The translations under genes were made by a program, and so were the position numbers. From Octopus bimaculoides (Eukaryota), in the NCBI RefSeq assembly GCF_001194135.2, contig NC_068983.1, positions 70,179,273 to 70,243,272 of the forward strand: 64,000 nt of DNA. Direction: 5' to 3'. How positions within the stretch are numbered: the stretch's first letter is position 1; every line of letters begins with the position of its first letter. Below are positions 1 to 64,000 of this stretch, one piece after another. Under the pieces are notes generated by a model, which searched no databases, was not told the DNA's origin, and saw only the letters and a list, made by a program, of their open reading frames with translations.

Positions 1-45
<45 letters not shown>

Positions 46-2537
46 TTGTATACATACTAGCATGCAGGTTTGTTTCTAATTTAGAGTTACCATGTGAAAG
101 AAAGATACAGATATGCACTTAAACTCATGCATTCTTACAAACATATATATACCCATACATACTTGTATACATACGCAAACATTTGTGCATATGCACAAGC
201 CTATATACACTGGTGTGTGAGTATGCACGTGTATTCCCTCCACCATGGTGGTTCTAGGTTTCTAGACAGTGTCAATAATCTGTGTGTATAAACCATCTGT
301 GAATTATGGTATAATAACTTTGTCAAACAAATGCTATTATAGCAGTGAACAATATAAATACTAGAAATAATATAAAATGATATAAAAGACGTCAGGAGAT
401 TGATTCTCTCACAAGGTTCCTATATATATTTAGCAACAAAGACCAGGTTGCCTTTTCTCTTTCACCACTCTACACTCAAATCTATTCATTTCTCTATCAT
501 ATACATACATACATACATACATATATATATATATATAAATTATAATACAGGGTATCTAAGAGATACCGCCACGCTGAAAAATAGCAGTCAAATCCTGACT
601 CTAAAACCACAATAAATGTCCACATAGCATAAGGAGTGAATATTGATAAGATCAATATTTTAAATATCGATCTTATCCTTATTTATATATATATATATAT
701 ATATTTATAAACATAATTAAGGGATCAGCAAACATTTGCTTCACCACATACCGAAGTTCAGAAATNNNNNNNNNNNNNNNNNNNNNNNNNNNNNNNNNNN
801 NNNNNNNNNNNNNNNNNNNNNNNNNNNNNNNNNNNNNNNNNNNNNNNNNNNNNNNNNNNNNNNNNNNNNNNNNNNNNNNNNNNNNNNNNNNNNNNNNNNN
901 NNNNNNNNNNNNNNNNNNNNNNNNNNNNNNNNNNNNNNNNNNNNNNNNNNNNNNNNNNNNNNNNNNNNNNNNNNNNNNNNNNNNNNNNNNNNNNNNNNNN
1001 NNNNNNNNNNNNNNNNNNNNNNNNNNNNNNNNNNNNNNNNNNNNNNNNNNNNNNNNNNNNNNNNNNNNNNNNNNNNNNNNNNNNNNNNNNNNNNNNNNNN
1101 NNNNNNNNNNNNNNNNNNNNNNNNNNNNNNNNNNNNNNNNNNNNNNNNNNNNNNNNNNNNNNNNNNNNNNNNNNNNNNNNNNNNNNNNNNNNNNNNNNNN
1201 NNNNNNNNNNNNNNNNNNNNNNNNNNNNNNNNNNNNNNNNNNNNNNNNNNNNNNNNNNNNNNNNNNNNNNNNNNNNNNNNNNNNNNNNNNNNNNNNNNNN
1301 NNNNNNNNNNNNNNNNNNNNNNNNNNNNNNNNNNNNNNNNNNNNNNNNNNNNNNNNNNNNNNNNNNNNNNNNNNNNNNNNNNNNNNNNNNNNNNNNNNNN
1401 NNNNNNNNNNNNNNNNNNNNNNNNNNNNNNNNNNNNNNNNNNNNNNNNNNNNNNNNNNNNNNNNNNNNNNTATATATTAGATAAAGATAGCCATGGCCTG
1501 TCTATGGGGTTACCCTGAGTTTCACGTCCACCAAGCGCTTAGCTTTATGGTGTATCTTCAAACCCTATATGCGTGTGTGTGTACACATGCACATCCACCT
1601 ACCCAAGTATAATATGGGTGCATCTGCATCTCCACTTACCCAGCCCTCCCCAACGTTCTATCTCTCAATTGTTGTTCCTCATTAACCTCTCTGACATTAT
1701 GTTTTCAGTTTCCCTCCTATTACTCTTTTCTCTCAAATTGTCTTTGTTAGTCTCTCCCCTACCACTTAGTCTCTACAGTAATCCTATGTAACTCCAATAT
1801 GAAATGACTCAGATCTGACAAACCATCAACTTGTGCTGGCCTGGCAAACAGACTGATCCACTCTCATCACTGGGTTCTCCTACCGATAGAGAGATAGATG
1901 GATGGATGGACAGAGGGACTAGTGGGTGGATGAATCGAAAGTTGGGTGGGTGAGTGGATGGATGGCCAGATGGATGAGCAGATAATAATGAAGTCATTAT
2001 TTCAAAACAAGCTTAAGAATAACAGAGCCTTAATGAATGAGAATAGAGTCATATATAGGGTAAAGATCAAGTTAACGATGCTGTCAAGTTTCATGTTTTG
2101 GTTTGTTCAACCTATGAAGCAAACTTTGCTTGTTAGTGATTTTTATCTAAGATGGAAAGCCTCATCTAAAAGACAAGTGTGTATATGATGAGATTTACAT
2201 CTGTTAAAAACATTACAATGAAAGGAATTTTGATTTCATTCAAGATTGCTAAATAAATTAAAGGTAAAAGGTCAACAAATCAAATATAAATGTCAGCAGA
2301 TGGGTTGGTGAAAAAAAAAAAGAAAAGGTTAGAGAAGAAAGAAAGAAAAGAAATAGACATAAAAAGAAGAAGAATGTTAATTGGATATAGGTCAGTATTC
2401 AGTCTAGAAAGAATGGATACTTTGGCATAATTCTGGGAGCTAATAAATGATCTGAGTTAAGAATGTTTTTATATTAAAGAATGTTAATAATGTACCAATA
2501 CAATCTATGTGAAAATTTTTTAAAATTTTCTATATAA

Positions 2538-2892
2538 GGCGTAGGAGGGGCTGTGTGGTAAGTAACTTGCTAACGAACCACATGGTTCCGGGTTCAGTCC
2601 CACTGCATGGCACCTTGGGCAAGTGTCTTCTACTATAGCCTCGGGCTGACCAAAGCCTTGTGAGTGGATTTGGTAAATGGAAACTGAAAGAAGCCCATCG
2701 TATATATGAATATATATATATGTATGTGTGTGTATGTGTTTGTGTCTGTCCCCCCAACATCGCTTGACAACCGATAGAATAAGTACTAGGCTTACAAAGA
2801 ATAAGTCCTGGGGTCGATTTGCTTGACTAAATGCGGTGCTCCAGCATGGCCACAGTCAAATGACTGAAACCGGTAAAAGAATAAAAGAGTAA
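2538..2892 (+). mobile_element. tRNA-derived SINE (family C) with internal TA/TG microsatellite; other copies ~40180-40500 (-), 52355-52785 (-), 55925-56320 (+), 57110-57500 (-)
   Basis: GGCTGTGTGGTAAG...GGTTCAGTCCC head, CCTTGGGCAAGTGTCTTCTACTATAGCC core, GGTGCTCCAGCATGGCCACAGTCAAATGACTGAAAC tail recur in the listed copies. Confidence 0.85.
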
Positions 2893-3789
2893 AGTGGTGC
2901 TCTAGCCTGACCACAGCTGCATGGCTGAAACATATAAAGGAATAAATATGTGTTTGAGGATGTAAATTTCTAAAATAATTTTTAAATTTATGCCAGTAGA
3001 AGAAAAAAAATTACTATAAATTCATATTCATAGGTTCTCCATAAAAATCGTGTGAGTACATGACTTATTGTTCAACGGTGTTGCACTCATGATCTGTGGT
3101 TTCAGTTCCTGGATTAGGTGATGTCTTATGTTCTTGAGCAAAACTCTTCATTACATGTTGCTCCAGTTCACTCTGCTGGCACAGATGAGCAACGTTGAGA
3201 TGGGCTGGCATCTCATCTAGGGGATGTAGGAAGGCTCATTTTTATGTCAAGGCCCCTCCCCACTCAATCTCTCCATAACAACAAGCCTTTCTCCAACAAC
3301 TCATCTTCCTGACACCATACTCTCTTCATTCATGTTTGTCACTCACAGAATTCCACCCTCCATCTCCCCCTTCACCCTTTGCACTTTTGCAAACTTATCT
3401 GCACGTGATCTCTCCCTGACAAGTCATTCTCCCCTACAACTCATCTTCTAAACCCTCTCACTCCTCTTGTGTTCATTCACTGCATTCCATTCCCCACAAC
3501 TTCCCACTCCATTCTCACTCTTGGAGGCTTATCTGCCCACTCACTCCATCCAATCCTCTGTACCACTTCACTTATATAAACACCCCCTATAGTTTGAGGG
3601 TATGCTCTGAGACATGATTTTCACCATCTTTCTCCTCTCTCAAATGGAGTAGCCATGTATCTCCCCTTCAGCAAGATATCTGCTTCTGTCCCTAGAAACC
3701 ATGCCAATGCAGACAGTACAGCTTGGTGCAGTCATTTGGCTCACCAATTGCTGTCAAACTGTCCAATCCATGCCAGCACAGAAAGTAGA

Positions 3790-3864
<75 letters not shown>

Positions 3865-4546
3865 TGTATGTACTTGGGTGAGTAGAAAAATGAAAGAAAG
3901 AATCACTCAACACATCTAGTTGGAGTTACATATATTATTATTTAAAACAGTTTGCCTTGGCCCCATGGGACTTAAAGTTTTGTAGGTTTCTAATAGAAAC
4001 CTAGCTCATTCCACTCACTTAACTGAATGGGGATGATGCAGGAAGTCCATTGGTCAGTGCAGGTCAAATGATGTTGTTAGAAGTAAGATCAACATTTCTG
4101 TGACACCGGATGCATTAAAACGAAGAATGTCTTTGATCATGTGGCTGAATAGGAAACTGGTATCACTTTTGTGTGTGGCTAGTCCTTGTAGGGACCTGCG
4201 GGTGAGGGTGTGTGTGAGTAAGCCAGATATACGAGTGTGTAGATATGGGTGTCTGATGCCTATGCATGTGTATCTGTTTGTGTGTGTGTGTGGAGAGGTG
4301 TATGTGGGGTGTGCATGTGTATAAGCTGACGTGTAGGCAAGGGCCACTGGGCTGATCAACTGATTCCATGCTATCAAGAATAGGTTGGCTTGTAGATCAC
4401 AGAGTTTGACATAGTCAACTTCTACCCTTCTATATCAAAACCTGTTGTCCTAAAGGTCCTTATAAATTAAAGGTATATGTTTCTGTTCAAAGAGCAGACA
4501 ATTGAGTTGATCAAGCAATTGAATCCTCACCATCGAAACCCATTTG

Positions 4547-4617
<71 letters not shown>

Positions 4618-4951
4618 ATGCCCCATACACATACATAATCTTTTTTTGTCCTCTTGTTATGTCAAATATTTTTTTTCTTTCTTGGATTAAAATGATAGTA
4701 TATTAAAACTAATTACTCTGCCAGTCATTTCTGACTTCCTCCTCACTCCTTCTCCTACCAAATAACCAACCAATCAAACCTCCCTTACCAACCCTTCATC
4801 TCCTTATGCTCAATCTCTGATCTCCTATAGTTTGTAGTAAGAGTTGATATTATAACAGCAGTTGTTAATGTGGTGAGCTGGCAGAATCTTTAGCATGCTA
4901 GGCAAAATCTTAGCAGCATTTTGTCCATCCTTACATTCTGAGTTCAAATTC

Positions 4952-5184
4952 TTATTTCTTTATTGCCCACAAGGGGCTAAACATAGAGGGGACAAACAAG
5001 CATAGACAAAGGGACTAAGTCGATTACATCGACCCCAGTGCGTAACTGGTACTTAATTTATCAACCCCAAAAGAATGAAAGGCAAGGTCGACCTCGGCGG
5101 AATTTGAACTCAGAACGTAATGGCAGACGAAATACTGCTAAGCATTTCGCCCGGCGTGCTAACGTTTCTGCCAACTCGCCGCCT
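4952..5184 (-). mobile_element. tRNA-derived SINE (family D) inserted antisense into an older copy of the same family (~4870-5330); further copies ~13050-13440
   Basis: Minus strand AGGCGGCGAGTTGGCAGAAACGTTAGCACGCCGGGCG...GAGTTCAAATTCCGCCGAGGTCGAC; host sequence TTCTGAGTTCAAATTC duplicated either side. Confidence 0.78.
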
Positions 5185-5384
5185 TTCAAATTCTGAGTTC
5201 AAATTCTGGTAAAGTTGATTTTGTTCATCATTTCAGAGTTGATAAAATAAGTACTGATTGAACACTGGGGTTGATGGAATCAATTTATTCCCTCCTCTGA
5301 AATTGCTGACCTTGTACCAAAATTTGAAACCATTATAGTAGCAGTTGTTGCCATTGTAGCTATCTAAGTTGTACCTGTTGTTGT

Positions 5385-5680
5385 ACAGGCATATGGCTTT
5401 GTGGTTAGGGCATTCTGCTTACGATCATAACGCTGTGAGTTCAATTCCCGGTGGTGCATTGTGTCCCTGAGCAAGACACTTTATTTCACATTGCTCCAAT
5501 CCACTCAGCTGGCAAAAATGAGTAGTACCTGTATTACTGAATCTCCCTGAGAACTACATTAAGGGTACACATGCCTGTGGAGTGCTCAGCCACTTGCATG
5601 TTAATTTCATGAGCAAGCTGTTTCATTGATTGTATCTCCTGGGACCCTCGTCATCGTAACTGACAGAGTGCTCCTTTTCC
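5385..5680 (+). mobile_element. SINE sharing the family-B 3' domain but with a different tRNA head (reverse copy at ~9270-9590)
   Basis: GTGGTTAGGGCATTC...GAGTTCAATTCCC head, then GGGTACACATGCCTGTGGAGTGCTCAGCCACTTGCATGTTAATTTC as in family B. Confidence 0.7.
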
Positions 5681-5879
5681 CTGTTATCGTAGATACTGTA
5701 GTAAGCACATTATTGTTGATACTGCTGTTGCTACAATTGTTATTATCTAACCTCAGGTCAGTGTCTATCAAACAGATCTGTGATTAAAGACATTCTAGCC
5801 ATGACTTCCCAATATTTATCCTATGTGTAGGGAACTTAGGAACTCATTATCCAATGTTTCCTTTCCTAGGACAGTGAGG

Positions 5880-6330
5880 TGAGATTTAAGGTAAATTTGA
5901 CTGTTATTTCTGCCAGAGCCGATGGGCTGGCCCCTATGCAGATAACCCGTAGAATACACCATTTGGAGCGTGGCCATTGATCGTTACCAACGTCGCCTCC
6001 CTGGCACTTGTGCCAGTGGCACGTGAAAAGACATTCGAGCAAGATCGTTGCCAGTGCCGATGGACTGGTTCCTGTGCAGGTGGCACATAAAACACACCAT
6101 TTCGAGCGTGGCCATCGCCAGTTTCGCTTGACAGGCCCTCGTGCCGGTGGCACATAAAACACCCACTACACTCTCGGAGTGGTTGGCATTAGGAAGGGCA
6201 TCGAGCTGTAGAAACTCTGCCAAATCAGATTGGAGCCTGGTGTCGCCTCCTGGTCCACCAGTCCTCAGTTAAATCGTCCAACCCATGCTAGCATGGAAAG
6301 CGGACGTTAAACAATGATGATGATGATGAT
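5880..6330 (+). mobile_element. 5'-truncated RTE 3'-end copy with (GAT)n tail; others ~18770-18950 (-), 36545-36850 (-), 49313-49480 (+), 58100-58520 (-), 63163-63230 (-)
   Basis: Shared ACTCTCGGAGTGGTTGGC.TTAGGAAGGGCATC...CCAACCCATGCTAGCATGGAAAGCGGACGTTAAAC(GAT)n. Confidence 0.8.
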
Positions 6331-7493
6331 TTCCAGCTGATTAAGGAATTTTTATACTCTTTATTGTAGGTATTGTTTTTGTTTTTTTGTTTGGTATAAT
6401 TTTAGTTGTAGTAGTAGTAGTTGCAGATTTTTGTTGTTCTAATTCTCGTTGCTGCTGCTATTGCTACTGATACTAATGCTCTCTTTTTATTTCTAATGTA
6501 ACCATTAATGTCGCAACTGCTACTACTGTCGCTGTGGCTGTGTAAATCAGCACTTCAGCTTTTAAAAAAATGAAAAAAAAAATAGAATATTGACAAGTAG
6601 GATAAAGAGGAGAAGGGGATAGAAAGAGATTTGTCAATTTCCTCTGAGAAAGTAGGTTTCTTCAGAAAGTGTGTCTCAGTTGAAATTGGGTGATCACAAG
6701 CAAACGAGTGTTCAGTGCTAAATAGTTCAATGCTACAGATACTTGTCAGCTGCAATGACAACATTACTTCAATATCAGTTCAAGCTCTGGAGATTGACAA
6801 GCACTCTTGGATGATTTGTATATTTAGGTGCACATGTGAACCTGCAGGTATCAAGCACACATCATGCATGCAAATTAGGTGTGTGTGTATGTGTGTGTGT
6901 GTGTGTGTGTGCATGCACATGTGTTTCTATATGCATGCACATATGTATGTATCTTTATATAGATATATGCATGCATTCATGCATGTATGTATCAATATAT
7001 GTATGTTTGTATATTTGTATTATGTATGTATGCATATATGTATATATGTATGTAATGAAATAGTCGATGAAAGGTAATGACAGTGAAAGACATCAGCTGT
7101 CTTTTATTTCATTAAGAAAATTAGGTTGATCATGACAGATGAAAACAAAAGATTTCAGTATATAGCACAATCTGAAAACAGCAAGAGCTCTATGGAAATG
7201 TCCGTTGTCATAACTATGTGGCAGAGTTCATATTCACACAAAAGTTCATTATAAAATTAATATGAATAGGGAATATTTCAAACGATATCAAAAGATTTCT
7301 ATCTTGTGTGAGTCTGTGGGAATATGTATATGTGTATGTGAGAGTGTGTTCTTTTCTGCCTCCAGCTGACAACATGTTATTAAAGTGACATCAGACTTCT
7401 CATACTGTATAGAAAATGAGTGTATGAGTGAATGTCTTTTTCAATTGTACAGTTTGGTATAGTGCTGTGCTACACTGTGACAATCTCTATTAA

Positions 7494-7713
7494 CCCTCTA
7501 GTATTTAAACCAGCCATATCTGGCCAAAATAATCAACCTGTTTTATTTTCAAACTGGCCAGATCCAACCTCTCACACTTACCCTGCAATATTATTCTAAA
7601 ACTAAACAATCACATCATTGAAATCTTGAAGCTACAAGATAATGCATGATTAATTCAAAACAATGTAATTAATTAAGCATTACATTCAACAGAGAGAGCT
7701 GAATGCTAAAGGG
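7494..7713. mobile_element. piggyBac-type MITE (220 bp)
   Basis: TTAA|CCCTCTAGTATT ... AATGCTAAAGGG|TTAA: TTAA duplication, CCC/GGG termini, imperfect 12-bp TIR. Confidence 0.7.
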
Positions 7714-8300
7714 TTAAATGTGTGAATATGCAGCATTTTATACTGAAGAGTTCGCTCAAGATTGTATATATGCAAAAGCTAACTACTGAATAGTAGTGAT
7801 TTGGCTCATGAAAAAGAACAGACTCTGCTCTGTCCATGTGAAAGAGGTACAAGGAAATTTAAGTAAAAGATATATACCATGAAAGGCATTGATAAAAGAA
7901 ACTGTGTTATTGCATATGTACATGTATGTATGCATGCATGTGTCTATATTTGTTTGCATGCATATACATGTATAACTACATGCACACAGAAATTTTCTGT
8001 TATATCCCATGTTGTGAAGAATAGCATCGTTAGTTATAAGTTTCATGTGGCTAGGAAGGAAGCAACTATAATAGTGTAAATTATAATTGAACTGGAAACA
8101 GCTATGACATTATAGGCTATACCAGAAAACAGTTGATCAAAGTACTGTGCCTCTGATATGAACCCAGAATCACATTGTTGTGAAGCATTCTGTCTAACCA
8201 GACTGCCATGCACACACACACACACACACACGTGCACAAGCACACATGTGCACACACACAGACATATACATGCAAGCACACACACATGCATGCACACATG

Positions 8301-8332
<32 letters not shown>

Positions 8333-11300
8333 TTCATGCAGTATTTCAAAAATCCCTTTAACATATCCAAACCATCTGATTTCATGCTCAGTCCCTCAGT
8401 CCTTTTGTATTGCACCTTGGACAATGTCTTTATTAGAGCCCCAGTAGACTCAAACTGAGAGAAGCTTGTTGTGTACTGTAAACAATGAGTATCAGAACAA
8501 TGACATGCATATTCATTCTTAATATGTTCCAGCAAATTGAAACCTAAATATGCTAACTGTTGTATATCATCAGTGGAGAATACCCTTTCCTTTAAGACAA
8601 ACGTGTGTTCATAACACACTCAATTCATTAGGAAAAGAGGCCATTGGGACACCAGATGTTTCAACCTTGTTGAATCTCATCAGCTAAAGCTACCTCAGAC
8701 TAATAAATCTAACAAGAATTTTTGGCTCTTGTTCTGTTTCTTGCTGTTTACCCTGCACATGACAAAATTATAATCAGCTGTCAAATATCAGCAAAGATCA
8801 GCAAATGATTTTGTCTGCTGAACTGATAAACAAAGCCCAAAACTCATGTTTGATTTTTTAGTCTGGGATAGCTTTGGCTGAGGAGACACAACAAGGTCAA
8901 AACACCAAATATCCCAAATACCCCTTACCCAAATGAATCAAGTATGTTATGAATGTGCACTCATTTTACAGAAGTTGTTCTCCAATGAAATCCAACAGTA
9001 GTTAGCATATTCATGATTGAATCTGCTGGAACATATTAAGAATGAATACGTGATTGTTTTTCAAAATTTGATGTTCCTCTTTTAGTGCCAGATAAATACC
9101 TTGTCATTAGAAACATCAAGTAACAGTCATCTTTTGATGACACTGGGAGATAAAATGGTAGGAAGAGGCAGCAGAAAGCCTTAGTAAAATTGAGAGTCTG
9201 AGTTAAGAGTGAGAGAGTAAGCATTGTAATTATCATACCCTGAAAGTGCAGATAACATAAATACCCAGCACTCTATTGGCTATGATGACAATGATTCCAG
9301 TTGATCTGATCAATGGAACAGCCTGCTTATGGAATTAATGTGCAAGTGGCTGAGCACTCCACAGACATGAGTACCCTTAATGTTGTTCTCGGGGAGATTC
9401 AGTGTGATACAGAATGTGTCAAGGCTGGTCCTTTGAATTACAGGTACTACTAATTTTTGCCAGCTGAATGGACTACGATAACATGGAATAAAGTGTCTTG
9501 ATCAGGGACACAATGTGCCACCAGGAATTGAACTCATGACCTTACGATCATGAGCCAAATATCCTAACCAGTAAGCCACATGCTAGAATATTACGCGTAT
9601 AAATTTTTTCAGTGTTTGATATGTCAACAATACTGCAGAAGGAAAAAATAAAGAACAAAGTCTAGTTGGCTAAATATTTGATATTTTTCTGGACCAACAA
9701 ATTAAAGTATCACAGAAGTGATGAGTTGAATTTTTAGCTTATATAAGGAAAATATAATGCAAAAGAAAACTTTGTAAATATTTGTAAATATTTGTAAAAT
9801 CTCATGCTGTATTATCATATTATGATGATATCATTGTAATTAATAGTTAAATAATATCATTTTTATTGATTACATATTTATTGCAAAGAAGAAATTTATT
9901 TTATTTTGAATTTTAGAAACCTTACCATTTTCAAAATTAAAGATGAATTTCATTATTTGTATAATCTCCATGAAATTTGATACAAGTAAAATTATAATTA
10001 GTAACTTTACTTGATATTACTGAGTCATATAAGCATATACCTATGTTAAAGCATTGTCATATGATGAGTTAACACTCTACAAATGATATTGCTTGTTGGT
10101 TGCTTGGTAATGCTAAAAATATCATATTACGATATGTAGAATTAATGTATTATATCCAGTATCAATAAATAAATAAGCAGTAGTATTTATTTAGTTTAAT
10201 CTATTTTAATTTATAAATATATTTATATTTTGAAAACTAGTTTTCATTTCATTGTTTTGAATGTGCACAATTTAAAATCATAATTATTGTAATCACCTCA
10301 TTTTACACAAAAGTATATTCCCTTAACTACCCATCATGACAGATATATATCATTGTTGTTGACTTGTTGTTATCCACTGTGACAGTGGCAGTGGTGTCAT
10401 CATCACCATCATCTCACTTTTGCATCCACTTTTTCATGCTTGCTAGGGCTAGATGGAATTTGTTAAGGCGACTTTTCTATAGCGAGACCCCCGTCCTGTT
10501 TCCAAGCAAGGTAATATTTCCCCATGATTAGACACGCTTACTCAGAAGACTAGAAACAAATGACACCACTTGCATAACAGTGACACTCTTTTACATTTGT
10601 TATTTATTATTATTTTTTAAAAATCGTGGTAGAGGCTTTGGTCTCGGGACCACTCATGTCTAGAAACTGCGGTTGGGGGTAAGCAAGGGTATGCTCCCTG
10701 TAGAAAATCCAGCTCCAAAAAAGCCTCGTGATAGCAAAGGAGAATGGGCACCAGCCAGCCCAAAGGTTGGGGTGGGCTGCACCTGCTTATCTTGGTTGCT
10801 ATGGCATTGAGATAGATCCGGCCACCTGCTACTAACAGGGACAATACCCAGATTTAAAACACTGGATGATAACGATGATGATGTGATATCAAGATAAGGA
10901 AGCACACAAACAAACACATGAGCTTCTTTCACACACATGAGCTCCTTTCAGTTTTTGTTGACTAAATCCACTTTGTCAGTGCAGGACTACAGTAAAAAAC
11001 ACACTTTCCCAAGGAGCCATGCAGTTGGACTCAACATAAAAACACATGGCTGTGAAGCAAAGTTCTTAAACACATAGCCACAATTACATATAATCAGTAT
11101 TGAAAATTAGTTTTGTGAATTAGGAATATGAGAAGGCTACGTCCAGGGCATGCACATGGGATTAGAGTGGATCCATCAGGAATGAGCAAAGTTTATTTTT
11201 GGTCTTTAAATTTAGCATTAAATATGCATGGTCATATCATATGAAGTTAATAATCATAACAGATTATAGTTCTGGTGAAGATGCAGGCTAAATAATTCTC

Positions 11301-11844
11301 TATATTATATATAAGCAACATTACAAGCAGGTTCAAAACTTCACAAATTATAATCACAAAGATCAACAATTAGTGCTCTCAATGATGAGTGGGCAAAATC
11401 ACAACAATTGGTTTGTTGAGATATTGAAGTTATGACCATTTCTGAATTTAAAAATTCTGAATTTAGTGATAAAATATTGGCACCTCTTCAAAAATATTGG
11501 TGCTATTGGACAAAAGTGTACCAAATTAAATACAAAACACTTTCATTGTCAAATACTTTCAATCTTTGAATTCTTTCTTTATAGAACTTGTTTACTCTTT
11601 TTGAATATAAATATATGTACTGAAGTGTCAATTGTTTATGTCCACTTTATAGCAATGAATCTATTTGAAATTAAATTGTAAAATAATCTATACAGAATTG
11701 CAAATCAATGGCTATAGAACAAATTAGTTTTATATTTCAAAAAGAAATGAGCATTATATTTTTACTTTAAGAACAGCAAATCTGTAATATAAATACACAA
11801 TTACAGGACATATAATCACATTTAGTAACAACAACAACAATAAT

Positions 11845-13000
11845 CATCATCATCATTTAACGTCCATTTTCCATATTGGCATGAGTTGGACGATTTGACT
11901 GAGGTCTGGAGAGCCAGCAGCTGCACCAGGCCCCAAATTGATCTGACAATGCTTTTACAGCTGGATGCCCTTCTTAATGCCAACCACTCCGAGAGTGTAG
12001 TCGTTGCTTTTTACATGCCACCGGCACAGGAGTCAGTCAGGTGGGCCTGGTATCAAACACGTTCAGATAATGCTTTTTACGTGCCACCAGTTTGAAAATA
12101 AAACAGTGGGTACTGGCATCAGCCATGTTCGGATGGTACTTTTTACGTGCCACGGCACGAGAGCCAGTCAGTGAGTACTGGCATCGGACACATTCAGATG
12201 GTGCTTTTTACATGCCACCGGCATGGGAGCCAGTCAGGTGGACCTAGCATCGACTGTGTTCAGATGGTGCTTTTAACGTGCCACCAGCATGGGAGCCAGT
12301 CAGGGGGCCTGGCCACAGCTATGATATTGGTTTTACTTGACCCAACAGGTCTTCTCAAGCATATCATATTGCCTGAAACATCAGAGGTACTTTTATCTGG
12401 GCCAGACATGCGTAGTTGTGATCTTACATAACACATGGCCTTACCAGTGTAGTCATCTCTCTTGCACAACACATTTGATGCTTCTTATGCCCAACTTTTC
12501 TCTCAGGATACTTACACTCTAATGTGTATGCACACTGACATTACACATCCAGTAGATCATACTAGTTTCATTTCTCTCAAGCATGTCCTCAACAGTCATG
12601 GTCCATGTTTCACTGCCGTGTAGCATGGCAGTTCACACACATGCATCATACAGTCTACTTTTCACCTTGAGCAGGAGGTTTTAGTTGCCAGCAGAGGTAG
12701 GAGCTCTTTGAACTTTACCCAAGCTATTCTTATTCTAGCCACTACACTCTCAGAGCAACCACCCTCACTACAGACTTGGTCGCCTAAGTAGTGGAAGCTA
12801 TTAACTACTTCTAGTTTCTAGCCTTGGCATCTGATGGAATCTGTTTTCTGTATGTCTTCAGTGTTTATTGCCCCTGTGCATTTGCCAAACACATAAACTA
12901 TTTTCCTGGATAAACTTCCTTTGATGTTGTTGCACCTTTTATGTGTTCATAGCTTACTCCGGGTACATCGTATGGAGTTTCTACCCACACCTTTCCTACA
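11845..13000 (-). mobile_element. RTE-clade LINE 3' fragment with ~65-bp tandem modules in the 3' UTR
   Basis: Same family as 16212-17305 in reverse (AGGTAGGAGCTCTTTGAACTT..CCAAGCTATTCTTATTCTAGC). Five TGCTTTTTACGTGCCACC-containing modules at ~12005-12310. Confidence 0.8.
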
Positions 13001-15819
13001 GATCAAGCAGGGCCATCTACTTGAAGGACAGACGTTAAACGATGATGATGATGAACGTAAAGACAGATGAAATGCTGCTAAGCATTTTGCCCAGCATGCT
13101 AGCAATTCTGACAGCTCTCCTTTCTAATAAAGGTACAAGGCCTAAAATTTGTGGGGAGGAGACTAGTCAATTACATCGACCCCCAGTGTTTCACTGGTAC
13201 TTAATTTATTGACACTGAAAGGACGAAAGGCAAAGTTGACCTCAGCAGAATTTGAACTCAAAACATAGCAATTGGCAAAATACCACTAAACATTTTGTCC
13301 AGCATGCTAACGATTCCACCAGCTCATCACCTAAATAATAATGATGATTATAATAATCCTTTCTACTATAGGCACAAAGCCTGAAATTTGTGGGGAGGGG
13401 TAAGTCAGTTACATCAACTTTAGTGCTCAACTGGCTTGCTGCCTTAATAATAATAATAATAATAATAACAATAATAATGTATTCATTATGCTCACTTGTT
13501 TCATTGCACCATCTCCATTCAAATTGTCCAAGTCATTATCAAATAGTTCTTCTTATGTACCATCTGTCCACCTTCACTTTGGCATGAAACGAAAAGGACT
13601 CAGTACATTGTGTTGGTGCTGGAAGATTTACAAGGTTGATAAAATTCTTATTTTAGTCATTATTGTGATAATAACTATATGTATGTTTATAAATAAAAGA
13701 AATTATTCAGGAATGATAAAACTATTTAAGGAAGAAATGTTTTCCAATAATGAAAGCATTACATTATTTGATGTTTTAATTTCCATTATCACTGATATTT
13801 TAATTAAATTTGATTTTTATACTAATAAAATATTAAGAAGCATAACTATCTGTATTTCTTTTCATTTAATTCTGAATTTACCCATATCTTATTATTACTT
13901 ATTACTGAAATATTTTGTTGAAAACTGGCAATAGTCTTTGCCAGTAGAATTCTTAAAATATAAAACTCAGAAGAAAGGACAGCCTTGAGGAATGTAGGAC
14001 ATAATGCTTCATCTATTTTGTTGTTTGAGTGAAAATGAGATGATGAGGGAAGTAAAACTGAAGTTGATGGTTTAGCCATGTTGCGATATGTGTTTCTGGT
14101 ATACTGGGGATAATGTAAATGAAATCTCTTGATAAGGCAGTAATGAACAACACACATGGAAAGAGGATAAAATACTAAAAATAGGCAACTGATCACATTG
14201 CAGCTTTATACTCAAGTGTGTTTATGACTCGTTAATGGTATCCGCTATAGCTGTTGTTTACATTTGTTTTTGATGATAAAAAAAAAATGACTTTGCTGTG
14301 AAATGAGCATGTTACAAAACCAGCATTTCATCTTGTAAACAGGCAAGGCCTAGACTCTTTGCAGTTGAGGAAATTATTGATGATATTTATTCTTCAGTTG
14401 AAGAGTTTACACTTCACAGGCAATGAAAGTGATCTGGACAATGACAATCAAACTGGTGTAAGTGATGAGGAAAGTAGCAATTCATGTGAACAAATACTGT
14501 AGTTGAAAGTTAAGCTTATTATTGTTATTTTCCTGAACTTTTCTGTGGTTTTGTCTGTTAGTTTGCCTGCTATCATTACTCTTGAGCTGTGTATGCAACT
14601 GTTTATTTTCTAGCTCAGGAACCCAGGTGGGGTGGTAAAGTCAATCATAGGGGTCCAGGTCTGAGAGGGTTAATGTAATAGGAAGATAGATACTTAAACA
14701 AGAAGGATAGTGTGAAAGAGTGAGAAACTAAAGAGATGAAGTGAATAAAATAAGGGATAAATTAGTTATTATGAAAGGTAGACAGGTACAATATCTTAAA
14801 TAATAACATATAATAACATAGCTATGATGACAGATCAAAGTAGTAAGGTTGGTGAGAACAATACCTTAAAGAACTATATTTACAAATATAGTGGCAGATT
14901 AAAGTGCAGTGCTTAAAGACAGGAAAGCAAGAGAATAAAAACAATGCATCAAGAGTTGTGATAACAGATTTAAAGTATTGTGGGTCAGATTCAAAGCAAC
15001 TGAAAGTGCAGTGAGAATATATATACAAGCACAATTATACTAACACACACAAACATTTATACAAGAATTGATAATTATACAGCTACATATACACATTTAT
15101 ATACATTTTCTCACACTTTTCACTTCAAAACCTGAAAAGAAAAAAACTGGCTTGTCAGTACATGTTGACATAGTCATATTAATTGAAGTAAAAAAAGTAA
15201 TCAGCTTGAACTTACTGTTTAGTTTGCAGTCTGGGTGTTAGAAACAAAGTATTTTGTTTGTCAAATTAGAAAAATTCTACAGCATTAACAACATGAAAGT
15301 CTCTGAACTGGCTGGAAAACTAAAACAAATTATTGGTTAAGTTCCTTTATTATTGTGTAATTATTATTTGGGTTTTTTTTTTCTAAATTGTCAAAGAAAG
15401 TACATTGTTTCTAACAAGCATGCTTTGAACTAGAGAATAAGTTCAAAGAAGGAAGCTTTTTAAATATGAAAGAAAATTCTCTTAATAGCAAAAATATTTA
15501 CAAGAAAAATATCTGCCTTGAACATTTATGACAAGTTCAGTAATATGTGTATATATATATGTGTATATATATATACACACACATAAATACACATTGTTTA
15601 TTTTTATGATGAGTTATAATAAAATCAGTTTTACATTAAACTGAAGGATTACTCAGTGCTTTTTGTAGAGTGCATATTTATTATTCTTTAACAAGAATAG
15701 TACTGATAGTGACAGTTTTGCCCTGCTAAGCCATCATCAGACTGTCCAATAATGCTTTGCAGGCTGATACTTCATAGTCACTGTCAATACTATTCTTTAT
15801 GTTTGTCTGTCTGTCTCTC

Positions 15820-15850
<31 letters not shown>

Positions 15851-16211
15851 NNNNNNNNNNNNNNNNNNNNNNNNNNNNNNNNNNNNNNNNNNNNNNNNNN
15901 NNNNNNNNNNNNNNNNNNNNNNNNNNNNNNNNNNNNNNNNNNNNNNNNNNNNNNNNNNNNNNNNNNNNNNNNNNNNNNNNNNNNNNNNNNNNNNNNNNNN
16001 NNNNNNNNNNNNNNNNNNNNNNNNNNNNNNNNNNNNNNNNNNNNNNNNNNNNNNNNNNNNNNNNNNNNNNNNNNNNNNNAAAGGAAGGCTAACTGGGAAG
16101 ATAGTTTTTCTATGTGGCAAATGCTTAGGTGCTATAAACAATGAAAATGTGCAGAGAACAGCTTCTGTCACATTCCAGGGAGAAAAACTACAAGTAATTG
16201 ATAGCTTCTAA

Positions 16212-17305
16212 TTACCTAGGGGACCAAGTCAGTAGATGGGGTGAATGCTCTGAAAGGGTAGCTTCTAGAATAAGAATAGCCTGGGCAAAGTTCAGAGAGC
16301 TCCTACCTTTGCTGTGCCAAAGGACCTCTTGCTCAGAGTAAAAGGTAGACTGTATGACGCATGTGTACAAACAGCCATGACTACTGAGGACATGTGTAAG
16401 CTTGCAAAGAACGAAGCCAGTATGCTCTGCTGGATGTGTAATGTCAGTGTGCATACATGACAGAGTGTAAGCACTCTGAGAGAAAAGTTGGATTTACGAA
16501 GCATCAGATGTGGCGTGCAAGAGAGACGACTGTGCTGGTATAGTCATGTATTGCGAATGAATGAGGACAACTGTGTGAAAATGTGTCACATCCTAGCAGT
16601 TGACCTGGGATGAGGTGGTGAAGCACGATCTTCGAACATTGGTCCTTACCGAGGCAATGACTAATGACCGAGACCTTTGGAGATATGCTGTGCTTGAGAA
16701 GACCTGACAAAGCCAAGTGAGACCATAACCTGTGGCCTATACCAGTGGGTGTAACCAGCCCACTTATGAGTAGTGAAAACCTGTTGAGGCAAGTGAAATC
16801 AAAATCAAAATCGCTGATGTGGCCGAGGACAGTGCTGCCTGATGGGCACTTGAGCCAGTGGAACATTAAAAGCACCATCCGAGCGAGATTGTTGCCAGGG
16901 CTGCTGGTTGGTCCCATGCTGGTGGCATGTAAAAAGCACCATTCAAGCATGATCATTGCCAGCATCTCCTTGTTGGTAGATGTGCCAGTGGCACATGAAA
17001 AAACAACATTCAAGCGTGGTCGTTGCCAGTGCTGCTGGACTGGCTCCCATGCAGGTAGCACATAAAAAACACCTTTTGAGCATGGCCATTGCCAGAACCG
17101 CCTGAATGGTCCTCATTCCGGTGGCACATAAAAGCACCCACTACACTCTCGGAGCGGTTGGCGTTAGGAAGGGCATCCAGCTGTAGAAACTTTACCAGAT
17201 CAGATTGGAGCCTGGTGCAGCCTTCTGGCTTGCCAGTCCTCAGTCAAACTGTCCAACTCATGCCACCAAGGAAAGTGAACATTAAACGATGATGATGATG
17301 ATGAT
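16212..17305 (+). mobile_element. RTE-clade LINE 3' fragment
   Basis: YLGDQVSRWGECSERVASRIRIAWAKFRELLPL...LRSIRCGVQERRLCWYSHVLRM on +, repeated 3' UTR modules, (GAT)n tail at ~17289. Confidence 0.85.
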
Positions 17306-17399
<94 letters not shown>

Positions 17400-17799
17400 T
17401 TTTGGACTAGGATTTCAGTACATGTGCAGCTGTTTCTGGATTATTATTGGAGGAAATAACCATGATTCTATCTGTTTGAGGCTGTTTATGTCTTTTGTGG
17501 ATACATTGCAAAACATGTTTTCTGAAGCAAATTCATAGAGGCTCCTTTCGTTATTTACTTTTTCTTGTGTGTGTAGAAATAGTAATATAGTTCCTACATC
17601 CCTACAGTTAACTTGACACAATTTACACACAGAAAGAAACCTGTTTAAAACAATTGACTTCTTCACCATACAATGGCGCCAATATTTATCACCATCATAT
17701 TTATATCACTGTCATATTTTTGTGTGTGTGTATGTATGTGTTTATTGCTAGGAGTTTTATGGTGACATTTTGAGCTTCAGTGGATCAGTCGCATTATTG

Positions 17800-20440
17800 C
17801 AGGCCTAATGTATATAATCCCAGTCAAATGCAAAGGTTGTCATCAAGGATATGAACAGCAACTTCATCTAGAACGCTGCAGAGATTGGAAGATGGTGGAC
17901 AGAGCATACCTGAGATTTATATAAGGGAAAGACAAACACTGATAGGAAAATCATTGACCTCATAGAGCAGAGGCTAACTTAAAAGAACATAATGATGCCA
18001 ACAGTGGGCAAAGTCATAAGAGCCTTTCACTAACTCAGAGAAAGCTTAGCAGCAGATGAAAAGTGGCAGACTGAGTTGTCAGTGATTTAAAATCTCTTAT
18101 CAATATGATGGAAGATAATGTATCTCAAGATTTTAAGAATGTGACTATACTGCACAAAAGGGAGGCACACATGACAGTAAAAGCTATCATGGAATGGTAT
18201 TCCTACAGGCAGTTCATAAGATTCTCACCAGAATTATATTCTCTCCACCAGAGTTTCAAACTGTTTTTTTAACTATCAGTTCCTTTCTTTTGTTAGCAAT
18301 TTTTCAATACCTTCTGGCTACAGTTCAATAAAAATTAAATACAACTCATGTGCATATTCATATATGAGCACACAAAAGTCATGCGGTGACCTAATGCTAC
18401 ACTGATAGAGGCCATTACTATTGTATCTAAGGAAATACTCATAATTATGACAATATCTTTTAAATTAAATTATATTTTAGTTTATTGTTTTATATGGTTT
18501 ACCATTTCCATCATCATCCACATCATTTTAATGCCCGCTTTTCCACACTTGCATGGGTCAGATGTGAGAATATTGAAGCAGCATTTTATTTATTTACTTA
18601 ATCACATTTTGAAGTTTATCATTATTGTTGATGTTGTTGTTGTGACTGTGTCTAACAAGCAGTTTGTCATAATATTACTAATAGTTTTACTTTAAAAGTT
18701 AATATTTAAATTAGAAACAAAGACTGAAAGACAAAAAGCAAAAAAAAAAACAAAACTGTATAAATATTATCATCATCATCATCATCGTTTAACATCCGCT
18801 TTCCATGCTAGCATGGGTTGGACGATTTGACTGAGGACTGGTGAACCAGATGGCTACACCAGGCTCCAATCTGATTTGGCAGAGTTTCTACAGCTGGATG
18901 CCCTTTCTAACACCAACCACTCCGAGAGTGTAGTGGGTGCTTTTACGTGCCATCTCCTATGCTCCCTTCAAATCCAGTATTAATAGAAAATTTTCCATCA
19001 ACCCCCAATTGCAGCCATGCACTAAACTGATAATCATCACAGAAAGAACTACAATTTACCTGAACTGGAATGTAGCTTTCAATCTGGAAGACACGCCATA
19101 TCTTCACCATGTGATATTTAAATATGAGAAATGTCAAATGCTTAATGCACCACCCTACTTCATTCTCATCAACCGTACAAAGGTATTTGGCTCCATAAAT
19201 CTGTGATATTGAAGATGGTAACATTTGCAATGCTTAATATGCTAACAATACTGCAACATAGTGGAGGCGCAATGGCCTAGTGGTTAGGGCAGCGAACTCG
19301 CGGTCATAGGATCATGGTTTTGATTCCCAGACTGGGCATTGTGAGTGTTTATTGAGCAAAAACACCTAAAGCTCCATGAGGCTCCGGCAGGGGATGGTGG
19401 CGAACCCTGCTGTACTCTTTCACCACAACTTTCTCTCATTCTTACTTCCTGTTTCTGTTGTGCCTGTGGTTCAAAGGGTCAGCCTTGTCACACTGTGTCA
19501 CACTGAATATCTCTGAGAACTACGTTATGGGTACACGTGTCTGTGGAGTGCTCAGCCACTTGCAAGTTAATTTCATGAGCAGGCTGTTCCGTTGATCGGA
19601 TCAACTGGAACCCTTGACGTCGTAAGCGACAGAGTGCCAACAACAACAACTGCAACATAATAAAGCAACAAACCCCATTTTAATGTATTAGTCGGGCACT
19701 AATACTTTCCAGATACTGGAGTGAAACAGAGATGTTTATCGTATCTGTCTTCTTGTGCTTCAGCATTTATCAAGTTGCATGCTTGATGAATGGCTCAGGA
19801 GCACCCAAGAATGCCTCCATTTCATATTCCATACGGAGAGTAAGTTGATCAACAAAAGAAGACTAAGAAACAAATCAATGCTTTAAATGATTACAGTGTA
19901 CAAATTGCTTTATGCTGATGATTTGACCATTGTTAGTCATTTGGAGGAGGGTCTGCAAGCATTTCAAACTGAATTTAACAGAGTGACAATCAGTTCTGGT
20001 CTTTTGATCTAATAGCAGACATTAGTTTAGGAAACACATTACAACATTAACTGTTATTATCAGTGGCTTTGTACTGCAATTCATCGAACATGACAAATAC
20101 TTGGGAATTTACATCTCATACAGCATCTCAGTAGACAAGAAAATAGAATAGACTGGGCAGAGCTAATCTGACTTAATCACGATTCATTATAAAAATACAT
20201 CTTTGACAATAAGGATCTCTCCATCAGAGTCAAACTGGCTGTGTACAAAATATGATAGCTATGATACCTGCTCTCACCATTGTTGTGTAACCTGTACTTT
20301 CTGCATAGTGTTACACTATGCAGGAAGTACAGAACACAACTTGAAACCTTCTGTTGAAGATGACTACAGTACGAACTAAAGAATGTTGATAACATAGGAA
20401 CCAGAGCACAAATGAGATGGTTTGAACACTTTATGCTCAT
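17800..20440 (+). mobile_element. Old RTE (BovB-like) LINE, RT region, interrupted by two younger insertions
   Basis: Successive motifs SQDFKNVTI, HKILTRII (~18130-18240), EKCQMLNAPPYFILINRTKVFGSIN (~19120-19200), TGVKQRC (~19715), LLYADDLTIVSH (~19905), KYLG (~20095). Split by an RTE 3'-end copy (~18770-18950) and a SINE (19261-19648). Confidence 0.7.
19261..19648 (+). mobile_element. tRNA-derived SINE (family B), full length with TSD
   Basis: Head GGCGCAATGGCCTAGTGGTTAGGGCAGCG...GGTTTTGATTCCC, (CAA)n tail, TSD ACTGCAACATA (19250-19260 / 19649-19659). Confidence 0.88.
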
Positions 20441-21860
20441 GTCTAATGCATGACTTCTGAAGGCAGTCTTTCAGTATAAGTGTGTGCATGTGTGTGTGTG
20501 TGTGTGCATGTGTGTGTGTGTGATAGGTGTGATTCTATGTATATTGCTAGCAGAGGAATTGCTGCTATTTCCAGCTCACAGGTGTACCATTGACAAGGTC
20601 ATGGAAGGCCAAAATCATGTGATCTAGTAGCCCCAGTGGCAGCAATGGTGATTGATTATATCCCACTAGCAATGTAGACAAGAGTGCTTATATGCACCAC
20701 AAATCCATGGTAACTATCACAATATTCTGTGTTCTAACACAACACCACCTTTTATGTGGTGATAAATATTATCTTTTGTTAATGTTACTGCTTCTGTCAA
20801 AATTATGTGCGTGTGTGTGTGTGGGGGGGGGGTGCAGGCNNNNNNNNNNTGTGCGTGTGTGTGTGTGGGGGGGGGGTGCAGGCATGTGGTTTAGTGGTTA
20901 GGGTGTTGTATCCATAATTGTAAGACTGGTTTCGATTCCTGGACCAGGTGACGTGTTGTATTCATGAGCAAAAATGTTCAATTTCTTGTTGCTCCAGTTC
21001 ACTCAGATTGGCAAAAATGAATAATCTTGTGATGGATAAGAGTCATGTCTAGGGTGGAGGAAATATGCATGCCATAAGATGTAAGAAACTGACCTTATGA
21101 GTCTATGACTTGAGAAGGGCCCTTTGATCTTTTACTTCACTTATATACATATATACACATTTATATACATATATACATTTATATACATATATATATACAT
21201 TTATATACATGTATATATAATATATAATATAATGAAATTATTGTATACAGTGCTGCATATATATGTATATATATGTGTGTGTATATGAAAGTATAAGTGA
21301 GTAATGTTATATACAGCTTATAGCATAAATTAAAAAATGCTGAGAGAAGGTTGAGAAGAAAAGTACAAATGAACTTGAAATTTGTTATTAGAGAAATATT
21401 CTTTTGTACTTTTCACATACCAACCAAATGGAACAGACATTTTGATATCAACAGTAAATTTTTGGTTTTGTTTGTATGGGTGTATTATCATATTTGTCTA
21501 TATACATATTTTCTTAGAACTCATATCAGTGTTTTTTTTGGTCTAAAAAAGAATATTTTAGGCTACAAAAAAGGAAATATCTTGCTTCTTCATAAAGCTA
21601 GTTTTGTTGGGTAACATGCTTTAGAAGTGTATAGATATTGTTGAATGGAGAAGTCAAGAAATTTCGTCATAAATCAAGTGTTTTAGTAAGTCACCATTTT
21701 GTGTAATGATGTATATAATATAATTTTTAAAAAAATATAACTAAATGCTTCATAAATTTTTATACCACTTACTCATCAAAACTTCCTGGATTTCTTGAAA
21801 TTTTAAAATCTATAAATTACCATGATGCTAAACAGAATTTTTGCTTTTGTTATTTTTCAG

Positions 21861-21911
21861 GTCAAGATCTAATTAGTTGGATGATGAGAAATTTAGATGT
21901 GGACGATCAAG
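21861..21911 (+). CDS. RGS7: Internal coding exon (51 nt, phase 1/1) of an R7-family RGS gene (RGS6/RGS7/EGL-10-like), DEP domain
   Basis: Acceptor ttttgttatttttcAG, donor GTatgc. Translates (G)QDLISWMMRNLDVDDQ(A), resembling GSDIVQWLIKNLTIED of vertebrate RGS7 as I recall it. Splices in frame to 52168-52274. RGS6 vs RGS7 cannot be resolved from 53 aa. Confidence 0.85.
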
Positions 21912-24477
21912 GTATGCATCTTATTTCTTTCTTTACAGTAAAGTCATTTAAGATATATTTATTGAACTAGATTTTTTCATGTACACTAATAAGAATGAGT
22001 ATAAAAGCTATAACTTTTCAAGTAAATGATATAGCTAATGAAAAGTTTAAGAACCAGTGATTTAAAAAAAAAATAACTTCACCATTCAAATTGATAACTT
22101 TTGTCTGTGTATAGTCTTGACTTCTAGATATAAAAGAAGATTTGGATTCCTAGATATGAAAACAGTTTTCCACAAAGAAGCTTTTGAATTTGTGAAAATA
22201 TCAGCTACTTGTCGGGACTTAGATTTTGGTTTGCTCTATTCAAAGAGAATGAATGTCTTCTTTTCATGATAAAATTCTAGCTATGCTGAGGCTATGGAAT
22301 TTTTAAGGTAGCTTACTGCTTAGTGATACTGTGTGTAATCTAATGTAGATAATTCTTGCATCTGGGAAGGATTCATATGGATTGTGAACACAATAAATTT
22401 CTTTCAGATAAATAACATTAGTAGATAATTAATTTCTGTATGTAAGTGAATATATATATTTATAACTACATATGCACATATTGCTGGCTCCAATCCAACT
22501 TCATATAAAATATCCAGCTTCACTTAAGTCTTTCCATGTTGTTCTATTCACTTTGTATTTCCTTTTCATTCTTTCTCAACTTTCAACATTTCAAGCTGAA
22601 TATCAGATATCATTCTCAAAATACTCTGGAGAATTCTATGCACAAACCTTCCTCATTCCAGCTTGCTCATAGCCAACATCTGTAAACTGATGTCTTCGGT
22701 ATCTGATCAGTATCCTGTATGTTAACAGCTTGTATTCCATTAGAATTTATTGCTAATTATTATTAAATAGGAAGCTGGGTTGTATCTCTTAAGATAATAT
22801 TTCTACAATCATATCAATAGATCTCGCTTAAAAAGCAAAACTCCATTTTTGTCATTAAGGCATCTATAGATTGATGGATGATGTATTACAATTATTGGCA
22901 GAAACAGAAGAGTACCAGGAAAAATAAATACCTTGCAGTATTTAGTTGCATTCCTTTTGTGTCTGGGTTCAAATTCTATATCAGAATTGATTTTACCTAT
23001 CATCCTTTCAATGCTAATAAAATAAGTACTGTACTAGTGATAAAATGAGGTTGGTTCCAGTCAGGTATACTCTTCACTACACATACTGGCTTTGTGCCAA
23101 AGTTTGAAATAATCAAGGCATCATTTTAATAGCTCTATTTCTTCAGATACTATGTAGAATTTTCCACCAGTTACAAACCCCAGAAAATCTATCACTGGTG
23201 AAGGTCACCATAAAAATGACTCCTATTAAACCATTATTTATTTAATTGTTACAGGTGGTGTTTAGCCCATGATTATCTGTTTATTTTTATATATCTAGAC
23301 CAACATTTTTTAATATGTACTTCAGTTTTATAAGAGATGAGGGTCTGATTTGAGGGAAATTTGGTTGCTATTTCTCCCAGAGTGAGATAGTCATAGAAAT
23401 TTTATCATTAACTTATACATTTCCATCACTCACGAATGTGGTCCTGAGATACTTAAACATCTCCACTTTTCTCAGTGATGTTCCACTAACATGTAAAGTA
23501 TACTGGGAAGATTATTGAGAGGACCAATGTCTCAGTGTTTGCAAAACTATTAGGTATGATGCCAACTACGTATGTAGAGGTGGGAGTGGAGGTACTCCTT
23601 CTCCAACTGTCAGATTGCGTTCTGGAGTAGATCCCACAAGATGGGAAGGTTTGCTTCCTATAGAAAATACAAATTACTTGATCAACAAAGTTTATTAATC
23701 TATAAAAAAAAACACACTTTGTCCCATATCAAGATTAGCCTGAAAATTTCGTTAAGATGACATATTCTTTACAGCTCCAGCTCAAAAGCAACAAATGTTG
23801 CTTATTATGTGATGATAATTGAGTCTGTAGATAAAAGAAATGGAAAAACAAAGAGGTTACTGGGTGCATATTATGTAACTTTATTTGGTCCTTTTTCTTC
23901 TTTCCCATTCTCTTTCTCCCCCTTCCCCTAAGAGCTTTTAACTGCACACATAATTTTTCCTAAGTAATAGACATCCCACTTTTTTTGTGCACTATCCACC
24001 CCTCATTGATGCCAGTTAAAAGTTTATCAGATTAGAATTTCTTGTTGCCACATCACAAATTTCAATACACAGCTAATGAAATGAAACCACACTACAATCT
24101 ATCTCACTAAGGTAGTCAGTGAGTAGGGCATGCCATTGGCTCTTTACCAACTCTACTTTCTACTCTCCTTTTTCAGTTCTTGAAATGTACATCTCTCTCT
24201 CTTTTTCTTTTTTGCATTATGTATTAAAGCAGAAAATTTTCAACTGAATGGCAGCATGTATCTAATGAAAAGGGACACTGGATCGTTATGAAATATTCAT
24301 AATGTTGCATAATATGCAATTGGTGACCTCTTTGAAACAGCTATAGTACTTGACTACTTTTTCCATTCCTTATATCTAAATATAAATACACACACACACA
24401 CATATGTATATGCATATATATGTGTGTGTGTGTGTGTGTATGAAGAAAAGTATATATATATCCTCCTCCTCCTCCTC

Positions 24478-26140
24478 ATCATCATCATCATTTAACGTCC
24501 GTTGTCCATGCTGACATGAGTTGGACGGTTTGACCAGGGCTGGCAAGCTGGAAGGCTGCACCAGACTCCAGNNNNNNNNNNTGACCAGGGCTGGCAAGCT
24601 GGAAGGCTGCACCAGACTCCAGTCTGATTTGGCATGGTTCCTATGGCTGGATGCCCTTCTTAATACCAACCACTCAGAGAGTGTAATGGTCGCTTTTACA
24701 TGCCACAAGCACAAGTGCCATTTGCGTGATATCAGTATCTGCCACAACTGATTTTACTTGCACAACATGATGCCAAAGGTCTTGGTCATTCGTCATTGCC
24801 TCCATGAGGTCGAACACTCAAAAGCTTTTTACATGCCACTGGCATTGGCCACTTTGCCTTAGTAAGGCCAAACACTTGAAAGGTGCTTTTTACGTGTCAC
24901 TGGCACAGGTGCCAGTTATGTGACACCAGCATCAGCCATGACTACGATTTCAGTTGGTTTGACAGGTCTTCTCAAGAACAGTGTATCACCAAAGGTCTCA
25001 GTTATTAGTCAATGCCTCTGTGAGGCCCAAAGTTCAAAAATCATGCTTCACCACCTCGTCCCATGTCTTCCTGGGTCTATCTCTACCAGAGGTTCCTTCC
25101 ACAGTTTGAGATCGGTACTTCTTTACACAGCTGTCCTCATCCATACACATCACATGACCATACTAGCACAGCTGTCTCTCTTGCACACCACATCTGATGT
25201 CTCTTATGCCTAACTTTTCTCTCAAGATGCTTACACTCTGTTGAACATACACACTAACATTGCACATTTAGTGAAGCATACTGGCTTCATTTCTTTTAAG
25301 CATATGCATGTTCTCATCTGTCACAGCCCATGTTTCACTATCATGTAGCATAGCTGTTCACACACAGACTTTATGCAATCTACCTTTCATTCTGAGGGAG
25401 AGGCCTTTTCTTGCTAGCAGAGGTAGGAGCTCTCTGAACTTTGCCCAGCCTATTCTTATTCTCACATCTATGCTCTCAGTGCATCCACCTCCACTACTAA
25501 CTTGGTCACCTAGGTAATGGAAGCAATCTACTATATCTAGCTTAACCCCTGGCAGTTGATGGAGTCTATTTTCTGAACATTTTCGATATTTATTGTACTT
25601 GTGCATCTTCCACACACAAGAGCTATTTTCCCTGTTAACCTTCCTCAGATATTGCTGCACCTCTTATGTGTCCATAGCTTACACCAGATACATCTTATGG
25701 CGTTTCTATGTATGCCTTTTCTACAGATCGAGCAGGTTCATCTACCTGAAAGGATTTGTGATTTATCTGCCTTCCTACTTACTAAAATTTTGGGTTTTAC
25801 TAGGTTAACTCTAAGGCCCTTAGTTCCATATCTGAAACTTCTCTAGTTCTGGTAGTGATTCAGTTACAAGAGCAAGGTCATCAGCATAGAGGCGCTCCGA
25901 GGGGGCAGCCTGTCTTGAATTTTTCTGTTATTGCCTGGAGGACCATGATGAACAAGATGAAGCTGAGGACTGATCCTTGGTGAACACCTACTTGTACCCT
26001 GAATTCTTCACTGTACTTGTTGCCTACCCTTACCTTTCTGGTAGCATCCCTGTACATGGCTTGTACAGCTCCCACCAACCACTAACCTATCCCTAGTTTC
26101 TGCATTGAAAACTAGGGATAGACGAATGCTTGGTGAGAGC
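24478..26140 (-). mobile_element. RTE-clade LINE 3' fragment (RT core to (GAT)n tail)
   Basis: FRVQVGVHQGSVLS, RLYADDLAL (~25870-25890), FHYLGDQVSSGGGC...RIRIGWAKFRELLPLL, 3' UTR with CTGGATGCCCTTC motif and ATC-repeat tail. Confidence 0.85.
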
Positions 26141-26668
26141 TGTACAATCACTCATCTATCCCTAGTTTTAATATATGTAAACATCATCACAATCCTTTAA
26201 TGTCTGTTGTCCATGCTGGCATTCACATATATATATAATAATATATATGAAAGAAGAATGCAAGTGGGGTTCAAAACTCACAACAGTTGTTTCAACAGCA
26301 TTTTATTGATGCATTCCCAACATAGAGAAGAGGAAAAAGAATCCACAATAGATGTGGGCACATTGATGTCTCATTGCTTATTGACCAAAACTGATCACAA
26401 TTTTGACAACTTATTGATAATATTGTCCAGTTTGGTAACATCAACAGCAAAACATTGCTGGAATACAAATGAGGGAACAGAATGAAATAAGTATAAAACA
26501 AAGATGGGTGAAAAGGATGAATTATGAGAACAGAGAAATCTGTTATATTATGCAATAAAGGCAGTAATGAAAGAAGTAAGCCTGTAATAAATAACACACA
26601 TATTTGTATATACTGAAGGCCTCTGAGCTTTAGAACAGAACTGCATATATTTATCCATCTGTCTACAT

Positions 26669-26757
<89 letters not shown>

Positions 26758-26919
26758 GCACACATGCACATATAGATAGATAGATAAATAGATAAATAGA
26801 TATGTTTCTTTATTAGCCACACTGGGCTGAACACAGAGGGGACAAAATACAAAGTAGAGCTTTTTTTTTTGGAAAGTAGGGGGTGTATGACAGAAATGTC
26901 ATAATGTAAAAGGGGAAAC

Positions 26920-28670
26920 AGATTACGGATCCTCAGTTCACAAAACTGGGGATGCTCCTGTTTTGCTGTCAGTTGCAGTACACTGCTGCCAAGACATCTC
27001 CAAACAAGTCTGTCATGGAATTGTAAAGCTCGTAGGGTAGACCATTTAAACCTGGTGATTTGTCCCTCGAGCATTCTGCCATTACGTCCCGCACTTTCGC
27101 CGCCATGATGGGAAGGCTGTGCAGTCAGGCAAAATGCTATTGAAAGGCCTCAGACATTTTTCTTGGCTTGAGGAATTCACACCTTTGTTCGTCTACCAGA
27201 GACCAAATAGTGGCTTTGTTGCCCTGTTGCACCTCTGCCACCCAGGCCTCTCACACAGCACCAACACCTTCGTTGCTTAGAGCATGCATCCTAGCCCTGA
27301 CAACACACTCTTTGTGTTTGGCGTTGAAGTGTTGGTCGAAGGTGAACCTCACTGCCAATACGGCAGATGCGATGCCACTTCTAAGCACCTCTTCTAGCTT
27401 CTTAACTAGGTCACCCTCTACTCTATCGCTATTGCTTTGCATTTTCTACCTTGTCTTATCGCTTCTAATCACTTCTGCTTTTATTGCTCTCTTGAGGGTA
27501 AACCACCATTTATTGTTGATGAAGGCTCCCTTCAAAGCCCTCTTTACTAGCGTGCTAATCTGGTCTCTAAAACCTGTCTCGACGGGAAAGACGCATTTAG
27601 TTTCCAGTAACCGGGACCCTGCTTATGTGTCTTATCTAAGTCTAGCATACACGTCACAAGTTTGTGATCCACGTAGCTGACTATGTGGAATTGTGGACAC
27701 CCTACGCTATCTCTATCTACTGTCCTACACAGCATCCTATCTAGATACGATCTCAATGACTGGATGCAGTTGCTCCATGTCCATGTTGGCACATTCAGGT
27801 GGTCGAGTCAGTACCTGTCAGACAATTGAAAACGTCTGAGCAGGTCTTTGAGGCATTTGCATCCCAATCTATTCCTATCTCTGCTCCCGTAGTCTAGATG
27901 CATGTCCAAGGTAGCATTCCAATAACACACTAAAAGTAAAAGACAAGACGTTCCTAGGAATACTTCTAGATGTCGAAAGAAATCTGGCCGACCTGTTAAA
28001 GGCAGTGCATAGACTGATACGAGTCGAAAAGCACACCCATTTCTGCTGTCGACATCCAGAACAATCAGTCTACCCTCCCAAGTCTACGAGTATTGTCTTT
28101 ACTTTGAGATCCAGACTCTTCCGAAAAAGTACCGCCCATTCTCAGCAGACAGGGTGAAAAATGAATGTTAAACTGTTCACCAAACATGGACTTTAGGGCC
28201 CATGGATTATGGAGTCTCGTCTCACTTATTTCAATGATTTCAAATTCATGTGACTTTATGTCGTTTAAGAGGTACCCTTGTTTCCAAAGGGACCCCCAAG
28301 TCATGCGCATTCACACAACAAATCCTGATCATAATCCTAATGATGTGTGTGTGTAAACACTAATGATAGGAACAGAGAGTCACTTACCATTGGAAGGTTT
28401 TTGTGTCTCCTCCTTCGGTTTTTCCTCGAGGAGATCACTATAAAGTGTTTTGGAAGAGTACTTCTGACATCTTCCAACTGCATTGGGGTAAATGGATTTT
28501 AGTGTGTGGTGCAAGGTTGGTGTGATGTGCAATATTTTGATGTGTTCTGGTGTTGTTGTGTATGGGTGGTTGCTTGTTTTTATGTCTTGGTGTGTCAGGT
28601 TTGTTTTTGTGTTGATGTAATCCATCAACTCTGTATTTTTCATGTTGATAGCAGTGAGCATTGTGCATGT
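26920..28670 (-). mobile_element. Decayed L1/Tx1-clade LINE fragment (putative ORF1 end, APE endonuclease, linker, start of RT)
   Basis: Minus strand MIRICCVNAHDLG...LLNDIKSHEFEIIEISETRLH, SYVDHKLV...GPGYWKLNAS, KSPGLNGLPYELY. Many stops and frameshifts; ends before the RT core. Confidence 0.75.
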
Positions 28671-28830
28671 GTTTGCTTTTAGACAGACAGATAGATAGAT
28701 AGATAGATAGATAGATATGTACTTCAGTCTACTTATTTCAAGCAGTCAAGAATTACAGTGTTATTTTGATATAGGGATTAGCACATATATATAGTTTACA
28801 ACAGATGCAGTATTTGAATACCAAAGTGAA

Positions 28831-29389
28831 TATAAAGAAAATAAGATAAGGTAGAAAATGCTAAAATAATTTTTTTATCATGAAGAACATTTTAGTTCCA
28901 GTGTCTGTTTTTGTGACTTTTTCAACTTAGAATAAAGCATGAAAAAAGATTAAATTGTGGAAAAATGAAATGAAATGTTTTTTAAAAATATTTCCCTAGT
29001 TTTCAAATGCAAGGGACATTTTCCTTTTTTCTATCTGCCTGTCTCTCTTTTTTACTCTTGTGAAGGCTTTGTAGCAGGTAGTAGATAGTAGCAGTCCTAA
29101 AAGAATATTTGATGTTTTAGGACTGCTACTACTTACCACCTCCTATGAAGCCTTCTCAAGAGTAAAAAAAAAAGAAAGAAAGAGACAGGCAGAAAAAAAG
29201 AAAATGTCCCTCACATTTGAAAACTAGGGAAATATTTAAAAAAAACATTTCATTTAATTTTCTAACAATTTAATTGTTTTTCATGCCTTACTCTAAATTG
29301 AAAAAGTCACAAAGACTGAAACCATTACTAAAACGTTCTTCATATTAAAACTATTTTAGCGTTTTCTACCTTGTCTTATTTTCCTTATA
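28831..29389. repeat. Long inverted repeat / foldback element: ~270-bp arms, 12-nt spacer
   Basis: 28831-29102 is an imperfect reverse complement of 29115-29389 (e.g. GTAGCAGTCCTAAAA / TTTTAGGACTGCTAC; AAATATTTCCCTAGTTTTCAAATG / CATTTGAAAACTAGGGAAATATTT). Confidence 0.9.
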
Positions 29390-29424
29390 CATATCAACTC
29401 ATGTGTTCCTTTTCAACCTTCTAC

Positions 29425-30075
29425 ATCATCATCATAATCGTTTAATGTCTGTTTTCCATGCTGGCATGGGTTGGATGGTTCTGGGAAGCCAGAAGGCTGC
29501 ACCAGGTTCCAGTCTGATCTGGCAGTGTTTCTATAGCTGGATGCCCTTCCTAACGCCAACCACTCTGAGAGTGTAGTGGGAGCTTTTTACGTGCCACCCA
29601 CACAGGGGCCAGAGGGGGCTCGCAACGACCACAATCGGGTGGTGCTTTTTACGTGCCACCTGCATGGAAGTCATTCAAGTCAGCATTGGCATCAGTATCT
29701 GAAAATCCTTTCTTAACTCTTCATTCCATGGCCTTTTGAGTCTACCCCTTCAACACATTCCCTCCTTAATTAGAGATCAGCACCTCTTGATGCAACCATC
29801 CTTAGCCATATCCATTACATGATCATACTAGTGCAGTCTTCTCTTGCACATGACACCTGATGTTTTGTATATTCAATTTTTCTTTCAAGTCACTTACACC
29901 CTGTCACACATGCACACTAACATTATCCATCCAGTGGAGCATGCTGGCTTCATTTCTTTCAAGTCTTTACATGTTGTCAGTATTCACAGCACATATCTCA
30001 CTGTCATGTAGCATAGCTGTTTGCACACAGGCATTATACAATCTATCTTTCACTCCGAGGGAGAGGCCCTTTCTT
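29425..30075 (-). mobile_element. RTE-clade LINE 3' fragment
   Basis: (ATC)n tail, GGATGCCCTTCCTAACGCCAACC motif, and reverse of the C-terminal coding region (...GAGAGGCCCTTT) shared with the other copies. Confidence 0.75.
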
Positions 30076-30899
30076 ACTTACATATCTGTTAGTACATATA
30101 TATANNNNNNNNNNNNNNNNNNNNNNNNNNNNNNNNNNNNNNNNNNNNNNNNNNNNNNNNNNNNNNNNNNNNNNNNNNNNNNNNNNNNNNNNNNNNNNNN
30201 NNNNNNNNNNNNNNNNNNNNNNNNNNNNNNNNNNNNNNNNNNNNNNNNNNNNNNNNNNNNNNNTATATATATATATATATATATATTTATACATATATAT
30301 ATATATATATGTATAGTAATAATAATGATAATAATCCATGGATGGAATTTATAAATATTTTAATGCATCGTTTTGTTCATTTCCACAAATCACATGTCCC
30401 TATGTTCATAGTCCATATTCCTGGGATGATTACAGTACAGTCTGTAGTATCCATGGACATTGGGTAGATTATATTCATGCGTCCATTTCTCAGGTGATAC
30501 GGCATTAATGTTAGAAGTAGTAGATGTATAACATATACATGATCATCATTTTAACATCAACTTTTCCTATTTGTATGGATCAGTTGGTTGCTTGAAGCAA
30601 ATTTTCTATAACTGTATGCTGTTCCTGTTGCCAATCTTCACCTATTTCCTAACAAGGTGATATTTTCCCTATGGTTGGACCTAAATTTACAGAAGATTGG
30701 AAGTAAAGGACACTGCATGCATAATAGTGATTCTCATTTGCAAATATTGTTTGACATCATGACAAGAAGGTGCATGTAGCCTCCCACCACACATACAAAT
30801 ATCCATACATTCATCTATCATACTGCCTATCTGTCTATCTACCTACTTACCTATCTGGCTGTCAGTCTGTGACATGTCTTTTTGTATATGATTCAAACT

Positions 30900-31230
30900 T
30901 AGACTCTGATGTCTTTATGAGGGTCATAGGTAGTGCTCAATTGAGCAATACATTTGTGTCACATAGAAATCATAATGCCCAGATAGGTAGTGATCTTGGA
31001 CACCAACCTCCTCTTATGACTTGTGTCATATGTCAAAAAACTTATTAGACAATATCTGGACTTAAAAGACATATGCTAGTTCACAAAAACATTCCTTCAG
31101 AATCAGATTCCAAAGGGCAAAGATATAGAAGAAACTTGAATAATATCTGTCACTTGTGTTTTAAACCCTGTTAGTCAGTAGCTGGTCATAAAAGTCATCT
31201 AAGAGCTCATCAATGGTGGAATTTTGCTGT
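30900..31230 (+). pseudogene. Two C2H2 zinc fingers in one frame, probably the C-terminus of an RTE-like LINE ORF
   Basis: MTCVICQKTY*TISGLKRHMLVH...NICHLCFKPC*SVAGHKSHLRAH; each finger carries an in-frame TAG. Confidence 0.6.
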
Positions 31231-33907
31231 GTGATGGTGTGTGTGTGTGTGTGTGTTGATGGGATGGCTATCATCTGTCAAGAGGAAGCAATTATCATCA
31301 TATCTACACACACACACACACACAAACATACATACACACACATGTATATATACACATACTGTATTTTAATGTGTATGAGGAACCATTTTTTTGTCTAAAA
31401 TTAGGTTAAAAAATATATGGGAGTTTCTAATGCATGGATAGTATTATAATCCCTTACAAAACTTTTTTACCAAACTTTAAGCCCCCCCCCCCAAAAAAAA
31501 AATTAGGGTGTTCCTTATACATGTTAAAATACAGTATATATGTATATATATATATATGTATACACCTTTATGTTGATACTTATATATTTTGCAGAACAGA
31601 TATGCTCATATATTGGAATTTTATGATGTTTGATAGAGATCCGTATCATAGCGAGAGAAATGACATCATTTTTAAAACATTTCTTTTTGAGGAGGTTGAG
31701 ATATTTTATATTTCTTTTTTTTTTTTTATATATATATATTTGGCAGTTTTGAGTAGGCAGCAAAAGTTTGCCAGATATTATCCTTAAATTCTTTAATGCT
31801 ATAAGTTGTTGTTATTCTCTTTTATACCAAGATTAACCTGACTGGGCAGAACTATAATTTAAGGACTTCCAGATATGGTGTATATATCTTTAAATAATCC
31901 AACATATTTAATTTTTTTTCTTTTTTGCATTAGATTGTGTGCATTGTTTATTTTTATAGAGATTTAAGTTGATATTTCTTACAGGTTGAACAACCATGTA
32001 GGGTTTCTTTTTCTCATTGAATCTGCCCTTCTTTAAGTTTGACACATTAGTCTTATATTCTTAAGATCTAAATAGCAAGAGAAAAGAATTCAGAATAAAT
32101 ATTTAAAGAAATATATTAAATAAATTTCATTTCAAAATTCTAGTGTTGATCGCATCATCCTCATCCTCATCCTCATCATCATCATCACCAACATCATCAT
32201 CACCAACATCATTATCATCATCATTGTCAATAACAACAGCAGCAACTACAACATCAGCATCATCATCATCATTGTTTTACATGTTTTCCTTTGCCAGCAT
32301 GAGTTGGGTAGGTTTTTTGCAGTAGTGTTTTACAGAAATATGCCCTTCTTGCTGCTAAATCTTTTAGTCTCCTCTTATGGCATTCAGGGACACAGTGCAC
32401 CTATTCCAAACATAACAGGATATACATGATGAGATTCTAGAACTTTTCGTGCTGTTACTAGGCAAATTAATAGCAATACATTTATTGCTACTTTGTTAAA
32501 CACAGTATTTCAAACAATTCAATTTAATCTCTGTTTGTCATCAAGTGATTTATAGAAGTAGTGTTGGTAAAGTCATTAAAATGTTACATAAAATGCCTTG
32601 CAGTGTTTGTGCTGGGTTTCGAAACTCCGAGTTCAAATCCTCCCATGTCGTCTTTTTTATCATCCCTGTGGTTAATAAATAAAATACCAATTAAGTGCTG
32701 GGGGTTAAGATTTCCTCTCTCTCTTCTTTCTCTCCTACTCACTCCCTCTTTCAGCTTTCAATCTCCCTTCCACATTTTTCTTCCCTCTCCCTCCTGCTCT
32801 CCTCTCCCTCCTGCTCTCCTCTCCCTCCTGCTCTCCTCCCCTCCTGCTCTCCTCTCCCTCCTACTCTCCTCTCCTTCCTGCTCTCCTCTCCCTNNNNNNN
32901 NNNNNNNNNNNNNNNNNNNNNNNNNNNNNNNNNNNNNNNNNNNNNNNNNNNNNNNNNNNNNNNNNNNNNNNNNGGTTAAGATTTCCTCTCTCTCTTCTTT
33001 CTCTCCTACTCACTCCCTCTTTCAGCTTTCAATCTCCCTTCCACATTTTTCTTCCCTCTCCCTCCTGCTCTCCTCTCCCTCCTGCTCTCCTTCCTCCCAT
33101 ATCTCCCCTTCCTTCCTTTTCTCCTTCCTTCTTCTCACTAAATTCCTTCTCTGTTTGTCTGTCTGTCTCTCTCTCTCTCTCTACCCAATTCCTTCTCTGT
33201 CTGTCTCTCTCCCTCTCTCTCTCCCTCTCTCTCCCCCCCTCTCTCTCTCCCTCCCTCTCTCTCTCTCAGACTCATTTACATGGTGAGGTCAAGAGCTTAA
33301 AAGAGCCAGTGTATAGTGGCACCAACTTAGAATCCAGTCCGAGTGTCAAGTTCAGACCAAAATTATTGCCATAAATAAACTTGAATGCCACTTATCATTT
33401 TAAGAGTGTTGTCCTTTGTATACTATAATCCAGTTCTCCATCAGTTAAATGGTTTATGTTTCTGGTATTGGTTTGTTGTTGCTGTTTAGCTCCAGATTCA
33501 CTCGGGTTGAACAAACTGTGACCAACACAATGCATTCTTTTTGTATCTAAAACTACAATGTCTTCTTTTTCTTCTTGGAGATGGTAAGGTGTGATTTGAA
33601 GAAATTTGGTTGCTATTTCTAGTTCTTTGAGCAACTGTGAAGTAGTTCCCTTGTTGTCTCTAAATGTGGTATAGTGTATTAAGAGTATTGAAAACTATGT
33701 GCAATAATAGTTTATGAGTTCAACCCCAACTGGGTTACATGTACATATACATATATATCATTTAATGGCAAATTCAAAACCTGTTTTAGACTTTCTGTCT
33801 ATCTGCCTGTCTCTGTCTGTCTGTCTCTGTCTGTCTGTCTCTGTCTGTCTGTCTCTGCCTGTCTGTCTCTGTCTGTCTGTCTCTGCCTGTCTGTCTCTGT
33901 CTGTCTT

Positions 33908-33948
<41 letters not shown>

Positions 33949-35625
33949 CTCTCTTTCTCTGTCTGTCTGTATATTATTTAAGTTAATTTTTGGAAGTTCA
34001 AGACATTTAAAATGAATTTTAAAAGTATATTAGAAGTTTCTAAATTTTACCAGAGCAAATTATGCATTTGTAATTATGTGCTGTTGTTTGTTATTTATTC
34101 ATTAAATACTGGGTTAAGTGTTTGTTAGAAATTAAATTATTTCAAAATAATAATGTTTTTCTTCTGTTATGTAAATGCTTTATATTAAATCAGTATGATT
34201 ACACTATTGATCTCCTGGGACAAAGAACTTTTGATTGATTTTTAAACCATTATTAATATTCAAAACGTTTTGTGTATTTAATTTCTTATTGCATCTCTAC
34301 CAAGGAAGATGGTGTTGGTGATGGTAGGAGGGGTAATATTTCAAGATCCTAAATTTATTACTTGTTATAAAAGGAAAGAATATCTGTTCAATATGACATA
34401 TGGAAGTCAATTGTTTGGTGTTTCTGAAATTGTAATAATTAATATATATCAATATTTTATATCTGCTTGCCACATGCCAAAGTTAATTGTTATTTTAGAT
34501 GTAAATTTCCATGCCATTCTAAACAAAAGGACTGGGTAATTAGGCTAAGAAGGACATAATGAAATAGAAAATGTACTCTTTCACCTATTGGGTTTAGGTA
34601 CTGTATTGGTATGGGCTGTGGTTTGAGCATCAGGCTCACAGTCATGAGATTGTGCGTTTGATTCCTGGACCAGGCTGTGTGTTGTGTTCTCCAGCAAGAC
34701 ACTTTATTTTATGTTATTCTAATTCACTCAGCTGTAGAAATGAGTTGTGGTGTCACTGGTGCCAAGATGTATTGGACTTTGCTTTTCCCTTGGATAACGT
34801 TGGTGGCATGGAGAGGGGAGGCTGGTATGCATTGGTGATTGTTGGCCTTCCATTAACAACCTTACCTGGACTCGTGCCTTGGAGGGTAACTTTCTAGGTG
34901 CAATCCCACGGTCATTCGTGACCGAAGGGGGTCTCTGATATATATATATCTACATATGAACAGTTCTACCCTCTGTCTATATCCATCTTTCATTTTTTCC
35001 TATTGTCCCTGATTCTCCTGTATCAACTCTCTCTTTTATTCACCTTTCTTGGACATGTTACCATGAAAATGCATTCTGTTAATTCTTCACCATATTTACA
35101 TATTTATATCCTTTTTGGTATCACTCCAACCTCCCCCCATTGCCCCATATAAAATGTGAGGAAGCCTTTACATCAGTGAATTTGTATCTGCTCTTCTCAT
35201 AATACTTTATTCTCCCAACTCCTCTCTTAAATTGACCACCCTGTCTCATATCCTCTTTTTCAGTTAAGACTAAAATTTCTTGTGTTCTTCTAGTCAGGTG
35301 ATACAAAAATACACCCAGTACACTTTGTAAAATGGATGGTGTTGGGAAGGGCATCCATAGAAACCACATCAAAACAGAAACATTGGAGCAAGACATGGTT
35401 CTGCAACTCATTGGAGCATGTCAAATCCATGACAGCAATGATGATGATGATGACGATGATGATGATGCTGATGGTGGCAGAGGTATCAGTGGTGGTGTTG
35501 ATGACGATGACGACGACAATGACCGGCTTGATATAAGGCTGGTGAGAGCAACACAAAACCCTCACCTCTTAAGTTACTTTTATATCTTCAAAGAAATACA
35601 TACATATATACATACAATCATATTT

Positions 35626-36060
35626 TGCCATGTTGGCTTGGCGATAACTATTAATTTCCAATACTGCTGCTGTAGTCTCCTTTAGAGAGACTTAGAAATA
35701 TTAATAACTCTATTTCTGAAAACCAGTGGATAGATTCCACTGAAATTAGATAAATAAGCTTCGAACAGATAGTCAGCAGCGCCGCCTGGCTGGAGCTTGG
35801 CTGCTCTGCATTGACAAGGGGCAACACCCTGAAACTAGTCTGCAGATGCCAAACCAGCAAGGGGAAACTGCTGACCTCCCCTGTTCGAAGGTTATAAAGG
35901 ACACAGGTTTCGTGTGTCACATAGCTAGCTAGAGGCGATGGCTTCTTGGAGCTAATTCACGGCAGCTTTCATCCTAATTTTGGGACTGCCATGTTGGCTT
36001 GGCGATAACTATTAATTTCCAATACTGCTGCTGTAGTCTCCTTTAGAGAGACTTAGAAAT
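35626..36060 (+). mobile_element. 361-bp tandem repeat unit carrying a type I hammerhead ribozyme (candidate non-LTR retrozyme), one full unit plus 74 nt of a second before a gap
   Basis: 35626-35699 is repeated identically at 35987-36060 on the same side of the N gap. The unit is CpG-rich, contains many hairpins and a hammerhead core at 35806-35845. Confidence 0.72.
35806..35845 (+). ncRNA. Minimal type I hammerhead ribozyme, U3-A8 core variant
   Basis: CTGCA (stem I) - TTGACAA (core 3-9) - GGGG/CAACA/CCCT (stem II) - GAAAC - TA - GTC (cleavage triplet, predicted cut after 35840) - TGCAG (stem I). Stem III is the palindrome ACTAGT. Confidence 0.75.
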
Positions 36061-36107
36061 NNNNNNNNNNNNNNNNNNNNNNNNNNNNNNNNNNAACCAT
36101 ATTTATA

Positions 36108-36316
36108 CAGTTCTATATTTAAGAGATGAGGAATTATGCACATTGTTTACATTATTTACATTTGACAGATATTTGTCCTCATCTTGTTTGTTGTTAACAC
36201 AATGTTTCAGCTGATATACCCTCCAGCCTCATGGCATATAGCGCAGTGGTTAAGAGTGCAGGCTGCTAACCCCAAGATTCTGAGTTCAATTCCCGGCAGT
36301 AACCTGAATAATGATG

Positions 36317-36356
<40 letters not shown>

Positions 36357-36511
36357 TAATAACATCGAAAAATACCTTAGGAATGAGAACCCAGGTTCGA
36401 AATTTCCCCAAGACACCTGATGAAGGCTGGAGGGTATATCAGCTGAAATGTTGTGTTAACAACAAACAAGATGATGACAAATATCTGTCTAATGTAAATA
36501 ATATAAATAAT
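36108..36511 (+). mobile_element. Composite SINE-like element: inverted arm + tRNA-like head + (TAA)n + Penelope-type hammerhead tail
   Basis: A-box TAGCGCAGTGG (~36239) and B-box GAGTTCAATTCC (~36282), (TAA)n 36308-36362, hammerhead 36412-36457. About 36146-36232 is the reverse complement of about 36420-36510. Possible flanking direct repeat CATATTTATA (36098-36107 / 36512-36521). Confidence 0.65.
36412..36457 (+). ncRNA. Penelope-type minimal hammerhead motif (CpG-decayed copy)
   Basis: GACAC-CTGATGA-A-GGCTGG-AGGGTATA-TCAGCT-GAAATGTT-GTGTT. Other copies read CAGCCGAAACATT, so the inferred consensus is ...CAGCC GAAACGTT GTGT with palindromic ACGT stem III. Confidence 0.65.
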
Positions 36512-36924
36512 CATATTTATATCTGTACGTATAAATATATATGTATCATCATCGTCCTTTAATGTCTGCTTTCCATGCTGGCATGGGTTGGATGGTTTGA
36601 CAGGAACTGGCTAGCTGGGGAGCTGCCGAGGTTCCATTTGTCTGTTTTGTTTAATTTTTCCTACTGGATACTCTTCCTAACATTAGCCACTTCACAGAGT
36701 GTACTGGTTGCATTTTATGTGACACCAGCATTGGTGCTTTTACATGGCATAGACGTGGGCACCTCTACATATCACTGGCATGGATGCTTTTACATTGCGC
36801 TGGCATGGGTACTTGTTTATGGCACCAGCATGAATGCTTTTTATGTGAGACTGGCACCATATATTTATACATATATGTATTCAAATATGAATTACACACA
36901 AGCACGCACGCACACACACTCACT

Positions 36925-36962
<38 letters not shown>

Positions 36963-37006
36963 CACACACACACACGTATACGGTCAAACTCACACTACAG
37001 AGAATT

Positions 37007-37171
37007 ATGAGGAATTATGTACATTATTTACATTGGATGGATATTTGTCCTCATCTTGTTTGTTGTTAACACAATGTTTCGGCTGATATACCCTCCAGCC
37101 TTCATGTCATATGGCATAGTGGTTAAGAGTGCAGGCTACTAACCCCAAGTTTCTGAGTTCAATTCCAGGCA
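37007..37171 (+). mobile_element. Second, truncated copy of the inverted-arm + tRNA-head composite
   Basis: Same arm (...ACAATGTTTCGGCTGATATACCCTCCAGCCTTCAT) joined to the same head (ATGGCATAGTGGTTAAGAGTGCAGGCTACTAACCCCAAG...GAGTTCAATTCCAGGC). Confidence 0.65.
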
Positions 37172-37279
37172 TGTAAAACTCAATGACAAGATGATTAGTG
37201 GCACAGTAATTGGAAATTATGCAGGTACTGTACCAAAGAGTTGCTTAAAGGAATAATGAGGAGAAATCAGAAAGGGTGA

Positions 37280-38760
37280 AGTAGTTAGATATTATTTATT
37301 GTGATTCAGATACTGGGGAAAACTAACGAAGGCCTGGAATATGGTGGAGGTATCAACAAGACTTGTATTATATAATAAAATTGACAAAAAATTATGGTGA
37401 ACTGGCTGTGAAGAGTAGAAAATCTGTTTTGGACAGACTCCTTCTTCAGGGAAAAGTTGACAAGAGAAATTAAGGAAAGACAGCCAGAGTTTTACATGCT
37501 CTAAGTTAGAAAAACTGGCTGCAGTTGATAAAGAAACAGGAGCTTCATCAATAGACAGAAAGTAGTTGGAGAGAGAAAGTGGGTAAGAGAGATAGAGGGA
37601 AAGAGAAATGTATTGAAGAGAGAAGTGGGTGAAGGCAAGTGAGAGGTGAAAGGAAAAGATGAGGTGAGAGGGGAGTTGAGGGATTAGAAAGGGTATAATG
37701 AAATAAGATGAGGTGTAGGAGTAGAATGGAAAACATTTAAGCCTGTCAGTGACATGGTACCAGATTTGAATATGAAACCTTGTTACCTCCATTTCCTTGA
37801 ATATATGGATCCATAATGGTTGGAAATGCTGCACACTGGTGAGTGAGTGATGGATTGGATTGTTGTGTGAAAGTAGGTCACAACAGGTTGGCCTGGCATA
37901 TATATCAGTATGCTTTGAATGTGCTTCTGAAGGTAATCAATAAGATGTCAGCCTGTTTGCCTTAATATACTGCAGAGTTTGTATATGATACACTATGTAA
38001 GATTGGATGATGTGCAACGGAAGCCCTGAGTAATGCAATATTATGACTAGGGCCCACTGACTGTGGTAGTGTTGTTGATGTAGGAGCAGTTGTTGCATCA
38101 TTGGTGAGTGCATTTAAAAGTACCTAATTGTGTGGAGCTTGGTGCTGTGAAGCTTTTTAGTTGGTGGTTGCTTAGGTTCTTATCTTGTATGGAAGTGAGG
38201 AGAGGTAGTACTGGAAAGTAAACTTCAAAAGTTATAGATGTGTTTATCCTGCAAGAGAAGCATAGATGGGTGGAAGATGACAGATAATAGAATACAGTCT
38301 GCAGGTGCATGTAAAATGAGTATGAGTGCAGTGGCATGATTGATGTCCTGGACTTGGTGGAGTGCAGAGTCCTCAACTGATCGAGTATAACCTTGATTCA
38401 GGAAGAATAGTCATATTCTTTTGCTTTGGGATTTGATATTCAAATTAGTGCTGCAGAAGAATTGAGGGTGAAGGAATTCAGAGAATGGCAGGGCATATTT
38501 AGTGTTTGAAGAGTAGTGGACATAGGAGTGGGAGTCAGTAAGCTTGTAGTGGGTGGAGGTAGACAGGTGGATATTATTTATAGTGATAGAGATATTGGGG
38601 AAAACTAACGAAGGCATGGAATATGGTAGAGGTAAATTCCAAGGCAAAGTGAAGGGAATTAATGAAAAAGATAAAATTATTGAGCTGTTTGGGGTGGTAA
38701 CACTGACCAATCATCAATATAATGACCATACACTGGGCCCATCCCAGGGCTGGTCTACCA
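37280..38760 (-). mobile_element. Decayed Penelope-like element (RT C-terminus + GIY-YIG endonuclease region + 3' UTR + partial tandem copy)
   Basis: Minus-strand peptides LNNFIFFINSLHFALEFT, LSTSTHYKLTDSHSYVHYSS, LPFSEFL, then FKCTHQ*CNNCSYI and FRCTSSNLT*CIIYKLC (GIY-YIG context). Degenerate hammerhead CCTGAAGAAGGAGTCTGTCCAAAAC at 37426-37450. RT segment repeated at ~37300-37350 vs ~38580-38630. Confidence 0.75.
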
Positions 38761-38788
38761 ATATCTGCAATTTGAACAACCTTTTCAT

Positions 38789-38986
38789 ACACTGAGTGCC
38801 AAGGGGAAATGTGTAAATTGGTCCCATGTGCCACATGGTTTTTTCAAATTCGTATAATATTTCAGTTGTGTACAATAGCTGTATACATTTCATTTTTTGA
38901 TGAGAAAACATGTATACCATATATGTATACGTGGCACATTTGTAAAGTGCCATGTATGCATATATTGTATACATGGCACTCAGTGT
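38789..38986. mobile_element. Short MITE with 13-bp TIRs
   Basis: ACACTGAGTGCCA ... TGGCACTCAGTGT plus internal hairpin GTGCCATGTAT...ATACATGGCAC. TSD not clear. Confidence 0.5.
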
Positions 38987-40779
38987 GTTAAACAAGTTGT
39001 ATCATTTTCAGTATAACCTCATATGTATATGTTTGTGTGTGTGTGTGGGGGGGGGGGGTCAGCCTCAACATTATATATCCAGATTCCATGTTGAATACAC
39101 ATGCACACACATATGCACCCACACATGCGTCTGCCCCCCCCACACACACACACACACTTACACACATGCACATACATACACATGTATTCAGACATAAGGA
39201 ATAATGAAGGCTATGGGTGTATGAAAATAAGAACTGTAAGAAACTGTTATCAATTGTCCATATTTAACTGGAGAACATAATTAAAAATAGGACCAGGTGG
39301 AGACAGTTTATGAGAAAGGAAAGAATTTAAAATGATGCATTATGTGAGCTAAGCTATATGCTGCAATGCATTACAATTCTATCTTATTTCTATGGTAGAC
39401 AAAAATTGCATACAAATTTTATTTTAACAATAAAATTTTATTTTCTCCAAGAAGTAAAATCTTTATATTTTTTCCGAATAAAATTAAAAAGGAATTGCAT
39501 GCTGAAAAGGAATGAAACTAACAATAAAAACTTCAACTCATAAACCAAATTAAAGCAAACATGATAAAGTGAGACAGAATGATTAGAGTATAGAATTAAT
39601 CAAACAATAGTAAATTTTGTCAGCTACTGGGAATGAAAGAATAGTAGAAAAAGATTCTTTAATATTAAGCAGTGTCACAGTCTAATAATAATTTTTTTTT
39701 TTTCCTGTTAAGTCAGATTTACAGAATTATAGATTACAGATTGGTTAAAAGTAACAACAGGGAAGATAATGGTTTTCTCAGTTCTCATAAAATTGTCTCT
39801 GGTTATTTTGTCATTGGACGTTATGCAAGCAGGTGGAGACAATGAAACACATGCTTTGTTTAGAGTGAAAAGGAAAAAAAAGTGGCAGTCAGTTTAGGAT
39901 AAAATCAATAGTCCATCCGTCTTTGCTAATGTTTTCCACGAAAAAATATCAGCTTTCATTTTGACTTTATCACTAAAAGAGAAAAAGAAATATCAGTGAA
40001 GTGAAAACCAACAATAGCCACATTTATAGTTGAAAGATTGGGTGAAATTTCCTGAAAACCTACAAATTAATTGAATTTGTGGCAATTTAATTTTTTTTTA
40101 TTTTTGTATTAGTAGACAAAATCAAATGGTGGCTTTTGTTCAGTAATCATTAAAAGTGTTTATATCCCCCTTTATATCTTATATCTTTTACTTGTTTCGG
40201 TCAGTGGTCTGTGGTCATGCTGGAGCACTGCCTTGAAGAGTTTTTTTGGCGAGTGAATTGACCCTACTATTTATTTTTTTGAAGTCTGGTACTTGTTGTA
40301 TTTGTCTCTTTTACTGAACCACCAAGTTACGGAAACATAAACACTGGTTGTCAAGTGGTGGTTGGGGACAATCACAAACACAAAAACACACACATGAACA
40401 TGGATATATATACATAAATCCATACATGCATGCATACATACACACACATACACACACACACATACACACACACACACACACACACATACACACACACACA
40501 CATGGTTAGGGTGTTGTACTCACGATTGCAAGATCATGGGTTCAATTCACCAGACCGGGCATTGTGTTGCTTTCTTGAACAAAACATCTCATTTCACGTT
40601 GCTCTGTGATCATTTCAACATCTGACATGTGGCACTCATTGCACCTCTACACAAACATTTAAACATTTGATCACTATAAACAAATCATTTGTGTGGTTGT
40701 TCGGTAAGAAATTGTTGAACCCTCATACATCGTCTAATGACAGGAGAGTCCATCATTTATATATATACATGTAGATATG

Positions 40780-40829
<50 letters not shown>

Positions 40830-40863
40830 TGCATATGAATGTGTGTGTGAGTGTGTATGTATG

Positions 40864-40901
<38 letters not shown>

Positions 40902-41824
40902 CATGCATATGTCTATTCATGCATGTATATTTATCTCTCTTCATGTCCAAACACCTTAGGGACTCATTGCTTAGACAAATAAGGGAGAATGCTCACATAA
41001 ATGTGACATTACCAATGCTGAATTCGAAATATACATAGTAGGTAGAACTTCAATGCCACTGTTATCACCCAAGCAATAGGCATATGTGGATGTGCCCATG
41101 TGGGTAGGCAGGTAGATATGTAGGTAGGTAGGTAGGTAAGTAGGTAGGCATGTTGGTAAGTAGGTAGGTGGGTATGTATGATTTATACAAAGGATATGGT
41201 TAGAACAACAGCAGGGTACAGGTAAGCCCATACAAATACTTACATGTAAATATGTACAAACCTGATACACATCTATACACATCCACATACATGCATAGAT
41301 AGCCATGGATGGACACACACACACACACATGCACAGTTACACACACAAGCACAGTTACACACACATGTGCACTGAAGCACACACATGCATAGATGCAGGA
41401 ACACACATACACACAGATATTTGCATAATAAAAAAAGAACACCAGCACATGCTGGAATACGCTCAAATAAGAAAACACTTGCACGTTTACACACACACAC
41501 ATGCACATACACACACGAACCTACACACTCACTCACAGAACTGACTCAACTACATGAACAAGCACACTAAACTACATGCACTCACACACTCATGCACATA
41601 CATACACCCACAGACACTCACGCACAATCACACATACACATGTCCACACACACAGATGCTCACACACACACACACACACACATACACATCTACCCTGTTC
41701 TCTCCTTCTCACCTCACATAAAAGAACTACACTCTAAAGCCATAAATTCTCAGCAGACACAAGACTGACTAATAACAAAAGGGACAAAAGAATGACCCTT
41801 TAAAGTGGTCATGGATGGCTTAGG

Positions 41825-41855
<31 letters not shown>

Positions 41856-43347
41856 AGGCACAGGCAAGAAGTTACATTAGTGTACACACACAACCACACA
41901 TACATGCATATGCATGCGCACATACACACATACATGCACATACACAAACCTTTTGTTTATTTTCACCCTCACCTCCTCTTCTAAACAAACATGTTTACAC
42001 ACACACTTACAGACATGCATACTCACAGACATAAAACCAATTCTCCGACAGATGCAAAGCAGACCTTTGAGCAAAAAGGGAAGTCACCAAGTTTCAAACA
42101 GCTGCAAAAGAACTTTGACTAATAAACAACTGATTGATAGTTTAACCAACACATTAAACAAATAATTGATTAGTTAGTTGGTTAGATATTTAACCAATTG
42201 AGTAACAGTAAAGAAGTGGAATTGAACCTATGCTTGTGTTATTATTGGTCTTATGACTCCCCCAAGACACAACAAAATCTCTTCATATGCACGCTTACAT
42301 ATATTTATATATTTGCGTATGGATGGATGTATTGTGTGTATGGATGCATGTTTGTATATGTGTGTGTGTGTGTGTGTCATTTATGTATGCATGTGTGTAA
42401 TGTTTGTATCTATGCATGTATATAATGTATGTGTCTATGCATGTATTTATGTATAGGTGCACATAGCACATAAACACATACTGTGTAGATTGACTACCTT
42501 CGCAAAATTTGGCATTTGTATATTACCTGAAGACAGTGTTTTATATAACATTCTATTGACCTTTAATTGGAAGTTCTAATGAGCATCATATCCCATTTAG
42601 AATTTTGGATCTGCCACTGGTGATTTCAACTCCATATTGCTGCAATGACAAGGCAGTGTTCATCATAGAAGGAACTGAACTCAGTCATGCAAACTAATGA
42701 ATATTAAGTTCCAGGGATGATACTTAAACTATTGGCTCTTCAACCAATAATAGTTCAATATTCACGCTCTGTTAATTCACACATATGTCATTCAGATAAT
42801 ACTTAATTCAACATAAAATAGAAACTAGCACTCATCTGGTAGCTGTGAAACCTTCAAGTAAGGAATACACTTTATTTATGAAGGTTTGTTTCATCACAGC
42901 TTGTTAAATGTTGATGACAAGACTATCACCTATTACTATTTCATTGTTATATGATTAGTGAACTTATCATCATCATCATTGTTCTCATCAACAAAATAAT
43001 AATAATCATTATCATTTCAATGTTCATTTGTCCATACTAGCCTGTGTTTGAGATGAAGTTAACAAAACGCATAGCTTAATCCATTTTGGTACTGGGCTGT
43101 TTATTGTATGAGGTTCAATCTCTGATGATCTGACCTAACTTCTCATGTTTTTACATCTAATGCATACATCAGTTGTTGCTAAAAGCCACACTTTCAGCTT
43201 ACATGTGCTTTGCTTCTCATCCAAGTTAATATGACATACACAAAACTTGACTAACTCCTCTCCAATCTCAGTAGATCCTCCATATTTAGTATTCTTGTCT
43301 CCTTACCATGTAGCATCTCACCTCTTTTTCTTACTAATTCATATAAA

Positions 43348-44768
43348 CTAGCTGGACCCGTGAAAAAATTCATGGATAATTTAAATATTGTCCAATGAAT
43401 AGTTATCATATACAATATAATATATATAATATAATATAATAAATTATTGTGTGAAAGTATATATTAAATACATCCATTACAGCACTTCTCTATATACAGT
43501 GTTTCTAGTGTAGGTGATTCCCCTTCTGCGACCATGAGTGGATTCATTTTGAGGTGTCACTTTAACCCTCACACTGTTCATCGCCCTTACTCTTGAAAAA
43601 GCTACGTGAAGCTGGAAATGAGTGAAGCATGGCTGTGGCAAGTGTATGCCAACTCTATCAAATGTTTGCCCCTGTGTTTTATTGATTGTCATAGAATAAG
43701 ACAGATGAACTGGGAACTGGGTTCGATGAGAATGAATGGAATGTTTGCATTGCTTGGAGTAAGTTTGATTCTTGGAATCAGTACTCTCATGTGAGAATGA
43801 GATCCACTTATAATTGGTGCTTCGATCCTATGCTCATGGAGCTGAAGTACTTCCAAGGGAATTCCGTTGCATAGAGCTTATGTTATAGAGAGGTTTGTAA
43901 GAAGCATAATAATTGCTCCAACTTTTAAGTTAAGGCGATGGGGAAGCATTCCATAAGATGTAAGAGAGTTTATAAACTCCATGGGATAATTCTGGGTTTC
44001 TTCATTATCAGAAATTACTGAGTCAGTGCTTAGATGTGTCTTAGTTTCAGTGGGCAATCTATTTAGAATTTCTTTATTAACTGCTAAGCAGTCGAATTTT
44101 TAGGGGATAAGATCACTCTAGTTTTCATTTCTTCTATTGTACAGTTGTCAAATATATCAGATACCAAAGAATTGTTACTTATGCAGACCTCAGGAATATC
44201 AATAGTATCTTCTGTGAGGTTAACAAGAGAGCTTTGACAAAATCCACTTCCAAGTTGTAGTAGCCACCTCGAAAAATCTTGTTCATTTGCATTTGTTCTC
44301 ATGTTTTGCGTAAGTTGCATTTGATGAAAATTATCCCACATAGTGGAGCATTTGAGGCAAGCATCAAGTACAGCTGCAGGAGGAACTCTGGGAATAACTT
44401 GAAGAACTTGTCTAAAATCTCCTTCTAGTACGATAATTTTCCCACCAAATATACTATTACTATTCATATCTCTTAAACAATTATCTATAGCTTTCATAGC
44501 ATAAACTGGTATCAGTGAAGCTTCATCAATAATGAAGACTTTTACTCACCTAAGTATATTTCCTTGATCAGAATTTGGTGGAACATTGCACACACTTGTC
44601 TCACTCAAAGGAGCTGAAAGCTTGAATATATTGTGAAAAGTTTTACCACCTTTCAAGAGTGTTGCAGCAATACCAATCCAGAAGCCAAGGGAAATAATTC
44701 AAATTTAATCCTGACTTATCTCCCTTAGTGTGACAAACACAAACGGTACAAGCGTATTAATATATAGA
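43348..44768 (-). mobile_element. Internally deleted Helitron with both termini and a decayed PIF1-like helicase
   Basis: Minus-strand 5' end A|TCTATATATT at 44768. 3' end: hairpin CCATGAA-TTTT-TTCACGG, 6 nt, CTAG|T at 43348. Helicase motifs IAATLLKGGKT, FIIDEAS, FGGKIIVLEGDFRQVL, LTQNMR, MTINKTQGQT, QLHVAFSRV, YTRNTVYREVL*. Rep domain absent. Confidence 0.9.
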
Positions 44769-47672
44769 TTACTTTTTTGCATAGAAAGAGGAAGTCTCTT
44801 CTACAGTGGATAGAGCATCTTTCTGAGCTGCCTGAATAGTTCATGGACTACATTGCATGAGTGTCCCTATTTCTAGTTACTCTTTTATATCAAGCATATT
44901 TGGCATTATGGTGCTCTGTCAGTCTGCCAGAGATTCCATTGTGTCTTTTGTGTACCTATTGCTTGAATTAAGTATGCATTATTATCAATAAAAAGAGCAA
45001 AATCAGAAATCAACAAATTTGTGAAAACTATTCACCCATGAAATTACTAAAACTTTAGGTGCAAAATGTTAGAAAATATGAAAAACAAAATTTTCTAGTT
45101 TGTAAGCTGTTTTGGATTTGGAAAAAGAATATTATAATTTACTTTCCTTTAACAATCAGTATTTCATTCTGACCAATTTTTCATAAAACAGCAACCTTGT
45201 AGAAATTCTATTTTTTATTTACTATGGTGATGTCACAGTACTCTATACATTTACTTTTGTTTTCTTTCAAATGTTCACACCATTTTACAACTATTCCAAT
45301 CAGTCAATTGAATTGGATGTCTTTTAGCATTTTATTGTGTGTACCTATATACTTGAATGTAATTCTTATCTAAAATTCTTTACATGACAAAATTTCAACA
45401 TTCTGGACTGTATTCTCCACACAAAAAAAAAAAAAGCCATTCATCTAACTGGTAAACTTTTACTAACCAGCTACAAACACTGATGTGCACTTTTTTTCAG
45501 ACTATCCTTTAACTATCCTTTCCAATAAAGAATACACTGATTGAAGAAAATGATGAATTATTTACACCTGGTATGCCTTTGATCATCAGTCTTCTCAGTC
45601 AGATCCAACTTGAAGTTATAACAACAACCGGCATTATTCCTACTACATTGGTTGCTGTACCTCTGTACTAAAAGGCTGTTTAACATTTACCTGAGTTCAA
45701 TTAATTCACTTGTCTCCCATCCTTTTTCCAAAGTTATGATATCTCATCTTCTTTAATTGACACACTTCGCCCTGTCTGCAGTCCTCTCGAACCACCTCCC
45801 AGCTCACTTGCGGAGCATTAAGCTGGAAATCCAGTAACATCAGCTTCACTAGTTTGCAAAATCTATGAGAAACATATTTTTTGGTAGTAAAATCTTGTGA
45901 CTTAAATTAAAACATCGGATTGAAGTTTCACCTCTATTCTATTAAAGCTGATTGATATATGTAAATAAACTATTGGAGTTCTAGAGCAAATGTGTTTTTA
46001 CTATAATTATTACTGGTTATTTAGAGTTAGTTTGATAATAATCTCTCTTAGATTACAGTGAGAAAGGTGTTTATTCTCAGGTCAGACTTAGGATTAAAGG
46101 CATTCCAGTCATGATGCTCCTGGCTATGGTTATTCATACAAAGTGACCTGGAGTTATTCTATCCATTTTGTCTATTTTCTAAGACAGAATGATTTGACTG
46201 CTTTTTTCTAGTATCTTGAGTGACCACAAAGAAATTCTTTTTCTCTGATAGTTCATAGTTTTATTTCAAATCCAGCATTTTTCTCACATAGAGCCTACCA
46301 AATGAATGTGGTATTTGATTTGATCTGCTTTCGTTTACAAAAGAATTAACAGTTAAAAAATCTTTTTTTAAAACCTTCTCTAAGTTTCTTAAAACAGTAT
46401 TTATTAAATTGTTTCAGATGATTTCTAGCATTTAACTGATTTATCTGGAAACTCAATTGTATTAAAGAAGGCATAGATGTTACAACTATTTTTTTCTTAC
46501 ATCATATTTCGAAGTACAATTAATCAATGTAAAGTATGCAGTGTACTTCACATGAATGGATGGTTTCTCTGTCATGCTATTAAATCTTTCTAATAAAACC
46601 TTTGGACAGTTGCTAACTTATACTTCTCATCTCTAAAATTTTATCTAAAGTATTTTTTTATTTATTGTATACTGACCACTTCTTATCTCTTTGTGATTCA
46701 ATACCTTCCATTGCTATGGGCCTTCTTAATTCTTCATCTCATCTGTAAAATGTTACTTTTATCTCACAGACATGAAAAGAATAGTAGTTTTAGAAGACTT
46801 TGCTCTAGACACTGTCATTTTATAGATACATATTACATTTACCATTGATTTCTTTCCTTCATTTACATGTATTTATTCTCTATCATGCAGTTAACTGTTT
46901 CACAACAAAATATATCAATATCCTATTTCCTAGAACTTTCTCAATGCAACAAAAAATTTCATTCACCTGGTCTTTTATACTACAAATAAATGAATGCCTA
47001 CTTGCAAGCTCTCACACTTCTGTTGCTTTTCACTGACTCTTTCTAAATCAGATCTGAGTATATCTGCCTCTGTTAATATCTCTTTGTAACTTTCATATCA
47101 GTTCTCTATTATGAGCATATTTGTATAGTTAGTATTTTTTATTTTTCCTAAAAAGCATCTCAAATATTTTTTTTTTTATAATGTACATTCTTTGCTTCAA
47201 AATATATCACATTACCAACAATCAAATATAAATTCAGTGGCAATCTTCTTTTTACTTATGAGAATATGGAAAGATTCTGGATTTATCTATTCAAGCATAA
47301 CACCACCTGCAATGAAAGCTGTTAGTCTATTAATTTGAAAATTTGGATACAATGTCTTAGCGAAAATATTTTACATATATCATTTTTTGAAAATATTATC
47401 TATTAATGAACAAAATGATGATATTTCAGAAAATACTTGTCATGTTTCATGTATCAGTTGAGAAGTACTCTGGCAGTTAAGTCTCACTGCAATCATATCT
47501 CTTCTGTTTTTAATCTATAGCATTTGGTTGAAAGTTTGGGAAAGTTTTGAAGTTGTTTTCGTTTGGAAGCGTTAAATAATCTGTGACGGCCAAGTTGGAG
47601 GAATTGTGCTGCAGTAGTAGTTGTATAGCAGAGTTTGATGATATCATTCCAAATTATGGCCTATATTATCTG

Positions 47673-48947
47673 ATGGAAGAAGAAAATAGCGATAAAACGA
47701 ACCCTTATCGAAGTTCTCGTGATTCAGATATGTATGACAGGCTTGATTCTAGGGAAGGTGCCAAGCACATGTCACAGCCTGACTATAGTGTCAACCCTCA
47801 GACATTATTGGAAAACTATGTGGAGAAGAAAGTTCGTTTTGCTGGAGTGATTCCAGATGTGCAGATTGATGATGTCACAAACAGAACAGATGTATTACGC
47901 ATTATTGATGAAGGCAAGAAACAAGGCAGAGTCCATCATCGGACAACAGATAAGGAGCATGGCACTTGCTTCACACTCAATGTACACAACATAAAGCTGA
48001 CCTGCAAAGATGAGTTGCTACTTCGTATCTGCATCCATGAGATAGCAGCAGTGTGTTACATCAAAGACGACAACGACTACATTCTACCGATTAAATACGG
48101 AGTTCCAGAGAAATGTAACTTGGCTGTACTTTATGTTGACGACAAGATGCAAGCTGAAGAAATTTGTGCATTGGTCAACCAATGTTTCCAGCTTGTTTAT
48201 GCCGATGTAGCCATTCAGTTCATCAACATCAACTNNNNNNNNNNTTTCCAGCTTGTTTATGCCGATGTAGCCATTCAGTTCATCAACATCAACTTAAATG
48301 GTGCTTTCGGAACATCAGTGCCTTCTTCAAACACACAGAGTGACTCCACCACTATTAACAATGCCCAAGACACAGCACTGAAACCATCGTATATAAAAAC
48401 AAAAGACCAGAACCTTACCAAGAACAACACTTCATCCTACAGCCGTTCCCCAAAAGCATCCAAGCACACAATTAGTGGAACCACCGAAAGTGAGATTAGT
48501 CTGACTGGTGGTGATTATTCTGAGGTCATTCAAGATTATCTGAAGAAGCTGCACAAATGCCTCACCAAAACAGAACTGTGTCAGTTTGCTGTTCTGCTCA
48601 CTGCCCGACAGAAAGGTGCAACCACAGGAGAATTTTGCAAAGAAGTTTTCAATTTGTTCGGACAAGAAAGGAAACATATGATGACTGGCATGGGTCCTTT
48701 CATAGAAGCAAAAGACTATCATGTGTTTGAAGAATTCCTGTCTAAAAATTCTATGGCGCTTCCAGCAAATGGCCATGGTATCATCTCCAGCTTCCACAGC
48801 AATTCTCAGCTCTGCAAAGACAACAGCATTACAACTCACTCAATAAACAGCGGAGATATGGATGAATTTGATCGAATGATGGACTGCATCTCAGATCAGA
48901 TCGATAACATGGAGAACAGTGTCGATGTGGACAGCTTTGTGTCATGA
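47673..48947 (+). CDS. CCM2: CCM2/malcavernin-like scaffold protein (PTB domain + C-terminal harmonin-homology domain), single-exon ORF nested in the RGS intron
   Basis: First ATG after in-frame TAA (47577) gives MEEENS..., like the MEEE start of CCM2. PTB motifs LLENYVEKKVRFAG, NRTDVLRIID, LLRICIHEIAAVCYIKDD, AEEICALVNQCFQLVY. HHD motif EVIQDYLKKLHKCLTKTELCQFAVLL...GMGPFIEAKDYHVFEEFL. C-terminal DEFDRMMDCISDQI. A 50-nt duplication around a 10-N gap adds 60 artefactual nt; true length about 404 aa. Confidence 0.92.
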   Translation: MEEENSDKTNPYRSSRDSDMYDRLDSREGAKHMSQPDYSVNPQTLLENYVEKKVRFAGVIPDVQIDDVTNRTDVLRIIDEGKKQGRVHHRTTDKEHGTCFTLNVHNIKLTCKDELLLRICIHEIAAVCYIKDDNDYILPIKYGVPEKCNLAVLYVDDKMQAEEICALVNQCFQLVYADVAIQFININXXXXFQLVYADVAIQFININLNGAFGTSVPSSNTQSDSTTINNAQDTALKPSYIKTKDQNLTKNNTSSYSRSPKASKHTISGTTESEISLTGGDYSEVIQDYLKKLHKCLTKTELCQFAVLLTARQKGATTGEFCKEVFNLFGQERKHMMTGMGPFIEAKDYHVFEEFLSKNSMALPANGHGIISSFHSNSQLCKDNSITTHSINSGDMDEFDRMMDCISDQIDNMENSVDVDSFVS

Positions 48948-49775
48948 AATCTGACTTCCCCCCCACCCATATACAGACCTTCTTGCCTTCTCNNNNNNNN
49001 NNNNNNNNNNNNNNNNNNNNNNNNNNNNNNNNNNNNNNNNNNNNNNNNNNNNNNNNNNNNNNNNNNNNNNNNNNNNNNNNNNNNNNNNNNNNNNNNNNNN
49101 NNNNNNNNNNNNNNNNNNNNNNNNNNNNNNNNNNNNNNNNNNNNNNNNNNNNNNNNNNNNNNNNNNNNNNNNNNNNNNNNNNNNNNNNNNNNNNNNNNNN
49201 NNNNNNNNNNNNNNNNNNNNNNNNNNNNNNNNNNNNNNNNNNNNNNNNNNNNNNNNNNTTTTTTTTTGTTATATACAACTATCTTCCTTTCTCTCCCTCT
49301 CTCTCTTTCTAAAAGCACCCACTACACTCTCGGAGTGGTTGGCGTTAGGAAGGGCATCCAGCTGTAGAAACTCTGCCAAATTAGATTGGAGCCTGGTGTT
49401 GCCATCCGGTTTCACCAGTCCTCAGTCAAATCGTCCAACCCATGCTAGCAGATGTTAAACAATGATGATGATGATGATTTATCAGAAAAAAAAAGAAAAA
49501 AACTCCACAACTTCAGCAAATGAATCATTGCATCTGCAAAGCAAGAAAAATAGTAAACTAATGGATAAGTGATGCATTCTACTGTTTTATATATGGGAGA
49601 ATACCACTGTCTGAATTGCCTTTCCAAGATATCTCTGCTTAATACTCATATGACATAATTGATGCATGCTCCAAAGTGCAACCTCCTTGGCTTTAATTAT
49701 TTTTTAATTTCATTTATGTAGCCAATACTTAGTTTTTTTTATTCCTCCCAGTAATATTAATATATCTAATATATA

Positions 49776-51049
49776 CACAGACATGTAGGAAGTAAATAGA
49801 CACCTTTAATTTTCAAAATCTTTTATTTCATATGCAAGTAAACAATTGAAATATAATCGATAGGTAGGACTACATACTTTAGTATTTAGTTGACATTCCC
49901 TTTGCAGTTTTTAATTCAGAAACTTTTTGGCATTGAACTGATGAGTTTTGTGATTGTCTCTTGTGGAATTTCTGCCCACTTTTCATGCAACAATCGAAAC
50001 AATTCATTTTTAGATTTAGGTTTCTGTCGAGTTTTTCATATAGCTCTATCTAGTATACTCCAAAGATTTTCAATTGGGTTCATGTCAGGAGATTGGCTCA
50101 GCCAAGAAAGCTTTTTGGTCCCATTTTCAGTCAGCCATTGTTGATTCCTTTTCACTGTGTGACATGAAGCCCCATCTTTCATGAATAAAAACTCATTTTT
50201 CGTTATGTTATCGTGTGAATACATCGGAAATAGTCCTTGTTTCAGTATTTCGATGTATTTTTCAGAGTTTATGGTTCTAACACATTTGATCAGCTCAGAA
50301 CGACCATTGCTAGTGACAGCTCCCCATACCATTACAGAGATACTGCCATGTTTTGCAGTTGGTTGGAGTCATTTCAAATCAAATTCTTGATTGGGAAGCC
50401 TCCAGACCCAAACACGTCCACTGTCTGAAAATAATGCAGATCTGGATTCATCTGAGAAAGTCACTTTATCCCAAAATGAACTGGATTTTTCTGACATTTC
50501 CTTAGCCCATTTCTTTCTTTTCATGATATTAATTGGTTGAAGGAGAGGTTTTCTTCTAACTGCTCATCCTTAATACCCAAGCTTATGGAGATATGTAACA
50601 CACGTTCTTGGAGTAACTTCTAGCTGTTTTGCAATGGCAGAAGCCTTCGAACGGGGTTCGTTTTCCACAATTCTCTTCAAACAGTGAAGCTTCCTTTCCG
50701 AGGGCCCAGGTCGACCAGGATGAAAGATCTGCTGATTCTTTTCCTTGGCTTTTGAATTGCACTATAATTCTATTAACAGTAGCAAGAGGAATTCGAAGAT
50801 TTTCTGCAATTTTTTGCTGGCTAAGACCAGCCTCAGATTGCCCAACAATATGACCTCTTTGAAAATCTGACAGTTTTGCTGAATTTTTTGTGCGTGGCAT
50901 GGTTAATCTTCACAAATGTTTAATATAATGGCACCTGGAATGAGAAAGAGTAATTACATTGTAAATTATACACTGCTAAAACATATTAAGATGCTTAGAT
51001 CAAAAATTTTGAAAATTAAAGGTGTCTATTTACTTCCTTCATGTCTGTG
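49776..51049 (-). mobile_element. Full-length but inactivated Tc1-family (DD34E) DNA transposon, 1274 bp
   Basis: TA target duplication, ~44-bp TIRs (CACAGACATG[T/A]AGGAAGTAAATAGACACCTTTAATTTTCAAAAT). Transposase with HTH N-terminus ([20 protein letters not shown]), FSDES, MVWGAVT, KDGASCH, SPDMNPIENLW (34 aa between D and E). Broken by frameshifts and stops. Confidence 0.93.
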
Positions 51050-51589
51050 TATATAAAATATATTTTATTTGGTTTTAGCGATTGTGTCTCCTTAGTGGAA
51101 GCGCATTGATTGAGTGGTTTAGATGTAGACCTACCTGCTCATGATTTTAAATCTGATTTTTTTTTCTTTTTTTTTTTTGTCTATTTTGCATTTACTCAGC
51201 TATTGGAAACAGACATTAAATCATTTAGAAATGTTACCTGTGATAGGAAAGACATGTATCCTATCCTAATGAAATCCATCTTGCATACACTTAAGCTTAT
51301 GAAACCAGAGTCAAGGACCAACCCTTTAAAACTTGACTAGTCTTAGAAGATAATTACATATTTTTAGCATAGAGTTTCCCATTACTAAAATTTTGTATGA
51401 AGTTTTATGTTTCTAATGTTCTTTGTGGTATGATATGTTCAGAAAAACTCTCAGAAGAATGTAAAATGTTCATGACAAGCATATATTATTACTTCCAAAT
51501 TGCAACTGCATTAAATTGTTGCGAAGACTGCTTCATATTTACTAAATGTGACTGATATTGGTTTCTGAAGCATGCAATTTGATATCATA

Positions 51590-51870
51590 AACATATTGTC
51601 TCTTCTCTTCATCTTCTGTTACAACTGGTATGGGGGATTTTGCTCCTTGGAGCTAGCTATCACCTCCACTCAAGCTCTCCCAACTTAACCATCTCTACTT
51701 CTCTCATTACCCACATTGTGTCATATCCACTGGCCCTTCAATAACTACTGTTCCCAGTCCTTCCTAACCAAGATGCCCACCTTCTGTAATTCTCTCTTGG
51801 CACATATTTTCCCTGCATCCATTAAATTGCTGCTGTTCAAGAGCAAAGTTACCTGTATTAAAACAATCAG
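51590..51870 (+). mobile_element. CR1/L2-group LINE 3' coding remnant
   Basis: YNWYGGFCSLELA...QSFLTKMPTFCNSLLAHIFPASIKLLLFKSKV resembles the SFF.RT..LWNSLP..FP....FK C-terminal motif of this group. Confidence 0.55.
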
Positions 51871-52167
51871 CCTTAAAGGATTTGCAAAGATAATGGGCAT
51901 AGTCTCTTTCCCCAGATCAAATAATAAATAGAATTTTAAAATGGTAAAAACGCCATATGGCTTGTGTGCAAGTTGAGTTTGAGTGCATTGTGTGGTATAT
52001 AGAATAACAACAATCTTATGATAGAGACTAGGAGTGTTTATTCATTATTTCATTCTACTCTTGTATAAAATATGCTTGAAAAATATTCTTAGGAATATTA
52101 TTTAATTTCTTTATCTAACTATTGAGTTTTTATTTTGTTTTACATTTTTATCCTATCTTTATTACAG

Positions 52168-52274
52168 CGGAAGGATTACATCTGGCTCACCTAATGTCTG
52201 CTCACGGCTATCTTTTCCCTATTGATGACCATGTGTTAACGGTTAAAAATGACAACACGTATTACCGTTTCCAG
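52168..52274 (+). CDS. RGS7: Next coding exon (107 nt, phase 1/0) of the same R7 RGS gene, DEP domain
   Basis: Acceptor tcctatctttattacAG, donor GTaagg. Translates (A)[35 protein letters not shown], matching the R7 DEP motif [35 protein letters not shown]. Flanking exons were not found in the window. Confidence 0.92.
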
Positions 52275-52545
52275 GTAAGGTATATCTTTTTGACTCCTTC
52301 ATTCGCTTTAGCTTTTGATTATATTTTCTCTATTCAAAATATGGGGTGTTTGATTACTCTTTTACTTGTTTCAGTCATTTGACTGCAGCCATGCTGGAGT
52401 ACCACCTTTAGTCGAGCAAATTGACCCCAGGACTTATTCTTTGTACTTATTCTATCGGTCTCTTTTGCCAAACTGCTAAGTTTCAGGGACGTAAACACAT
52501 GAGCATCGGTTGTCAAGCGATGTTGGGGGGACAAACACAGACACA

Positions 52546-52580
<35 letters not shown>

Positions 52581-52614
52581 NNNNNNNNNNGTTGGGGGGA
52601 CAAACACAGACACA

Positions 52615-52661
<47 letters not shown>

Positions 52662-52949
52662 GGCAGGTTTCTTCCAGTTTCCGTCTACTAAATCCACTCA
52701 CAAGGCTTTGGTTGACCTGAGGCTAAAGTGGAAGACACTCACCCAAGGTGCTACACAGTGGGACTGAACCCAGAACCATGTGGTTGGTAAACAAGCTACA
52801 TACTACACAGCCACTCCTGCGCCTAAAATTCTATTGAAAAGAATTCTGAGAAGGATGTAAAATGTTTATTCAATTCATTACTATTATCAATAATTCAAAA
52901 CAATGTAAGTAAATAAGTAATACAGTTGACAAATGCTAAGGGATTAAAG

Positions 52950-53230
52950 CAGGGGTTTTCAAAATGTGGTCCGCGGACCACAGGGGGTCCACAAGGACAA
53001 GACAGCAAATACTTTTTATGGGCAATTTGATGTTAAATATGTTTTTTAATCGAAATCTTTTAATTGACAATAAACCTATTTGTTAAATACTGTGAAATAA
53101 ATAAATGTAAAAATATATGTTATTTTAAGCAAATATTTATGTATAAATTTCATAAGCATTTATAGGGGGTCCCTAAGATAAAGCCTGAAATATGAAGGGG
53201 TCCGCAAGTCAAAAAGTTTGAAAACCCCTG
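52950..53230. mobile_element. hAT-type non-autonomous MITE (281 bp)
   Basis: TIRs CAGGGGTTTTCAAA / TTTGAAAACCCCTG with exact 8-bp TSD GATTAAAG on both sides. Confidence 0.88.
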
Positions 53231-53604
53231 GATTAAAGCATTGTCCCATCATGATTACAGTCTGGAACAAGTCAAAGCAAAACAAGTAAAAATGACTGGA
53301 ACAAGTAAAAGCAAAAGATGAAAGCTATTTTATTCTTAGCTGAGTTTTGAGTTTTGAAGCATTTCTATATGTTATTGATCACCGTAAAATTATAACCTAA
53401 AACATTATTATTGTGACGTCTGTATCCTTAAGTTGGTGCTTTGTTGTCTTCAAATTTAGTTTTTCAAAACATGTAAACACATATTAGTAAACTCTAATTT
53501 ATGTACAAATATTTTAAGTTTTTTCTTTTTCAATAATTTCAACTGAGTTTTCAATAATTTCAAGCAATGAGTTTGTTTTTTGCCTCTCTGTTTCTCTCAC
53601 TCAC

Positions 53605-53605
53605 T

Positions 53606-53644
<39 letters not shown>

Positions 53645-53980
53645 CAGCAGCAGCAGCAGCAGCAGGACTGGTGGTGTTGATAGAGGTTGTAGTGGTGGTG
53701 GTTGTAGTGGTAGTGGTTGCAGCGTTGGTAGCTGTGGTGGTAGCTGTTGTAGTGATGGTGGTGGTTTTAGTTGTAGTGGTTGCAGTGTTGGTAGTTGTGG
53801 TAGTAATGGTTGTAGGGGTAGTAGTTGTTGTGGTAGTGGTTTTAATGGTCATGGTAGTGGTTGTAGTGGTGCTTTGGTTGTGGTGACAGTGGTGGTGGTG
53901 GTAGTAGTAGTAGTGGTGTTAGTGTTAATGTTTGTGGTTGTGGTACTAGTAGTGGTAGCAGTAGTTGCAGCTGTAGTGCT
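53605..53980. repeat. Low-complexity (GTA/GTG/GCA)n tract; one of many microsatellites (TA, CA, CT, TATG, CAT, TAA) across the window
   Basis: Direct inspection; explains poly-Val/Thr/Ser ORFs in the track. Confidence 0.95.
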
Positions 53981-54853
53981 TCATAGGATATTTGAACATT
54001 TTTATATGTATTATATTCCAAGTATTATACTGTCTAATTAATTAGATTTAAATTTTTTCAACAACTCAGTAGCCTTTATTTTATCTTTTTTTTTTAATGA
54101 ATGTGTGTGTATGTGTCTTAGTGGGGAGTATGCACACACATGCATGACGCATACACACACACATTGCTTGTAAAATTTAAGACAATCAATATCTTTATTT
54201 TCTCTGTCTTAAATGTCATCGCATTCATTTAAATGCATAATTTATCAGTTTAGTACTACTGTTTATACTGTTGAAGTGTTGCTTCAATACTATACAATTT
54301 TGCACAGTGTTATCATGTAACTTAGTTATTTCATTGCTTTTATTCATTTTATAGTTCACATTAATTTGTTTTGTTTGTTTTGTTTTTTTTTCATTTTAGC
54401 TTGAGTGAGATAGTTTTACAAATTTAGACATTTGCACACTGTTAGGTTAGAAAAAGGGATGTTAAATTATAATGATGATGATGACGATGTGTGTGTGTGT
54501 ATATTTATCTCTTCTTAACTTTGGTTTTTTCTTCACTGCTATTTCTAATCAATTAAGCAACACTGAAATAGAGGAAGTACTAAAGATTATGGTTTTTCAA
54601 AACTGCTAGCTTTAACTTTAGAGATGAGAACTTTTTAAACATCTACATGTACCTATGTGTCAGTTGATTTGATATATGATTGTTACAAAATCCTTTATTC
54701 CTGGATATATACACAGACTAGAATAAAAACAGTAACCTTTCTTTTTAAACTAAAAGTAATAACACTGTTATCCATTAGACCATTGAGAAATGAAAAGCTC
54801 ATTTTGTACTTAGTAAATCAATCTGCCAAATTGTTCCTATATATATCTGTTGA

Positions 54854-55218
54854 GTGGAGGCGCAATGGCCCAATGGTTAGGGCAGCGGTTTCGATTCCCA
54901 GACCGGGCGTTGTGAGTGTTTATTGAGTGAAAACACCAAAAGCTCCACGAGGCTCCGGCAGGAGATGGTGGTGAACCCTGCTGTACTCTTTCACCACAAC
55001 TTTCTCTCACTCTTACTTCCTGTTTCTGTTGTACCTGTAATTCAAAGGGTCAGCCTTGTCACACTGTGTCACACTGAATATCCCCAAGAACTACGTTAAG
55101 GGTACACGTGTCTGTGGAGTGCTCAGCCACTTGCACGTTAATTTCACGAGCTGGCTGTTCCGTTGATCGGATCAACTGGAACCCTCAACGCCGTAAGCGA
55201 CGGAGTGCCAACAACAAC
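54854..55218 (+). mobile_element. tRNA-derived SINE (family B), with internal deletion in the head
   Basis: Near-identical to 19261-19648; TSD ATATCTGTTGA (54843-54853 / 55219-55229). Confidence 0.88.
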
Positions 55219-56085
55219 ATATCTGTTGAAGTATGTCTTCTGCATAGGGTACAACAAGCACAAGATTTGTCATCTTTATTATGATGAAGTCAGACACACA
55301 GCTGGTTCTTTCTTTTGTATGGAATATTGTTATTATTTCTGTATACTATGCACTCTTGTAAAATGATAGCCCATAGCTATGTGTAGTGATAACCAAGAAA
55401 AATAGCTTTGGTGCATAATACATGCTGACTTTTCTTTAGTATTATGATGCATGGAAAAAAAGTGTGTTTAGTTAGATTTGTTATAGTTGCTGTATAAAAT
55501 ATATTGAAAAAAATTCAATCATTCTAAAGGAAACAAAAAACAAAGAAAAAGCAAATTTGAAAGTGATCGTTGAACTTTATTGGTGTCAGCCATAAAAGTA
55601 CATTTCCTGTGTAGTCAACATTTTAGAAATCACGTGATCATGGTTCTTTTATGAAGAAGGTACCAATTTTTCATGAATACCAATCACTTCACCATTCGTC
55701 TTGACTTTTCTCAATACATCTGTAAATCTTATCACCCTGATATCTAACTTTGTCACTTCTTCCTACATGTTCTCAAGATACTTTCGTGCTTGAATTTAAT
55801 TTTGAGGAAAAGTTATTACACTTTTCTTCCTAGAATGTCATTATATAAATCAAATTGTTGTTGTTGATGCTTAGCTACATAACAGCCCTATTCCAGCAGA
55901 TCTATGCTCAAATGTATTCAAATCAAGACTGGCTGTGCAGTTAAGAAGCTTGATTTGCAACCATATAGTTTTGGGTTCAAGTGTCCTTCTTCTATAGTCT
56001 TAGATTGGCCAATGCCTTCTGAGTGGCTTTTGTAGATGGAAACTGTGAGGAAGCCTATCATGTGTGTGTTTGTGTGTATGTATAT

Positions 56086-56128
<43 letters not shown>

Positions 56129-57313
56129 TGTGTGTGTATGTGTCCTTGTGTTTGCATTTGTCTCCCCTCACCACTGCTTGTTAGTTAGTTTCTTTACTTT
56201 CCTGTTTCTTAGCAGTTTGGCAACAAAATTTGATAGAATAAGTACTGAGGTGGATTTCTCCAACTAAACCCTTTAAGGCTGTGCCTGAGCATGGCTGCAG
56301 TCCTATGACAGAAACAATTAAAATATAAACTGCCTATTTTAAAGGCATAGTATTATGGTTAATTACACTATCCCCTGTGTCCTTCCTTTACTTAATGATG
56401 TTAATGTATAGCTTGAACAGACTATGTAATACTGATGAGATCTAATAGATCAAAACATGTATCTATCTTATCTGCAAACAAAGATTATATTTTCTTTTAG
56501 TAACCTTCCCTTTTTTGTGTTTGTGTCACCATGACTAGCCACTAGGGTATTGTTTTCTTTCTGTGACTAAAAGTGATATTTCAATTATAAATATTTTTAA
56601 ATGTGACATTCACCTCTTAAATTAGTTTTTTTATCTCATGCTTTGCACTATTTTGAATTATTTCCCTTAGTTCAGAATATTTTAGTATGCAAATTAAAAA
56701 CAAAAATTTTTTTAATTACATGGGCCAAAAATTATCTACAACCATCCCCCCCCCCATTATTGTAATTGTGAAATACTCTTTCAGCTAATCAGGTAAGCTT
56801 AATTAAGTTATATTATGCTAATGAGAGCTAATAGTCTGCAACACATCCACAGCTATTCCGTGCTTGCAAAAGAGAAAAAGAAAAATGGATTTTTCTCTCA
56901 GCATGTAAATTAACTTTGGGAGATTCAATATTGGCCCAAGAGCTTGAAACAGACTGAACTTGCTCTAAAGGTATCCAAGGACTAAGTGTTGTGGTTAAAT
57001 CTGGTGACAGATTTACCACCCAAGTAGGATTTGGTGTGATTCGAACTCAGAACACAAACAGCTGGAACCATTCCATCAGTCCACTGCCCTAGACTGGTAT
57101 TTTAAATATTCTATCATTTACTTGCTTCAGACATTAGGCTACAGCCATTCTGGGACACTGCATTGAAGGGTTTTAATCAAACAAATCAAACCCAGGATTT
57201 ATTTTTCTTTTAAGCCTAGTACTCATTCTATTGGTCTCTTTTGCTGGACCACTAAGTTATGAGGATGCGAACATACAAGTGGTAGTAGTGAGAGCAAACA
57301 CAGACATACACAT

Positions 57314-57355
<42 letters not shown>

Positions 57356-57365
57356 NNNNNNNNNN

Positions 57366-57398
<33 letters not shown>

Positions 57399-58101
57399 CA
57401 AGATTCTGTCATTTACCATCTATCATATCCTGAGGCTATAGTAAAGGACACTTGTCCGAGGTGCTATGCAGTGGGACTGAACCTCAAAATAAAAAAGCTA
57501 CAGGGCATTATATTATGTCCAATGCTTTAACAACTCCATTACTTGCTTTGCAGTCAATGCTGCAATGTGATATATATGTATAGTAAAGGACTATATGGTA
57601 GATGTGGTGGTGTACCAGAAAAAATGCCTCATAATATTGACCTCTGTCCTTATATTAAGTCTAACTGTCTGAAATTGTTTATTGTTAATACAATTATAAT
57701 TTTTTCAGTCTATTAATCTTGTCTTTAGAGATGAAATAGTTGAAAAAAAAAAAATTCCATCAACAGGGATGTAAATATTAATCATAAATATTAAAGCATT
57801 TTTAATCTTTAAAGTATGAAAAATTATAATTGCATGTTCCTGTGTGTTCTGATATGAGAATCCCACCAGGGTTGACTGAGCCTTTCATCCTCTCCCAGGT
57901 CAATAAAATAGCTAGCAGTCAAGTTATGGTGTCAATTTAATTGACGATGGCCTCTTTTAAAATGTGTGACCTTATGCTTAATGCTAGAAATCAATATGAT
58001 GCATATTAATATTAAAACTATAAACAAATAAACATGTGACAATATCATAATATATACTGTGATATTACAGCATATAAATAATGATATGAAGATACACAGC
58101 G

Positions 58102-58149
<48 letters not shown>

Positions 58150-59129
58150 TATCATCATCATCATCATCATTATCATCATCATTACTTAGTGTCTGCTTTC
58201 CTTGCTGGCATGGGTTAGACAGTTTGACTGAAACTGGCAAGCTGGAGTGTTGTGCCAGGTTCCAATCTGATTTTGCATAGTTTCTACTACTGGTTGCTCT
58301 TCCTAATGCCAACTGCTCTAAGAGTGTACTGGGTGCTTTTTACATACCACTGGCATGGATGCCGGTTATATGAAACTGGTATTGGCCACAGCTACAATTT
58401 CACTTGGCTTCATGGGTCTTCTCAAGCATGGCATATTGTCAAAGGTCTTAGTCACTTGTCATTGCCTCCATGAGGCCCAACATTCAAAGATCATGCTTCA
58501 GCCCCTTGTCTCATGTCATCCTGTAAAATAATAATGTTAAACTGTTATAAAGCATAAAAATACTGAAGCACATAAAATAACAACATATATTTGTACAAAC
58601 TAACTGAAGAGACCTGGCCCAATTACTTGCATCGGGGTAAACTCCATCAAAAGTACCCAAAGGATGATGAATCAAGTCTACCACCTTCTACATAGTCACT
58701 AGAAATAGCAGTGAAACCTACCTTAGATTACACACCTTGCCATCTTCAAAAGAGAGAGAAAGATTAGATAATATATTACTATGCCCAAGGATGGTTATGG
58801 CTGGAATACTTAGGAATGAGATTACAGGAAAAATAGCATACATTACAACATAGTTTAATGCTAGAATGTAACAATAACATGACTCAGTGAACCACAGACT
58901 TTAAGGTTATAAAGGAGAGTTCAGCTGTGTGAAAACCTTAAGGAAGTAATTCTTTCTGAAGATGGTCATCCAGGATTTTAACACATATGTAGTTTTGTAT
59001 TTTGTTTAGAATATGAGAATAAATGGATGCTTATGAAAGTGAAAGTGGAATTATGAGAATGATTGATGAGATGCCTTGTAATTTCCATTCTGAATCTTAA
59101 CATTTTGAGTTCAAATTTTGCCTCCTATC

Positions 59130-61350
59130 ACTAACTTTCTCATGATTGGAAACAGGGACCTTAGGCTTTGTCTACGTCTCCATTATACTGAAATTTCCAA
59201 GTAACACCGATCAGTTTGCGAGTTAGTATATGAATCTTTTTGATCTCTTGCAGTGACCAAAAGTAAAATGTGGCCAAGAAGATAAGCACTGCAAAAGTGT
59301 TTTCAGCAATATGCTTATTGTAAGCTGAATGTTCAGATGATCACACTTTTAACATTGTTTTAGCTCTCTTGAGGTACTCATTCCTTGTCCTCTCCTTATT
59401 GATGGCTATATCACAGCTGATATTCTCATCCTGTCCAAGGTACTTATAGGTTTCCATAGAGAGTAAAAGCTGTATTTTTAGGTTGTTCATGTTTAGTATC
59501 TTGGATGAGGGTATAATTTTCCCACATTTATCACCAAAAAATACACATTTGGACTCACTAAATTTCATTCCAGTTTATTTAATGAATTGGGTTATGAGAT
59601 CCAGTTGCTTTTTTGATGTGGTTAATATTTAGTCCAAACAGCTTCAGGTCATCATCAAAGAAAAGGAGAGAGATGTTAAAGGATCCATTCCTATATCAGT
59701 TATGTTTTTTTATTGGGTATGTATGATAAAGGGTTTAACGAGAGAACAAAGAGCAGAGCATTACTGACAAGCTATCGCCTCGAAGGATGCCTTTTTGTAG
59801 TGTGTAGTATAAGATTTAATAAATTTATTGTTGCCTCTAAGAAGTAGGTAGAAGTACCAGTTTCTAGTTATGTGGTGGATGGCAGCTACTAATGGTGGTA
59901 GGACTTTGGTTAATTGCAGTGCTGAAAGCTTCTTTGGTTGTCCAGCCACACCAAGTTTCTGCAGTTCTTCTTTCGTGTATCATTTTAATAATCAGCAGGT
60001 GCTCAATAAATCCTCAAACTTTCTTCTCTTCTCAGTTTGTTCAGGAGTTATAATAGTGTCAGTGGTACAAAGTGGTCCGGTAGAAGCAGATTGAGGTATC
60101 TAGTGTATATCTTATACATGATATGTTGGTCTGCTATCAGGTGGTTATTTTAAGATTCAGTGGTTTGTCTATTTTAGAGCATGAGAAGAGTGATGGCTGT
60201 TGACAACTAACTGTATGGATATGTTTGACATACCTTTAATATTCTTATTATACAGTGTTATTAAATCTTGCGGATAGAAATTGGGATTTTTAAAATCAAT
60301 ATCCTGCAATAAGATATGAATTTGAGAATTTTCTATTTTGTATTTTTTCAGGACTCATCCTGGTACTGCACCATTGATTTCGTAAAATTTTTATTCAACA
60401 CGCTTGCAAGTACCTCTGTTCTAATTTGTCTCTCCATTGAATCTATCTTTTTCATTGAATCTATCATTCCGTTTCCATATTGATTTCCATTATCTTTTAA
60501 GTTGTTCTGTCGATGGGATGTTTATCATTAACAATGTGTTATTTTTATTGAAGCTATAATATACTGATACTGGATCTCTAACAAACAATCTATTCTATGT
60601 TTTCCTTTTATACTTGGCAGATGTATATTTTAATTTCTCCAGCTGTTACTTCTTGTTTCTGGTGATGACGTTTGAAATTTAAGGTTCTTCTCTTTGAGTT
60701 CCCAAACTACTTTCTTAGTTTAACTTTTGACCATATGATTTTTTTTTTTTGTAAATTTATTGATAGTGTCACACTTCATAACTATGATTATCTGTGAGAT
60801 GGTTCTTCAAAGAAGCACTATTTTTTTTTGAAAGTTGTGAGCCTAGCCTGACTTGATGTTTACCTTTGACTCCATTGTGCAACTCCAACTCATTTTGATA
60901 GGCTAGTAATGTTATTGTTGCACACATATCAGGAAGTTTATAGTCTCAGATGGGAGTACTGTTTCAATAGACATGAGATAATTCCCCACTATTTCAATTA
61001 TTACTCTCACTTCTGAATTAAAAGGCTCTTTTTTATGATTGTTTGAAATTGCCTGTTGCATCATATCTAATGATACAACTGTTAGAGAATTATAAAAATT
61101 CCAATATTCCATGGTTTATTCAAGGAAGCTAACATTTTTATTCTCTAGCAGGTTATTTTTGTGTAACTGTAGTTCGATGTTGTTACTGAAGGTATTGATG
61201 TTGTTGAATGTTCTGCGATAGTCTACTGTGGAACAACAACTACTACATTCAAGGTGTACATTGTTGTCAACATCAATGTTGTTATTATTGGATATTGTAT
61301 TTTTTTGTGGTGTTACTATGTGTTAAACTAAGGGGATTCCTCTATGTGTA
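59130..61350 (-). mobile_element. Decayed R4/Dong-like (restriction-like endonuclease) non-LTR retrotransposon, N-terminal to RT part
   Basis: NRLFVRDP, KGILRGDSLSVML, LNPLSY, FDDDLKLF, GMKFSESKC, METYKYLGQDENI motifs across frames; heavily disrupted. Confidence 0.7.
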
Positions 61351-61439
61351 TTAGTGTGCAGTTAATTATATGCTTCCTTTATTCATTTAGATGTTTTGCA
61401 CATAGATTTGAAACTTGAGAAAAGTCATGTATATTTTTA

Positions 61440-62690
61440 CTGTTCCACTTACAGATTGTATATATAATGTGTGAATTGGCAGGCTGGTTTCTTTTTAGGA
61501 AAACCCTAGTTTATCCATATTGTCATTTAAGAATTTGTTCATACAAGTGCACCAGTTATTGGTATAAGTGAGAATTTGTAATCTGGGTACAGGTTCTGGA
61601 GATTTCAAAGCAATTGTCTGTAATTATCATCTTTCTCTTTGATTTTGAAAGAGGTATTCAGATGAGTAAAGCAGCAAACCTCTCTAACAGTACAAAATGT
61701 TCTTTGTCTGCCTCAAACAACAATATACAGCCTCGTATGTTTGCACTTGGTAGTTTTAATGAGAATGTTCCACCAATATTCCTTGTGTTTATGTTTGTGT
61801 AGGTAATCAGTAACAGAGTGTGTACTATATTTATTCCAAGACAGTCTTTTTTCAAATGTCATTGTATATTGTTTCAGTGACAATGTCATATTGCATAAGG
61901 AGGTAATACCTGGATATTTTTGAGTGGCTACTAATTACGTGTGATGTCTTCCACAGAAATATGACATAATCTGGTATTTTCAGTTGCATCTTGGGGCTCC
62001 AAGGCTACACTGTCTCTTTGGTTTTCAAGATGTTTTGTGGCAATCTACTACTCTTGGATTGCAAATGCATAGCCTTCAAAGTGTGATGTGATGTATCAGA
62101 AAAAGAATGTAAGAGATATTACACTCTGTGTCAATATTTCTGTCTTCTTCAATTCTTTAGGAAACATACCTATGCATAGTCTTCTTTTGGTATGCTAAGC
62201 ATGTCATGTTCAGGTCTTCTTTGAGATATTTTAGTCCAGTTGTTTTGTGGTTGTATTCAAGGCCATCAGAAAGAGAGTGCATCCTAACGAGCTCACTGTT
62301 CACACATAGGATGTTGTGCTTTCCTCTTCTCAGCACAAAGTTTATGTATTTATTTTTGCTGCTATTGTTTAGTAGGTATTGTCTGAGAGAGACTATATGG
62401 CATTTGAAAGTGGTCTACCCTGATTTCAAGCCCCCCCTCCCCTTCATCTCTTCTTAGGTAGAGCCTTTGGTATCACTGTTACTGCGGAAGTTTCCTGTTG
62501 GTATCAGAATCTTAAAGGTTTTAATGTTTATAGAATGGATTTTCTCTATAGACCAGTCAAGTATACCAAATGTTGGAATCAATATTGATACTGCGAATGT
62601 ATGATAATTGTGGAATATTGTCTTGTAAGAGGAGTATTCAGATTGTCATATTTTTCTAAGTTTGGGATAATCTCGGGTCACTCTATCTTT
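61440..62690 (-). mobile_element. Second R4/Dong-like fragment: post-RT region, CCHC knuckle and RLE domain
   Basis: FAVSILIPTFGILDWSI, RLYLRRDEG, CHISVEDIT.VISS..SRYYLLMQYDIV, WWNILIKTTKCKHTRLYIVV, KIKEKDDNY..L, YPDYKFSLIPITGAL. Confidence 0.72.
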
Positions 62691-63028
62691 ATTTACATGT
62701 ATGTATGTATGTATGTATGTATGTATGCATGTATGTATGTATGTATGTATGCATGTATGTATGTATGTACGTACGTACATACGTACGTACGTATGTATGT
62801 ACATACATACGTATGTACTTACATACGTATGTATGTACGCATGCATACATGCATGCAAGCAAGCATTTATGCATGTCATTATTCAGTTTTATTCCAAGAT
62901 TTCTTGCCAATAGAGAAAGAGCTGGTTTCCAACCTAGATTCAAGGCACCTTCATTGGAATTTCAACAACATGTATAGATATATGTATGTACACATGTATG
63001 TACATATACATGTTTTTACATATGTTTG

Positions 63029-63127
<99 letters not shown>

Positions 63128-63227
63128 NNNNNNNNNNNNNNNNNNNNNNNNNNNNNNNNNNNATCATCATCATCATCATCATCATCGTTTAACGTCCGCT
63201 TTCCATGCTAGTACGGGTTGGACGATT

Positions 63228-63264
<37 letters not shown>

Positions 63265-63268
63265 AATG

Positions 63269-63299
<31 letters not shown>

Positions 63300-64000
63300 A
63301 CATACATTGGCTTTGAAATGCTCTGTTGAAATAAGTCGTTGGTCTTAAATGAGAGCATGGGTATTTTGATTAGATCTAGAGTGTAACAGTATGCTAGTCT
63401 GAAATTGGAATTTCATATCTTTTCTTATTGTTGGTTAATTCATTATTAACTGAAGCATTTATTTGTAGTTATGTACTGATTTATCTAAGTACACATCTCT
63501 GACTATGGGTAGACTCTTATCTGTGCAAATCTTTTTTTCTTAATTAGAGACAGATTGTGCATACATATTGGAATAGATATAGTTTCAATTGTTCTTTGAC
63601 TATCATTGATTTTAATTAGAATCTTCATATTTTTTCTCACTGTGTTTGTTTCTACCCAATTTGGTTTTAGGAAAGCTAAATTATTGATCCTTTCTGCGAA
63701 TGCTTGACATGGTCAAACATTTTGGAAGGGTCAAGGATTCTTGGCTGATATAACAACTAACTATTAGTGAGTTAACAATTTCTAGTTCTACATTAGCAAC
63801 ATCTGGTGTCAAACCTAATGTGAAACCAAAAGCTTCCATGTGGAATGAACATGCAAGAAATCTTGAAACAGTAAAATGTCACTCAAATCATATCCCATAC
63901 TTTAAAAAGAGAAGGGTACCATAATTAATGTACTGTGGGATATATAAAAAATTAGGATGCTTACATCTAGAATACATCTGATAATAGGACTGTCAGTTCA

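Follow-up and report, generated by a model that had tools for sequence, protein, structure and literature searches.

A candidate non-LTR retrozyme with a U3-A8 hammerhead motif in an octopus genome

Introduction

Retrozymes, small retroelements with hammerhead ribozymes, flood the transcriptomes of animals with circular RNAs. Animal non-LTR retrozymes (Cervera & de la Pena 2020, PMC7229834) are head-to-tail arrays with units of about 150-450 bp; the arrays range from dimers up to large multimers and have been described in mussels, corals and salamanders (axolotl) (PMC7229834). In the octopus DNA analysed here (the window, 64 kb in total), a hammerhead-like motif lies in a 361-bp repeat beside an assembly gap. 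The locus raises two questions: is the repeat a retrozyme, and could its ribozyme be active? The initial annotation proposed a retrozyme and remarked that it knew of no cephalopod example. To say that there is none would be too strong, since 235 Rfam Hammerhead_1 loci are listed for the giant-squid genome (PMC6962438) and mussels have retrozymes. We consider it likely that a non-autonomous non-LTR retrozyme has left an inserted copy at this locus of an octopus-like genome. The octopus element is probably a further representative of the known retrozymes, with a ribozyme of putative catalytic competence, and it leaves the current picture of how retrozymes work unchanged. If confirmed, it would extend retrozymes from bivalves to cephalopods.

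Results and discussion

Repeat unit, assembly gap and insertion site

The features of the locus are listed in Table 1. All 74 bases of the second copy are identical to positions 35626-35699 at a spacing of 361, and the junction between the copies is head to tail (GGGAC joined to TGCCATG at 35986/35987). In contrast to the arrays of animal retrozymes, only 1.2 units are assembled. With fewer than two copies, the repeat is absent from the TRF output. The GC content of the unit is 45.4%, within the low range (<45-50%) of non-LTR retrozymes. The CpG observed/expected ratio is 0.43 in the unit versus 0.15-0.25 in the flanks and 0.25 in the window, so the CpG retention noted in the initial annotation is true but modest.

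Table 1. Features of the octopus locus (positions in the window)
Feature	Position	Strand	Remarks
Complete 361-bp unit, retrozyme-like monomer	35626..35986	+	GC 45%, 8 CpGs, no protein domain
Partial second unit (first 74 nt)	35987..36060	+	100% identical
Imperfect rod of ~142 nt extending helix I	35754..35895	+	hammerhead three-way junction at tip
Type I hammerhead motif	35802..35847	+	descriptor match; architecture of canonical relatives; CM R1 26.9 bits, E~4e-5 (rough)
Loop 1	35802-35804 (5' side); 35847 (3' side)	+	UGC; U
Helix I	35805-35810 with 35841-35846	+	UCUGCA / UGCAGA, 6 bp
5' core	35811-35817	+	UUGACAA; U3 = 35811, A8 = 35816
Helix II	35818-35821 with 35827-35830	+	GGGG / CCCU, 4 bp; loop 2 = CAACA
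G12 A13 A14	35831-35833	+	GAAA present
Helix III	35834-35839	+	ACUAGU palindrome; 2 bp, 2-nt loop
Predicted cleavage site	3' of C17 = 35840	+	GUC triplet
Helix I extension	35797..35852 (35797-35801 with 35848-35852)	+	TTGGC / GCCAA, past 3+1-nt internal loop 1
Assembly gap, 34 N	36061-36094	.	with a real TSD, would lie within the insertion
Candidate TSD, left copy	35616..35625	.	AATCATATTT; immediately 5' of unit; AT/AC-rich, microsatellite-like stretch
Candidate TSD, right copy	36095..36104	.	AACCATATTT; first bases past gap

The second copy directly abuts the 34-N gap and the duplication is only 74 nt long. Both facts suit the idea that a local duplication rich in hairpins, or an artefact of gap closing, happens to contain a hammerhead-like string and is neither a ribozyme nor a mobile element. 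At the 10-N gaps of the window, a duplication lies to the left and right across the gap, which marks a contig-overlap artefact. Unlike these, the 34-N gap has both repeat copies on its left side, as the initial annotation had observed in setting the locus apart from the usual overlap artefact. Moreover, an assembler can write a head-to-tail junction only if it is present in the reads.

A candidate target-site duplication (TSD) also speaks against an artefact. New in this analysis, it is 10 bp long with 9 of 10 positions matching at offset 0, and it brackets the unit and the gap. Such a match occurs in the window with an empirical P~0.001-0.002. The TSD is short and AT-rich with one mismatch, and with the element's right end concealed in the gap it must be called tentative. 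When present, TSDs of retrozymes are longer than 4 bp (PMC7229834), and the candidate pair AATCATATTT / AACCATATTT would tentatively fit. The candidate TSD around the unit and the gap argues for a discrete insertion. The predicted empty orthologous site would read ...CAATCATATTTATACAG... with the 10-mer present once. If the gap is really 34 nt, the insertion comprises ~1.3 units; the expected position of a second hammerhead (36167-36206) holds unrelated, non-unit sequence.

Coding capacity and search for other copies

The unit is non-coding. Its longest ORF (101 aa) lacks a methionine, its ORFs have no homologue and no Pfam match, and neither this ORF nor a concatenate of all other frames matched any of 5.8 billion proteins. 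As in non-LTR retrozymes, the GC content is low and there is no LTR, PBS or PPT. The reading as the LTR pair of a coding retroelement was rejected, coding sequence being absent. A MITE or foldback transposon was also rejected: the unit does not end in terminal inverted repeats, and its copies are joined head to tail. Matches to snoRNA, miRNA or sucA-II were far below thresholds, and these readings were dismissed.

No second copy was found by blastn of the unit against the 64-kb window, and no copy was found in 22 kb of O. bimaculoides DNA. Viral contigs, scanned for an exact pattern, gave no copy. The metagenome scan yielded one different canonical family, which has only the ribozyme in common with the unit, and nothing else alike. 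An exon of the neighbouring CCM2 gene is 96-97% identical to O. bimaculoides, and from this the host was judged to be an Octopus-like species. At the O. bimaculoides CCM2 locus the intergenic DNA was unalignable, and the 10-kb flank, in which the unit is absent, ends short of the region.

Architecture of the hammerhead motif

The motif is a three-helix junction with an open helix I, i.e. a type I hammerhead, and it forms in or near the MFE fold. Its architecture is that of the canonical metazoan type I hammerhead described in PMC4209133: helix I measures 6 bp, helix II 4 bp and helix III 2 bp, the last with a palindromic loop. G12 A13 A14, the pair A15.1-U16.1 (A35834-U35839) and H17 (C35840) all conform to what a hammerhead requires. 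The 5' core is UUGACAA versus the consensus CUGANGA, with U3/A8 replacing C3/G8 and positions 4, 5, 6 and 9 canonical. In addition, the closing pair 10.1-11.1 of helix II is a wobble (G35818.U35830) and not G10.1-C11.1. The "full hammerhead topology" of the initial annotation at 35806-35845 is real; the motif is not a full consensus hammerhead, a point that the annotation overlooked.

Cores with the U3-A8 covariation occur naturally and show activity in vitro (Perreault et al. 2011, PMC3088659). In Schistosoma, about 1,300 U3-A8 motifs have been found in ribozymes of Penelope-like elements (PLEs) (PMC4209133). The U3-A8 pair of the octopus motif matches this documented covariation, and it is also expected from two independent transitions. 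The wobble at 10.1-11.1 can, by analogy, be taken as not disqualifying, since the abundant axolotl family HHR_Amex2 (Amex2, ~60,000 copies) has a non-Watson-Crick U.U at these positions (PMC7229834). Judged from the sequence, the U3-A8 / G10.1.U11.1 core is possibly, not demonstrably, active.

Covariance-model, Rfam and descriptor searches

We built a covariance model (CM R1) without the octopus sequence from only three experimentally validated retrozyme hammerheads (HHRs), namely coral Amil224, mussel Mg353 and axolotl Ax353, taken from Suppl. Table 2 of PMC7229834. Axolotl Ax330 was left out of the alignment, its helix II having been misaligned by MAFFT. The octopus motif is the best R1 match in the window (26.9 bits, E~4e-5; R1 E-values are rough as the calibration was shortened). 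Apart from one other motif, the background in the window is at most 12.8 bits, and in a negative control, in which R1 was run on 22 kb of O. bimaculoides with the filters switched off, it is at most 14.2 bits. The motif thus stands 12-14 bits above background (170 kb of searched strands), within the range of 18.5-31.5 bits that R1 gives to 13 canonical HHRs in metagenome contigs. The other motif is a second, poorer match of 24.2 bits elsewhere in the window. It favours a chance origin in that R1 E-values are perhaps optimistic.

A descriptor that allowed C3-G8 or U3-A8 found exactly one site in the window, which is this motif. By chance, 0.11 sites would be expected in 64 kb (both strands), which comes to about 6e-4 for a stretch of 361 bp. 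The descriptor was relaxed after the site was seen, which again favours chance, and therefore the CM result is the fairer test. The minus strand gave no ribozyme match, and a minus-strand ribozyme was rejected.

The non-consensus core and the silence of Rfam could also be counted on the side of chance. The Rfam hammerhead models matched neither the whole window at gathering thresholds nor the 561-nt and 81-nt slices at E<=10. As a control, we searched canonical relatives that have CUGAUGA and share the minimal helix III, and these fail gathering as well (best 17.6 bits, Hammerhead_3). Since canonical relatives are missed too, the test is uninformative for the minimal-helix-III architecture, and the silence of Rfam is weak evidence against the motif. 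Rfam-based annotation misses minimal-helix-III hammerheads, perfectly canonical ones included, and therefore counts such as the 235 of giant squid are likely too low.

Against chance there are also features that no search made use of and that agree with the canonical relatives: how long helix I is, a 3+1 loop 1 of the form UGC/U, the presence of an extension helix, and the CAAC of loop 2. Together with the R1 score, the candidate TSD and a fold z of about -7 (below), they make a chance string or an assembly artefact very unlikely.

Folding of the unit

The linear plus strand of the unit folds at -137.6 kcal/mol with z = -7.2 versus shuffles, the linear minus strand has z = -6.1, and the circular fold is at -131.9 kcal/mol (z = -6.7). 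In the fold 63% of bases are paired, in line with the high self-pairing described for retrozymes. The arms at the base of the rod (35754-35768 and 35881-35895, 15 nt each) are 93% complementary. Every hairpin arm listed in the initial annotation, including those of the rod, was found and forms in the MFE fold. For the rod segment (35754..35895), the hammerhead-competent fold is at -64.5 kcal/mol versus -66.8 for the MFE. This distance of 2.3 kcal/mol fits the observation that most metazoan retrozyme circles leave the HHR free to fold (PMC7229834). RNAcofold of two motif copies gave a helix-I-swapped dimer and was uninformative on a double hammerhead.

Comparison with known retrozymes and hammerheads

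Unit size (361 bp), GC, non-coding nature, self-pairing and a candidate TSD of more than 4 bp all fit the description in PMC7229834. The closest parallel is Mytilus galloprovincialis, another mollusc, whose retrozymes (Mg353 clone) have units of 350-390 bp, likewise head to tail, with TSDs of more than 4 bp (a candidate TSD in octopus). Animal non-LTR retrozymes, especially those of mussel, carry one type I hammerhead per unit, and the one complete octopus unit has one such motif. Both elements are non-coding, low in GC and highly self-paired, and in both the ribozyme is predicted to be free to fold. The self-pairing of the octopus unit (z = -7.2, linear) is stronger than that of the coral clone (z = -4.4, same folding). 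Outside the ribozyme motif, the unit does not resemble the mussel and coral retrozyme clones that have been published; this is expected because retrozyme families are species-specific. The ribozymes themselves differ: the octopus core has U3-A8 and G10.1.U11.1 instead of C3-G8 and G-C, and helix III of mussel is longer (ACGCGCGU) than the 2 bp and 2-nt loop of octopus.

Palindromic hammerheads with a minimal helix III occur in newt and axolotl (satellite 2 / HHR_Amex1), in Schistosoma and in tandem units of JGI metagenome contigs (L001-L009). These canonical ribozymes and the octopus motif share a 4-bp G-rich helix II, GAAAC-UAGUC, the palindromic ACUAGU and the GUC triplet. The metagenome units and octopus further agree in the 6 bp of helix I, in the U-R-C / U pattern of internal loop 1, in having an extension helix and in the CAAC of loop 2. 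Five of the six pairs of helix I covary across the relatives and octopus, and the octopus helix I is fully compensated. The extension helix is CC[C/U] / [A/G]GG in the metagenome relatives versus TTGGC / GCCAA in octopus, and therefore both sides have changed in octopus. All canonical relatives have CUGAUGA and G10.1-C11.1, whereas octopus has neither, and their loop 2 is 7 nt versus 5 nt. The metagenome tandem units (603-634 nt, z = -2.2) are far less structured than the octopus unit. Cleavage depends on a dimer in newt and axolotl, and the same may be expected by analogy for the octopus motif.

Relationship to Penelope-like elements and plant retrozymes

Could the locus instead be a 5'-truncated partial tandem of an autonomous PLE, with the unit as its pseudo-LTR (pLTR) and the hammerhead as the usual PLE ribozyme? 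Partial tandems of PLEs form pLTRs with hammerheads and favour microsatellite targets (PMC8557442, PMC4209133), PLEs occur in cephalopods (PMC8557442, PMC6962438), and a 2026 preprint traces animal retrozymes to PLE pLTRs. PLE pLTRs and the octopus element are both partial tandems of a hammerhead-bearing repeat at a microsatellite-like insertion site, probably mobilised by the same enzymes. An isosteric U3-A8 replaces C3-G8 in the octopus motif as in the known variants (PMC3088659; Schistosoma, PMC4209133), and its presence in Schistosoma PLE ribozymes is a further point for a PLE. However, the Schistosoma U3-A8 motifs are minimal hammerheads (min-HHRs) without helix III, while the octopus U3-A8 stands in a canonical architecture and a retrozyme-like unit. 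The min-HHRs of PLEs have no helix III, a helix II of ~6 bp and one base more between positions 9 and 10.1 (PMC4209133). The octopus motif shows none of these traits: helix III is present (ACUAGU), helix II has 4 bp, and the motif requires no additional base.

Nor does the octopus element have an RT/EN ORF. A six-frame Pfam scan of 33300-38200 (+/-2.3 kb) gave no RT or GIY-YIG signal, and there was no RT among the window ORFs of at least 110 aa. Moreover, the end of the 361-bp unit is joined straight to its own start, and therefore the unit is the whole element, unlike a pLTR. A truncated autonomous PLE is thus improbable.

Plant LTR retrozymes resemble the octopus element in being non-autonomous and hammerhead-bounded with a circular RNA intermediate (for octopus by inference). 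They have type III hammerheads in LTRs of ~350 bp, PBS and PPT, none of which is found in the octopus unit. Their 4-bp TSDs, circles of 600-1000 nt and GC of >55% are inapplicable to it.

Proposed mechanism and state of the ribozyme

If the locus is a retrozyme insertion, as we prefer, its family would propagate as follows, by analogy with the coral, mussel and axolotl retrozymes. Arrays of at least two units would give multimeric transcripts, in which the hammerhead would cut 3' of C35840 (after GUC, before U). Cleavage would probably work best as a double hammerhead via the palindromic ACUAGU helix III. The resulting 361-nt monomers would carry a 5'-OH and a 2',3'-cyclic phosphate at their ends and be closed into circles by an RtcB-type tRNA ligase, with the predicted circular order ...GAAACUAGUC joined to UGCAGAUGCC... 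Reverse transcription in trans, most likely by PLE enzymes, would turn the circles into tandem cDNA, which would insert at AT-rich, microsatellite-like sites and leave a TSD.

The assembled sequence has one complete hammerhead. Barring further units in the gap, the locus is more plausible as a daughter insertion than as a master copy that produces circles. Of the two claims that the initial annotation made about function, the retrozyme is supported by the hammerhead architecture and the unit features and lacks a full consensus core; for the 361-nt circle to form here, there would have to be additional units within the gap.

The single hammerhead also agrees with a fossil, that is, a retrozyme or other hammerhead-bearing repeat with a mutationally dead ribozyme, no circular RNA and a coincidental U3-A8. 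All three core deviations (C3>U, G8>A and C11.1>U) are transitions. Two of them, G8>A and C11.1>U, are the products expected from CpG decay of an ancestral CUGACGA...CCCCGAAA. CpG depletion is genome-wide (0.25) and partial in the unit, and one of ten TSD positions has diverged, so the insertion is not brand new. In addition, U3-A8 is absent from all 13 close metagenomic relatives. On the other hand, a neutral C3>U at the exact partner of G8>A and at a non-CpG site is improbable (a few percent, assuming the modest divergence implied by the 74/74 identical repeat bases). Unlike in a decayed copy, all six pairs of helix I, five pairs of the extension and the whole rod are intact, and CpGs are kept in both rod arms (TTCGAA / TTCGAA). 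U3-A8 cores are, moreover, natural and active elsewhere. We consider a fossil rather unlikely.

The bolder form of our preferred reading, an active octopus retrozyme family with a type I U3-A8 / G10.1.U11.1 hammerhead and abundant 361-nt circular RNAs, is possible, though doubtful. If true, it would be the first cephalopod retrozyme characterised, and U3-A8 would for the first time be fixed in a retrozyme's ribozyme and not in a PLE's. If confirmed, the element would also be a natural test case for a U3-A8 core with a 10.1-11.1 wobble in a canonical type I ribozyme. In an active family, moreover, the long double-stranded rod would be of interest in host animals with exceptionally active ADAR editing.

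Repeat unit, candidate insertion site and predicted fold

The 361-bp unit is followed by a partial second copy, as the initial annotation had described: 35626-35699 and 35987-36060 match at 74 of 74 nt and lie 361 nt apart, and the second copy ends against a gap of 34 Ns (36061-36094). TRF did not list the repeat because it has fewer than two copies. Both copies are on the left of this gap, unlike the left/right duplication at the 10-N gaps of the window, and we agree with the earlier view that the repeat is not the usual contig-overlap artefact. Moreover, the assembler wrote the head-to-tail junction GGGAC/TGCCATG, and therefore reads containing it must exist. The 10-N gaps themselves (20840-20849, 24572-24581, 48235-48244, and 52581-52590) have the same 30-50 nt on either side, a contig-overlap artefact.

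The ten bases directly left of the unit (35616-35625, AATCATATTT) and the first ten past the gap (36095-36104, AACCATATTT) match at 9 of 10 positions at offset 0. An equally good 10-mer match 469 nt downstream, with a slack of up to 5 nt, was found at 0.10% of window positions, or 0.21% when only AT-rich 10-mers were counted. This flanking match, which is new relative to the initial annotation, is probably a target-site duplication (TSD). If the TSD is real, the insertion spans 35626-36094 and the gap is inside the element. The insertion target is an AT/AC-rich, microsatellite-like stretch. TSDs of animal retrozymes, when present, are longer than 4 bp (PMC7229834), and Penelope-like elements (PLEs) prefer microsatellite targets (PMC8557442); the candidate TSD and its surroundings would fit both descriptions.

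The locus carries a non-coding, strongly self-paired unit with a head-to-tail junction and no adjacent RT. No family was detected by Pfam in the six frames of 33300-38200. The ORFs of the unit likewise have no Pfam match, and a search of 5.8 billion proteins gave no homologue for them. For the + strand, the fold energy is -137.6 kcal/mol, compared with -98.5 +/- 5.4 in dinucleotide shuffles (z = -7.2). The z-score is -6.1 for the - strand and -6.7 for the circular monomer (-131.9 kcal/mol, 63% of bases paired). The hairpins named in the initial annotation are present and formed in the predicted fold, and its observation of CpG retention held to a modest extent (observed/expected 0.43 in the unit vs 0.15-0.25 in the flanks).

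Architecture of the candidate hammerhead

The unit contains one type I hammerhead of canonical architecture, located at the tip of a rod, an imperfect hairpin of ~142 nt. When the rod adopts the hammerhead-competent fold, it is only 2.3 kcal/mol above its minimum free energy.

Elements of the candidate hammerhead and protein-coding matches in the window
Feature	Sequence or match	Position	Strand
Helix I extension	TTGGC / GCCAA	35797-35801 / 35848-35852	+
Internal loop 1	UGC / U	35802-35804 / 35847	+
Helix I	UCUGCA / UGCAGA	35805-35810 / 35841-35846	+
5' core	UUGACAA	35811-35817	+
Helix II	GGGG / CCCU	35818-35821 / 35827-35830	+
Loop 2	CAACA	35822-35826	+
G12 A13 A14	GAA	35831-35833	+
Helix III	A-C-[UA]-G-U, palindrome ACUAGU	35834-35839	+
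C17, predicted cleavage on 3' side	C	35840	+
PIF1-like helicase fragment	PF05970, E = 2e-18	44084-44497	-
CCM2-like exon, long	PF16545 CCM2_C, E = 1e-17	47583-48947	+

In the active hammerhead fold, C3 and G8 are joined as a Watson-Crick pair. The candidate has U at position 3 and A at position 8, departing from the consensus CUGANGA, and its helix II is closed by a G.U wobble. The full hammerhead topology proposed initially stands; these three departures had not been noticed. C3/G8 covary to U3/A8 in several natural hammerheads, and activity of U3-A8 cores in vitro had already been shown earlier (Perreault et al., PMC3088659). About 1,300 U3-A8 motifs are known from Schistosoma (Cervera & de la Pena, PMC4209133), and the axolotl HHR_Amex2 family of ~60,000 copies has a non-Watson-Crick 10.1-11.1 pair (U.U; PMC7229834). 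In canonical metazoan type I ribozymes, helix I has 6 bp, helix II has 4 bp, and helix III has 1-2 bp and ends in a small palindromic loop, a design whose efficient cleavage is thought to need a dimer in tandem transcripts (PMC4209133). The overall architecture predicted for the candidate is that of these ribozymes.

Tests against chance

Rfam gave no hammerhead at the gathering threshold, nor at E<=10 on slices of 561 nt and 81 nt. This silence carries no weight because canonical metagenome relatives are also missed by Rfam. With our own descriptor, which accepted C3-G8 or U3-A8, the candidate was the sole match in the window (0.11 expected per 64 kb, both strands), although this is not an independent test because the descriptor was relaxed after the site was seen. 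As a fair test, we aligned three experimentally validated retrozyme ribozymes, coral Amil224, mussel Mg353, and axolotl Ax353 (Supplementary Table 2, PMC7229834), and built a covariance model (R1). The candidate ranked first in the window with 26.9 bits (E about 4e-5), followed by 24.2 bits for a different motif (56423-56470), 12.8, and 12.2. The maximum in 22 kb of Octopus bimaculoides DNA with filters off was 14.2 bits. Calibration was shortened and the E-values are rough, while the margin of 12-14 bits over background is independent of calibration. The motif is very probably derived from a hammerhead.

The different motif (+ strand, E~2e-4) reads UAUGUAAUA-CUGAUGA-GAUC-UAAUA-GAUC-AAAA-CAUGUAUC-UAUCUUA. 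Its core matches the consensus CUGAUGA and its helix II is a perfect 4 bp, but position 12 is A instead of G and only some 3 pairs form in helix I. The surrounding sequence is AT-rich, unique, and free of repeats. This motif may be a solitary hammerhead that has decayed, or it may match by chance.

Relatives in metagenomes

A degenerate pattern for helices II and III, permitting either core, was used to scan JGI metagenome contigs and matched 13 motifs on nine of them (L001-L009: Ga0214172_1021233, Ga0157567_145015, Ga0214197_1007479, Ga0007805_1039445, Ga0180045_101174, Ga0157570_1013657, Ga0118677_10288993, Ga0208618_1015731, and Ga0157566_1117776). All 13 have the consensus CUGAUGA core, and several contigs contain two motifs spaced 603-634 nt apart. 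The nine contigs are one diverged tandem-repeat family, which is retrozyme-like. Every unit bears a type I hammerhead that is canonical throughout, CUGAUGA-GGGGGCAAnnACCCC-GAAACUAGUC, and whose helix I covaries; long ORFs are absent from the units, and their predicted structure is weak (z = -2.2). None of these canonical motifs matched Rfam at gathering, and the best score on Hammerhead_3 in E-value mode was 17.6 bits.

Because the scan pattern was derived from the candidate, the relatives agree with it in helices II and III by construction, and that match is circular. Features outside the pattern are free of this circularity, and the relatives share several of them with the candidate: helix I has exactly 6 bp, the internal loop has 3 + 1 nt (U-A/G-C and U; the octopus-type UGC/U also occurs in L004-L006), an extension helix is present, and loop 2 contains CAAC. 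Across 11 sequences, 93.6% of cells are paired (26-50% in slid controls), with changes on both sides at 5 of 6 pairs in helix I and 4 of 5 in the extension.

The candidate departs from these canonical relatives at three positions (C3>U, G8>A, and C11.1>U). The main rival reading is that the locus is a fossil, a hammerhead-bearing repeat decayed by mutation. All three changes are transitions, and two of them, G8>A and C11.1>U, would result from CpG decay of CUGACGA...CCCCGAAA. Against this reading, C3>U lies outside any CpG and changes precisely the base whose replacement restores pairing between positions 3 and 8. No pair has been lost from helix I, the extension, or the long rod, with CpGs retained on both arms (TTCGAA / TTCGAA), and the 74 nt shared by the repeat copies have not diverged. 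We give present-day catalytic competence a roughly even chance.

Proposed cycle and known systems

If the element works like those of coral, mussel, and axolotl, multimeric transcripts would self-cleave 3' of C35840, most effectively as double hammerheads formed via the ACUAGU palindrome. The 361-nt monomers would be closed into circles by an RtcB-type ligase, and the circles would be copied into tandem cDNA, probably via PLE enzymes, and integrated. The initial annotation was right that the complete unit has one hammerhead, but it overlooked that only one is assembled at the locus; where a second would be expected (36167-36206), the sequence is unrelated. If the gap is not far longer than 34 nt, the locus is a 1.3-unit daughter insertion unable to release unit-length RNA, and the 361-nt circle proposed for it does not follow.

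Among known systems, animal non-LTR retrozymes come closest, in particular the mussel family with its 350-390-bp units (PMC7229834), which has no sequence similarity to the octopus unit outside the ribozyme motif. A PLE pseudo-LTR is unlikely because no RT was detected in the six frames of 33300-38200 and min-HHR traits are absent, and a plant LTR retrozyme was rejected for this locus. The initial annotation knew of no cephalopod example, and our literature searches likewise turned up no paper on a retrozyme from cephalopods, but the giant-squid genome paper reports 235 Rfam Hammerhead_1 loci (PMC6962438). Since retrozymes are also described as widespread among invertebrates, including molluscs, the octopus element is probably one more member of this known kind, with a mildly interesting core variant.

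Genomic surroundings

Directly right of the retrozyme-like insertion, 36142-36511 contains an 88-nt inverted repeat (arms 36142-36229 and 36424-36511, 93% complementary). Between the arms are a tRNA-like segment with the look of a SINE (about 36234-36305) and, at 36307-36362, a run of (AAT)n. The arrangement resembles a palindromic or foldback element into which a SINE has inserted. A common repeat that ends in (GAT)n / (ATC)n tracts, translating as poly-Asp, has copies at 35300-35530, 36545-36600, 24376-24747, and 57932-58312, one of them about 100 nt left of the unit; this is presumably an abundant octopus SINE. The PIF1-like fragment is probably a Helitron remnant. The unit is about 11.5 kb upstream of the CCM2-like exon. 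Compared with Octopus bimaculoides CCM2, this exon has 96% protein identity and about 97% DNA identity, and the flanks do not align, a pattern that taken alone would point to an Octopus-like host other than O. bimaculoides. The gap at 48235 lies inside this exon and artificially doubles the peptide FQLVYADVAIQFININ in a 454-aa ORF.
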